Source: Bugula neritina (taxonomy: Eukaryota > Animalia > Bryozoa). Taken from it: DNA of 64,000 bases. The stretch spans positions 18,149,700 to 18,213,699 of the forward strand of contig OZ037768.1 in the NCBI GenBank assembly GCA_964035545.1. The letters run 5' to 3'. The notes under the pieces were generated by a model, which worked only from the letters and a program-made list of their open reading frames with translations, made no database searches and was not told the DNA's origin. Every line of letters begins with the position of its first letter. Within the stretch, counting starts at the first letter, position 1. The position numbers were made by a program, and so were the translations under genes. This document shows, piece by piece, positions 1 to 64,000 of the stretch.

Positions 1-276
1 AATTAATTTTAAAAAAATGGCATCTTTTAGGTGTGTTAAGTTAATTGCTACAAAATTGCTTACAGTTTATAGAAATTATAAAACAGTTTTGCTGACACTT
101 TATTTTGGCTCACTTTCTGCACTCTTTCAGCATTTCTTTCTCACCAGTTTGGTTCTGAAATTATTTGGCTGTAAAAATTGCTGACTCAGCATATATAGTT
201 GACGAAATTATTCTTTGATACTTGGTATAGATTAGTTTTACAGCTATAATCACAATGGTTGTTTGATGTTTTTTAG

Positions 277-2324
277 GGTTTAGACAATATAAAAGCTGTG
301 GTTGACGAGTCTTTAATAGATTCGACTCATGGTCATGGCGGGTAAGTAGATACCATATTACAGCAGATCTGTAGTAGTCACTTGATTTCTTTCTCATATG
401 CTGTAAGTGAGGCAGCTGTGAGTACTGCATGTGTAGCAGACTTATTCGCTTACCTGTTTCTTCTACTTGACAGGCAGTGTTTGGTTAATTTGTTGCTGAC
501 CGGAGAGGCTACAGCCCATGTGTTTGATGGTGAAAAGGATGCAGGGGGACTCAGTAAGTGTGCACCTTCTCTGTCTGTAGATTTGGTTGTTGTATAGATA
601 TTTTGTACAATGGTCACAAACCTTTACGTAAAACAACACTCTATGAAATCATGAAAATGTTTCTTACGTCTACTTTAGTCTATTATTGCTTAATGTAGGT
701 AGACTACACGTACTTTGTCACACATAAATCTTTGTGTAAAATGAAACTCCAACTTTTCGTTCCTCACTCTCCACATGCTAATTGCATGAGGTTGTTGAGA
801 CTATATAACAACTAGCTACAATGTTTCCATTTCGATTGCATATCACAGATCCCGGATTTTGAAACGAATCAAGTGGTAACCTCTATCTATTTGTAGAGCT
901 CATGGGAGTATCAACTCAATCTCAGATTGGCTTTTTAACTTTGATGGAATCTCACAGATATATCGAGGTGAGAGCTGTAATATGTTGAGCAAACTTTGGT
1001 TAAATCTGAGCCAAGTATCTGTAAAGCATAGCATGTGTTACTTTGATGAAGTATAATGTGCTGTTGATCATTCTACAGGTTGGGTGGCACTTGAAGAGCC
1101 CCCTTTATCCCATATGGATTATAGGTAGCGAGACTCATCTCACTGTTCTATTCTCACAGGTGATCTACTCATTCAGATTATTACACCTCTACAGGCATTT
1201 AATTTCATATCTTGTATGTGGTAGATCCTAGAAATGTTTTATATTTGAATTGTTATGTTATGCAGTTATTACTAGAGAGAAAATCTATATTATTTCATAT
1301 ACTATATAAATTGATTTTATGTAATTGGTTATTGTTGCAGGATAAAGAAGCTGTGTCGGAAGATAAAAAGGCAGCTATAATGAAGGTAGTGAACAGCTAT
1401 GATACAGAGGGGAATGGATTTATAAACTCGGCATACCTTTCTGATCTCATGTCTTCCTTAAATCTTTTATCAGAACCTGAGGAATAGTGAGTGAATACAA
1501 CTCATTCGACAATCAGATGTTTGTTTAAAATATTACATCTATATAAATTTATTTGTCTTACGGGTGTTAGCCAGGACTATGTTTTTTATTTTGTAGTGTT
1601 GACATTATAAAGAACAAGCTCGACTCGGAAGGTTTAGGAATTATTTTAGTGAGCTCATTCATGGAAGAGTTTTTTCCAAGAGACCAGAATGACAATGATG
1701 AACCCAAAACATTTTATTTGTATCATTACAATGGAATAAAAAGATCAAATAATTCTAACAAGGTAACATATTTATTGAACTTGTAATTGATATAGTTTTT
1801 AGCTGCTAGCATTCTTACAGTCTTGTTTTCTTGTCATTTTTAAAGCCGAAATTTTCATATTGACATTTTCCTCACATTACGGTATGGCTGTATTCATATT
1901 TTCTTAAATACTCAGCAGCTTTTCTTGTCACAAATTTGCTTACTTTTGTGCAATATAAAATGGAACATTCCCTGCGTCTCCATGCTTAGCATTATGTGAA
2001 TAGATTTTTCATTCCATACATGGAGACAGTGTCAATCGAATGAAATGTGGGATTTTCTTTTATATGTATTCATCAAATGGATTCGTAAGGGATGCTCGTA
2101 AGTATCCATTCGATGCTGTAGTGATTAGCAAATACAGTAATCATTATTAAAGTAATACATTATTGTCTTTACAGATTGAATATCATAGAGCTAAAGCTAC
2201 ACTGAGAGACTTCCTAGAGCCAACTGTTATTACTGACTCCAGCTCTATATTAAAATGTCTCCAAACCAAGTGGCCCACCATAGAACTGCAATGGGACAAT
2301 GAGATAGTTCCATCCGTCAATTGA
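277..2324 (+). CDS. MINDY3: MINDY3 (FAM188A) K48 deubiquitinase, 3' exons only (gene starts upstream of the window)
   Basis: Phase-consistent GT-AG exons 277-341, 474-553, 897-967, 1079-1159, 1341-1486, 1597-1762, 2175-2324(TGA). Peptides LIDSTHGHGGQCLVNLLLTGEA, IGFLTLMESHRYIEVGWHLKSPLYPIWIIGSETHLTV (catalytic His region), EF-hand-like YDTEGNGFI, FYLYHYNG and C-terminal KCLQTKWPTIELQW match MINDY3 as I recall it. Confidence 0.93.
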
Positions 2325-2947
2325 TTGTCAAGCTTTAGTATTATTCGAAATACTATTTAATTTTTTTTAGGGAAATTCAACATTAGATTTTACACTGATT
2401 AGTTGTTTTACTTTAAATGCTCTTTCTGTGCTTAAACGTTTGTTTTCCATGAGTTTTTCATATACTATATAAAATAGTTGTTATATGCTTCAACATCACG
2501 TTTGTGTAATGTTACTCATCTGTTATGCAGGTCTTGCTATCTATTGCCCTACTGATCTATTGCTATATCTTCACTGTATTTAGTATTTAAATTAAAGTCA
2601 ACGATCTTATTTAAACATAAAAAGATATGCAAATTAAAAATGCCTATATTGCTAGCCATGATTAGTATAACATTATTGTTGCTATAAATTTTTTATAAAA
2701 ATAAAAAGTACATACAACTTTATAAATTTCAAATATGTACATATTGACAACTTAATTAGATTTTTAACTAGGGCATTAAAAAGTGAATAATGAACTGATG
2801 AAAAATTAATTGACTTTACCAGCTTTCATCTGCTATTGTTTTCTCTTTTGATGGTTGCGAATTGAGTCTAGACTATTACTATATATAGAGTATGCTGATT
2901 TTAAGTCACGAAAACACAGGTCTGGATTTGAACAATTCAACTGCAGG

Positions 2948-5900
2948 CTAGTCGGCAGATGATGTGAACATCCATGTGTGCAACTGTCCTGTATCGGAAG
3001 TTGATAGTATACTTGGTGTACCACAATTCTTCCAACAATGTGTAGTAATAACAGGCATATCTCCACCTTCGACATCTGGCAAGTGTCCATCATGAGTGAA
3101 GCATGGTGTAGCTTCAATGTTGCTTTCTATTTTCGATATGTTATATATCCTAATCTTATTATCCTTTCCTGAAACCAAACAGCATAATATATACCTACTG
3201 ATATACATATATCTACGGTTATTTACATATCTACCGATTTATTGTATATATCTACTGTTTTACATATGACAACTGATGACGGCAAGAAATAGAATCACCA
3301 GATGCTTAGATATGCTAGGAATATGTGCAGCAGTTTGTATTGAATGGTACGAGAGACTTTGAAGGCTGTTGGCTTTCGGCTGGGCCAGGTCAAGCAGATC
3401 CTGCAAAATCCTACATGTTTCTAACTACATCATATTAACTACATTACCTGATAGAGAATATAACAAAAACAACACTCTCACTACGTTTTCATGCTTCGCA
3501 TTATGCGAATGAACTTTTCCAAATAGTTGCATCAAATGAAATCACAACCAAAAATTCATCTGCACAAGCATTCATCAGAATATTGCGACGCAATGGAAAT
3601 ACAGTGTATATTTATTCATTGCAAGTAGAGCTATACCTGATATAGATAACCAATCACTGAAACTCTGACATATGAAGTTGTTGAGTGATTTCCGGCGGGT
3701 CCAAAGTGATGATGTTAGAGTTGTCTGCACTCGCTCTTTCAGTGAATATCGAATGTCGTATATGTACAACTGATTGTTATCGTTGGCTAGCAAGAGCTCA
3801 TTAGTACCTTTACCACATGCCGACCAAAATTTACTCTGAAAACATAGAAATATAATTATTTACTATTGTAATAAATTACTTTGGTTAAGCCATTTATTAG
3901 ATATTAGCACGTGTCATATAATACATCATACTCTATGTTGAGTGTTTAAAAAATGCTACAGAAAATTTCTAACAGCAAAAATTCCGCATTGTTACCTTAA
4001 GTAACAATTATTATAAAATTAAAAGCCTTAGTAACTATAGTTTGAATATCACGTTGTAAATAGTATTGGAGAGTTATTACAAGATGAAGTATATATCTAT
4101 ATACAATAAAATCAACATGGGACACCTGGTCAGTGGATGGTGCAGCTAACATGGAAGACTGAGATTGTCTTGTATCAAGTGTATAGAGTGAGCCAGTTCT
4201 AGCCCCACAAACAACCAGCAGGTTCTCTCCAGAGCAGATGATAGCAGACGTAATATCTGCCTGCTTAGAGTCAGAGGCTAATGATGAAAATAAACAAATA
4301 CATGTATTATTGTAATCTGTAAAATTATTAATTATTTGCTGAGGCAGAGTTCTTGGATTTCAAATGATACTATTAATAGGAATACTGATACAACATACTA
4401 TGAGAGCCAATGGTCTGCTGAGTTGAGACATCACACCAACAAGTGTTAGCCAGTGTGTCCGAACCCACAAGTAACGAATCACCAACCAGGCTAATAACTG
4501 GCATCAGCTGTGACTCTTCAAACAACTTGAAAGTGAATAGCTAAAACACAACACAATTAAATCTTAAACTTTTATTTTAATCAATTTAAAAAAATTCCTA
4601 TTTGAACAAGTGAGCATAAATTGTAATGCAGTATATATTATGCTGTTCATGCTGTATATATAAGCAGTTTCTCATTAACGCTGTTCACAAAATAACAAAA
4701 CTTTAGATTGGTCGAATATTTAAAAACCAACAAATTTTAACATTTATTTGTAAAAAACTGCTACAATTACTATATAGTATATATACAACATATAAATATA
4801 TAATTTAATACAAATAACTAAATTTAATAGCAGAAATATTGTTTGTTCCTCTGCAATTATCAAAGGCAGTGAAGACTATGCAACTACAGCGTGTAATGTA
4901 CATAGCCAGTTCTGTGAGGCCTTAAGATTTACAAACAACCTTATTGTAAGGCTCACACTAATTTGACTGAAATATTTTCAGTGTGCAATAAGCAATCCAA
5001 AAAGAAAAAATTACCAGAGGTATGGTAGCTATTGACGAATCATTTAGCATCTCAGGAAGTGTGTGGAGAAATATAGAACTGGATCCAAACTCTGTTCTTG
5101 CTATTAAATTTTTGTTCTAAAAAAAATTACAACTCAAATTCAACAAGTTATCCATAGAAATTGAAAGCTTTATTCCGCTAAACATATTATTGGATAATGG
5201 TGCATGCAGACGTATAAAATTGAGAGCTTTATTTCACTAAACATACTTGGGGAATGTTAAATGCAGACAAGAAAAGGTGAAGCTACATATTGAGAAAAAG
5301 TAGTCTCTAATGGCAACATGAATGGAACACATTTGAAGAAAAATTACCTTAAATGACATAGGTGAAGAAACGACACTATTGCAAGAGCTGTTACTTGGTG
5401 CAGCAGCTATAATGGAAATCTCTCGGTCTTTTGAAAGAATATCCGCTTCATCATCAACAACTCTCTCAGGCAGTTTGTAAAGTAATAATTCATTGTTAGA
5501 TAGTTCGGAGGTACCAAGTAAAATATCTAAAATAAAATATAATAAGTTATATAAAAACACCACAAGTATGACATATGTTGTACAGAACTTCAACTGACAT
5601 ATGTGAAGTAAAACTTTAAAAATGATATACCACAATTATATGTTTAGTTCAACTTGTACTGTTGCAAATCTTTAGAAAGCAACAAGAAGTAGTTCATGAA
5701 TAATCAGAAAAGTACATTTAATGGAGAGAGCTGTACTGTACATGAAAAGGCAGTAGTAGACTAATGTATACCAGAAAATATATTCATGTTTACAAAATGG
5801 CCATCTTGGAGGTAACCACAATTGTGGAAAAACTAAAACCAACACGATAATGAAACAAAGCTAAATTAGGTTAACATGGCAACTTTTACAGCACACTGTT

Positions 5901-6133
5901 ACACGTAGTGTGGTGATAGTGTAGATACAAAAACGATAAAGACCTGCAGCTTGGCACTAACATTGGTTCTCAGATCCACACCATTGAGCAGATTTGATAG
6001 ATTTATCTGTTTCATACATGCTAACATGCTGATATCTCTTTGTAGAACTAAACAGCCAGTCGTCGTAATAGCAGGCTTCATGCGAAACCTCAGAGAAAGT
6101 TAAAAACTCTTCTTTAGGAAGAACCTCAGCCAT
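2948..6133 (-). CDS. WDR73: WD repeat-containing protein 73
   Basis: Minus-strand exons 6133-5962, 5526-5348, 5116-5015, 4540-4399, 4277-4126, 3835-3637, 3168-2948(TAG), phases consistent. Motifs DDWLFSSTKRYQ, NELLLYKLP, GSLYTLDTRQ and PCFTHDGH...VITTHCW...LSTSDTGQLHTW parallel human WDR73 (DDWLVESLRLYQ, NEILHLKLP, LGLVDTRQ, PLFTHRGH...VTTHTW). An acceptor near 6165 implies an upstream non-coding exon. Confidence 0.88.
3479..3606. mobile_element. short degenerate MITE with CACT(A/G) termini in a WDR73 intron
   Basis: CACTACGTTTTCAT...ATGGAAATACAGTG imperfect TIRs. Shares TCGCATTATGCGAATG with the element at 22019-22767. Confidence 0.55.
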
Positions 6134-6460
6134 ACTGAACAACTTTATAATTATCGCAGGCTTTCTAAAAAAGAAAAAACAAAAAAGAGTTAAGGTAAGT
6201 ATCACAAAATATTACTTGATATATTTGTTTTAAAATTGTTGGATCAGTTTTTAAATTATACTATGTTTTTTTAGGAACCCTTCAAGAAAAGATTGCCGGT
6301 ATGTACTGGTTTGAGTTAAAAATGTTAAATAAAAATGTTAGTTTCTAATTATATATCTTTGCATACGATTTATATGAAAAAATGATGCATTTAAAGTTCA
6401 TATGTAAAATTATTATTCGGTGTAGTAATACGAATAGTCTGTTCTGCATAGTTAGGACCC

Positions 6461-6644
6461 ATATCTGCATGAGCATTGTTTACATATCTGCATGAGCAGT
6501 ATTTACATATCTGCAGGAGCATTATTTACATATCTGCATGAGCAGTATTTACATATCTGCAGGAGCATTATTTACATATCTGCATGAGCATTGTTTACAT
6601 ATCTGCACGAGCATTATTCATATATCTGCATGAGCATTATTCAT
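6461..6644. repeat. minisatellite, 8 x 23 bp (ATATCTGCATGAGCATTATTTAC)
   Basis: Eight contiguous units with 1-3 substitutions each and no spacers. Confidence 0.95.
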
Positions 6645-6654
6645 AATAATTATC

Positions 6655-7059
6655 AGTATCACTATTAGTATTACTATAAATTTGGATTCATACTATAACT
6701 ATAAGTATAACTAGTAATAACTACTGACTATTACTGTATTAGTATTAATACTATTACTAATAGTAATAGACAATAGTATTACTAATAGTAATACTAATAG
6801 AGTAAATGTAGTACTAATACTTACAGATATACTAATAGAGTAATAGTAATACTAATACTGATAACATTATTATTAATATTATCACATTTACTATAAGTAG
6901 TTTGAATAACATTTTAATTTACTATTAGTATTACTATTACTGACTTTTACTGAGTATTACTATTGGTATTACTATTGGAATTACTATTAGTATAACATTA
7001 ACTAGAAGTTTTAGTATTACTATTAGTATAAGTATTACTATTAGTATTAGTATTACTAT
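6655..7059. repeat. low-complexity TATTAC/TAGTAT tract; continues at 15015-15380 beyond the Gypsy insertion
   Basis: Degenerate hexamer repeats in both orientations. Similar tracts at about 16040-16400, 19185-19280 and 30090-30460. Confidence 0.85.
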
Positions 7060-7445
7060 TGTGATAGTTTTGTGGGTTGTGAATGAAACTAGTGCTTTAC
7101 ATGCTTGTTATGAGAAACAAGGCGAGAAATAAGGTAGAAGGTAGATAGCTTTATTGTAGTCCGAGTGAATCAATGGTCTTTATCCAGCGAGCTCCAGTAG
7201 TAGACTGAACTATACTGGAACTCGCTGGCTTTTATATACATGCAGGACAAAGACATTCCTTTGTTTGCCGAGATCGGAGGCCCGAAATGCCGAATATCGG
7301 CACTTCGGGAATCCGAAATGCCGAATCCGGCATTTCGGCACTTCGGTATTCCGATATGCCGAGAATCGGCATATCGGTGTTTCGGAGGACCGAAGTGCCG
7401 ATCTCGGCAACAAAGGACACACACACACAACATAAATTTACCACA
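7060..7445 (-). repeat. 3' LTR (386 bp)
   Basis: Sense TGTGGTAAA...CTATCACA; AATAAA at 7150-7155. Differs from the 5' LTR by one C/T and one AC unit. Confidence 0.97.
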
Positions 7446-7455
7446 CACACCCCCC
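7446..7455 (-). other. polypurine tract (GGGGGGTGTG)
   Basis: G-rich tract abutting the start of the 3' LTR on the element's sense strand. Confidence 0.8.
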
Positions 7456-7746
7456 ATCGGAAAGCATGCTTTCCGATAAAGAGGCGTAAACAACAACAAA
7501 CACACAACAGGAAAAGACACGACAATAAAACACATAGTCGATAAGTAACACACAAAAAAAACAAATACGGTAAACATGTAGTGACATTAATAATACAATG
7601 ATAGAAAAAAAACAGGGGAAATTATGCACACACAAGAAAACAGAGCATGAATAGGCACATACATTACATGAAGAACTTACACACATATATATATATAAAA
7701 AAAACAAGGAAATAAGAATAGGAAAGAAAATACTAAACAAATAGTC

Positions 7747-8535
7747 TCAGCGGCGGTCTCCAGATCGGCCCCGCTCCAGGCGGCTAACACGTCTCCTGAG
7801 TTGCCCCAGCTCCTCCTCATACCTGCGGAGCTGCCGACGTAGATGCTGTACCTCCTCTGCCAACTGGGCCGACGTCTGGTGTCTGGGACGGTCGGTGGTA
7901 GGACGTCGCTGGCGGTGCGTCTGCTTCTCGCCCGCCGCCGAGGGCCGGGGGCCTAGGTCCGATGAATCGGTCCTGGCGCCTGGTCCGACCCGTGCCAGTA
8001 TGACCCGAAGTGGCTGGGTGGCTGCCGGTTGGGGTGTCGCGGCGGGCTCCCCTTCTTCTTCCCGAACAGGTTTACACGCGGGGAATCCCAGGGCGAGAGC
8101 AGCCCGTTTATGGGGATCCGCCACGTGTGGCAGCACCAGGTCCCGAAAGTCGGGAAAGGAGGCCTGGTCTACAGCAAACGTGTAGCCCGTGTGACAGTGA
8201 GCTATGCGTTGATGCCTCAACACATAGTCTCTCTGGTAGGAGAATTCCCCACACGGGCAAAACACGTTGATGTAGTGCTGTGGGGCGTGTACACGCAACC
8301 GCCGTGCAGAGGAGAACTTCCTCTTACACTCATGGCAGATGCGGTTGCCCGGCTCACCGCAAGCTTCACCAATCTTAAGATTGGTGGGTCCAGTCACCCA
8401 ATACTGGCGGGCGACCAGGGCCCGAGGCAGAGCCAGTATTGAGGAGTTATCTTCTTCTGCTGGCAGGTGGTCGCCGTGTAGGATGCCCTGCTCCTCCCCG
8501 GCCGTGAGCTGGAGCTCGACCGGTTTGCGGAACAC
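7747..8535 (-). CDS. retrotransposon accessory ORF3b: two C2H2 zinc fingers plus C-terminal coiled coil
   Basis: CHECKRKFSSARRLRVHAPQH fits C-x2-C-x3-F-x5-L-x2-H-x3-H; second finger CPCGEFSYQRDYVLRHQRIAH (fingers at 8337-8197). Heptads LAEEVQH LRRQLRR YEEELGQ LRRRVSR LE. Frame open from about 8622 with no ATG of its own. Confidence 0.85.
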   Translation of the reverse strand: MFRKPVELQLTAGEEQGILHGDHLPAEEDNSSILALPRALVARQYWVTGPTNLKIGEACGEPGNRICHECKRKFSSARRLRVHAPQHYINVFCPCGEFSYQRDYVLRHQRIAHCHTGYTFAVDQASFPDFRDLVLPHVADPHKRAALALGFPACKPVREEEGEPAATPQPAATQPLRVILARVGPGARTDSSDLGPRPSAAGEKQTHRQRRPTTDRPRHQTSAQLAEEVQHLRRQLRRYEEELGQLRRRVSRLERGRSGDRR

Positions 8536-9119
8536 ACCTCTGTGGAGGAGGTGGCGGCCTGCTGGCTGGTAGAAGCCGAAGCAAGGGCCGGTGGGAGGGG
8601 GGAGTCGGACCGACTGGCCTCCTCAATGTCCATACGCTCCTCTAGAATAGATAGTAGAGGCTGTGATAAGCCGGTCTCACTATCGCCGAAATTTGGCACA
8701 GGTGTGTATGGAGTTAAATTAAAAACAGAGGGCCGAGGTGTATCGCAGAAATTGACTGAGCCTACGTCGTGATTTAACAAAGTATCAATGGCAGAGTCAT
8801 CTCCAAGATCCATCTCGGCCTCCGGTTCTAAGAAATCAGAACCAAGTAAGTCTAGTAAAGACCAGTCTACTTTAGTTTGACTAGACTCCGCAACTGGAGG
8901 ATCTAATCTAGAAGAAATACCTGATTGCGTGTCTGGTAAAGTAATTCCCATAGCTGCTGATAGCGTTTGGAGAACAGTATTAAAATCAAAATGAGTATTA
9001 GAATCAGAATTTAGCTTGAGCTGTAACTGCCATGCGAGCTGTGTGAAATCAGAATGAGAAATGGCCGTACCTCGTGCTTCAGAAGTATTACCTGCTGAAG
9101 CCCGAGTTGCGTGGCTCAT
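8394..9119 (-). CDS. retrotransposon accessory ORF3a: acidic, Ser/Pro-rich; probably the N-terminal half of a frameshifted ORF3
   Basis: ATG at 9119 overlaps the pol-tail TGA (ATGA); alternative ATG at 9188. Acidic-hydrophobic tract DWSLLDLLGSDFLEPEAEMDLGDDSAIDTLL. Overlaps ORF3b in the -1 frame. Confidence 0.65.
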   Translation of the reverse strand: MSHATRASAGNTSEARGTAISHSDFTQLAWQLQLKLNSDSNTHFDFNTVLQTLSAAMGITLPDTQSGISSRLDPPVAESSQTKVDWSLLDLLGSDFLEPEAEMDLGDDSAIDTLLNHDVGSVNFCDTPRPSVFNLTPYTPVPNFGDSETGLSQPLLSILEERMDIEEASRSDSPLPPALASASTSQQAATSSTEVCSANRSSSSSRPGRSRASYTATTCQQKKITPQYWLCLGPWSPASIG

Positions 9120-12100
9120 GGGAATTTCCCCCGGATTTCGAAAAGACAACTCGTGTGATCGAGTGTCTTCCGAAATTCGGTCGGCCATTTCATCTTCCTG
9201 GTGGAATTCTCCGGGGTGATGGAGGGAATTTCCAACCAAGATGGGGTGGTAGTCAGTGCGGGGGGGTCGTCCTCAGGAGGGGGCCGCTCCAGGTGCCCTA
9301 CAGCATAGTCTGCCAGGTATCTGGGGGGTCTTCTTGACCGCTGGCTCCTCTCAAGTGAAACAGGCACTGGTGGTGTTGGTGGCTCCTGGGCTGCCCTAGT
9401 AGGGGGGTCCCCGTCTACCCCGTACGGGGGTGGGGGTGTCCTCCCCCAAGAAGGGTGGTGGTTCAAGGGCTTGCCGCTGTTCCTGCTCTCGCTCCGCTCT
9501 CTGCTGCCGCTCCAGCTGCTCTATCAAGGAGGCCTGCTCTTGGTCCGTCTCCCTGGGGACCGTAATTTCCACCTCTCGGGGCTGGGTGGCCCGTCCTCGA
9601 CGGTTGGGCTGACGGTGGGGCTCCAGGAGGGGTGGAGCCTGGCCCACCGCGTCTGGACTGGCATGGTAAGGTTTGAGGCGCTGCTCGCTCTGGACGGAGA
9701 TCTGTTCAGAGCGCTCCACACGGTACGTGTGGTTGGGCAGCACCTCCACTACGCAGTAGGGACCGACGAACTTGGGCTGAAGCTTAGCCGACTGTCCGCA
9801 TCGCCTACGGTAGCTCACCATCCAGACCCAGTCTCCCACCTGGTACAACGGGGGCTCCTCGGAGTCCTCTGTGCGGGTCTGCCACTGCTGGGTGCGCAGC
9901 GCATCATGAGCTTTGCCCATGATGTCCATCAGACCCTCCACATATTCGTGTACCGGTGACTCGGGGGCAGGAACATGGTACGTCAGGTGTTCCGGGACCC
10001 GCGTCTCTCGGCCTAGCATCAGGAAGTTTGGGGTCTCCTGCGTGGCGGAGTGTGGTGTGCTGCGGTAAGCCCGCATGATCTGCGGCAGCACCACGTCCCA
10101 TTCTTCCTGACCGCGACCAAGGAGCAGGCTCCGGAGCGCGTCACCCAACATCCTGTTGTTCCGCTCAACGACTCTGTTCCTTTGCGGGTGATATGGGGTG
10201 GTCCGACTCTGGTTCACCCCCCATATCCGGCAGAGGTCTCCCATGAGCTGGGACTGGAACTGGGCGCCCTGGTCCGTATGTATCTGCTCGGGCAAACCGA
10301 GGTAACAGAACACATGTTGGTCCAGGGTCCGGGCCACCGTGGGGGCGGTTGCGTCTGGAATAGCCAGAGCATCCGCCCACCGGGTAAAGTGGTCCGTGAG
10401 CACCAGTATCCAGGTGTTCCCTCTGGCGGATAACGGCATAGGCCCGACGAGGTCTACCGCCACTACTTGCCACGGTCAACCAGCGTACAGCCGGCGTCGA
10501 CCAGTGGTTTCCGTGGGGCGGCCATGCTTGCTAGCTTGGCAGACCTCGCATTGCCGTACCCGCAGTCGTACGTCCCGAGTCATTCCGGGCCAATACCAAC
10601 GCAGCCGCAGACACCTGATGACCCGACTGACTCCAGCATGAGCCTGCTTATGGGTGTCCCAGATCAGTTCCCGCCGGAGGGCGCGTGGACAGACGACGCG
10701 GTCCCTCTCCTGCTGGCGGTTGTCTGCTGCTAACGTTATCATCAGGAGGCCATCAGGACTGACCTTGAGGGCATCCCAGCGACGACAGAGGAGTTGGAAC
10801 TCAACGTCTCCCTGCCGCTGCTGCTCCTCGCTAGGTCGTCGGCCCTCCTTCTTGGCCCGGAAGATGTCCGCTACCGCGCCGGGTAGCGTCTCCTGGAGTC
10901 GGCACAGTTCCTTGACGTTCTGGTGCAGAGTAGGGTTGGCGTGGAGTGCCTGGACACCGTCCTGGTGGGTTTCGGTCCGAAGATGGCCGTGCTCCCACTG
11001 GTAGGCGGCGCCCTCCACTAGCTCTGCCTCCACGTCAAGGCGAGCGGGTCCCCCGTCCCGCTGTTCAATGTGTAGGCATTGCTTACAGTCCTCTACCGGC
11101 CGGCGGCTCATGCCGTCGGCGTTCCCATGCTTCCGGCCTGCACGGTGCTCTATCCGGTAAGAGAACTCAGCAAGAATCTCCAGCCAACGAGCCACCTGGC
11201 TCGAGGGCTCTGCACGTTTACACAGCCATATTAGTGATGCATGGTCTGTTCGCAGACGGAACGATTTCCCATACAGATATGGCCGAAAGTGCTTGACCGC
11301 CTTGACTACCGCTAGGAGTTCCTTCCTAGTGGTGCAGTAGTTCTTCTCGGCGGCCGCGAGAGTCTTGCTGTAGTAAGCCACGATCACCTCACTTCCATCC
11401 TGGACTTGAGACAGGACGGCTCCCACGCTGTGGTCGCTGGCGTCGGTGTCCAGGATGTACTCCTTGGCTGGATCAGGATACGCCAGGATTGGCGCTTCCA
11501 TTAGCCGTTGCTTGAGGTGGTCGAATGCCTGCTGCTCCTCCTGTGTCCACTGCCACCGGACTCCCTTTGCGGTCAGCCGATTCAACGGCTGGGCCACTCC
11601 TGCGAACCCAGGTATGTACTGCCGGTAGTACCCTATTAGGCCCAGGAAGGCACGTAACTCAGGGAGGTCACGGGGGACAGTCCACTCCTTCACAGCTTGT
11701 ACCTTCTCTGGATCGGTAGCGACCCCATCACGGCCAACCACATGGCCCAGGTACGTGACTTCTGGCTGCAGGAGTGCACACTTGGAGGGCTTCAGCTTCA
11801 GTCCAGCTGCCCGGAGACGGTCAAAGACCTCCCGCAGACGACTGACATGAGTCGAGAAGTCTGGGGAGATGACAATGACATCGTCCAGATAGATGAGGAG
11901 GGTCTTCCAGTGTAACCCACTGAGGACTTGCTCCATGAGTCGTTGGAATGTTGCCGGAGCGGACGTTAGTCCGAATGGCAGTACTTTCCATTTCCAGAGC
12001 CCGTCGCGAGTAATGAATGCTGCTTTGTCCTGGGCATCAGGACTGAGGGGCACTTGCCAGTACCCGCTAAGCAGATCCAAAGTACTGAAGTACTTGCTAC

Positions 12101-13700
12101 CCGCGAGGGCATCTAGAGACTCATCTATCCGTGGGAGAGGGTAGGCGTCCTGGATGGTAACGCTGTTAAGTCTGCGGTAGTCCACGCAGAATCTCCAGCT
12201 ACCATCCTTCTTCTTGACCAGGACCAATGGGGAGCTTCACGCACCGTGGGCAGGCTCAATCAGATCCCGGTCCAGAAGATCCTGTACCTGTCGGCTCACC
12301 TCCTTCTCCTTCTCCGGGCCTAGACGTCGGGTAGGTTGCCTGATGGGAGTGGTGCCGGCTGCCAGGGGTATCTCGTGGGAGATAACCTTAGTCAGCCCCA
12401 TGTCTCCATCGCCACGACTGAAGACATCACTGTACTCCGCGAGTAGTTGAGCCAGTACTTGGCGTTCAGTACTACTCGTACAGTTTCCGCATGCTCCGCC
12501 ATACAGGTCAACCAAGTGCTCCGGGACTGCTCCTCGTCTGGTGTGAGGGGGGTTCCCCTGGGTGTCGGCCACTGTCTCCAGTGCCGGACCCACATCCGCT
12601 TCCTGGATGGAGTGGTACTTCCCCACCAGCGCTCCGGCCGATAATCGGACAGGTTCCGTGAAGGGGTTGATGCACTGCACGAGGAGCTCTTGCCGACAAT
12701 CTAGCCGATTCAGGCTGTTTGCTAGTCGGATGGCTCCGTGCGTTCCTTCAACCATCCCCAGGCCGGCGATCCCCTTGCAGTTGACTCTGCATCGGAGAGT
12801 CGCCTGGGACCTCCCCGGAACTGTGCAGTCCCGCACTACCTGGACTCCGCCCACCAAGGGTCTGCCAAACTTGTCAACACAGACAAGTTCCTTCCCAGCC
12901 ATCACCACCACTGACTTCTGGAAATCCATGTGACACTGGTGTTTCTCCAGGAAGGGCATTCCCAAGATGGCGTCCTCCTTCAGCTGGCTGACTATGAACG
13001 TCTCGTGAATTGCTTGATCACGGACGCGTCCAGGCAGTGAGATGACGCCGTAGAAAGGAATGCATGATCCATCCGCCAACGTACCATGCGCACCTTCATA
13101 CGGCTCGAGGCTCGCCCGCTCTCGAGCCCCAAGAGTGTCAAAGAGACGCCGACTCAGCAGGTTGGTAGTGCACCCAGTATCCAGTAGGAATGTGGCAGCT
13201 TTACCCGAAATCTTCCCGGGCAGGAAGTAGCTGCTTCCGTACGGCTGGGTGCTCCTGGAGCGGTCAGTCTCTGGGGGAGACACAACTTGGGTCCGCACAG
13301 CGGGCCTCCTCTTCGTCTTAGAGACAACGGGGGTTTTCTGAGGTCGGGAGGGTAGCTTGGGGTACTCTTGCGAGTAAGCTGAATCTTCCTCCACGATCTC
13401 CTCGGGCAACCCCGCGAACCGGTTACGGAGTGGCCAGGCTGGAGGATCGGGTAGACCTTGCGGTCTCCGAGATCTCCGAGGTGCCTGTCATCCGGTTTCT
13501 TCTAGTTTCATCCGGGTATCGAGTGGCATGGCAGGAGGATCGGGTAGGCCTTTCGGTCTCCGAGATCTCCGGTTTGCTTGCCACTCGATGTAGGTCGACT
13601 CTGGAGAGGTCTCTTCTGTTGTCTTCCGAGTCCTATCCCGGACCGGATTGGCGTGGGGCCCACGGGTGGTGGAATTCACCGTGAGCCTCGGGTGTTTAAA
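9116..13700 (-). pseudogene. pol: pol polyprotein (protease, RT, RNase H, integrase) disrupted by 3 in-frame TGA and 1 frameshift
   Basis: FLLDTGC protease; [22 protein letters not shown]; DTDAS...ELLAV...TDH RNase H; H-H-C-C, AVD/TDQG/VER and GPY integrase motifs. ORFs 13488-13679, 12237-13409, 10476-12227 and 9396-10463 share one frame, separated by TGA at 13488, 12237 and 10476. The typical tail RSQRSRRPPRYLADY lies in a shifted frame ending at 9116. Confidence 0.95.
13657..13700 (-). promoter_or_regulatory. -1 programmed ribosomal frameshift signal (gag-pol)
   Basis: T TTA AAC heptamer in the gag frame (13700-13694), 6-nt spacer, then stem GGCTCACGG/CCGTGGGCC (13687-13679 with 13665-13657). 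pol is in the -1 frame. Confidence 0.88.
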
Positions 13701-14575
13701 GGCTTCTGTCCCTTAGGGCAGTGCCTTCTCACATGTCCTGGCATCCCGCACTCCCAACAGGTGGGCAGAGGGGGGCGGACAGGGTCGTCCCGCGAGCGGG
13801 GAGCCCGCCTGTCCGTCTGGTTGCGCTGCAACTTCGCCACCGTAGCCTGCAGGCCTTTCATCATGCTCATCAGCATGTTGAGCTGCGTCTGCTCAGGCGA
13901 CGGAGTAGCTGCTGCTGCCACTTGTGGGGTTGGGGGTACCTCTTCTGTATCTCCGGCCACCTGGCGAGCTGCGTAGTTCGCCCTCCGTGGTTCTTCTACT
14001 TGGAAGTAGGCCTTCCCCATCTCTAGTGCCTCGTCCAGGCTCTTGACCTTCGCGGCCAGCCAGTACCGCTGGAGGTCCGGGTGGTTCACGCTCCGGAAGA
14101 ACGCGTTAAAAACGAGGCGCTTTCGATCTTCGCCAGTGGCGTGACCGAAAGCAGCCTGAGCCAGGCGCTCTACCTCGTTAGCGTGATCTTCCAGAGATGT
14201 CCTTCGGTCTCTCCTCATCACTTGTAGCTGGTCTGACGCCTCTTCCGTGGTCAGGCCGAACCGGGCCCTAAGAGCCCGCATAATGTGGGCTTCGTCGGGT
14301 CCTAGTGCGAAGTTCCTGGCCCGGCCTGTCAGACAGGCCCGGAGTTGGAGGACGCGCACCCGTACTGGCCATTCAGCGGTGGTGGCCACGTCCTCGAACT
14401 CCTTGATGAACTGTTCCACGTCTCCATCTCCTCCGAAAGTCGGGGGCTGGAGGCGATACCTGTCACCAGGTGATGCCTGTCCTTGCCCCCGCAATCCTTG
14501 GAGGGCTGTGACCAGCGCCTCAACAGTGAGGGCTGGTGGTGCTGCTGCCTCAGGGGCTGGGTCCCCTGGGGCCAT
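13676..14575 (-). CDS. gag: Gag (capsid-like region plus CCHC nucleocapsid), intact, 299 aa
   Basis: PPTFGGDGDVEQFIKEFE...LRARFG capsid-type motifs; CWECGMPGHVRRHC knuckle; starts 30 nt after the PBS. Confidence 0.94.
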   Translation of the reverse strand: MAPGDPAPEAAAPPALTVEALVTALQGLRGQGQASPGDRYRLQPPTFGGDGDVEQFIKEFEDVATTAEWPVRVRVLQLRACLTGRARNFALGPDEAHIMRALRARFGLTTEEASDQLQVMRRDRRTSLEDHANEVERLAQAAFGHATGEDRKRLVFNAFFRSVNHPDLQRYWLAAKVKSLDEALEMGKAYFQVEEPRRANYAARQVAGDTEEVPPTPQVAAAATPSPEQTQLNMLMSMMKGLQATVAKLQRNQTDRRAPRSRDDPVRPPLPTCWECGMPGHVRRHCPKGQKPLNTRGSR

Positions 14576-14605
14576 CCTATTCCTCTCAGCAACTAGCTAT
14601 TCGTA

Positions 14606-14625
14606 GAATCCCACCGCTGCCACCA
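14606..14625 (-). other. primer binding site complementary to tRNA-Leu
   Basis: Sense TGGTGGCAGCGGTGGGATTC, 1 nt inside the 5' LTR. The + strand GAATCCCACCGCTGCCA-CCA equals the 3' end of metazoan tRNA-Leu(AAG/TAG class) as I recall it. Confidence 0.9.
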
Positions 14626-14626
14626 A

Positions 14627-15014
14627 TGTGATAGTTTTGTGGGTTGTGAATGAAACTAGTGCTTTACATGCTTGTTATGAGAAACAAGGCGAGAAATAAG
14701 GTAGAAGGTAGATAGCTTTATTGTAGTCCGAGTGAATCAATGGTCTTTATCCAGCGAGCTCCAGTAGTAGACTGAACTATACTGGAACTCGCTGGCTTTT
14801 ATATACATGCAGGACAAAGACATTCCTTTGTTTGCCGAGATTGGAGGCCCGAAATGCCGAATATCGGCACTTCGGGAATCCGAAATGCCGAATCCGGCAT
14901 TTCGGCACTTCGGTATTCCGATATGCCGAGAATCGGCATATCGGTGTTTCGGAGGACCGAAGTGCCGATCTCGGCAACAAAGGACACACACACACACAAC
15001 ATAAATTTACCACA
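14627..15014 (-). repeat. 5' LTR (388 bp) with TATA box
   Basis: TATATAAAA at 14805-14797, AATAAA at 14722-14717, palindrome array at 14824-14984. Confidence 0.97.
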
Positions 15015-18000
15015 CTATTACTATTAGTATATGTATTACACTTAGTTTTCAGTTCAGTTTGGGGGAGTTTCCCACTAAGAACCCCTGGAGGCTGAATGCA
15101 TGGGAACTCGATATATGCATATATAGTTTTAGTGTTTTACTATTACTATTATTATTAGTATTACTAGTAATAGTATTGGTTTTAATATTACATTTACTGT
15201 TTAGTGATCTACTTTCAGTTTTACTGTTTACTCAGTTACACTTACTGTTAGTGTTACCCTTACTGTTATACTTACAGTTACACTTACTGGTAGTGTTACT
15301 GTTAGACTTAGTGTTAACTGTTATGATTATCATTAAGACATTATGATTATGAGTGATTATCATTATGATTATGATTATGAAGTTGAACACCATACGATAA
15401 TTATAATATTAATTATAAACGTATTTCGCAATTTTATAAATATATTCGAATATCGACCGAGTTTGCATATGAGAAATGTGAATACAGAATGACAATTGGC
15501 AACAGCCAAACTCAATCAATCGTACTTATTGTTAATGTGAACAGTGAATGTAAATTCAAATTGACAGCCACGAGTGATGAAACTGCAAACTTTCAAGGAT
15601 TTGTTCACGTTAAAAAGTGATTTTATCACTAATACCTATTGAAGAGGTCAAGCAAGTAAGTGAACACGTAATGGCGCGTTTACTTAAAAAGCTAACGAAC
15701 GCTTTGACCAATGGCGTAAATTATTTTAGTTCTACTTCAATTAGCTGCAGGTAAAACATTGCTTGAACAAAGACATGTTCGCGAGTAACTAAATGCAATA
15801 GCAATTTGAACCAGGAAATTACAACTTCAACTTGACTAAAATAATTATAATATTGTACTTTCATAGGTGAAGGGTTGGGGAATAGTCACGCTGGCCACTG
15901 CACCTTGGAAATTTTTTTTTTTATAAACAATACCAATAGTCGAGCGCACAAAAAAAATTAGATTAGCAACAGGTACGTATCATGCTGCTGTTCAAAAGTG
16001 TTACAGTTAATGTATTATGTTTTTTTATTAATTAAATTTAATTACTATTAGTATTACTATTAGTAATACTAATACGTATTAGTATTAGACGTATTACTAT
16101 TACTATTAGTATTAGTATTAGTAATACTAATAGTTATAGTATTACACTTACACTTACAGTAATACTATTAGTATTACTATTAGATTTAGTGATTACATTT
16201 AATGCTGTACTCATTGACTCAACTCATATAATCATTTTCATACTCATAGTGAGAGTCACTGTCAGTAGTTACCTGTTACTTAGTCATAGTGATACTGATG
16301 AGTGATGGTGATACTCTTACTGATAGTCAGAGTCACTTTGACAGTGATAGTAAAACTAAATGTAGTATCAATGACAATAGACATAGTCATACTAATATTG
16401 TGGTAAATATTAGGAATTATCCCCCTTGACACATTACTTATGGCTATTTTCTAAATACTGTAGTTACAGCTAAGTTTATGGCGTAACTTTCTAATACCTT
16501 AAATACTATGGCTATTATTAAGCCTTTGGCATAGTAAACATTTAATCCCCTTTCCCCAATTATAAGTTACAATACGCATACACTTGGTTGCGTTCATTTT
16601 TGCTGATTCATGTAAACCGACAGTTGGACCGATTTCGGCAGGTGGATGCAGGCAGACCGAATGTCGGTTGCCGATATTTCCAGTGTCGGTTACCGACATG
16701 ACGAATGTCGGTATCCTCTGCCGAACATCGGCCCACTGTCGGTAGAAGGTTCTAGAAGTCCTTTGTTCCACTGGTATAAAAGGACACACATTTTAGAGCT
16801 TCAGTCACTTGTGGACTGGAGCTCACACTGGACACTTCTCTCTACTACAATAAAGTACTGCAAGCACACGGCAACCTCTCTCTCTTGTCTCTTCTATAAC
16901 AAGGAGTTATGTTCTCTGCCTGATTTCATTCTATAACCCACAAAACTACTACAATATTGAGTAATACTAATAGTAATGCTCATAATAATAGTGGCCATAG
17001 CTTGGCTTAAATCTGAAGTCTCAGATTTGAATTAATCAAGTTGACTCGAGTACTTTTACTATTACTATTAGTATTAATTCACCTTACACTTACCGTTACA
17101 GTGATTGAAAATTTCCGCCCTAGTTGAAGTTAAAGTTATGCTCTTTTACATTAAATTATTTTTTGATATGAGTATTAAAACCAATATCACTTTCAATATG
17201 AATGCTGAATCTGATATTTCTGTGAGAGCTAAATTTGTCCTAACATCCAACTCTCAAAACAAGTTCTTTTCTTGACTTTCTTGAGCTCGCACACTGCGCC
17301 ATTTTGAGCAGAAAGCTATTGTGATCACCGATAGGTAGCTTGGTAATGCTTGGTTATAGTCATAATGATTAATTTCCAAACCAGTCTCATAGGCAGGTAT
17401 CATGTATATTGTAATAGATTTTGGAGTTATCTTTTTTTACATATACATATTCGGGAATCTTTTGAGTTTTGGGAGTTATCTTTCTCTTATGCATACAAAT
17501 TTGGGAGCCCTGTTTCTTTTTGTCATGTGAATCTGAATTCGGACATGCATTCGGGCGTTAAATTCTGTCAGATTCGGACGATAAAAGTGACTTGCAAAAT
17601 AGAATTGGTCACATGGCTTAGCAAATTAAATAAAAGGAATAAATACATAGCTAATTGTGTATTAAGCTTTTAGTCAATAATTAATTATAAAATAACTACA
17701 CCAACACATGAGACAAAATTGCAAATTAATTATTCAATTAATGAGAGCTTTTTCCGGATAAATTTCTGGTAACAGTGAACTTAACGTATTAACTTATTTA
17801 TGTTGACCAATTTTCATTGAGATAGGTGAAAAACTTTGAATGACTTCATAGTTTAAGAACAACCTGCAGCAAGTTATTGTTCTAATAATATATATCCTCT
17901 GACAATGTGAAAACAATATTATTTGCAAGTGAATGCATTTTTTCAATGCCTGCAATTCTGAGCAAGTTGTTTACCTATTTGTGTAAAAATTTCTAACTTC

Positions 18001-19184
18001 CTCTTTTATTTTTTGAAGAATATTTTAATAGGGCATTCAGTGAGACTGTTTTTTCTTACCTGACAAAAGTTGGGGTGTCACCGACCAGCTAAACTGTGGG
18101 AAAAACTGCTCTTACGTTTTACCTGCATTTTGTTTCTACTCTTACTGGGTGAACTTTTCATTGTTCAATTCTAACTGATGGGTTCAAACTCTCTCTGTAA
18201 ACTTCTAGCTATTGAATTTGTAGAGTCAAACGCACTATGGTGATCTCAAATACATGTTTTATTCTAGTTCATTCAACCTGTTGTTTTTGAAACATTTTAC
18301 TTTCCCCAACAGTTAATGCCGGTAAGACATGGGAGATTGTAGTGAGCTTTTACTGGTGAGTTGGTGAGAAATCTGCTGATCCTATAATTTATAATAGTAA
18401 AATTCTTACTTCTATAGACACATTAAACTTGATAATTCGAAAATTATTGGACTACATAGGTTTTGTTTAGAACTATTTTAATTTTCCTACATTTTGCATT
18501 TATTGCCCCACAAGTTCTGGTTTGCTCTTCGGAATTAGCTGCTCTTGGCTATTGTTCCACTTCACTACCTCAATAGTCTGATTGGTTGAGTAGTGCTTAA
18601 TAAAAGGTTGGGTGAGCTGAGGGTTGTTCAAAGATCATTCAAATAATTATTTATGTTGACAATACTTCAATTATTTGTACACTGTGCTGGCAATTGGGAT
18701 AAATAATAATCTGATTTAATACAGTTTTTCAAAACTTTCTCACAATGTAAGTGTATATTTGTATATAATATGTGTTGAATGTTATTATATTTTTACTGTT
18801 CCTGTAGATCTGGCTTTAGAATGCTTTGAGTTTGTATAGTTGGCATTGTTGGCACAGCATTTACTTTTTGCAAGGTTTCAGCTGCTACATAAAATGTAAT
18901 ATCATAACCAAAATAGAGTTGAGCTACATGCAATAGCAATTTCTTCATGCTACCTCTTTTTACAACTGTAAATTATTTGTCAAAAATATTAAGTGCAGAA
19001 AACAGTAATACTAATATAAAACATTTCCTAATTTTTTCACCTTTTTCTTTACTTAAGTTTAAGAAATGAGGTGTTCTTTGATTTGATTGATCTAAGTAGT
19101 CCTAATTTCTATGAGCACCACATTTTCAAGTCTATAAATGAGTGAATTATTATTGTAATTGTTTTGCAGAAGTGTTACTTTACA
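15015..19184 (+). repeat. copy 1 of a ~4-kb tandem segmental duplication (blocks X 15015-15620 and Y ~15625-19184)
   Basis: 15385-15620 aligns by eye to 19280-19568. 15660-16040, 16980-17400, 17597-17690 and 18054-19184 align to 29720-30080, 30460-30830, 32599-32690 and 32941-34069. Confidence 0.92.
16399..16953 (+). mobile_element. solo LTR of a related Gypsy family (555 bp)
   Basis: TGTGGTAAAT...AACCCACAAAACTACTACA termini shared with the full-length element's LTR; TSD ATAT; TATAAAA near 16775 and AATAAA near 16849; absent from the paralogous block at about 30360-30460. Confidence 0.92.
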
Positions 19185-19906
19185 CTATTACTATTAGTAT
19201 TAGTATTACATTTAGTTTTATTGTTAATGTTTACTCAGTTACTGTTAGTGTTACACTTACTCTTAGTCTTAGTCTTACTCTTATGATTATGAACAATGAG
19301 AACACCATATGATAATATTAATATTAATAATATTAATTTAAATTTTAAACCTATTTCACAATTATATCATTATATATATAATATATTCAAATAATAATAT
19401 TGACCGAGTTTACAGATGAGAAAGGTGAATACAGAATGGTAATAGACAACAGCCAAACTCAATCAATCGTTCTCATTGCCAATGTGAACAGAGAATGTAA
19501 ATTCAAATTGACCGCCTCGAGTGATGAAACTGCAAATATTCAAGGATTTGTTCACATTCAAAGTCATTAGATGACTAGAGGCTAAAACCATGCGGAAACT
19601 CTATCTAGCCCAAAAATGGGCTGTTGCGTGCGGATTTCAGACCGATTTCATGCGGACAAAATGCTGAGCGAGTAGTGCGGAAGGCTTGTGCGGGTTTGAT
19701 CTAATTGGCTGGTTGCCATTAGCCAGCACAATTTGTGTTTTAATAATTAATGCGCAGTTTAATTTTTTATCGAACTGAATTAAAACATTTTCTTATGGTT
19801 TGCATTTTTCGCTGTTATAATATCTGTGTAAAACTGGCCAGCTTAAGCTTATCAAATAATTAGAATATAAATATTAATTGGTTGTTATAGAATTCTTCAA
19901 CTCACA

Positions 19907-22900
19907 ATGTCAGACTCTAGAGTTGTAAAAAGAAAAGTGGATGACTCATACAGATGTGGATACTGCAACCAGCTGTTCAGCAAATTAGAAGATCCCAGAA
20001 CCTTCCCCTGTCTGCATGTCTACTGTATGAGGTGTTTAACGATGGACAGGAAGACTCATATCAAGTGTGCATATTGTGGGTGAGTTACAGTCAAGAATAA
20101 TAATAATAATATTCACGGACTTTTATAGCCACAGTATTTATATCTTCAAACAGGAAGCAGCGGTGATCTAGGGGTGTGATCTAGGAGTTAGAGCAAGCAG
20201 TAAGCACGAAGTCATAGGTTCGAGCCTTGACAAAGGCCATTGGTGATGTTAGGAAGAACATCCAGTCATAATTGCTCCTGTGCCACATCTGAATAAGTCC
20301 TTAGCCCGATTTAACAAAAAACCCTTCCATCAGGGGTTTTCTCACAAGGATGGTGACTATAAACTTGTGTGAGAATATTTATACATTCAAATGGTCATAT
20401 CTGTACCAGTGCTGTAAATGTTTTATATAAAGTCTAGTTACTATCGAGTTAGTCATCAGGATGATTTCTCTCCTTGTGATGGATGTTAAAAGTTAATAAT
20501 CATCTCATTATTTGTAGCACACTAACTAATAATATATTTTAGAGAGGAATGCTATGAAATCACAGATCCCACAACTCTACCTGTAGCCAAGTTTGGTGAT
20601 CCAATAGAATATACATCTTCACCCAAACATGTACCCATTCCCTGTGATGTATGTGAAGATGAAACAGAAGCTGTAGTTTTCTGTATAGAGAGTGAAAAGA
20701 AGTTGTGTGAACAGCATCAGCAGGTGAGTTGTTATGTGTTGACTGGAGCCATTAGTCCGGGACATACTGATGAGTTGTACTGTAGAATTCTCCTCTGCTC
20801 TCAGGGAAGTGTGAAACAGTCATGGCTGTATATTGTATATAATTTAGTGTTTCAACACAATTCTCAGTATATTATGAAATAAGTAAAAACTAATGTGGTC
20901 ATTATACTGAAATTAAATATGCACTTCTGTTGTTTACTTGCTGTGATTGATGGATTCATCAATCAGTTGGATTTTCTGTTGTCAGAAACATGATGAAGCA
21001 ATAAAAACTTACTTGAACACTAAGCATCAATTTATCCCAATTGATGTCTACACCGCATCTCCACAACGCTATACTACTACTAACTGTGAACATCATGAAC
21101 ATCATCAGCTGATAGAGGCATGTTCTGAGTGTCACCAGATGTTCTGTATTCAGTGTGATTCTAAGAGTGAATGTGAAAAAGTGGCAGGTGATTTCTTTCT
21201 CCAATTTTATATTTTAGCTTTGTATAAATTCTGTCAATATTTAGAAGACATCATTGTTTACATGAGAATAGTATGTGTTCCTGTCTGGCCACATGAATAG
21301 AACTCAGTCTAAGGTAACTGCTGCACTAAATGTCTTGAGGTAAATACTTGAACATTATTTCAGAGGGAAAAGCAACTTCTCACAACGTAACATCGTTGAA
21401 TGATTTATCTCGTGAGCTGAGAGACAAAATGGCTGAGGAAATGAAGATTCTGTCTGAGAAGATTTCAGAATTGAATGACATATCAAAGGATGCTTGGAGA
21501 CAGCTCAGTGAAATAGAAGATGATGTGAAGAGGATGCTTGCCAGAGTATATGCAAAGGTTGGCAGACATGTTTGTAGAGAATATAGGCAACTATTATGTA
21601 GAGTCACGGCATGATCTACCCTGTATAACTGTAGTGGCTGAAACTTTATTATATTATCAACCAAGTTTTAGTCTGTGAGTAGCTGTACTTCGCACAACCA
21701 ATAAAATAATAAAGTAAACAATACACTCTGCATGTCCAGTACTGGATGCCTTGTTGAAATTATATATTCACTATAATATGTAACTACTGGAGTAAAAACC
21801 TCATCCTTTGTACAGTATTTATTGCTGCACTTATTTCTTCATCAACATTATCTGTGCTGTGAAATAATTTATTTGTAACCAGAAATCAGTAGCCATTAAA
21901 CTGTGTCATTGTAATTCTGTGTACTTACTTAGCCATTGATCACATGTTACTCAGTGCAGATGAACCTGTCAGTATAGGTGACTCACTCATCCTTCTACAA
22001 CTGTCAATAACTCACACACACTGCGTTTCCATTATCGCATTATGCGAATGGATTTTCTCATTCGCCTGATGGAAACAGTTGCATCGAAGCAAAACCGCAG
22101 CCGGAAATTACACCGAAGGGCTCCTTCGATGAAAAATTTCCTTCGCATTATGCGCATGATGGAAATGGTTCCTTCGGTTAAATCGAATGAAACCTTTTGT
22201 GCCGGAGGCAGAGATCAGCATTTGTGGCAGCTAGTTACATAGTTACGCGATGTAAACAATAATTATAAGTTACAACCTTCGCTAAAGTGTACTTCGGCTT
22301 TTAAACATTTAAATTATTTTATTTATCCTAGCTGCTATTATTTAAAATCGTTACTAATCATCTTGAATTTGTAAATTTTTTCCGTGTGCCAAAGCTTTCT
22401 CAAGCTAAAAATAATTTGACAGCTATTTTCATTTTGAAAATTTAAATTACTTTTAAGCTTAAGTTTATCCATCAAGAAATACTTTATGCTTTCATTGTAT
22501 TATGCTCTTTCTTTTAAATAAGCTGACTCAAAATTTGTGTATTTAATTGATTTAATCTATCAAAAATGAGGACAGAATTAAAAAAATTGCCGTTGTGCAT
22601 GAAATAAAACTCAAAGTTGGCCATATTAATTATCATTTTAGTTCAGCAGTCACAATTTCAAAGAGAAGATAACTTCGTACGGGTTGCATAGGAACGTGTG
22701 GTTTTTCCTCCGATGTAATCCGTACAGGCACCCGTACGGATTCATTCGCCTTCATGGAAACGCAGTGATAGGGAAGTTGCCTGTGTGAGTTATTGACAGG
22801 TGTCAGAAAGAGGAAACTAGTCACGTGATGTACTGGCAGTCTGCTGTGTATAGAGTGTCACATGACTGAGTCACTGTGTGTCTACTCAGTGGGTGGGCTG

Positions 22901-25016
22901 TCAGCTGTCACTCTCATGTCAAGTGTAGAGGTTGTGAAGTGGTTATAATGTGTTACTATATATTAGATGGAAGAGATTAGAAAGAGAGCTAAGGAACTGA
23001 AGCAAGAGTTGTCAGAATATATGAGAAGCAGCACAGAGATGGTGGTTAATTATAGATTTGACCTGGCAGTGAAACATGGTGTTGATAAGTTGTCTCTGGT
23101 GGACAGAGTACAACATGCAGTTGATAAGTTCAATGATGCAGGCATTGTGAAAGACTACAAGGAGATGAGTGAGAAGATGGAAAAGGCTTTAGACATCAGC
23201 ATGATAGAGAAATGTTCTGTTCCTCGCAAATTCCTGACATCTGCAAGTATGTAGAATTATTAAATAGAATCCATCGCCACAAATTTAGAGAAATATGATC
23301 ATTTATAAACAGCTTATTTACAGCTTTGCACTGGAAGTTTTGTCCAGTTTTGATGAGTTTTTCTTTCTGAAAGTATATAGAAAAGTTGATGCAGTTTATA
23401 GTTGAAATTTATTAGAGGATTGAGTTTTGTTATTTTTACTCTCACATTATGGGACATTTTTGCAGTGTTTCAGAGTTTATGGTGTATAAGTGAGCTACTA
23501 AACTGTGTTATGCTGACTACCTGCTTCCAGTATTAACAAAACACTCTCTACCTGTGCATGTGATGAGATTCTCAAGTTATAGGTTTGTTATTTTGTTGTT
23601 GAAGACAGTAAAGACAGTCTAGGACTGACGTTATTGAGTATTGGTACAGCTTCTTTACAGTCTGATGGACTTCCTGTACGTGAATGGTTTGGGAGATTAA
23701 ACATAACAGCTGATGGACATCTTATGTGTTTGTCATCAAAAGGTATAGACATAATAGATAGACACACTCTGGATATTATCAGCTCAGTGAAAGACACCAA
23801 AACTGCAATGTGGAGGGAGATAATCCAACCGGAAGGGGTGATGGTTGGCAGCTGTTATAACGAAAAAGAGAACACCACTGAAGTCGCACTTCTCGATTCG
23901 CACTCTTTTAAGAAAACCAAATCTCTCTATAAACAGCCAACAGGTGGGACCACAGACTACGCAATAGCTCATCAATTCTCTCTAGTCTATATTGTAGACA
24001 TGAAGAAGAAACAGCTGGTAGTCTGTAGTCTAGTTGACAATAAAATACAGAAGTTCTCGATTCCTGGGATGAAATACCCTGGACCTGTATGCATCCTCCC
24101 AGACTCAACTCTCCTCATAGGAGACTCGACTAAAGTGAATAGATATAAAGTGGAGAACACAACTCTCACTCTAATGTGGGAATCTCTTCACATCTCAGGA
24201 CTAAATAGTATTTTCTTTGATCCAACATCCCAACTGATTCACATCTGTACATCGGGAGGACCTCTCCTCATTCTCTCACTTGAAGGTAAATTAATAATGT
24301 GTATATTATTATAATGATAAAATGATGAATAATTAATTTCAACAGTGGGTCTAATGAATACACATTCAGTGAGTCCAACAAATTTGCTTAGTTCATGTTA
24401 AGAGTCCTAGGCTAAGTTTTGAAGTCACGGTCAATGCGACATGAGACACCATCTTTTCCTTGCAGTCTGTTCAAATATTTACTTCATGCATATAATAATT
24501 TCATTATATATCTTATATTATGTAATTATTTATAATTATTAGCTGATCACTAAGTTTCTATGTTGCGTTTCTCCATGTTGTCATTTATTATGAAGTAAAC
24601 AGTAGAGCAGCTCAGTGAATTATTCATTACTGACTGGTTTATCTTTATTATCTTCAACATAATCTGCTTAGTTCCATCTTTAAAGGAAGCCTTTCTGAGC
24701 GAGAAATGTGTTTAACATTAATTATAGTGAAGCTGCAGGTATATTATTGAACATATTTTAGTTAGTATATTATATTAGAACTAGAAACTGCATGTAGTTG
24801 TGTCAGCTGTTGTGATGGCACTGTAGTCTGTCTGTTTGTCCCAAACTGATACAATCTGTTGTTATTTTATTTACAGGGAAACTGATGCAGACCTTTCCAA
24901 GAGAAAGTATTGGTTTGAGCGGTGAGAACTGGATGTGGGGCATGGCTGTGTATAATGGAAACAAGGTGTTTCTAACATGTACTGATGGACTGAGGAGATA
25001 CACAATAAAATACTGA
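19907..25016 (+). CDS. TRIM-family E3 ligase: RING, two B-boxes, coiled coil, NHL-like beta-propeller
   Basis: Exons 19907-20079 (CGYC...PRTFPCLHVYCMRC...CAYC RING), 20543-20723 (CDVC B-box 1), 20986-21187 (CEHH...CSECHQMFCIQC B-box 2), 21364-21557 and 22967-23246 (coiled coil), 23605-24285 and 24877-25016 (propeller-like, e.g. YPGPVCILPDSTLLIGD). Phases consistent; AATAAA about 30 nt after the stop. Confidence 0.88.
20155..20360 (+). mobile_element. tRNA-derived SINE-like fragment in a TRIM intron
   Basis: A-box-like GGTGTGATCTAGGAG and B-box GGTTCGAGCC at about 20217-20226, followed by a GTTAGGAAGAACATCCAG motif of the kind seen in invertebrate SINE bodies; no cloverleaf. Confidence 0.45.
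22019..22767. mobile_element. non-autonomous DNA transposon with CACTG termini (possibly CACTA/EnSpm-like)
   Basis: 14-bp TIR CACTGCGTTTCCAT/ATGGAAACGCAGTG; internal repeats of TCGCATTATGCG; TSD not cleanly preserved. Confidence 0.75.
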
Positions 25017-25699
25017 ACTTATCTGCTATATTTACTCATTTACTAAATAAAGTTGATTTGTGAAAACATTTTCTGACTAGTTGTATGGCTCAGTCACATA
25101 TTTTCATACTTAGTCACAAGAATTTAAAATTTATTGTTTCTTTTTCACAAGAACAGCTCTTATACTTTAGAGTAAAATAAAAACTAAGTTTTAGCTTAAC
25201 CTGCAAGTCTACAAATACTACCAAATAAACCTCATACACTGAAAGCAATAAATAACTTGAGTGTAACTGACAGACATGCAGGTGCAGAGTAACTCCAACA
25301 TAACTGCAGACGACATGTTATTTTTCACATTGCATAATCATGTCTCTGACAGGGAATTGCTGGGTAACATGTAGTCTGTATTTAATATATATGGCTGTCT
25401 ACACTGCCAACTCAGTTACCTCCACCTGGTACATTTTTATTGAGTCTAACTTATGTGTACCCCTCATCATGCCACATCCTAGGGATACTGTCCCCTAGAC
25501 AGTTGGGGGGGGGGGGGGCAGATAATCATAGAAGATTAGTCATAGTGTAATATCAAGCTAAACGATCACAAATAGGCAACACGCATGCCACCCACATAGC
25601 ATTAACATAGCAAGAACTTAAACTAGATTGTGAGTGAAATTTATGATATCTCAGTGAAGATGCCCTAACTATCCTGTGCGCTTATCATCAGTAGGTGTA

Positions 25700-26115
25700 G
25701 GGCCACACGACGCGTTTTTACACGTTCATGACGTGCAAGAATACACGCTAGTGACCTGCCACACACAGTGCGCGTGTCGCGAGTGCAAACATTTATTAGC
25801 CAATGATGTTAGCGTTAAACTTTACTGCTCGCCTACAGACGTTTGTTTTTAAAATTACGTCATCGGCAAAGTGACTTTAGATATTATAAAAGCGGAAATG
25901 CAAGTTATATGAAACTGTTTAAATTCAGTTTGCTAAAAGCTAAAACGTGAATTGAAATATAAAAAAATGTGCTCGCTAAATGATAAAAAGCCAATTATAT
26001 CAAATTTGCACGAGCTTGCCGCTCTTCTCGCTCAGCATGTTAGACGCATGAAAATCCCGCTCACGACGTCCAATTTTAGGGCTAAACGAAACTTCTTGCA
26101 CGTCACGTGTGGCCC
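25700..26115. mobile_element. MITE, TIR GGGCCACACG, flanked by TA
   Basis: TA|GGGCCACACG...CGTGTGGCCC|TA. An inverted degenerate relative lies at about 27670-27758 plus 29529-29570. Confidence 0.8.
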
Positions 26116-26712
26116 TACATTAACACTTTCAAAAATATGCCCATAGTATGGCCTAGAACAGTCTATTTTCTTCTAGACCATACGGCGTAGGGGATCGTAT
26201 GAGTACCACTACATCCCTGGCTATATCTATAGATATTATTAACATTTCAACTAATTTTTAAAGCAAACAAACTAATAACAGTGATCAGGGTGCAGTGGTC
26301 AGGTGGCCCATTGTGCCTGTGTGGCTAAGTTGAAAATAAATGTGGCTCAAGGAAAATTTATTTTAGAATTTGCTATTATACCAGTTAAGAAATGTATAGA
26401 AAAGGAATGGCAACAATATCAGTAAAAACTGGGCTTGTTACCTTTGAGTGTAAAAAGTTATGAAGCTTTAATGACATCTTGAAAAATTTACAAAAAGTAG
26501 GTAAAAACAGTTTTTGACTCACCTTTTCAACATGTATGCTCCGCAAGTGTTAAAACTACAATGGCTGAATAATTATGCCATTGCCTTTTTATTAAAAAAA
26601 AACATCACAACTCTAAGTCAATAAGTTCCCTCACCATTTAACCGGCTTTTTGTACCCCTATGACGGTCCTTTGTGTCCCCCCTTACCCTTAATATGATAT
26701 CCCAATATCTAT

Positions 26713-27205
26713 TGTAGTAGTTTTGTGGGTTGTAGAATGAAATCAGGCAGAGAACATAACTCCTTGCTATAGAAGAGACAAGAGAGAGGTTGCCGTGTGC
26801 TTGCAGTACTTTATTGTAGTAGAGAGAAGTATCCAGTGTGAGCTCCAGTCCGCAAGTGACTGAAGCTCTGAAATGCATGCCCTTTTATACTAGGGGAACA
26901 AAGAGACTTCTAGAACCATCGACCGACAGCGGGCCGATGTTGGGCAGGAGATGCTGATATTCGTCATGTCGGTAACCGATACTGGAAATATCGGCAACCG
27001 ACATTCGGTCTGTCTGCATCCACCTGCCGAAATCGGTCCAACTGTCGGTTTACATAATAAAAGAATTGAACTTAACCAAGTGTATTGTGCTTGTAAGGGG
27101 ATTAGCTATTCACTTTAATTTAAACGTTAGCTTTATTGTCTGAGTCAGGACTTGGCTATGGGGAACTGGGGAACAGGACTAAGGGGTATATTAATATTTA
27201 CTACA
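26713..27205 (-). mobile_element. solo LTR, same family as 16399-16953 (diverged 5' part)
   Basis: TGTAGTAGTTTTGTGGG...ATTTACTACA. About 350 bp is closely similar to the reverse complement of 16600-16953. Flanked by a 52/54-bp direct repeat. Confidence 0.9.
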
Positions 27206-27758
27206 TGACGGTCCTTTGTGTCCCCCCCCTTACCCTTAATATGATATCCCAATATCTATCACTATCAGCAAACTACATGCAGGTGATATGATCATTGCAA
27301 AATAAAATGTAAATGATCCCACAGAGGTGTGTTAATAGTTGAAAGGTAGTAGTTATTGTTTGTATCCTAGACTTATAACAATAAATTACTACTATCGGTA
27401 ATAATAAATTAAATTATAGCAATTTCAAGATCCAATAGATCATTTAACAGAAATTCGTTTGAAGGTGCACCAAATTGGAGGTCATTGAGTGCATTAGTTT
27501 GGTAGTCCCTAGTTGGGAGATTTATCATTAGACGTGTATGCAAATACTCTTTTTAATCACCTCCACGTTGGTGCTGCTCCTAGCAATATTTTACTCAACA
27601 CAGGCTTTGGAGGCTGACAACTCCAAAGATCATAATATAAATTATATATATATATATAAATTATAGAGTTGCAGTCACTTTGCCGATGACGTACATTATT
27701 TACAAGCAAACGCCTGCAGGCGAGCAGTAATGTTCCAGTATCATTAGCTAATAAATTT

Positions 27759-28183
27759 CAGTGTGGTATATTAAGAGTGTTGACTTTAAACCATGAAAAA
27801 TCATTATGTCGCTAATGGTACCGCAAGTTTATATAAGTTATAAAGGAAAAATTTTGCCACTTTTGTGATTTTATTTTTTTTTTATATTATGTGTCCATTT
27901 TTTTTAGTTTTGTTTATTGGTAAAGTTTTAAACATATTTTCAATACATATAAAATTTTAAAAAAAATTAAAACTTAATCATGCACGTAAATACAAAGCTA
28001 TAAAGTTTAAGCTTCGCTGTGATTACAATGTGAATATTAATTGAATAATGCTTGCAATAACCATTTTACACAAAATATGTTACAGTTGCTATAAATGTAA
28101 GACTAGTAAATTGGATGCAAATAGGCACGGTGATACTATTTAATTTATGCTATTTTTGAAATTTGTAGTAAATATTCGGCATG

Positions 28184-28253
<70 letters not shown>

Positions 28254-28259
28254 CATGCC

Positions 28260-28345
<86 letters not shown>

Positions 28346-29038
28346 AATATATTATATATTTTTATGTTATATATTGTTATATTATATATATATTATATAA
28401 GTATAATAATATTATATATAATATATATATATTATAATAATATATTATATAATATAATAATATATTATTATATTATATATTATATTATATATATATTATA
28501 TATAGTATATATATATAATATCATATAAAATATATTATTATATTATATTATTTATAATATATATATATATATTATAATAATATATTATATATTATATTAT
28601 ATTATATATATATATTATACAAGTATAATAATATTATATATAATATATATATATTTTTTAATAATATATTATATATTATTATATTATATATTATATTATA
28701 TATATATTATATATATATAATATCATGTATAATATATTATTATATTATATATTATATTATATATAATATATATATATTATAATAATATATTATGCATTAA
28801 TATATTATATAATATATTATATATATATTATATATATAATAACATCATATATAATATATATAATATATTATTATATTATATATTATATTATATATATAAT
28901 AATATCATATATAATATATTATTATATTATATATTAAATTATATACATTATATATATATAATATAATGATAATATATATAATATATATATATATATATAC
29001 ATATAATAATATTATATATTATATATATATAATAATAT

Positions 29039-29071
<33 letters not shown>

Positions 29072-29520
29072 ATATATATACATGCCAAATATTTACTACA
29101 AAATTCAAAAATAGCATAAATTAAGTAGTATTACCGTGCTTATTTGCATCCAATTAACTAGTCTTACATTTATAGCGACTGTAACGTATTTTGTGTATAA
29201 TGGTTATTGCAAGCATTATTCAATTCATATTCACATTAAAATCACAGCGAAGCTTGAACTTTATAGCTTTGTATTTATGTGCATGATTGAGTTTTAATTT
29301 TTCTTTTAATTTTATGTGCATTAAAAATGTGTTTAAAAACTTTACCAATAAAAAAAAATAAAAAAAATGTTTACATAAAATAGAAAAAAAATAAAATAAC
29401 AAAAGTGGCAAAATTTTTCCCTTATAACTTATATAAACTCGCGGTACCAATCTCGGCATAATGGCGCCCATATGATTCCGTAAGATTTGCTAATGGCAAC
29501 ACTCTTAATATACCACACTG
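27759..29520. mobile_element. hAT-like non-autonomous foldback element with ~430-bp arms and a (TA)n core
   Basis: Termini CAGTGTGGTATATTAAGAGTGTTG/CAACACTCTTAATATACCACACTG; 8-bp TSD ATAAATTT (27751-27758 / 29521-29528); arms 27759-28185 and 29079-29520 are reverse complements; AT-only core about 28185-29080. Confidence 0.92.
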
Positions 29521-29694
29521 ATAAATTTCTGCATCCACAGCCAACTCGCTGTGCGTGGCAGGTCATTCCCGCAACGGATTTTCACGCACTTGTACCCGCT
29601 ATTAAAATGAAACTATGGTTCCCATCGAACTCAATAATATCTATTCCAGCTCAGTGATGGTTCCCGTATGCAGAATATCCGCGCCGCGGAGCCT

Positions 29695-32600
29695 TACGCT
29701 AATATCCATTGAAAAGAAGTGAGCACATAAAGGCGCGTTTACTTAAAAAGCAAACGAACGCTTTGACCAATAGCGTAAATTATTTTAGCTCCACTTTAAT
29801 CAGCTGTAGGTAAAACACTGTTTGAACAAAGACTCGTTCGCGAGTAACTAAATGCAATAGCAATTTGAACCCGGGAATTACAACTTCAACTTGACTAAAT
29901 TAATAATTGTGCTTTCGTAGGTGGAGGATTGAGGGATAGTCACGCTAACCGGTGCAAAAAGATAAATTAAAACTCTCTTTTTTAGTCGAGCGTTTGCAAA
30001 ATTAGATTAGCAGCAGGTACGTATCTTAGGGCTGTTTAAAATTTTTACGGTGACTGTATCATGGTTTTTATCAATTAGATTTAATACCGTACTCATTCTT
30101 ATCCATACTCAAGTCATAGTCAATGTCATACTGATACTCATACTGATACTCCTACTCATAGTCATAGTCATACTGATTGACTAAACTTGGAGTTAGTCAT
30201 TACTCATAGACTCATGTTCATACTATCATACTCATAGTGATACCGATAGTGATACTCATAATCATAGTAATACTAATACTAACACTCTAACAGTATTACT
30301 AATAGTAATAGTAATACTCTAATACTAATAGTCAAAGTCACTTTGAAAGTGACAGCAGGCCCTAAACCAGTAAATGTAGTACTACTACTAGTACTAGTAA
30401 TATTACTATCACTACCAGTATTAATACTGATACTAATAATAATAGTAATCAGTAATGTTCATAATCGATAGTGATAGTGGCCAGAGCTTGGTTTAAATCT
30501 GAAGTCTTAATCTCAGACTTGAGTTAGTCAAGACTCAAATTAACTAGAGTACTATTAATTCATCTTACATTTACAGTAACAATTACAGTTACAGTGACTT
30601 GAGTTTAGGTTAAAGTTGTGTTCTTTTCAGAAATTATTTATACGGAATTTGATATTTCTGTGCCAGCTAAATCTGTCAAAACATCCAACTCTCAAAAGGA
30701 GGTCTTTTCTTAACTTTCTTAAGCGCACACAAGATGCTGTTTCGGGCAGGAAGCTGTTGAGATAGCCAATAGGCAGTGGTGATAATGCTTGGTAAGTGAC
30801 TAATTTTCAAGCTGGTCTCACAGGCAAAGCGTGTACGTTTATAGCTAACCCTATTAGGCTGGCAGAAAAATTTAAGCTGTACTTAAAAAGTGAATTAGCC
30901 CCTAAAATATTAAACCTGAGCCAAAAATTAGTTTTCAACAATCGTTATTTTAATCAGTAATAGTTTCAATATATCGAAGTATTGGGAAATCTGCAAATTT
31001 AATATTTAGAATGCTTGTTTTTTAACATAGCTTTAACCCACTATGATTACCCAGTCTTACACTTACATTTTTTGTAACGGCCAGCATGGCCTTTTTGTAA
31101 CTCATGTTAGTAAAAATAAATAGAAAATCAAGTATTGAAAATGCATCCATAAATTAGTTATACTTAGCTTGTCAAACCTATTGTCATTAAACTTAAGCTT
31201 TATATTTGTTTTCCATAGAACTAGCACAGCTGTTTTGAGCTGTTATGCTAGCCAACACATTGTGTAAACTAGCTAGCTATATAAGGCTTTGCAGGCTGCA
31301 CATGTGTTTGTTATAAACTTGGCCCAGCCATGGTAGACCAAGTGCTAGAGCCATGACAAGTGCAGCCGTTTTATAGAACTAGTAGAGCCAATCAGTTTTC
31401 ACGTTGCCTTATGGCATCAGTCGAGACTTTACTCCTATAAAGTACCATCAACACCATAGTATAAAACAGCAGCTACATCTTTCATCAACAAACAGTTTTT
31501 CTAGTAACACCAATAGGAAGCTCTATAACAAATGAACAGTTTTTAATTGACAATAAAACTTATTATTTTTGAAAATGAGTTATATGACTATTTTATGTTG
31601 ACGAACACACAAACAGCTACACAGCATGCAGCATTAATATTCTATAGTCCAGACAGATTAATTATAGGTCTACACAAGCCACTTTAAAAAGTATTTTTAT
31701 GCTATGCTACAGTTAGCTTGTGTTGATAATTTAAAACATATATTTAACTAATTTGCAGTGATAGTTTGACTTGTTTGTCATCAATATTGGATTATCATTG
31801 TAGTGATAAATATCCCTACTTACACATTGAATCACTGAATGCTTATAGCCAAACAATTCTTAGATCAATATAATTTGTTTGAACTATTGCTAGCAGTATC
31901 TCTTTTTTAGAACTATTCACATATACAACGCTAAATGCTTATAAATTGTTATGCTCTCTTGTCTGTTTTTGAGTGTAATGAAGCAGTTTTTGTAGCTTTC
32001 CGTTTGCTTTCTATACAAATTAGATATTTAGGTTTTGTTGAATTTTATGATTATTTTCCTCCGAGCTCCTGGCCAAGCAAGGTTACATTAAATTAATATT
32101 AACATCTACTAGTTTTGTAATTTCACGATAAATTGTATGGAAATTTATGAGATAGTTAGAAAACATCTATTTATGGTCAACAAGCTGAAACATGAAAGTA
32201 TATTTTGCTTTTCTGATAGTTTTATAGCTGTCTGCAATGAGCAGCTTTTAGTTGAATTCAATTTAATTGCTTTTCAAGTCTTGGTGCAGATAAATCTAAA
32301 TTGGCTTATGCATTAACTTGAACTGATTTGGTTCAATTTGAAGTGACTTGTAATACTTAAGCTGCATGTACACAGGCCGATTTTTTCAGCCGATTTTGTA
32401 CTTGTCAATTTCGCTATTGCTGATTGAAAAATCGCCGATAAATCCAAGCGATTTTTATTTCCCGCGTTATTTTCCTGCAAAAATCAACCAAAAGCAAAAA
32501 TCCCCGGATTAATTTAGAAATCGTAAAAAATCGCTAACAGTTTATTGGAAAAATCAGCCTGTGTACATGCAGCTTTAGTAAAATATTTATACGAATTTAA

Positions 32601-34069
32601 TAGAATTGGTCACATGGCTTGGCAATTGAAATAAGAGAAATAGATTCATAGCTAATTATGTAGTAGGCTTTTAGCCAATAATTAATTATGGAATAATGTC
32701 ACAAAACTATGGTAGCAGTGTGACTAGTTCGAAAAGTCTGGTAGTCAGAAGTGTATAAACAAGTAGCATACAGCTTGCTAATTCAGTTGAGACTAAATAG
32801 AGCTGTGAATATAAGTAGACTTTATTTCTCCAGCAAGATATACACAGATCAACTTATGAAAATGAACTATATTGTAAACACAACTGCCTTAGTATTTATA
32901 GTAAACATAAAAACTTGGACATTCAGCAAAACTTTTTCCGTCTTACCTGACAAAAGTTCAGGTGTCACCGACCAGCTAAACTGTGGGAAACACTGCTCTT
33001 ACCGTTTACCTGCGTTTTGTTTCTACTCTTACAAAGTGAACTTTTCATTGTTCAATTCTAACTGATGGGTTCAAACTCTCTCTGTAACCTTCTAGCTATT
33101 GAATTTGTAGAGTCAAACGCACCATGGTGATCTCAAATACATGTTTAATTCTAGTTCACTCACCCTGTAATTTTTGAAACATTTTACTTTCCCAAACAGT
33201 TAATGCCAGTAAGACATGAGAGATTGTAGTGAGCTTTTACTGGTGAGTTGGTGAGAAATCTGCTGATCCTATTTATTATAGTAAAATTCTAGCTCCTAGC
33301 TTCACATTGAACTTGATAGTTATAAATATGTTTGTTTTAAGGTCCTATACAGCTACATAAGTTTAGTTAAGAACTATTTTAATTTTCCTACATTTTGCAT
33401 TTACTGCCACACAAGTTCTGACTTGCTCTTTGGAATTAGCTGCTCTTGGCTATTGTTCCGCTTCACTACCTCAATAATCTGATTGGTTGAGTAGTACTTA
33501 ATAAAAGGTTGGGTGAGCTGAGGGTTGTTCAAAGATCATTCAGATAATTATTTATGTTGACAATACTTCAATTATTTGTACACTGTGTTGGCAATTGGGA
33601 TAAATAACAATTTGATTTAATACAGTTTCAAAACTTTCTCGCAATGTAAGTATATATTTGTATATAATATGTATTGGCTGTTATTATATTTTTACATTTA
33701 TGAAAATTTGACTTTAGAATACTTTGTATTGTTGACACAGCATCTACTTTTTGCAAGGTTTCAGCTGCTACATAAAATGTAATATCATAACCAAAATAGA
33801 GTTGAGCTACATGCAATAGCAATTTCTTCATGCTACCTCTTTTTACAACTGTAAATTATTTGTCAAAAATATTAAGTGCAGAAAACAGTAATACTAATAT
33901 AAAACATTTCCTAATTTTCTCACCTTTTTCTTTGCTTGAGTTTAAGAACTAAGGCGTTCTTTGATTTGGGTAATCTAAGCAGTCTTAATTTCTATTAGCA
34001 CCACATTTTCAAATCTCTATAAATGAGTAAATTATTATTGTAATTGTTTTGCAGAAGTATTAGTTTACA
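29695..34069 (+). repeat. block Y' of the segmental duplication; putative promoter and 5'UTR exons of the plakin gene
   Basis: Homologous to about 15625-19184. CpG-containing segment with GGCGCG, CCAAT and TTCGCGAG; donor CAG|GTACGT at 30016; exon-like 30631-30791 (TTTTCAG| ... TG|GTAAGT). Confidence 0.75.
32360..32574. mobile_element. PIF/Harbinger-type MITE
   Basis: 25-bp TIR AGCTGCATGTACACAGGCCGATTTT with 1 mismatch; TTA TSD. Confidence 0.85.
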
Positions 34070-34670
34070 AGCCTGTCCTGACATTAAATATCTTTGAGGT
34101 GTATCTAGATTGTACGATAGAGTAACAATATTGTGCTTAGGTAAACTAAATGCAATTATTCTTCTCCCATAGTTTCTCAAATTTCTGATGAGCAAACATT
34201 CTATGCTATTCATTGTATCTGTCAACTGAATGCAAGAGCCTCAAGTTACAAAATTTTTTCTCCATTAAATTGCAATAAAGAGTATGAAAAGAGGTTTCTT
34301 GTAAATATTATCAGTGACTCGATTGCACAAAATTCTGTCAAAATATTCTTTGTCTATTTGGCTAGCTATGAAAATAAAAACCTAGTTTGTACTTTCAACA
34401 ATGCTGTTTATCTAATTGTCACTTGTTTTTGTGCATGTAATAGTGGAGAGATGCCTGCTCTATATAATTATGAGTTATTAGGGAACAAGTTATTATCTTA
34501 TCTATGTGTTTTAAGTAGCTTATTAGGCAAGTTAGTCACCAACTGCTTTGCATTGTTATCTCTCTAGCTTGTATTAACAGGTGAGCACACCTAACAATAG
34601 TCAGTTTCAACTAGTTGCATACATTATGTACTTATATTTACAGAGCTCTGGTAGGATGTTCTAGCCCACC

Positions 34671-37600
34671 ATGGACAGAGCTGTAAGACAGGATAACAGT
34701 GCAATGGTTAGACAGCTTTAACATTGTATTATTGAAGAATTGTGACTTAATTTCTCATTGTTATGCTTAGTATTATGCTGTGGTTATACTCAGAATAATA
34801 TGTATTGCTTAATATTTGAATTTTTACATAGTTGCTATTTTCAATAATTAGTTATGTGAGTTTTTATCTCCTGGAATATTCTGGGCTTTCTGTACACTTT
34901 TTGAACCAACTGTAAAATCCCTATATAATGTCCTGGTGTATACAAATCTCACTTTAGCTTAAAGAAAGCACGCAGTTACCAGTCAGTAGCTTATATTCTC
35001 TTACATTCTTGCAGATTGGTATTCACAGCATGTTTGGGAGTTATCCTGCTTGTGTACATGATGAGTACGAGAAACATGCTAGGAGCCGGAAGAGTACACC
35101 GCAGGTAAGTTTTTATTACATAATTTATGCGTGTGCCAGGCTGGGCGCTAGCCCTAAAGGCCTAAATCATGCTGATAAACTTGTCAATCCAGTCTTTCAG
35201 TGAACATTAGAATTTTTGGTACTCCAGGTTATCTTATTTCTCAGTCTATCAATCAATCAAATGATCAATCAATTGATCAGTTGATGAATCAATCAATCAA
35301 ATAAGAAAGGGCACCTGAGTTGTTGGGGTAAACAGACCTTAACATTAGATTTCCTGTACACAACTGTATTAATTCTTTAGATAATTGAAATTTTATAAAA
35401 AGTTAATGCTAAATTCAATTTCTTTATAAAGTGCCAGGTTTTAGTCTGACATACAGTTGACAATGCACAACCCAGTGTAGCATTTAGCTAGTATTTGCAG
35501 CACTCAGTGTGTGTTAGTGGAGAAGGCAACATGTACACCACCTGTAAGTTATTTCACTCGAGCAGATTTATGACTTGCCTCTTTTATTCAAACCTCAATG
35601 GACTGTTATCATACATAATACGTGCATTGTGTTGAGATGAAATTGTCTTAGATTTTGTTTTCTACTCAAAGCTGAACTGGTTAGCAGGGCCTGTGGCTTG
35701 TTAATAAAATGAATTGCTTGCAAGTTGCTGTAACTAATGATTGCTTGGAGTATTTTATTGCCTTTTGACTGCATATTTTGGGTAGAAGAGCTTGACATAG
35801 AATAGTAAAAACATTACCACTATTTTGGGCATGTTTGCAAATTGCCTTTATTAGAACTGAACAAGATATTCTGGGCTGGGGTGCTTAACGTTATAAAATA
35901 GTAAAACTAGGTGCGTTTGCAAATTACTGCATAATTATAGTTGTCTTCTCGAAATAATATTTACTGTGCATACTGTTAGACCAATTATATCAATAACAAT
36001 GTTATACTTCAGCACCTTATCACCAAAACAATTCAATAATATTGACTAATCTACTACTACCGCACTACTACTATTTTTTATCACACATTAAAGCACCATC
36101 TTGTGTGCTTCTGTGCAGCAGCATTGCATAGGAGTGTAGTCTTGGCAGAAACTCTGTTTTTAGAATTCTTAGCAATTTTCAAAGCTTTGATCTAATAGAT
36201 TATGTGACATTGCATCAATCTTTATCTGCTTTTCATCTGACCTCTAATATTCCTGCATCATCCAACATAAATTGTTAAGGTAGGTTGTGTGCATAGAAAT
36301 CAGTGTATATGTAACACTTGTTAATATGTCTACTGTATGTTATGTGGTCATGAACTGTAATTTCACCATAGATAACTTGGTTTCGTCATATAGATAAACT
36401 TGACACAGTGTATCATAAGGTACATTCCATTTTGATGTTGGCTGTGTGTTGGTGATTTTACTTTGTTTACCCTGACTCATTGTTTAGCTACAAAAATTGA
36501 CTTAAGGTAGCTGAGACTGTTTCATGACTAATCTTATCTTCCTTACAGGAAATGTTTCAGACAAAGGAGAAATGCTTCAAAACGCTCCTCAAAGTGGCAT
36601 CATTAGAAGATGACTTTCAGGTACTTGTATTACAATGTGATGCCGGTAGGTTTCAGTTTGAGTAATACATCTTATAGAAGCATTTCCCCTATCTTTGTTG
36701 TTTTCTGCCTATGCTATGACTAATGCCCAAAAATCGGCAGTAAAGCAGTAAATGTAATGATCCCTGACTGCTAGTAATAATAGAAGTGAGGGGCCAGTTG
36801 ATGCTGTCAACATGTTTTATAACCCAGGTGTGGCAGTGTTTTATTTAGAGTCGTGAATAAATATAATAGTAAGGATTGCCTCCATTCAGGGGTGTAATAA
36901 ATTAAGGTGTTATTTGATTCTACTAAATAGTGCCTCGTGCTAGTATTAACCCACATGCTGCTTTATTCTACGCCCACAACTGTCGCTGACATTTCTAGTA
37001 CCCTAAATGTATCAACATCCTGTGACATGTATATAATATTATAGTACTTGTATAATCACCGTGTGGTGAATGAGACATAGATGATCATATTTATATGTAA
37101 ATCCAATGTCCCTTAAGCTACAGCCTAAATCCTCAATTCGTGACATATTAGAATAACAGATTTAACTCTCCATTTAATTTAGCCCTATCCCACATATATA
37201 ATTCTCGTGCCCTGTGGGATTTGGTGAGAAAGGGGGCACTGTGCGCTATTGTCATACTGGGAGTAAGCCCGTGTCTAATTATGTTGTGTACTTTTATAAT
37301 GGGTGCAAATTTTTATTCTGCCCTATTCAGTAAAGTGTAGAACTAGTGTACAGGTGTATTACTTACTATTAATAGCTGTTGACAGCGTAGTTGAGACCCC
37401 AACAGCTGATGATAACCACCTATTGTACAGGTAGCTAAAGTGCTGTATGCAACGTGTTGACATTGGGTGGACTCCACTATTATTTAATAAAACTTATCTG
37501 TTTATCTCCTGGTATACAATGTTGCCAACATTTAACAAGCATGTGAATCGTGGCATTAATAATGGTGGTCTGTTTACTTATTCAGTTTCTTCACAACGAG

Positions 37601-40600
37601 ATTGAAGGTAAAGCCCTGTATCTAACCAAGGACTTCAACCATAGCCATAAATTGGAGGACTTGGCTTCAAGTACATCTGAAGAAGTTAAAGAAATTCACC
37701 AGGTAATGAATGCCCCTCTCACCATGTCACACAACTACAGGTGTTGTATACTTTCTAACATTTTAACATAGTAACTTCTAAGCAACCCAATTAGAAATAA
37801 GATGCCCTTACACTGTTAGGAAGTCATAAAGCTGCTAATTGAAATGGCCTTATTTTCATGGAACCATGGACGTGTCAAACGTAAAAAAATATTTTGTTAT
37901 TAGTCTAAATTCTAAAGTTTTAGATAAACTATTGCAGTTTAACAAAAGTAGTAGGGTTTGTCACAGCATAGACTTAGTTTTGAGTATTATATTGCAGAAG
38001 GCGCTCCTACTGTTTTGACAAGCATATTAGATGTTGAAATCCATGCTGCTTAGAGAATAAGTGTGATCCTGTTATCTTAAGTGTGGAAATATCTGTAATT
38101 AGCATTGCTGTGATTTGTATCAATCAATGTTAACCTTCAGGTTTCCTTAGCTGACAAAATTATTATTGTGATGGCGCACAGGGGTGCCATCAAGTCCAGC
38201 ATGCTACTGGCATTGTAGCTAGAACTGTAGGCTTGCAGTAATCTGCTATCTCTAATAATCATGAATATATCTATAAGTCTCCTCCAAATCAGAGCTGAAA
38301 ATATTTCAAGTAGCTTTATAAAAGAATGGTGAGTTGTGAATATAAGGATTTGACTGTGCAAATATTGGCTTTCTTTTGGTTTGTGTAAACAATGTCCATG
38401 CAGATAGTAGTGAGAAACTTATTATTATTAAAAGTCTTACTTGGTTATCATAATTTGTGTAAAGAAAAACATATGCAAAAGTGTTCACAACTTTTTTATA
38501 GGCAAGGGTTTAGATTGGAAATTTTTTTCTTGGAGCTTTTTTTTATTGGCAAAGTTGACTTTATGAGCTTTAAAACTGCAGAATAAACTGTTATAATTCC
38601 TTTTCTCTACTATGACTATGAGCTCATTGTATTAATGTATGTCGTCACCTTCTGTATGAAAGTACTTGCCAGTACATCATCAGTCCACCTATACAATCAT
38701 TAACTGAAGGTTGGAACACGTGCACAGGATGTAGGGTAGAAAGTTAATATTAGATCAAAAAGCTAACTAAGCTACTTGTTTACTCTTTAAGAAATCTATA
38801 TTCTTTATATCTACATCAAATATAATTTCCTCAGTCATTTGTCGCCCACACTCCGAAAGTCGAGGCAGGAATTATATACTTGATATACTAGCATTCACGT
38901 TTTTCATAATATCTTTAAACAAACGAAATGCTTGTTTTTTGCTGCAAAACATATTAGTCTGTTTCAGTCAGCTGAAATCTCACTCAACTCTCCGTTTGCC
39001 GCTTGTGTTATCAGAACTGCATTATCTGAGTCTTAATGCAGCTCAGCACCATCTTGCTAAGAAGATAATTCCTTTTATTATCACAAGATGCCGATAGGCT
39101 AGAGTAGATTGTATTTCTTTATTGTCTGTTATCCTGTAATATTACTGGCAGATATAAAAGTCAAAACAAACCCCTTGCCATTAGGAACAGTAGTGGAGAA
39201 ATTGAGATAGCCTAAGTTCCTTAATTTGCTTATTAAACTTTGGTTTGGGTGCAGGTTGAAATTTTTTTAAGAACATAACTACTTTTGCTACATCTCTAAT
39301 CTAGAACACAGGTTTTCTCAATTTCTGCGTTGCTGCACCATTACCTACCTAGCCATTAGAAGTACTGGTGTGTTCTCAATATGGAAACTTTTATAATAGT
39401 AAGCTTTACTCTGTATACTTGTAACCATAAATTTGTTTTATTTCACAACTATTACATTTATTGCAGAATTGCATATCTTCGGTGAAGCATAACTGGGAAT
39501 GGCTGACTGCACTTTCAAACTGTTTGCCCATTCATTTGAGACACGCATCCAACTATCAACAGGTTCATTAACTTTAATATTCAGTGTGATGTTGCTCAGT
39601 GCCAGTTATTGCTGTCAACTGTTGAGAAGCTCAGTGCTTTATTTATCAAACTGCTGCCAAATATATTTTTGATCTTGAAAGTGGTGGTGGACCACACAAA
39701 CTTGAGTTAATCAACTGTCAGTTCACTCTGACATAAACTTTATTTTTCAAATACTTTTGAGTTACTGAAGCATCAATGTGAAAGGCTCCTTTCTATGGTC
39801 ACACATGTGGCATGCTACATTCCAGTGCTTAAGTAGGTGTGTAAGGTGAACATGTCTTGATAATGTTTTCTGGAAATTAAAGAAAAGCATTTTATGCTAT
39901 TATGTATATCCAAGAGGACTAGATGAAGGGTTCATTTACATGCTGGCCTACGCAGTTCATCAGAAACTAAGATAATACCATGTGAATTGATAGTTCCCTA
40001 TCTACACTATTGATTTTAAAATTGTTTTTTGAAAAGGACAAAGCATAATATACGTGGAATTGTTTCCGTGCTGCACAAAGCGCTAGAGAATTGTGATCTT
40101 CCTGATAATGTTCATCAGATAGACTGCACTGTCCCAGATGTGTACCGAGATAATTGTATGAATTACGTGTTACCTTGTAGTACTTCCACCAAGCTGAGCA
40201 TGTGCAGGGAGGTCTCGTCCTCTTCCAGAATCAGCTTGATCAGCTGATCAAATCTAGATTAGAGACAACAGGAGATGTCATGGATAATCTGAAGGTAAGT
40301 TTAGTTGAACTTCAAGACAAACTAACCAGTTTAGGTGTTCTTTTTAAAGATAAACTGACAAATTATAGCCTTTCTGTGTTTTTGTTTCACGTTTTAAACT
40401 GTTAAAATGTTATTTTCTTTGTAACCTGCATTTGAACCTGTGACAAGGCATAAAGCACTTGGGTATACATACTTTGTGTAGTTTGCTGGTACTTAGTCTG
40501 AGATGTGTAGGATTTTTTCCTGGAAAGATAACTCTTTTTTATGAAAGTTACATTAGAAGGTTGCTGTAATGCTTTAGCTTCTCGTTTGTTTAAAAATTAT

Positions 40601-43600
40601 GTTATTGAGCTATGATTTCTGTGTAAAGAAGGAGAAATTATACAATGGCATACAAATACAGTGCTTCCTCCGTATCTCTCTAAGCTGCAGGTCCAAAACC
40701 TCAGTTCGTGACATAGTAAAATACCATATCAAACTAACAGATCTGTCCCTGTACGCACATACATAAGCAAAAAACGGGCTTAACTTATGACATAGTAGAA
40801 TACCAGATTTACCTCCCGAATCTGTTTAATTTTGCTATTTTGTCTCTATACACATATATAAGCCACAAAACAGGGGTCCAAGCTCCTCTGGAGACCTATT
40901 AAATTTTTGTGAGATATAGAGGGAGCACTGTATTGAGGTGTTTCCACCTCACCATTCTGTAGTAGGTATCGGAGACATCTTGCTTTCCCAGTAATTAGTG
41001 TCAGTTGTTGCTCATCGCTCCAAGACTATTATCTGATAACAGATTCAATCTAAACGCCAGATTGTATTGTGGAGTTTCCTGTTGGTTATTTGGCTCTAGC
41101 TGGTTTCCATGACAATAAGAAATTTACCTAGCAATGCATTAATACTAGTGCATCTTTGTTTTGCTGCAACTAAATTATGTTGTTATTGGTAACCACGATG
41201 ATAGACAAAGAATCCACCTTCGAATTTATGCAGCACACAGGCAATGCTCTGACTTGTGCATTGAACATGATTTCAAATTATAGAATGACTAATCTAGTTC
41301 TAACTAATAGAATCCTTAGTAATGGAGTTCTAACTAATTTTAACTAATAATTTAGTTTTAACTAATAATAGAGTTTTAACTAATAATTTAGTGTTGAAGT
41401 GTAAGAAAATTCAACTAATGCTTGTTATAGTAGCACTTGGTAAGTTCCCACCATGGCCAATGTTGGCTTCAATCTGCAGTTTGCATTATATCAGTTGTTG
41501 CCTACTAAGTCATGATGCATCACAACACAACTAGCAGTTGTCAGTTTTATTTTGAGCTCAATAAACGTTCATAACTAATTTTGGAATGACTTCATAGCTA
41601 CCGAAATTCTGCAGTCTTCAACCTGAGCTATATATGTCACAAGGTAATCCATCAACTGTGCAGGCTCAGTAAGGCATTTCATAGCATCTAATTTATTTTA
41701 ATATATTGCTCTGAGTAACACAGATCGTCGTGATTAACATATATCATAATGTAATTTAGTAATTAATTTCTCTCTGCAGAAATTGACTGGGACATTGCTG
41801 CAGATGCAACAACATGTGGAGTCCTTGAATGAGATGTCAAAGGAAATCATACCACTGCGATATCGAAGGGAACTGCCTAACTTTCCAGTTAAGGCCAAAT
41901 CTCTTCTTTCATTCACTCATGGAGAGGTGAGATACTCGTGAGATGTGTTTCTCATAAGTGAGAGGTTAATTTCTTTGGATAATGAGAAAAGCTCTCCAAG
42001 TTTTCCGATTTAAAACTTTTTAAATTATAATTTTCCGACAAGTTTAACTGCAGAGCTGTGTTTTTGAATAGTTGAAGTTGTTGATTGGAAACAAATACAA
42101 TTTGTCTAGTAGGTAGGTCCCTGTTTTGACCTGTTTGTCATGCTATTTCAAGTTGTTAAAAGAATAAAAAGACAACAATTTAAATATATGTCTGTGCAAA
42201 TCGCCTATTGGGGGAAGGGGTGTGAGAGGGCAACTGCTCTGTGTAATCTGGAATTATCCCACCATTTGATCATTTATAATTCATTATAATATACTCTATT
42301 TACTGAATGTGTAGAAGTATTTGTATCATTCTAGATTTTCAGTGTTGTTTGCATTGGATCATATTTAATAATTGTGCTGCATGACTACTTTATATCAAGT
42401 GTTTATATTATACATTTTAGTTCTCTATTAACGAAGGTGACGAATGCCTCATTGTTGACAATTCAAATCAGATTGCTTGGCTAGTAAGTACTAAACCTGT
42501 TATTAAGGGTAGTTAATACGCAGTTCAGATATTCCGTTATATAATTACCATATTTGAGTAGTTAAGTAAATGATCTAAATCATTATACGATGAAACAAAC
42601 TCACTAGTAGCAATAGTAAAACCCTTATAATAATGACAAAACTTCAGTTTTGTGTCAACCAGTATCTTTAAAGAGTTGTCTTCTATAATACAACTCTTAA
42701 TTTCATTGGTTGAAAAGTTGTGTGCTCCAAGACAGTTGTTTTAGATTTGCATGCTGCAGGCTGTAAATTTCATTAATAATAAAACAATTTGTAGGTTCGA
42801 AATGAAGCTGGCCAGGAGGACGAGTTACCCCCTGTTATACTGGTGTTGTCTTCCCTTTGCAAAGAAGCTATTGACGCTAGTTGGGGGTAAGCAACTGTCA
42901 CTATGACCCCAGGCTAAATTAGAAAGTTGTCTAATGATAATTTTGGGTTTAAAATTTTGGGTTAGCCATAACAATATGGGATAATATTGCGTATGTTTTA
43001 GTTGTGCTGTTGAATTTAATAGCCAAACACTAATGCTGATTTATATTTAAACATGGGGTTGACATATAAATAATAAAAACATAGATTTTGTTTACATGAT
43101 GTAGTTATTTCGACTTCAAACTATGTTGATATGTTGTTATTTAGAATTAATTATTCATTGATTGTTGACTTCAGATATATTTGGTCAGTTTCTTGCTCAT
43201 CTCCATGCGATTTTTTTTATTTTAAATTCGGTAATAATGAACACATGTTTTGATGATGCTCTTAAATTTAAAAGTTTTAAATTATGTTCTCATAGTAATC
43301 TATTAAACAATAGCTGTTGCAATTAATAATTTTATTTTATAGTTTCAGTTTGGTTGTTTGATAAATGTTTAATAGTTACAGAAGTGCAGTTAGTTTGAGA
43401 TGATTTCAAGCATGCAATCTCCTCCATACAGAAACAATTATCAATCTTGGTGTGTGGATTTACCTGCATCTGCCTTCCATTGTAGTCTTCGGAAACACAT
43501 GCTTGCTGGATGGAGACTCCTGGTGTCTAAAGCCCTTCAGCATGTCGTAGACAAAGTTGTCCAGCTTGTTTCTGAGAAATCAAATAAGCAGTTGGTAAGC

Positions 43601-46600
43601 CTACACTGTTCAGAGTTGTCTTCTATGTATATTTGTAGATGATTAACATTGTTTAAAATTAAGAGTTGCCTTCTGTATATTTTTCATGGTGCTCGCTTGT
43701 TGGCTGTAAGCTATGTATAAGCTCTCTATTACTTTGCACAAAAACTAAACTGAACTGCTCATATTCTTTTATTTTCAATATGTCACCAGCTTTTTAAATG
43801 TATTTTTTTAAAATCTGTTGTTTGAGTGGCTATCAAGAATTGATTAAATACATGATTTTATTATATTTATTGTTTTTACATTATTCTCAACTGAAGATTA
43901 TTGTGAAGCAAGACTACTGGAAAATGTGTATTTATTCACTTAGTTATTATATTCCTCGATCCACTATAGTTGCTGAAAGGGGCTCTACATACATACGACT
44001 CAAATTGAACTCTGTCTTTTGTGTAAAAATGGCCCACAGGTTACATTTCATAGAGTACTATGACTGTGGCAGTACTATATGCCATAACTTCAACATTTGT
44101 GTTTAAATGTATACATATTATTATATACAATTTATTTGAAAACATAATTTATTTGTCTGTCTTTCATTTAGCTTTATATTTTTGTGAAATATTTTCATGT
44201 TAAACTGATTACATATAATTCATGTAGTTGCAAGGCTTGTGTAAGGATGAGAGGAATGACTTGCTGATATCTCTACAGCAACTGCTGAGTAAAATATCTC
44301 TCAACAGTTTACCAGAGAGTGAATACGACCTCCTTGCTGATAATGTGGAGGAATTTGTTGACCTAATATCCTCTTTACACGATGTCACTGGTAATTTTAC
44401 TTCTAATACTTAAACTACTTTTATTCTATTTATAAAACTTTTTAAAATATATTTATTATAAATTCATTGTAAAATTTACTATAAATAGATGTGCTATCAG
44501 TTTTATATGCTATATGTTTTTAATATTTTGACGTTATTTTTATAGCTATCTGTTTACATATTTGTCTGAACATTTTATGACCAATAAGATTTTTATTTAG
44601 ATGCGTTGCTATGCGTCAAAAAGGAAACAAAAATTCTTGACCAACATATATTTGGCTATAGCAGAACATTGGGTTTGAATTTGCAATGTACCTGCTTGTT
44701 CAATTTGATGAGCTTTAATCATGCAGTGATTAACCTTGTAATTAACCTACATTTTATTTTACTGTCTAGAATCAAGCGGTGAAAATGATTGTATGGAGCT
44801 GTTTACAAGTGCGGAGAAAATGACAAGAGCCTATCAAGTGAGTATTGCTGCCGCCATTTCTTCTTCGGCAGCGTAATACTGTGACACACATTTGAGCTCC
44901 TGTAGCTTCAAAGTATCTTATCAATTTTTCTACTGCTGTTGATATGTCGGAGGCCACATGGGCTTTTTACTGATAAGTAAGCAGAAGAAATTATCTATTA
45001 CTCGTAATACCCATGGAGCGCTGAGGTTTGTTTACATTGGATGGTTCATGTTTCATCTGAAGAATAATTAGTTTCAGGCAACTGCTGTACTGCTCAGCTT
45101 CTGTCACAGTTTTACAACGCACACTCACTTCCACCCAGTTGGTGGTTACCAGTCACTGCTTTTCTCTAACTTTAAGCTGTTTAGTTATTATATTTAATGT
45201 AAGTATATAATATTTATATAATTTACTTACATGGTGTTACATAATAGGTTGAAGTATTGTGATATTTAGACTGCAGGTTGATTCAATAGAATATATTTTT
45301 TCTTGAGCAGTCTGAATGAAAAGTTGCATGTAAACTGTAAATCATGGTTCATAAATTTTTTTACTGGTTGGTATTTTTAAGTTTCATGTTAAAATGTATA
45401 CGCTCTGCTAGAAATTTTGAAGATATCTAATGTGTATAGAAATATATTCTAGTACTTCTGATCTTTAAGTACATTCTTGAAGCTGACTTTTCCTAAATGT
45501 TTATTAGATCATTTTCGAGCTACTTATTGTTTATGCAGGGCTACCAATTACTAAGCTAATGAATGTGATCAAATAATAATTGATCTTTCCAGTCAGAAAG
45601 ATGCTTTGCTTTATTCGCTCATATACACGCATGTAGATGGGCATGTTTTGTTGAGCAATGCACACACCGGCATACATAAAGTTGATATAATATGCTAATA
45701 TGCTAGGATATGGAGATATATATGGATCATTATTCTGAGCTGATTGATAAGAGCACAGCTTGTGAGAGTCTGGTTGTATCAGACCTCGTAGACGATAGTC
45801 AGAAGTTCAGGTCCACTGCTTTCATCAAGAAGTGAGTACATCTTCTCTCTTAAAAGATTTGTATTTTCTACTTACTCCAGTAATTGGTGAACTTGAAACT
45901 GTTTCTTGGCGAGCATGGATTTATAATAACGTGGAAGTTTTATAGATATGTCACATGATTGTTGTGGGAGAAGAATAATTGCGCATGTTTACATTTTTTC
46001 TGATATACATGTTGTAACACTTTCCTAATTCTCAAATATTGACACTATTTAAGTGTATGCCTGTACTGTCATATATAAACTAACCTTAGAATGTCGTCTT
46101 TTCATCTTGTAGCAGGTAGAAAGTAACATCTAGTAAGACTCTGCTAGTTGGTCACTTTGGTGCAGTAGATACACAGTATTTATGTATAACCAAGAGCTTT
46201 GCTTGAGCTAACTGGTTGTTAGTGTTTAATGTTACAAGTTACAGTGGTGGTGGTGGTGTTTAGGTATAACATGCATGTCTAGTAGTATTCAAGTTAAGAT
46301 AGTTCAGCTCTCTTTGGTGTTATTTTTTATAAAATTATTTACTTTGGGCAAATCATAGATTTCTGTAGTTATGACTTCTAAATAATTTTGCTGTCTGGTA
46401 ATTTCAATTTTCTGTATTTAATTTAGTTTAGTTGCTAGTATCTAATTTCTAGATTGAATTTCATACACTAAAAAATTAGTATATTCAGTAATGGATGCTG
46501 CCTAGGTGACCTCATTTCATCTAACATGTCTGTTCAGTGTACCCTATTCATATTCTACCATGGGAGTTATATTCTTTTTTACTGAATGCCCTATTCGCAA

Positions 46601-49600
46601 TCTCACCCTCTTACCCCTCAAGATTTGAATTGTTTTCTAAGTATTAGCACGCAGCAGCTGACATTTGCTCAACACTCCCCTCACGAGAAACTGCACTGCA
46701 GTTGTATTTGTGTGACATTTGTTTTCGTGGCTCAGGGCTAGACTTAGCATCAGCACTGAAGTAAGTTGTGAGTACACAGCTGTTTGCTCATGTCTCAACT
46801 AACCTTTCAGTCTAATAAACAACAGGTTGGATTTCCTAGTGATGTCACGTTTATAAATACTCATCTCACGCCACATTCACTGTAAAAAGATATTCAGGGA
46901 GTTGGACCATAAAATAAAAATTAAAACACAAACAATGAAACTCATGAGTTATAAAGAAATGCCTCTTCAAGTATTAATTTTTAAATAACAGTACAGCAAC
47001 GAATTAAGTTTTGACCCACTTACCTTTTTTTAGCTTTTATGTAATAATGTTACTAGTAACTGAAACAAATTCATGTAAACGCCAAAACATTATATGTGCT
47101 GTTTGTATTTTGGGAGTTATCTTCTACAAGAAATATAATTATGGTAGCTGGAAAGACTTCATTTAGTAGAAATAGAGAGGTTTTCCTACTTAATTGGTAA
47201 CTTTTATAACTCTTGGTCAGGTTAGTGGTTTAGCTATGGCCTGCCACACCTTTGAAGCTAAAATTAGCAACACATACCTGTGTGGTTGTTTGTGTAAGAG
47301 TACCTTTAGCTAGGGGTGTAGTGTAGTCTAGTATATAAAGTATGTTATTGGAAGTCACTGTCATTATGTTATTTTAAACAGTGGGTCTATGTGTGTCATA
47401 ATAGGTACTAATATCCTCTTCATTACTTATGGGATATTTAGTGGTTATAATCCTTCTACCATATTCACCAACCATTCAGTTTTGGTACTAGTCTCCTACT
47501 AAATGTTGTCTGCTCTTGGGATAGTCAGTGTGTATTACGGATATGTTGATCCCAGGTAGGTTGTTTACGCTGTCTGCTACAGGTAAGATGGGTTGCTGGT
47601 ACCTACCATGTAATCACTCATTCATTGCTATCTACTTTGACTCATGAGAAATATTTTACAAATAGAGGTAGCCTATATTTTCACCTTTCTTGTTTGAAAA
47701 CCTACATTTCATCTTTTGCTCATTTTGGACTCAACTTAAGTTTAGTATCGGGTTTTGAATCTAACCTGACTAAATGTTCAAACTCCTTTGGTCAAGTGTA
47801 ACTGGTTAGGAGAGAATTTGAATTGGATATGTTTTTAAAAAATTGGATATTTTGTTAGCATCATGTTTATATGTACCTAAGTTATGATGCCGTATAATGC
47901 ATAGGTTGAGTTATATGTGAACATCGGCTGTTATTATCATATTGCTTGTTGTAAGTGTAGAAATTGTCTTATCTCATATTTCACAGTTACATTTGGAATA
48001 TTGTTATAGATCTCACGTCATAAGTGTCCTTTTATTCTAAAAGTTAATCCTGATAGTTTGATGATCAGTGGTGTGGAAGAAATAGGGTTTAGTATTAACT
48101 GCAGTATTGCTCCATCAATTGCATTCTAAGATTACGGCTAAGGTCTTGTTGTCTTCTTTACTAGTCTAACAACCTCTTTTTATCACTGGATGGTTCATAA
48201 ATATGAATATTCTTGTTTCGTAGTGAATTATCAATTTTATCTGTAGGTCATACATTGCCCCCTTGAAGTGCATTTACATTACATATGTTGCTAATTTATA
48301 GCTTACTGGCAGATTTATAGCCATTAGCTACAGTCATTAATGTGTCACCTTCAATTTTTGTTAAATCTGATCTTTGGCTGTTAAGTGATGATGATCATAA
48401 CCGACCTGTATATTTCACTCAGTCTTAGGTATTCCTGATGAGCACCAGCTGACAAGGTAGGTGCAGTAATGGAGCAATTGAGAAAAGCTTGTGTTCCAGG
48501 CTAGAAATGTAGGAAAAGAAGTTTCAAACCGCGCCCCAAACCAAAATTTAAGAACATCAAAGAACTTAGGCTATCTCAATTTCTCCACTACTGCTCCTAG
48601 TTGCAACTGACAGTTCGACAGCTTTAAATGCTAAGAAACTGCTAACCGAGTTCTTGTGCCTTGCCTACTCAGGTAGGGCGTAGTGTTGACTGTCGGTGTC
48701 AATCTGTTCTGTAGAATACCTCACAATTCAGACGATACGTCTGCTGGTGGTGAAGAAGTAGATGATACTCTGTACATTTGCGAGAAATCTGGTGGATCTT
48801 CTGATCTTGATGTCATCCAACAGGAAATGAACACAGAGAGGAGACCTATAAGGTGGGTTCCCTCATGTAGCTTTACTCAACTTTATATGCAGGATTATTG
48901 ACTGCCTTGTTTGAAATATCTGCAAACATTTTCTCTTTTTCTTTCATCACATTTACAATGTGTAATTATAAGCTAGAGTTGGGAAATTGTGTAGTTTTGG
49001 TTCACATACTATAGCCATGAGGTTGATATTGGGTCAGCATCTGGTAATACATGCTGATTGGCTGATTAGGTCAACTCAACATAATTATCTGCTATGAAGA
49101 CATTAATGTCGGTTTACTCCTCAATATCTGCTGTATATTTACTATGTATTTGCCATTCTGGAGTCACGCTATAAGCTACAAGTATACTGAGATACTACTT
49201 TACAGCTAATGCTTTTACACATTAATTTTTTGCCCTCTGTTTTGACATATGACAAATGCACAAGATTAGCAAAATGTATTGATTGAGACAGTGAGAAAGC
49301 CTACTATGAAAGCCCTCTCAGTATTATAAGAATGCTAGTTGTTTGGGATGTAAAAGTGCTTTGCATATTTGTTACAGGTTAAAATTGGTAAAATTGTAAA
49401 TGTAAATTGTAAAAATGTAGGTATATATTGTGTTAGGGAGCTAAATAGGTAGGAGGGTGGCTTTGGGGTTAGTATTGAAAAGACCATCACATAATCACTG
49501 CAACAAATATGTTCAGAGGAGATAACTCCTCAGATTTTATATAGTAGTTATTGTGTTGGCAGTTGGAACATTTTAAAAACTTTTTACAATGGAATGTAAT

Positions 49601-52600
49601 GTTATATAATCCTTTTATAATAACTTTTTTAAAATGCATATTTTTCACATGAACTGTTAAAATTTGTTTTTCAATGAGATGTTTCAAAGCATTTATAATA
49701 ATGTAGTAAAACTGGAGGTTACTGAACCTTAGTTATGCAATGAAAAACATCATTGGCTGGATTCACCTCTCCCTTCCCACTAACAATTCTGCCTATTTTT
49801 AGAAATTTATATTTGTTAGTTTTCATTAATAGAACCACTAAAGCAAGTAATCATAGTAACTACTAAATTGGTGATTATCGGCTACTATTTATTGTATTAG
49901 GAAAACTTACTATCTAGTCTCTGCTATTGAGGCTCATTCTGCAGCTATAATTACTCTGTGCAGATGGCTGTATGAGACCATTCCATGTGCTCAAATGGCC
50001 GTTTCATTTCAGCCTGCTGCTTTACTCTCGGCAGCATAAGTTCAAGTGTGGTACTAGCAGATTCAAACTTTTACAAAAAGCAAAATTTTTTCTACTCTGT
50101 TATTATATTTGATTGTTTTTTATTGTAAAAATTGTCAATTCATGTGTCAAATTCCATCAGTTAGAAGGAAGTTCATATTCTTGCGTTACAGACTGACAGT
50201 AACAACAGAAGTAGATGACGACGTTTTTACAGTCTGCACGATTCAAGAAACTACTAAGTTTCTTATCTCCGGAGTCAAAGACCCTCTCACTGATGAAGTC
50301 ATATCCTTAGATCAGGCCCTGGCAAAGAAAATTGTAGACCAGGAAAAAGGAGTTTACTGGTAATTGTCTACACTTTTACTTTAGTATCTGAATTTTCAAG
50401 TTTAATTTGCTGTCAGGTTAGTGTAAACCCTCATTCACACTTACCGTAACGTACGCTGTAACAGCAAATATCAGCCAATTTTACAAATGTCTGAGCTTCC
50501 TGTACGGTGTTGGGGTACGGTAGGATCAAGCACTGCTACTGGACAGAAAAACTTTTGCGTTAACTCATTGGAGATAATTGTCAAATGAAGTGTCATAGAT
50601 CGTACCTAATAGCAGACTTTGAAAACTTCAGCCTGGACACATTAAAAATGACTGATATTTTACGTTACGACATACGTTACGGTAAATGTGAATGAGGGGT
50701 AAAGCTGAGGTCCTGCATGCTAATGATATGGGTGCTGCATGACTTCTACTATATTTAGAGGCTATATTATTATAGTACTAATTTGAAAGTGTTAGAGGTT
50801 GGGAAGAATAATTAACGAAATGACACCCTAATCTATTTATTCAATTTAGACCACTTTATAGTGTTCTATGTCTAATGTCAATTATTGTTATTTACAACCA
50901 GAGTGTACATATATAATTCTTATAATTTATTCTTCTGTGATAGCTGGCATGTGATAGGCTTGATTTCCTGCTGAATAAAGTAGATGCGCACGTGTAACTA
51001 TCAGATATGTTGCATTCAGTTTGAGTGAAGAGGATTGTGGTGTGCCCATCAATGAGGCTGTGCAGAAGGGTCTGATCATAGTGCAGGAGGCATGCACCAG
51101 TAAGGACTTTGAACAGCTGGAGTCTCAGAGAGTCAAGTCCAGAATCCCCTCTGTAGAGTTGAGCAGTGAGACGCGAGTTCCTCAGGCTACATACACAGTC
51201 ACAGGTGAGGGAGATAACTACTGAGTAATCTAGTTTACTTGTTGGTATCTCAGATTAATAAGTTTACTAAAGTAATTAGCTGTGGTTTGAGCTGTTTAGT
51301 GTAATAATGACTAAGGAGTACCCTACAGATGCAGAGGTGAGATGAGAGGGTCAGAATTTGATGCAGTAGCTGTTGATAAATTGCATTCATTATTAACTTA
51401 GTCACTCTTATTATACGGTAGTTTATTACTTCATATTACCGCTGGAAGTCTGATATAATCGGTACACCATTCTTCAGTGGTAGTTGTTTTTCAACTTCTG
51501 GTTGTTCCAAATCTAGTAATTGAGAGATCATTGCTGATAAGTTGGTTAACTGTCTGGATTTGGTTCAGTTGGGTTTAGATGCCAGAAGAGGTGATAGCCT
51601 TGGTTCTACAAGAGTTTGGTTGAAAAAATGTCATTTCTATACAAGCACCCAGGGTTTTTAAAATACTTTCATTTGTTTTATTTGCCAAGACTTTCTAAAA
51701 GATGTGTACTGGGTATACTAGTTGTGATGCAGCATAAAGTGAATACATTTTGCATACAAACCCACAAATTGTGGAAGCCGAATCTCCACATAAACCAGCA
51801 GTTTTATGACTACCACAGCTTAATAAGTACATACTCATTCACATGCTGAAGTGTGCAGCCTGCTGCACCGGTTAGCCAATAGGATACAAGATAACATTTC
51901 AAGGGTCATCAACATATTTTGATTTCTAGACATGTTATTGAATTAGAGAAGGCACAAACAGCTGTCACAAGTTAATTCTGTCCATATACCATGTATCTTG
52001 CACTGCTGTGGTGAGTCTATTTGGTGAAGACTTAGGCTAGTTTACTGACAGTCAGTATGCACAATTCTAGCCTGTGTTCCAACAGTTTTTGAGTTGTTAG
52101 GATTGCCAACTGTAAACATGGTGAGTGTAAAGAGTGGAAGGAAATCTTAATAGATTAACATTAGCGTTTAATTGGCTGCAATTGAGTGAGCTGTCCTAAT
52201 GATGTTCCTTGCGTAGAGCTTTGGCTTCTAGTGATTGTGTTGATAAGGGCTAGTTGAGTAGTGCCACCCCTACATCTAGTAATGTCTTGTTAGAAGCTGG
52301 CACTATATCTTACTCAGTGTGAGTATCTGTGACATCACAACACAGCATTTTTATTCACTGGAATTATGAAAAATTGTTCTAGAAACTGCTTCAGTACTGT
52401 TTTGTGAATTTGACTGTTGCTAACATCTCAAAAAGGTAACAAATTTACTTTTAGTATTACTTACTCTGATCAACAGCTTTTGGTTATACTTGGAAATGTG
52501 TTTATTGTAAGGCAGTCTTGAGCTGTATTATTAGTACACTAGAATGCTCACTTTCAAGCTACTAGGATGGATTTTTTATTAATGTTTGGAAACCACAACC

Positions 52601-55600
52601 AAAAGTTCATGCAAACTGCAACACAAATTAATCCTTACAGCATGGAAACACAGTGTCTGGCAGTTATATGGAGTACAAGTGCACTGTATAAAGTATAGAC
52701 TATAGAGTATACTAGATTCATGCTAGGGTTGCAGTAGTGATGTATCAAAGTGTACTAGACAACATGTATATAATCTGCTGGTGTTGTTATAAGTCTGGCA
52801 TTACAATAGATGAGGTTAAAAGGTTGCATAGTTAGTTTGGTTTAGTGTTGGATACGATCAAAGAACAATCTTTGGTCAACTAGTTACAGAGTTGGCATCA
52901 TTTACGTGCTAGGGAAGGCTTGGAGCTATTGTAACATTGAAATTAGAGTTTTAGTTCAATGTGTTATAATATTCTCTTTGGTAAAAAGTATGTTGCTTGG
53001 AAGTGGTATAAGACTCAAGTTGATGAAGTAGTGTCAGAGAGGTGCTTATGGTGGTGGTAGTATAGGAAAGGTAAGGACATACATGACTCATTGTCATGGA
53101 ATGCTGTTTACTACTGCCAGGACTTTATTGATCTTCAGATGCTGCCTTCCTATTTTATGTAAGCTGATAGTCAGCTGCTATGACTGGAAGTAAATTGTAT
53201 TAGTTGTTGACAATGGTTAGCTGTTATTGGTCACTGGTAGGATATTTATATTACAGACCAGTTATAATTTGTTTATTGACTTATTCTATAAGAAATGTGT
53301 GCTAATTTATTTGATTGTATTATAATGATATAAACGTACAGGTGAGAGTGTTATCAAACCATGTAAGACATATGAATACTTGAGTTGGTTATGTGTTTAA
53401 GTACTATAGATATAAGTGTGTTAGAGGTAAGTGTATTAGATGTAAGTAAATTAGATGTAAGTATATTCAACTTTTCAGTACTAGCAGTCTAACATGCACA
53501 ACAATGTAAAGGAGATAAGTGTAAGTAATAGCAGTAATAGCGGTAAGTATAACCGTGGAAATGTTGTAAGTAGAGTCGCTGTATACGATTAGTACTGTTG
53601 ATGTATAATATACAAGTTCGTTCATATTCATCCATTTATTCTAGTCTAACCAGTCTAGGGCTATTCTAGGGCTACCACTATGATGTATAACAGCTGCATG
53701 TAACATCTAATGACATCATAAACTGAAGGTTAATTAACATCTAGGAAAGAAAAAAGTGCTTATTTATGTAATAAATTATAGTTAGTCATAGGCTGAGCTG
53801 GCTGGTAACTGTGATTGTGAATCAGCAGTAGTAGGTATTATGTTCTACTATTTTCAAAGATGTTCACTGCACAAACCTGGTGTTTATTTATAAATCTTGT
53901 GTTCTTTCAGGTATTATGGACACCAAGACTGGAAATATTTTGACCGTGTCACAAGCTGTGAGACGAGGAGTTATCAGTCCGAATGATTCTAGCTTCGTTT
54001 CTACCTTTGATGGCAAGACACTAACCTTCCAGGAGGCGTTAGAAGAGGGCTATATAATATCTGAGAAACTGAATGAAGATGTACATATAAATGGCGATAC
54101 AACAGCTGTGGATGCCATTGAAGCATCCGGTGGACCGAGTGACTACGAGGTTGACAATGTCCTTGACCCCCGGACTAAGTACCGAGTTAGCTTACCGTAT
54201 GCTGTGAGCAGAGGCATCGTAGACCCTAGCAAGTCTGAATATAGAAACCCTGACACTGGGGAATACATGAGTTTGACAGATGCTGTGAATAAGCAAGTGG
54301 TGAAGGCGGCTAAAGTGACCCCTGGCACCTCCGTCAAAGCTCTCATCAACCTCCTGCAGCTCCATGATGCCGGTGCCACTCCTGTAAGGTATGTGTTTCC
54401 ACACGCCAAGGAGGACCCTAGCGTGAGTTCTTACAGAGCATTGTCTCGTCACATGGACAGCAGTGTGAAGTCCGTGGTGAACCATTCTGGGGAACCTGTG
54501 TCTATACGGGAGGCCTACCAGTCCGGACTTATCAAATTTGACTCACTCAGCTATGTCAACGCTGATGGATCTCTGATCAGCCTGGAGAAAGCCGTACAGT
54601 GTGGTCTGCTCACTATGCCTGCCATGCAATGTATTCTGGGAGCGTGTAAGAAGCTTTCACTACAAAGTCATATTGATTCTGGCAGGATCAGCCCAAATGG
54701 TGCCTCCGTGATTTCCAATAACTCATCAATACCAATCGATGATGCCATCAGAAATCGAAAGCTGGACCCGTACTCTGTTTTTATTCGTGATAAAGCCTCT
54801 AATCAAATAATTTCTCTTGGATATGCTATTGATGAAGGGATTATAGCTCCTGAGGATGGACAAACTTTACAGAAATGTCTCAACTCAGGCAATATTGTTG
54901 CTGGCATCATTCCATCTAATGAGCTCAAAGTTGCTTATGTTATTGAGAAGTTAGCTTCGGACAATAAAGATATTAAAATAACACATCCTGACACAAAGGA
55001 AGTGATGTCACTGAGAGAGGCTGTGCTCTCGGGGATATATGATGCACAAAGAGCGGAAGTGGTAGATCCTTCTGATAATCATCGCATCTCTTTGGTAGAA
55101 GCCGCTGAAGAAGGACTTATTTCAAAGCAAGATGCCAAGGCCCTGTTCAACGCCATGGATAAAATGTCTCTTCAAAATGCTATGGATAACAACATGGTTA
55201 ACGGAGAATGGTGTAACCCTGACACTAAGACCAACATTTCCCTGCAGGAGGCAATTGATGAGGGATATGTTATTCCTGAAACCGTCTTCTTTGTAGACAA
55301 AGGGACTGGTAGAATTGGAACACTCGCCACTGGTATTAAAGAAGGCAAGTTTATGTACCAGCTACACTTTAATTCAGAAACAGAGAGCTGCCAGGCCTAT
55401 TTTTTAGTGACTTGATGAAGATTAGAATATTAATAAATTGAGTGTTTGTGGAACCTTTAAAATTTTACAGTCTTAATTAGCAGTTCCGGATTACTATTTG
55501 CTGTCGAATAGAATTTGCGATTTCTGAGCTCTGAATAACTGAATAAGTTGACACTATGGCATATGTTGTAGGCAAGCTAGACAGTCTAGAGAGCTCATTG

Positions 55601-58600
55601 GTGAGCAGTTCGGACTCTGGATTGGATGGAATGGATAATGGTCCAGCACCTAACAGCCTCGCCAATGGTACTCTCCCAGTTAGTGAAGCAGTTGCTAAGC
55701 AACTTATCAACCCGGAAGTAAAGTCATGGAAGTTTCTGGAAGAGGAAGCGCCATTGTTAGATTTTATAAATGTTGGGGCTGTGAATGATAAGACTGAGCT
55801 GTTGATTGATGCGGATGTCAAAGTATCGGTTAGTTTATACAAAGTAATTTAACAGTTGTTTGGGCGATTGATTTTGGAATTGCTTTCTCTTTTACTAGCT
55901 TTTAGGCGTACGTTGTTTAACAGCAAAGATTAATCACCTTTTTATTTATATATTTATAAAAAACAAAATAATTCTTGCATAATTTCTTATTATTGATTTG
56001 TTGTTTTCATTATTCAGTTATTTATTTGTATCACAGCCAAAATTATTACAAACATGTCATTTTACACTGAAATATTAAGTCGGTTGATGAAAGTACTGAC
56101 CGTGTGTAAGTATTAACTCTGTGTAGTACTGACTATGTAATACTGACTGTATAATACCGTGTAGGTAAAAGACGCTCTGAGTAATAAACTGGTTGGATAT
56201 CAAACCCCTGTCACAATCAACCCTGAGACTGGAGCCATCTGCCTGGCCGACTCCCAGAGCGATATTCTCCTGCCCCTGGTGAAAATACCGGAAGTTATTG
56301 ACTGGCTGTCAGATGTCGAGCTTAAGATGGCCAAAGAGGCCAAGCCTCAGGAAACTCTGGAAGGATTGGTGGACCAAATCAACGGACTGCAGGTGTGTTG
56401 TGTAATGAGAAATACTCTTCAAGTTGTTGGCAGTGGTCGTTTTAAAATGGATTTATTAGTATAATTTAGATTCGAAGTATTGATTGAGATTTTAAACATT
56501 AATGTTTTAAAAACTCAAGTATAGTGCTTTAGTATATTTACATGGTGAAGCTAACTTCTTCTACTTATGGTTCATGTTTTGACACTGATCTGTGTATCTT
56601 CTAGTCTCTACAGCAACAAGTAGCTGATAAAAAGAATGAAATAGACACACTGGTGTGTGAGGCTCAGGAACTGCTGGAGTCAAGGCCAGGGGGAGACAAA
56701 TCAGAACTGCAGCAACAACAGTATCAACAGTTAAAAATAGCATCCTCCGATCTAAAGGCTACGTGTGAAAAGGTAGGATTTTATTAGAAGTTGTTTTACC
56801 TTGGTCACAAGTAATAAGAGCAGGGCATCTCACTATACAAACAAACTATGCAACGTTTGTTGGTTAAGATATTTCCAATTAATGAGAAATTATCATGAAA
56901 CTTTGAAACTTGTTTTTTTCTTGTAGTACTTTAACTGAAAATATACCTTGGCAGCTAGTTATTTTCTGTTGCTGCTGCTTTTTTTACTAAAAGTGAAGTT
57001 TATGTCAGAAAGTTGGTTTGACAAGCAGTTTAGGGTCAGAAGAGTTGCACAAAAGCATGTTTTTATTAAATATCAATATTTTGGCAAAGTGTGGTACTAT
57101 TTTTAAAAAAATCTATCAGTAAACTTATTTAATTTAGTTTTTATTTAAAAATAGTTGAATAATAGTGTTTGTCAAGTGCAATTTAAAGTTAGTACAGCTT
57201 AAGGTCATTATAGTCTCTGAAAATGTTTGATAACATTAGCTGACTTTAATATGCGTGTTATAAATATATGACACGTTTTCTTCAAAAAGATTGGACAACT
57301 CTTATTCATCTATTACAACCAGTTCTCTGTCAACAGTCACTGTCAAAGTCTAGACATGATGGGGCAGTATTAATATATTATATAAGGAAAGACAACCTAC
57401 TTAATTATTCTTTTTAGGTAAACAAACAGAACAAAGCTCAACTGAAAAGGCTGCAGACAATGCGAGGATTTTTGGAGGAATACAAGGACAAACATGACAG
57501 TTTTGGTGAGTGGATCTCAAACGCAGAGAGCAAGATCCAGACAGCAGGAAACATCGTTACTGACTTAGAGCACCTGCAAGAGCATGCCGAAGCTTTGGAG
57601 GTGAGACATCTAGTGGTAATACGTTTAGTAGTGGTAATATATCTAGTGATTGTAATATATCTAGTGATGGTAATATATCTAGTGATGGTAATATATCTAG
57701 TGGTGGTAATAGCATTTAGTAGTGGTGTGCCTATGGCAGTAATATGTGAGTGAGAGCTATGAAGTAGGTTACGGGTGTGCTGGGCTGTGCTGTGTGGTTC
57801 AACTAAAGTTATACCTTCCAAAGCAATTGATTCTCAAGAAAGCTGTGATGGGTCAGGGAACTGGTAATAATTTTGAACAGCTGGTTGTATTGTTAGGTAA
57901 CTTATTAATTCTAATTGATGAGCTGCGTTTGTGAGATGAAGGCTTGTGTTTTACTTGTAAATATTTTAATTTGAAGAGTTATGTTCTGATGTACTAATTA
58001 TTAACACAAATTTAGAAATTGGAAGCTGAAACACTAGCAAACCAGTCGGCTTCTAGCCCTGGTAATAAGCAGGAGCAGGTAAATTTCAACATAATAAAAA
58101 TCTTATTTTCCTTTCAACAATGATATTAATGTCGCCATTTTGTGATTTGGCAGCGGTTGTGGGTATATTGGAATAATTTTTTTCTTAACCAGTTTATTTC
58201 CTGAAGCGTAATGGAATGCATTACAAGTAGTAGAATTTGTCTATGTGGCTCATTTTTTATTTTAATGTCATCAATATCTTGGAAATTTAAATTCGGCTCG
58301 TAAACTTTTTAATCCCTTAGAAATATTTATTCCTTTTAGAAAATTTGATTGATCTGATTACATTTTAATTATCCAAGTATTTCCTTACCATTGCAGCTAC
58401 TGCGATTGCAGCCACCTTTTTTATTATCGTATTTATAATGCTTTTGTAATTTCACTTGACTGTCACCAATTTATGAATTGTCTACTCATGCTTGTAGGTT
58501 TCAGAATAATTTGTGCACGCTCTAATCATGCACGTGCACACAGGAATACTTATCTGCTGCATCTCTAACATTAGCCGTTGTAGTCTATCCTCCTAGAATT

Positions 58601-61600
58601 GTTTTATAAGCAGCTCCGAGTTGGGGGTGACTGAGTGCAGTAGTTTGAGGTTCTTGAGTTTGGATTACTGGGACCTCAAAGCTCCAACCCCAACCCCAAA
58701 CCTCAAACTATTGCACTCAGCCACCCCTAACTCGGAGCTGTTTATAGAACAATCCATACTCCTATTGCTACTTAATATTTATAGCCATCGTAGCCATATA
58801 GACACAAATGCTCATCCATCACCTTGTGACGTTGTCATCTAGCATCTGAATATCTTCACATATTCATCAGCTGATGGTGAAGAGTAGTTGTTAGACAATG
58901 CTGTATAATTTGTGCTGGATATTTGCAGCAACTCCAAGAGGAGATAACCCAACAAGATCAGAAAGTGCTGGGCATGCAGACGACATGCTTCAAGTTCCTT
59001 GCCGAGGCTAATGTAAGTTGACAACAGTCATCATGCAATTGTAAAATCCTGATTTCTAGGCATTAATCAGTATATTAATAAAGAATTCCATAGACCACCA
59101 GCTAAATACTGCATATTGAGAAGTTTGAAAATATTGGTGTCCAATTCAGTCTTAAATATAAAAGCTATATTTATTATAATTCCCTTTATAAATATATTTT
59201 AAGGAATACGAGAAGTCATTGGATGCTTACCGGGAGACGATTCACAAGCCCCTACCTAAGGAAAGCATTCACCTGCCAGAACCTCAACTACAAACCACTA
59301 CCGATATTGTCGGGGAACAGTACCGACAGCTCAAAGCAGCTAACACCACCTTCAAGGAAGAGGTATTTTACTGTTAACCTAAACTTATTAATTGTAATTA
59401 TCATTAGACTAGGAAATTTGAACATTTGTATTTGATATTCATTTATTTCAGCTGTGGCATAGTTTTTATTATTTGCTTTTTAAAGATGTCTGATTAGACC
59501 AAAGTTGTTTTTTTCAGGAAATGAGAAACATTTTCATCTTTTATTTTTAAATTTGTTGTCTTTGTTGCATCTTGTAGTGTTTCTACTGAGTAAACATCTA
59601 CCATAGATGATGTACATAGCAGCATTGGTTTAGGTTAGCAAGTGACTGCTGTTACGCTACATACCTTAATATAAACATGTCACCCTGTTCATCACCATTA
59701 GGTGGAAGAAACCATACAAAAGGCTCAGACATACAAAGAACTGGATACTCAACTAGTTGATTGGCTAGCCGTTACCAAGGAACGAGTGGATGAAGTAACA
59801 AGCCTACCAGTTGACTTGACTTCTGCTGATTCTATCAAACATGTCAATGATGAACTCAACCACCTAGCAGCAGACATCGAAACAAACAGACCCACCATAA
59901 ACAAACTGAAAGGTAGTTTAACACCAGTTATTCATAAATGCATGGATAATAAATTGTTCTGGTTTCATTATGTCTATCTTTTACTGCCATCATTGACTAG
60001 TCGGGAGTTGCTTCCACATGTTTAGTACATTATCCACTCAGTAATGGCATTATGATAATAGTAAAATATTATTTAATAGCAGGCTAGCTCTGCTGGTGAT
60101 TAGGCATAGCTTCAATACCAAGTAATCATTGTATGCAATTAGTGTAAAGTCAATAATTTTTAATACAAATACTCTTGCTGATTGAACAGATGCAGCCGAC
60201 AGTCTAGCCGCTGTCTACCGAGACGCTGACCAACCGGAGAAAGCTACAGAAGTCCTCCAGAAGGTGGAAGAAACTTCTGAGTCGGTGAATGATTTACAGA
60301 GTAGAGTTGCTAATTCTCAGCAAAGTCTCAATAACAAGTTTGTTCAGTCACAGGTTCGTTAATAAGATGCTGTGATGGTGTTGTCACATTTTAAGTGACA
60401 TGTGATAGGTTAGAATGTGACACAGACTTGTATATGTTTATATCTATGTGCGCGATGTCACGGTCATATCATTTGAGTTGTCATAACAATGTGTGTGGTG
60501 TCACAGTCGTATATTTGTATAATGTCATAGCTATGTGTGTGGTGTCACACTCATGTGTAAGTTGTCTCAGTAACATGTTCGTGGTGTCATTTGGTACAGT
60601 ATGGTACTTGCTACAATGAGAAAATGCCTTCAATTTTCTCTAAGATGTAGGTTTTTTTCTATAAATTATTAGTTAACAATCTAGAAAGTTTGACTAATAG
60701 ATTCATGAATAGTGTTACTTTATGTAGAATACATGTTGAGCACAGTCAAAGCTGCTAAAAGTATACAACAAATTTCAGCCAGCAACTATTGTAAAATTAA
60801 ATAACTTATTTTCGCATATGATATAAACTAGTTTTTAATAACCTATTTTTATATTTGTAATCAGCTTGTATTGAGTATGTACAAGCTGTTAGTCACATCT
60901 ATAGTTTGACAGAAAATACATGTTAACTTGTAATAAAAGATATTCCTTCGAATAAGTAATTTAAAATTTAATAATAATATTCTATATTTCACAAGAAAAG
61001 TTCTATTCCGATATTTGGTTTTGTTAGAATGATATAATAAAATATAATTTTTAACTTTTGTAATCTTCTGTCATGGTCCATTCTAGACTATTAAATTACT
61101 GCCATTTGATAGGAAATCCTGCAATGAACTATGAAGTGCACAATAAATACTACAGTACATTACACAGTATACAGTATTATATATTATATTTCCTCCTGTA
61201 ATTTACATGTATATTGCTAACCCACTGTATTATATATACAGATGTATAATATGCAGGATCTGTTAGTATTTTGCTACACACTGCCCTATAATATTTCAAA
61301 GTGTCATGTTTACTAACTCAAAGATATAGAAGAATAAATGCCAGCAGCAATAATAATTAAAAGTTTAAATCCTCCAACAAACTACTGTAGTAAATACTAA
61401 TTATAAAGTTAGTATTATTGATTATACTGTATAACATCAGTATTAGGCCCCTGAGACTTATGTACAGTGCATTATGGTTCATACCAGTAACTATTATATA
61501 GGTTTTCTTTTGCAATCTTAAATACTATTTGAATTATTGTATAGCAATTGTAGTATATTATGTTAGACTTTAGTGATGGTCGGTCATGGATATTGACGAT

Positions 61601-63231
61601 GAAGTATCGAGTGTAAATATGTTTTGTGCAAGTTGTTTTATGCTATCTTTAGTTGAAATATGTAAGTAACTGGAATACACAAGTAGATTAAGGCACAGGG
61701 CAATCGTGAAGGAAAGAGTCATGTTTTATAGAAGTTTTTACTCTTTCTAGCAGTTTAAATGGCTGGATGTAGCAGTTCTAAAAACTGACTGGGAATATTT
61801 TGATTTAAGAAGCCTGTTGTACACCTGGGGTTCCTTTTCGTTGACTGTCATCACACAAGTATTGTGATAGATTTTATTGTGTTGTAGGATTTTAATGAGA
61901 GTCTCAAAGGTCTGCTAGAGTTTGTAGAATCTGCTGAGGCCGAGACAGCAGGTGACATCAAAGTCAGCGTTGACTTGAATAAGCTGAATGAGCAGCTGTT
62001 GGCCCACAACAAACTAGAGGCTAGCGTAAAGTGAGTGACTTTCTAGCTCTTGATGCATGCTGGGATAGCCTAGTCATGCATGAAATAGTTACAAAGAGCT
62101 CTATAGTTTAGTAGATGTTCTGCTGACATGAATATTCATATTATATTGAATAGGAGTTACTTGTATGGTTTAATCCTGACTATTAGTATTATGCTGTCTG
62201 GTTGAATATAATGAACTAGTAACACCACTAAGAGCTTTAAATCTGCAACTATTTACATACATAAAATAACCAAATCTAGTATTGAGCAATTACATCATCT
62301 AAATCTTTCGGATCTAACACGACCCAATTGGATCTATCTAACTCTTTAGTTCTGACTCTATGTATTGGAATATTTATCTTATGCTTTAGATCTAGTACTA
62401 TGCAACTGGAGTCATTAGATAAGGAATCGTCAGATCCTGCACTCATTGATTTAAAAGCAAGATTAGCCCTGCTGACAGGAACCCTGGAGAAAAGGGGAGC
62501 AAAACTCGACAGTATGATCGGCAAAGTTTCGAATTTAACTGAAAATGTTAAAAGTTTGGAGTCATGGATTGTGACAGTTGTTCAGAACTTGCAAGGTAAG
62601 TTTACCGGGTAGAAAGGTCACTAGTATGTGGAACAAAGGAGTTGTCAGGTCATGGGGGGATATTCTTCTATGTGTGAAGTAGAGTAAAAGTTGACTACTT
62701 GTTCTGTTTCTGTGATAGTCTACTACTATTGGTCACTTACATGTGGACATTACAAATAGACTGTCTGCTAGCTAATAGGCAATCAGATGATTTTTATTAT
62801 GTAATTTTCCTTTTGTATACCTCATGAAATTGATCGCTTTTAATTTTGTAAAATGTCCGTTTATAATGAATATAGACAAATGAATAATTTAAAGGAAGTT
62901 TCATAGCTTATTTTTCCTTGTTTTTAGCGACACAAATCTTGCTACAGACACCAAAGAGCTGATGTTTGCATGCAATGTTGTATCAGAGTGTTTCTCCTTC
63001 GCAGGTAAAGCAGCAACGACTGATCCTGTCTCCATCAAGTCACATTTCGAGGAGTTGTATGCCCAGAAAAAGGAGAAGCAGCCCGACCTGGAGACCATCA
63101 AAGGTATGATCAGCAGTCTCCTTTCCGATCCTGAAGCCTGCGACAAGAACCACATTCGGGACATGCAGTCTGACGTTTGCTCCAAATGGCATGACTTCAC
63201 CGAGCTTCTCATAGACCTCATCATCATGCAG
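34671..63231 (+). CDS. plakin/spectraplakin-like (dystonin/MACF1/Shot-related) giant protein, 3' end beyond the window
   Basis: Exons include 34671-34706 (CCACCATGG, in-frame TAG upstream), 35015-35104, 36549-36620, 37586-37702, 39467-39562 (HNWEWLTALSNCLPIHLRHASNY plakin motif), 40181-40294, 41780-41926, 42421-42483, 42795-42886 (SH3), 43486-43594, 44228-44390, 48715-48852, 50192-50359, 51020-51204, 53911-55344 (plectin/plakin repeats), 55572-55828, 56165-56392, 56605-56772, 57418-57600, 58016-58078, 59204-59362, 59702-59912, 60190-60353, 61888-62030, 62390-62595, 63005-63231 (spectrin repeats: IDWLSDVE, FGEWISNAE, LESWI). Exon phases at 44600-45830 are not fully resolved. Confidence 0.88.
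39182..39340. mobile_element. small MITE (family shared with 48458-48599)
   Basis: TAGGAACAGTAGTGGAGAAATTGAGATAGCCTAAGTTC is the near-exact reverse complement of 48562-48599. Confidence 0.65.
40659..40930. mobile_element. Tc1/mariner(pogo)-type MITE
   Basis: TA|CAGTGCTTCCTCCGTATCTC...GAGATATAGAGGGAGCACTG|TA. Related fragment at about 37120-37242. Confidence 0.8.
48458..48599. mobile_element. small MITE
   Basis: Imperfect TIR TAGGTGCAGTAATGGAGCAATTGAGA / TCTCAATTTCTCCACTACTGCTCCTA. Confidence 0.7.
50427..50699. mobile_element. PIF/Harbinger-type MITE
   Basis: TIR CCCTCATTCACACTTACCGTAACGTA / TACGTTACGGTAAATGTGAATGAGGG; TAA on both flanks. Confidence 0.82.
57608..57726. repeat. 18-bp intronic minisatellite (ATCTAGTGATGGTAATAT, about 6 copies)
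   Basis: Direct tandem units just after the donor at 57600. Confidence 0.85.
58598..58753. mobile_element. hairpin MITE (~55-bp arms)
   Basis: ATTGTTTTATAAGCAGCTCCGAGTTGGGGGTGACTGAGTGCAGTAGTTTGAGGTT pairs with AACCTCAAACTATTGCACTCAGCCACCCCTAACTCGGAGCTGTTTATAGAACAAT. Confidence 0.8.
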
Positions 63232-64000
63232 GTAATGTTCTCACACCTTACTGCTAGCTGCTTGCATTCAATTAAGACTAAAAACTGATGAATATAATGA
63301 CTAGCTATTTGGAAATTATTTTCCGAAAGAAGGAACCAAATGAAGTTCCTTAACCTGACTTTTATAAAAACTTTTGTATAAAAGCTTTTTCTAAATCTCT
63401 TATGATTTTTGTTTAGAGACTGTTCAGAGTCTAGACTTTAGATTTTGACAAGGTTTAATAAAACTTATAAATGTGATGAAGTTTTCAAATCTTTGAAAAT
63501 AGTGGACAACTCGTGAAGCTTTATGGCACATCACCTGTATAACATTTTATTGATTATTTACATGATTTAGCTGGCATCTAATCAATATGTTACATAACCA
63601 GCTAATTTATCTCAGAGATATTTTCATCAACTATAATTCTCTCGGAGATTCTATTGACACCTCAACTTGAATTATCTTTAGTGTTGGAGTTGTAAAGACT
63701 TGAGATTTTCTGAAATGAACTTCTAATATGCTTTCATATTTTAAAGCATCAAATGCAACAAAAGCATCTGATGCTTAATAATTCTTAACAGATACAGTTG
63801 TAATTAGCGTAATCTGGTTCATAGTGCAAGCCTACAGACAAGAGTACTGTTAAACTGAACTGTACTTCCAGATACGGCTCTACAACACATAATGTGTAAT
63901 GCAATAGTTACTCTGTTTCTGCTTAGTGTTTAGTGTATAGCCTATCACCCATCAGCTCTAGTCTAACTTTATCAGCAAGTATTTTCATCTAATTTATTAT

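Follow-up and report, generated by a model that had tools for sequence, protein, structure and literature searches.

Foamy-virus Tas and the other transactivators of complex retroviruses (Retroviridae) are encoded at the 3' end, act on the LTR and carry an acidic activation region. To our knowledge, no Tas-type transactivator has C2H2 fingers. In Arabidopsis, the VANC proteins of VANDAL transposons bind a short motif that is densely arrayed in the element's own non-coding DNA and derepress the element (PMC5735166). Chromoviruses are Ty3/Gypsy elements whose integrase ends in a chromodomain; this chromatin-type module closes pol and adjoins the PPT (PMC3605345, PMC12440569). The animal Gypsy element Cer1 of C. 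elegans makes CERV, a non-env nuclear accessory protein with a Cys-rich part that multimerises (PMC10309623). Finally, non-env extra ORFs occur in LTR elements of bdelloids (PMC5408684) and in the Drosophila MDG1 group as sORF1 and sORF2. The sORF1 of this group is nuclear, with a predicted helix-turn-helix (PMC11952523).

We analysed a window of 64,000 nucleotides (the whole stretch of DNA under study) from Bugula neritina. It contains a Ty3/Gypsy element with a real, deeply conserved module at its 3' end, which belongs to an animal Gypsy clade and is not captured by Pfam. Like VANC, the module is element-encoded, has conserved and variable regions and comes with a short motif repeated densely in non-coding DNA of the element itself, as seen in two elements. 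However, VANC belongs to a plant DNA transposon and no homology is shown; binding and derepression are demonstrated for VANC (PMC5735166) and putative here. The place of the module is that of the chromatin-type module of chromoviruses (PMC3605345, PMC12440569). In contrast, it consists of a several-hundred-residue extension with a double finger and a coiled coil, for which fusion to integrase is suggested, and Pfam scans of the window frames and the family proteins matched no chromodomain. CERV resembles it in the features named above but shares peptides with Gag, is produced by splicing, exports RNA, has other domains and does not lie in the env slot (PMC10309623). The bdelloid ORF3s encode esterase, exonuclease, TM or coiled-coil proteins, and the word "zinc" is absent from the accessible text of PMC5408684, whereas the MDG1-group sORFs are small and mostly upstream of gag (PMC11952523).

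The literature covered, which left most subscription journals, Repbase Reports and supplements outside its scope, contained no account of an animal Gypsy element with C2H2 fingers and a coiled coil encoded downstream of pol. The accessible parts of PMC8556966, PMC2774666, PMC13524379, PMC6431247 and PMC13228809 do not mention the module. In the first of these, Gypsy clades are named and the terms ORF, zinc and PBS do not occur. The module is uncatalogued in Pfam and in the literature found; such elements may nevertheless be present, without comment, in Repbase, Dfam or GyDB.

The element lies on the minus strand and spans 7,955 nt (7060-15014). Its GC content is 55-62%, and that of the surrounding DNA 27-38%. 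LTRs with TG...CA ends, TSD, PBS and PPT identify it as a Ty3/Gypsy (Metaviridae) LTR element. The order gag-PR-RT-RH-IN (Pfam scan) is of the Gypsy type, and the best solved match of the RT is Ty3 (E 1.6e-94). The gag is a reading frame distinct from pol and has a slippery heptamer close to its end, and the PBS is presumably of the tRNA-Leu type. The insertion is young, since the alignment of the two LTRs (386 vs 388 nt) shows one substitution and two columns with gaps. The pol of this copy has two in-frame stops. The features are collected in the table.

Table. Features of the element and of its 3' module in the window (window positions; L015 is a metagenome locus with the same module).
Feature	Position	Strand	Basis	Remarks
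TSD, 4 bp	7056..7059	.		second copy 15015-15018; in AT-rich simple repeat
3' LTR, 386 nt	7060..7445	-	LTR alignment	
3' LTR copy of the U3 array	about 7266-7406	-		
PPT	7446..7460	-		closely similar to the L015 PPT
Coding-region stop	7747-7749	-		
C-terminal coiled coil, 4-5 heptads	7770..7866	-		
Arg-rich patch	7879..7920	-		in basic disordered linker
Short conserved linker motif	7987..8016	-		like PxVxL-type HP1-binding motifs
Compact double zinc-finger domain	8068..8439	-		Trp-led helix, C2H2 finger, C-x-C...H...C/H finger, (Y/F)xVD strand, helices
ORF3a, upstream open frame	8394..9272	-		same frame as integrase ORF
Frameshift break	8526..8545	-	ORFs, alignment, tblastn	
AT-rich island, 33-47% GC	8640..9060	-		element roughly 60%; Met at 8951
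Acidic, Leu/aromatic-rich tract	8775..8867	-		putatively activation-domain-like
Integrase-tail motif R-x-x-R-x-R-R-P-P-x-Y	9290..9349	-		+1 frame; breaks near 9260-9270 and 9400-9440
Integrase core and SH3-like domain	9396..10475	-	Pfam scan	
RT, RNase H, integrase Zn domain	10476..12236	-		in-frame stops at bounds in window copy
Protease part of pol	12237..13487	-		
gag with CCHC knuckle	13676..14596	-		slippery heptamer 13694-13700
PBS	14606..14626	-		19 nt identical to L015
5' LTR, 388 nt	14627..15014	-		TATA at LTR position 210, AATAAA at 293
U3 array, 17 CCGA/TCGG half-sites	14835..14974	-		~8-nt spacing, upstream of TATA; candidate binding site

The insertion site is a degenerate AT-rich AGTA/TACT simple repeat (6759-7059, 20% GC; 15015-15314, 31% GC). 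The same type of repeat returns at about 16070-16210, 19180-19260 and 30150-30450. A tandem array of 23-nt units (6437-6664) lies near the right end of the element. Directly after gag, at the start of pol, two 72-nt direct repeats (13419-13583) are 82% alike with 93 nt between them; a frameshift-stimulating or packaging structure is possible there. The rest of the window is intron-bearing, animal-type host DNA. It includes a plectin-repeat exon of 526 codons (53835-55415, plus strand) and, beside the element, exon-like frames of a host gene (2833-6211, minus strand), three of which were tested and had no Pfam match. Inverted-repeat arms at 27802-29463 (289 and 131 nt, 89% complementary) flank a long (TA)n, AT-rich core, which is MITE-like or a foldback. 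Other inverted arms lie at 16610-16956 and 26710-27055, and dispersed duplicated blocks (15449-19600 and 29717-34013), about 14-15 kb apart, share 77-95% identity.

An earlier note on this DNA had proposed about 1.4 kb of sense coding sequence between pol and the PPT. The location is right. The stretch is not one open frame, however: in the window copy the region from integrase to the PPT consists of two frames (8394-9272 and 7747-8622), and tblastn and the alignment place the switch between the halves at the break listed in the table. Eight of nine relatives (P0003, P0005, P0008, P0016, P0022, P0087, P0123 and P0090) match both frames as one protein in tblastn. It means that this is a single coding region, broken in the window copy. 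Chance is excluded because the homologs reach E 4e-110. The broken copy would depend on sister copies.

Position 9119, the upstream limit given in the earlier note, is an ATG that the close relatives P0008, P0022 and P0087 do not keep; the last has not kept ATG 9188 either, and similarity to the relatives continues upstream to about 9280. On the other hand, the Met near 8951 is kept in close relatives amid otherwise variable sequence, and the proteins P0005, P0016, P0068, P0079 and P0154 start at or beside it. The AT-rich island around it is a candidate internal start or splice-acceptor region. Parts of the element occur in 24 public runs (best share 0.43), and contigs of four of them cover 28-30 of 30 element bins; these contigs show related copies, not expression, splicing or copy number, and runs with small shares were left out of account. 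A joint at 9050-9193 in one run was considered as an intron and rejected, as its ends are not splice-type.

The 3' module may be an extension of Pol and not a free ORF3. Upstream of ORF3a, the window copy has a motif that we take to be a typical integrase tail, in a frame without an upstream ATG. In P0087 and P0123 the tail is continuous in frame into ORF3a; in P0165 it runs in frame into the motif after the fingers, and in the distant P0133 up to the domain. A sign that in P0165 the integrase frame is also joined to the tail was too faint to count. Nevertheless, P0087, P0123 and P0165 bear deletions, P0087 and P0123 are probably one lineage, and tail-containing proteins are in frame by construction. 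Pfam found an integrase core or SH3 domain in none of the 22 plus 51 family proteins scanned. A weak search for proteins of 1244-3550 aa joining the core with the domain gave none among 2732 candidates, and the tail search gave one hit among 57 candidates, without an integrase core. Whether integrase and the module are fused in intact copies could go either way, and both products could exist. P0087 and P0165 also share a C-terminal sequence of about 40 residues, which tblastn did not place in the window; perhaps they form a non-autonomous lineage.

The core of the module is the double zinc-finger domain. The C-x2-C-x12-H-x3-H finger (from 8337) and the second, C-x-C finger (from 8262) lie where they had been reported. 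They are not separate fingers, since both belong to a single compact domain, about 95-120 aa long. A word search returned 21 homologs with 37-76% identity. A profile search returned 296 representatives at E<=0.001 (125 at 1e-10), of which 150 were listed; these include at least one multi-finger protein of generic type, P0148. Most of the 98-position domain is present in 103 of 164 proteins examined, and distant members have 24-35% identity to the window domain. Across 92 aligned domains the metal ligands are kept in 86-92, with variation at the last C/H ligand. Core residues persist as well (W14, ahead of finger 1, in 80; V90 and D91, past finger 2, in 88 and 84), and so do the basic residues of the finger-1 helix (R/K in 76, R in 67, R/K in 73). 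The domain occurs in two copies in P0027 and P0043, with the coiled coil at the end.

With the alignment of 92 sequences, AlphaFold predicts a compact domain (pLDDT 96.7, pTM 0.88), which supersedes a poor, shallower run with 16 sequences (pLDDT 51). In the finger region the window frames stay below every Pfam cut-off (zf-C2H2, 18.6 bits vs a cut-off of 25.2). A Pfam zinc-finger cut-off is exceeded by just two of 51 further hits: P0043 (27.7 bits) and P0148, which is unrelated. When the fold was compared with PDB and viral models, nothing matched at E<=0.001 (Foldseek E>=0.47) and nothing reached Z>=5, which does not imply a novel fold. The matches are limited to 50-57 finger residues of tandem C2H2 proteins, with Z at most 3.8. 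In Kaiso/ZBTB33, SALL4 and ZNF524, about 50-57 residues superpose at 2.3-3.8 A, and finger 1 of the window domain has the canonical spacing, C-x2-C-x12-H-x3-H. However, the window domain has an aromatic linker of five residues instead of the TGEKP-type linker, a C-x-C second finger instead of a canonical one, and extra helices and a strand in one globular domain. The best structural rows are DNA-binding tandem C2H2 proteins, and a shared fold shows no function. The ESM Atlas matches (0.94-0.96) are unnamed clusters and generic C2H2 clusters. Twenty proteins looked up in NCBI and UniRef are unnamed or "hypothetical", from metagenome-type assemblies, and none is a named host gene.

Around this core the transcription-factor-like layout described in the earlier note was upheld. 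The acidic tract is where it had put it, and so are the basic patch (from 7920) and the coiled coil, which has RVSRLE (7791) at its end. An acidic-hydrophobic window is present in 16 of 19 long N-termini, with 7.1 expected from shuffles; the signal is in large part compositional (7.1/19 by shuffling) and L015 lacks such a window. Of the C-terminal parts, 3 of 45 have one, and of the gag/pol pieces none of 4. The Arg-rich patch might serve nuclear localisation or nucleic-acid contact. The patch also contains one R-x-R-R, a furin-like word, where the earlier note had seen no furin site; given the absent signal peptide, this word is unlikely to matter.

The linker also has a PxVxL-like word. PxVxL motifs are putative HP1a sites in the linkers of zinc-finger proteins, according to the accessible part of PMC7655104. 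Of the non-close members 13 of 42 have the word, against 1.7 expected, and of the close ones 5 of 9, against 0.1 expected, by a pattern defined after seeing the sequences. Strict PxVxL is found in 15 of 42 non-close members vs 8.2 expected, and in 0 of 9 close members. The location of the word varies: it is upstream in some lineages and downstream in others.

The coiled coil is general across the family. By a purpose-made heptad score it is present in 45 of 58 members having at least 90 residues after the domain, near the C-terminus in 41. The R-h-x-x-h-E motif, on the contrary, is lineage-specific (9 of 58 members). As for the oligomeric factor proposed earlier, self-association is supported by prediction. 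The trimer model of the window coil scores 0.70 vs 0.01 for the best control, although three copies lie outside the calibration, coils can pass by likeness to solved ones and the score concerns the trimer state only. Contact agreement between runs is at least 83% and partner pLDDT at least 78. For this complex score, 21 of 30 solved microbial homodimers pass the mark; the figure is 17 of 29 for eukaryotic ones, and none of 23 monomers passes.

The same module is present in a second element. A degenerate DNA pattern gave 21 loci in metagenome contigs, one of which, L015, is true. It has a 5'-open ORF of 726 aa with the domain, which ends 32 nt before an LTR, and gag and PR follow. The PPT and the 19-nt PBS match those of the window element, and the gag is 31% identical. 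The contig shows a single LTR between ORF and gag, so L015 is a collapsed assembly or a tandem pair, and the pol upstream of the ORF is outside the contig's view. In the N-terminal linker of this ORF, a tandem duplication (3690-3990) gives two near-identical peptides of about 60 residues with the frame intact. A quick tree of 100 domain rows, each with more than 80 profile positions, puts the window element and L015/P0133 on opposite sides of the deepest split (SH-aLRT 98). The genomic context of the domain is known for few members only. The search for related loci in metagenome contigs gave 371 pattern matches, none confirmed, and viral contigs were also without a relative. Of the further loci given by the degenerate pattern, 0 of 7 in viral contigs and 0 of 22 in prokaryote genomes were true, and the PBS pattern had no match in viral contigs.

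Both elements have arrays of CCGA/TCGG half-sites in the LTR, on the upstream side of the TATA box. The window LTR has 18 (shuffle mean 3.0, max 8) and the L015 LTR 21 (shuffle mean 4.3, max 10), while one pol control stretch has 3. The half-sites of the window array alternate in orientation. At the RNA level, the arrays of both elements also form stable hairpins (z -12.7 and -5.6). The pairing of protein and array is a co-occurrence in two elements, without LTRs of ORF-less Gypsy elements as controls, and we take it as a lead only.

Our best reading is that the module encodes an LTR-binding activator or anti-silencer of the element itself. We hold it tentatively, at a little short of an even chance, and we infer the binding, the target and the activation. 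The acidic tract, the double zinc finger and the coiled coil would form the element's own nuclear regulator. The product might be made from the Met near 8951, or be released from a Pol that runs on into the region, and is predicted to oligomerise. Its domain would bind the CCGA array in the LTR promoter, and the bound product could act in trans on the whole family, by increasing its transcription or by opposing its silencing by the host. It would work like VANC; the arrays of the window element and L015 recall those bound by VANC21 (accessible part of PMC5735166). The reading draws on several observations, namely the layout, its conservation, the LTR arrays and a place just before the PPT in two elements distant from each other, together with the predicted compact fold and self-association. 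Against it, the arrays also fold as RNA, the structural matches are weak, and the in-frame tail of P0087, P0123, P0165 and P0133 fits a Pol extension.

We rank this activator or anti-silencer above four rivals, of which an integrase tether comes next. According to it, the region prolongs Pol at its C-terminus, remains attached to integrase and anchors the integration complex at chosen chromatin or DNA, like the chromodomain of chromoviruses. The fingers would serve for DNA, the PxVxL-like motif for HP1-type proteins and the coiled coil for multimers. The in-frame tails of the four proteins favour it, although three of the four bear deletions and a protein that includes the tail is necessarily in frame with it. 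ORF3a shares the frame of integrase, no ATG precedes the tail in its own frame and P0087 keeps neither of the two upstream ATGs, but five proteins start at or next to the Met near 8951, and the scans and the weak long-protein search found no integrase core. The excess of PxVxL-like words among non-close members is in line with it, yet the pattern is post hoc and the strict form is absent from the close members. Likewise, the AT-rich simple repeat around the window copy may reflect a target preference but amounts to one insertion. On balance we consider a tether unlikely. A protein that binds the element's RNA (e.g. the U3 hairpins at the 3' end) and promotes its export, stability or packaging, as CERV does in Cer1 or Rev in HIV-1, seems less likely still. 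The U3 of both elements folds far better than shuffles, an Arg-rich linker goes with a predicted multimerising coiled coil, and CERV is a Gypsy precedent (accessible part of PMC10309623). Nevertheless, inverted half-site arrays fold as hairpins regardless of role, the acidic activation-like tract suggests a role at chromatin, as does the PxVxL-like motif, and the C4-type finger and G domain of CERV are not seen in the window protein.

The last two rivals are far weaker. A captured host zinc-finger fragment, drifting without function, would agree with the frameshifts or deletions of the window copy and of several database copies. However, the window pol is equally broken. The ligands and core residues are held at the low identity of the distant members, the order of the domains is kept, and none of the 20 proteins looked up is a named host gene. 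The module is not absent from sister elements, nor is it a one-off capture: it is conserved across a deep family and lies before the PPT also in a distant element, on the other side of the deepest split. We regard drift as very improbable. A divergent env or small fusogen is nearly excluded and was already largely refuted, even though the env slot is occupied and a coiled coil is present. As the earlier note said, there is no TM anchor: 19-residue windows reach at most 0.83 on the Kyte-Doolittle scale in both parts, and only 4 of 103 members reach 1.6, at no common place. The core is a zinc finger and Pfam scans found no env family, so the element is not an env-bearing (errantivirus-like) Gypsy.

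A fuller version of the activator reading can be drawn. A deep, widespread animal Gypsy clade would encode a module laid out like a transcription factor, and its double zinc finger would be a new domain. The module would read an LTR array with CpG in its repeats, engage HP1-type proteins and activate the element. This counterpart of VANC and Tas, in frame with Pol, may double as an integration tether. As a whole we find this picture doubtful, though not far-fetched.

In invertebrate genomes, the domain could serve as the marker of a Gypsy clade. The general view of animal Gypsy elements is that the host supplies the factors for their transcription and, chromoviruses apart, for the choice of targets. 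A putative DNA-binding module that the element encodes itself, together with a candidate target in the LTR, would allow a direct test of escape from silencing or of site choice, with one domain, one array and one reporter.
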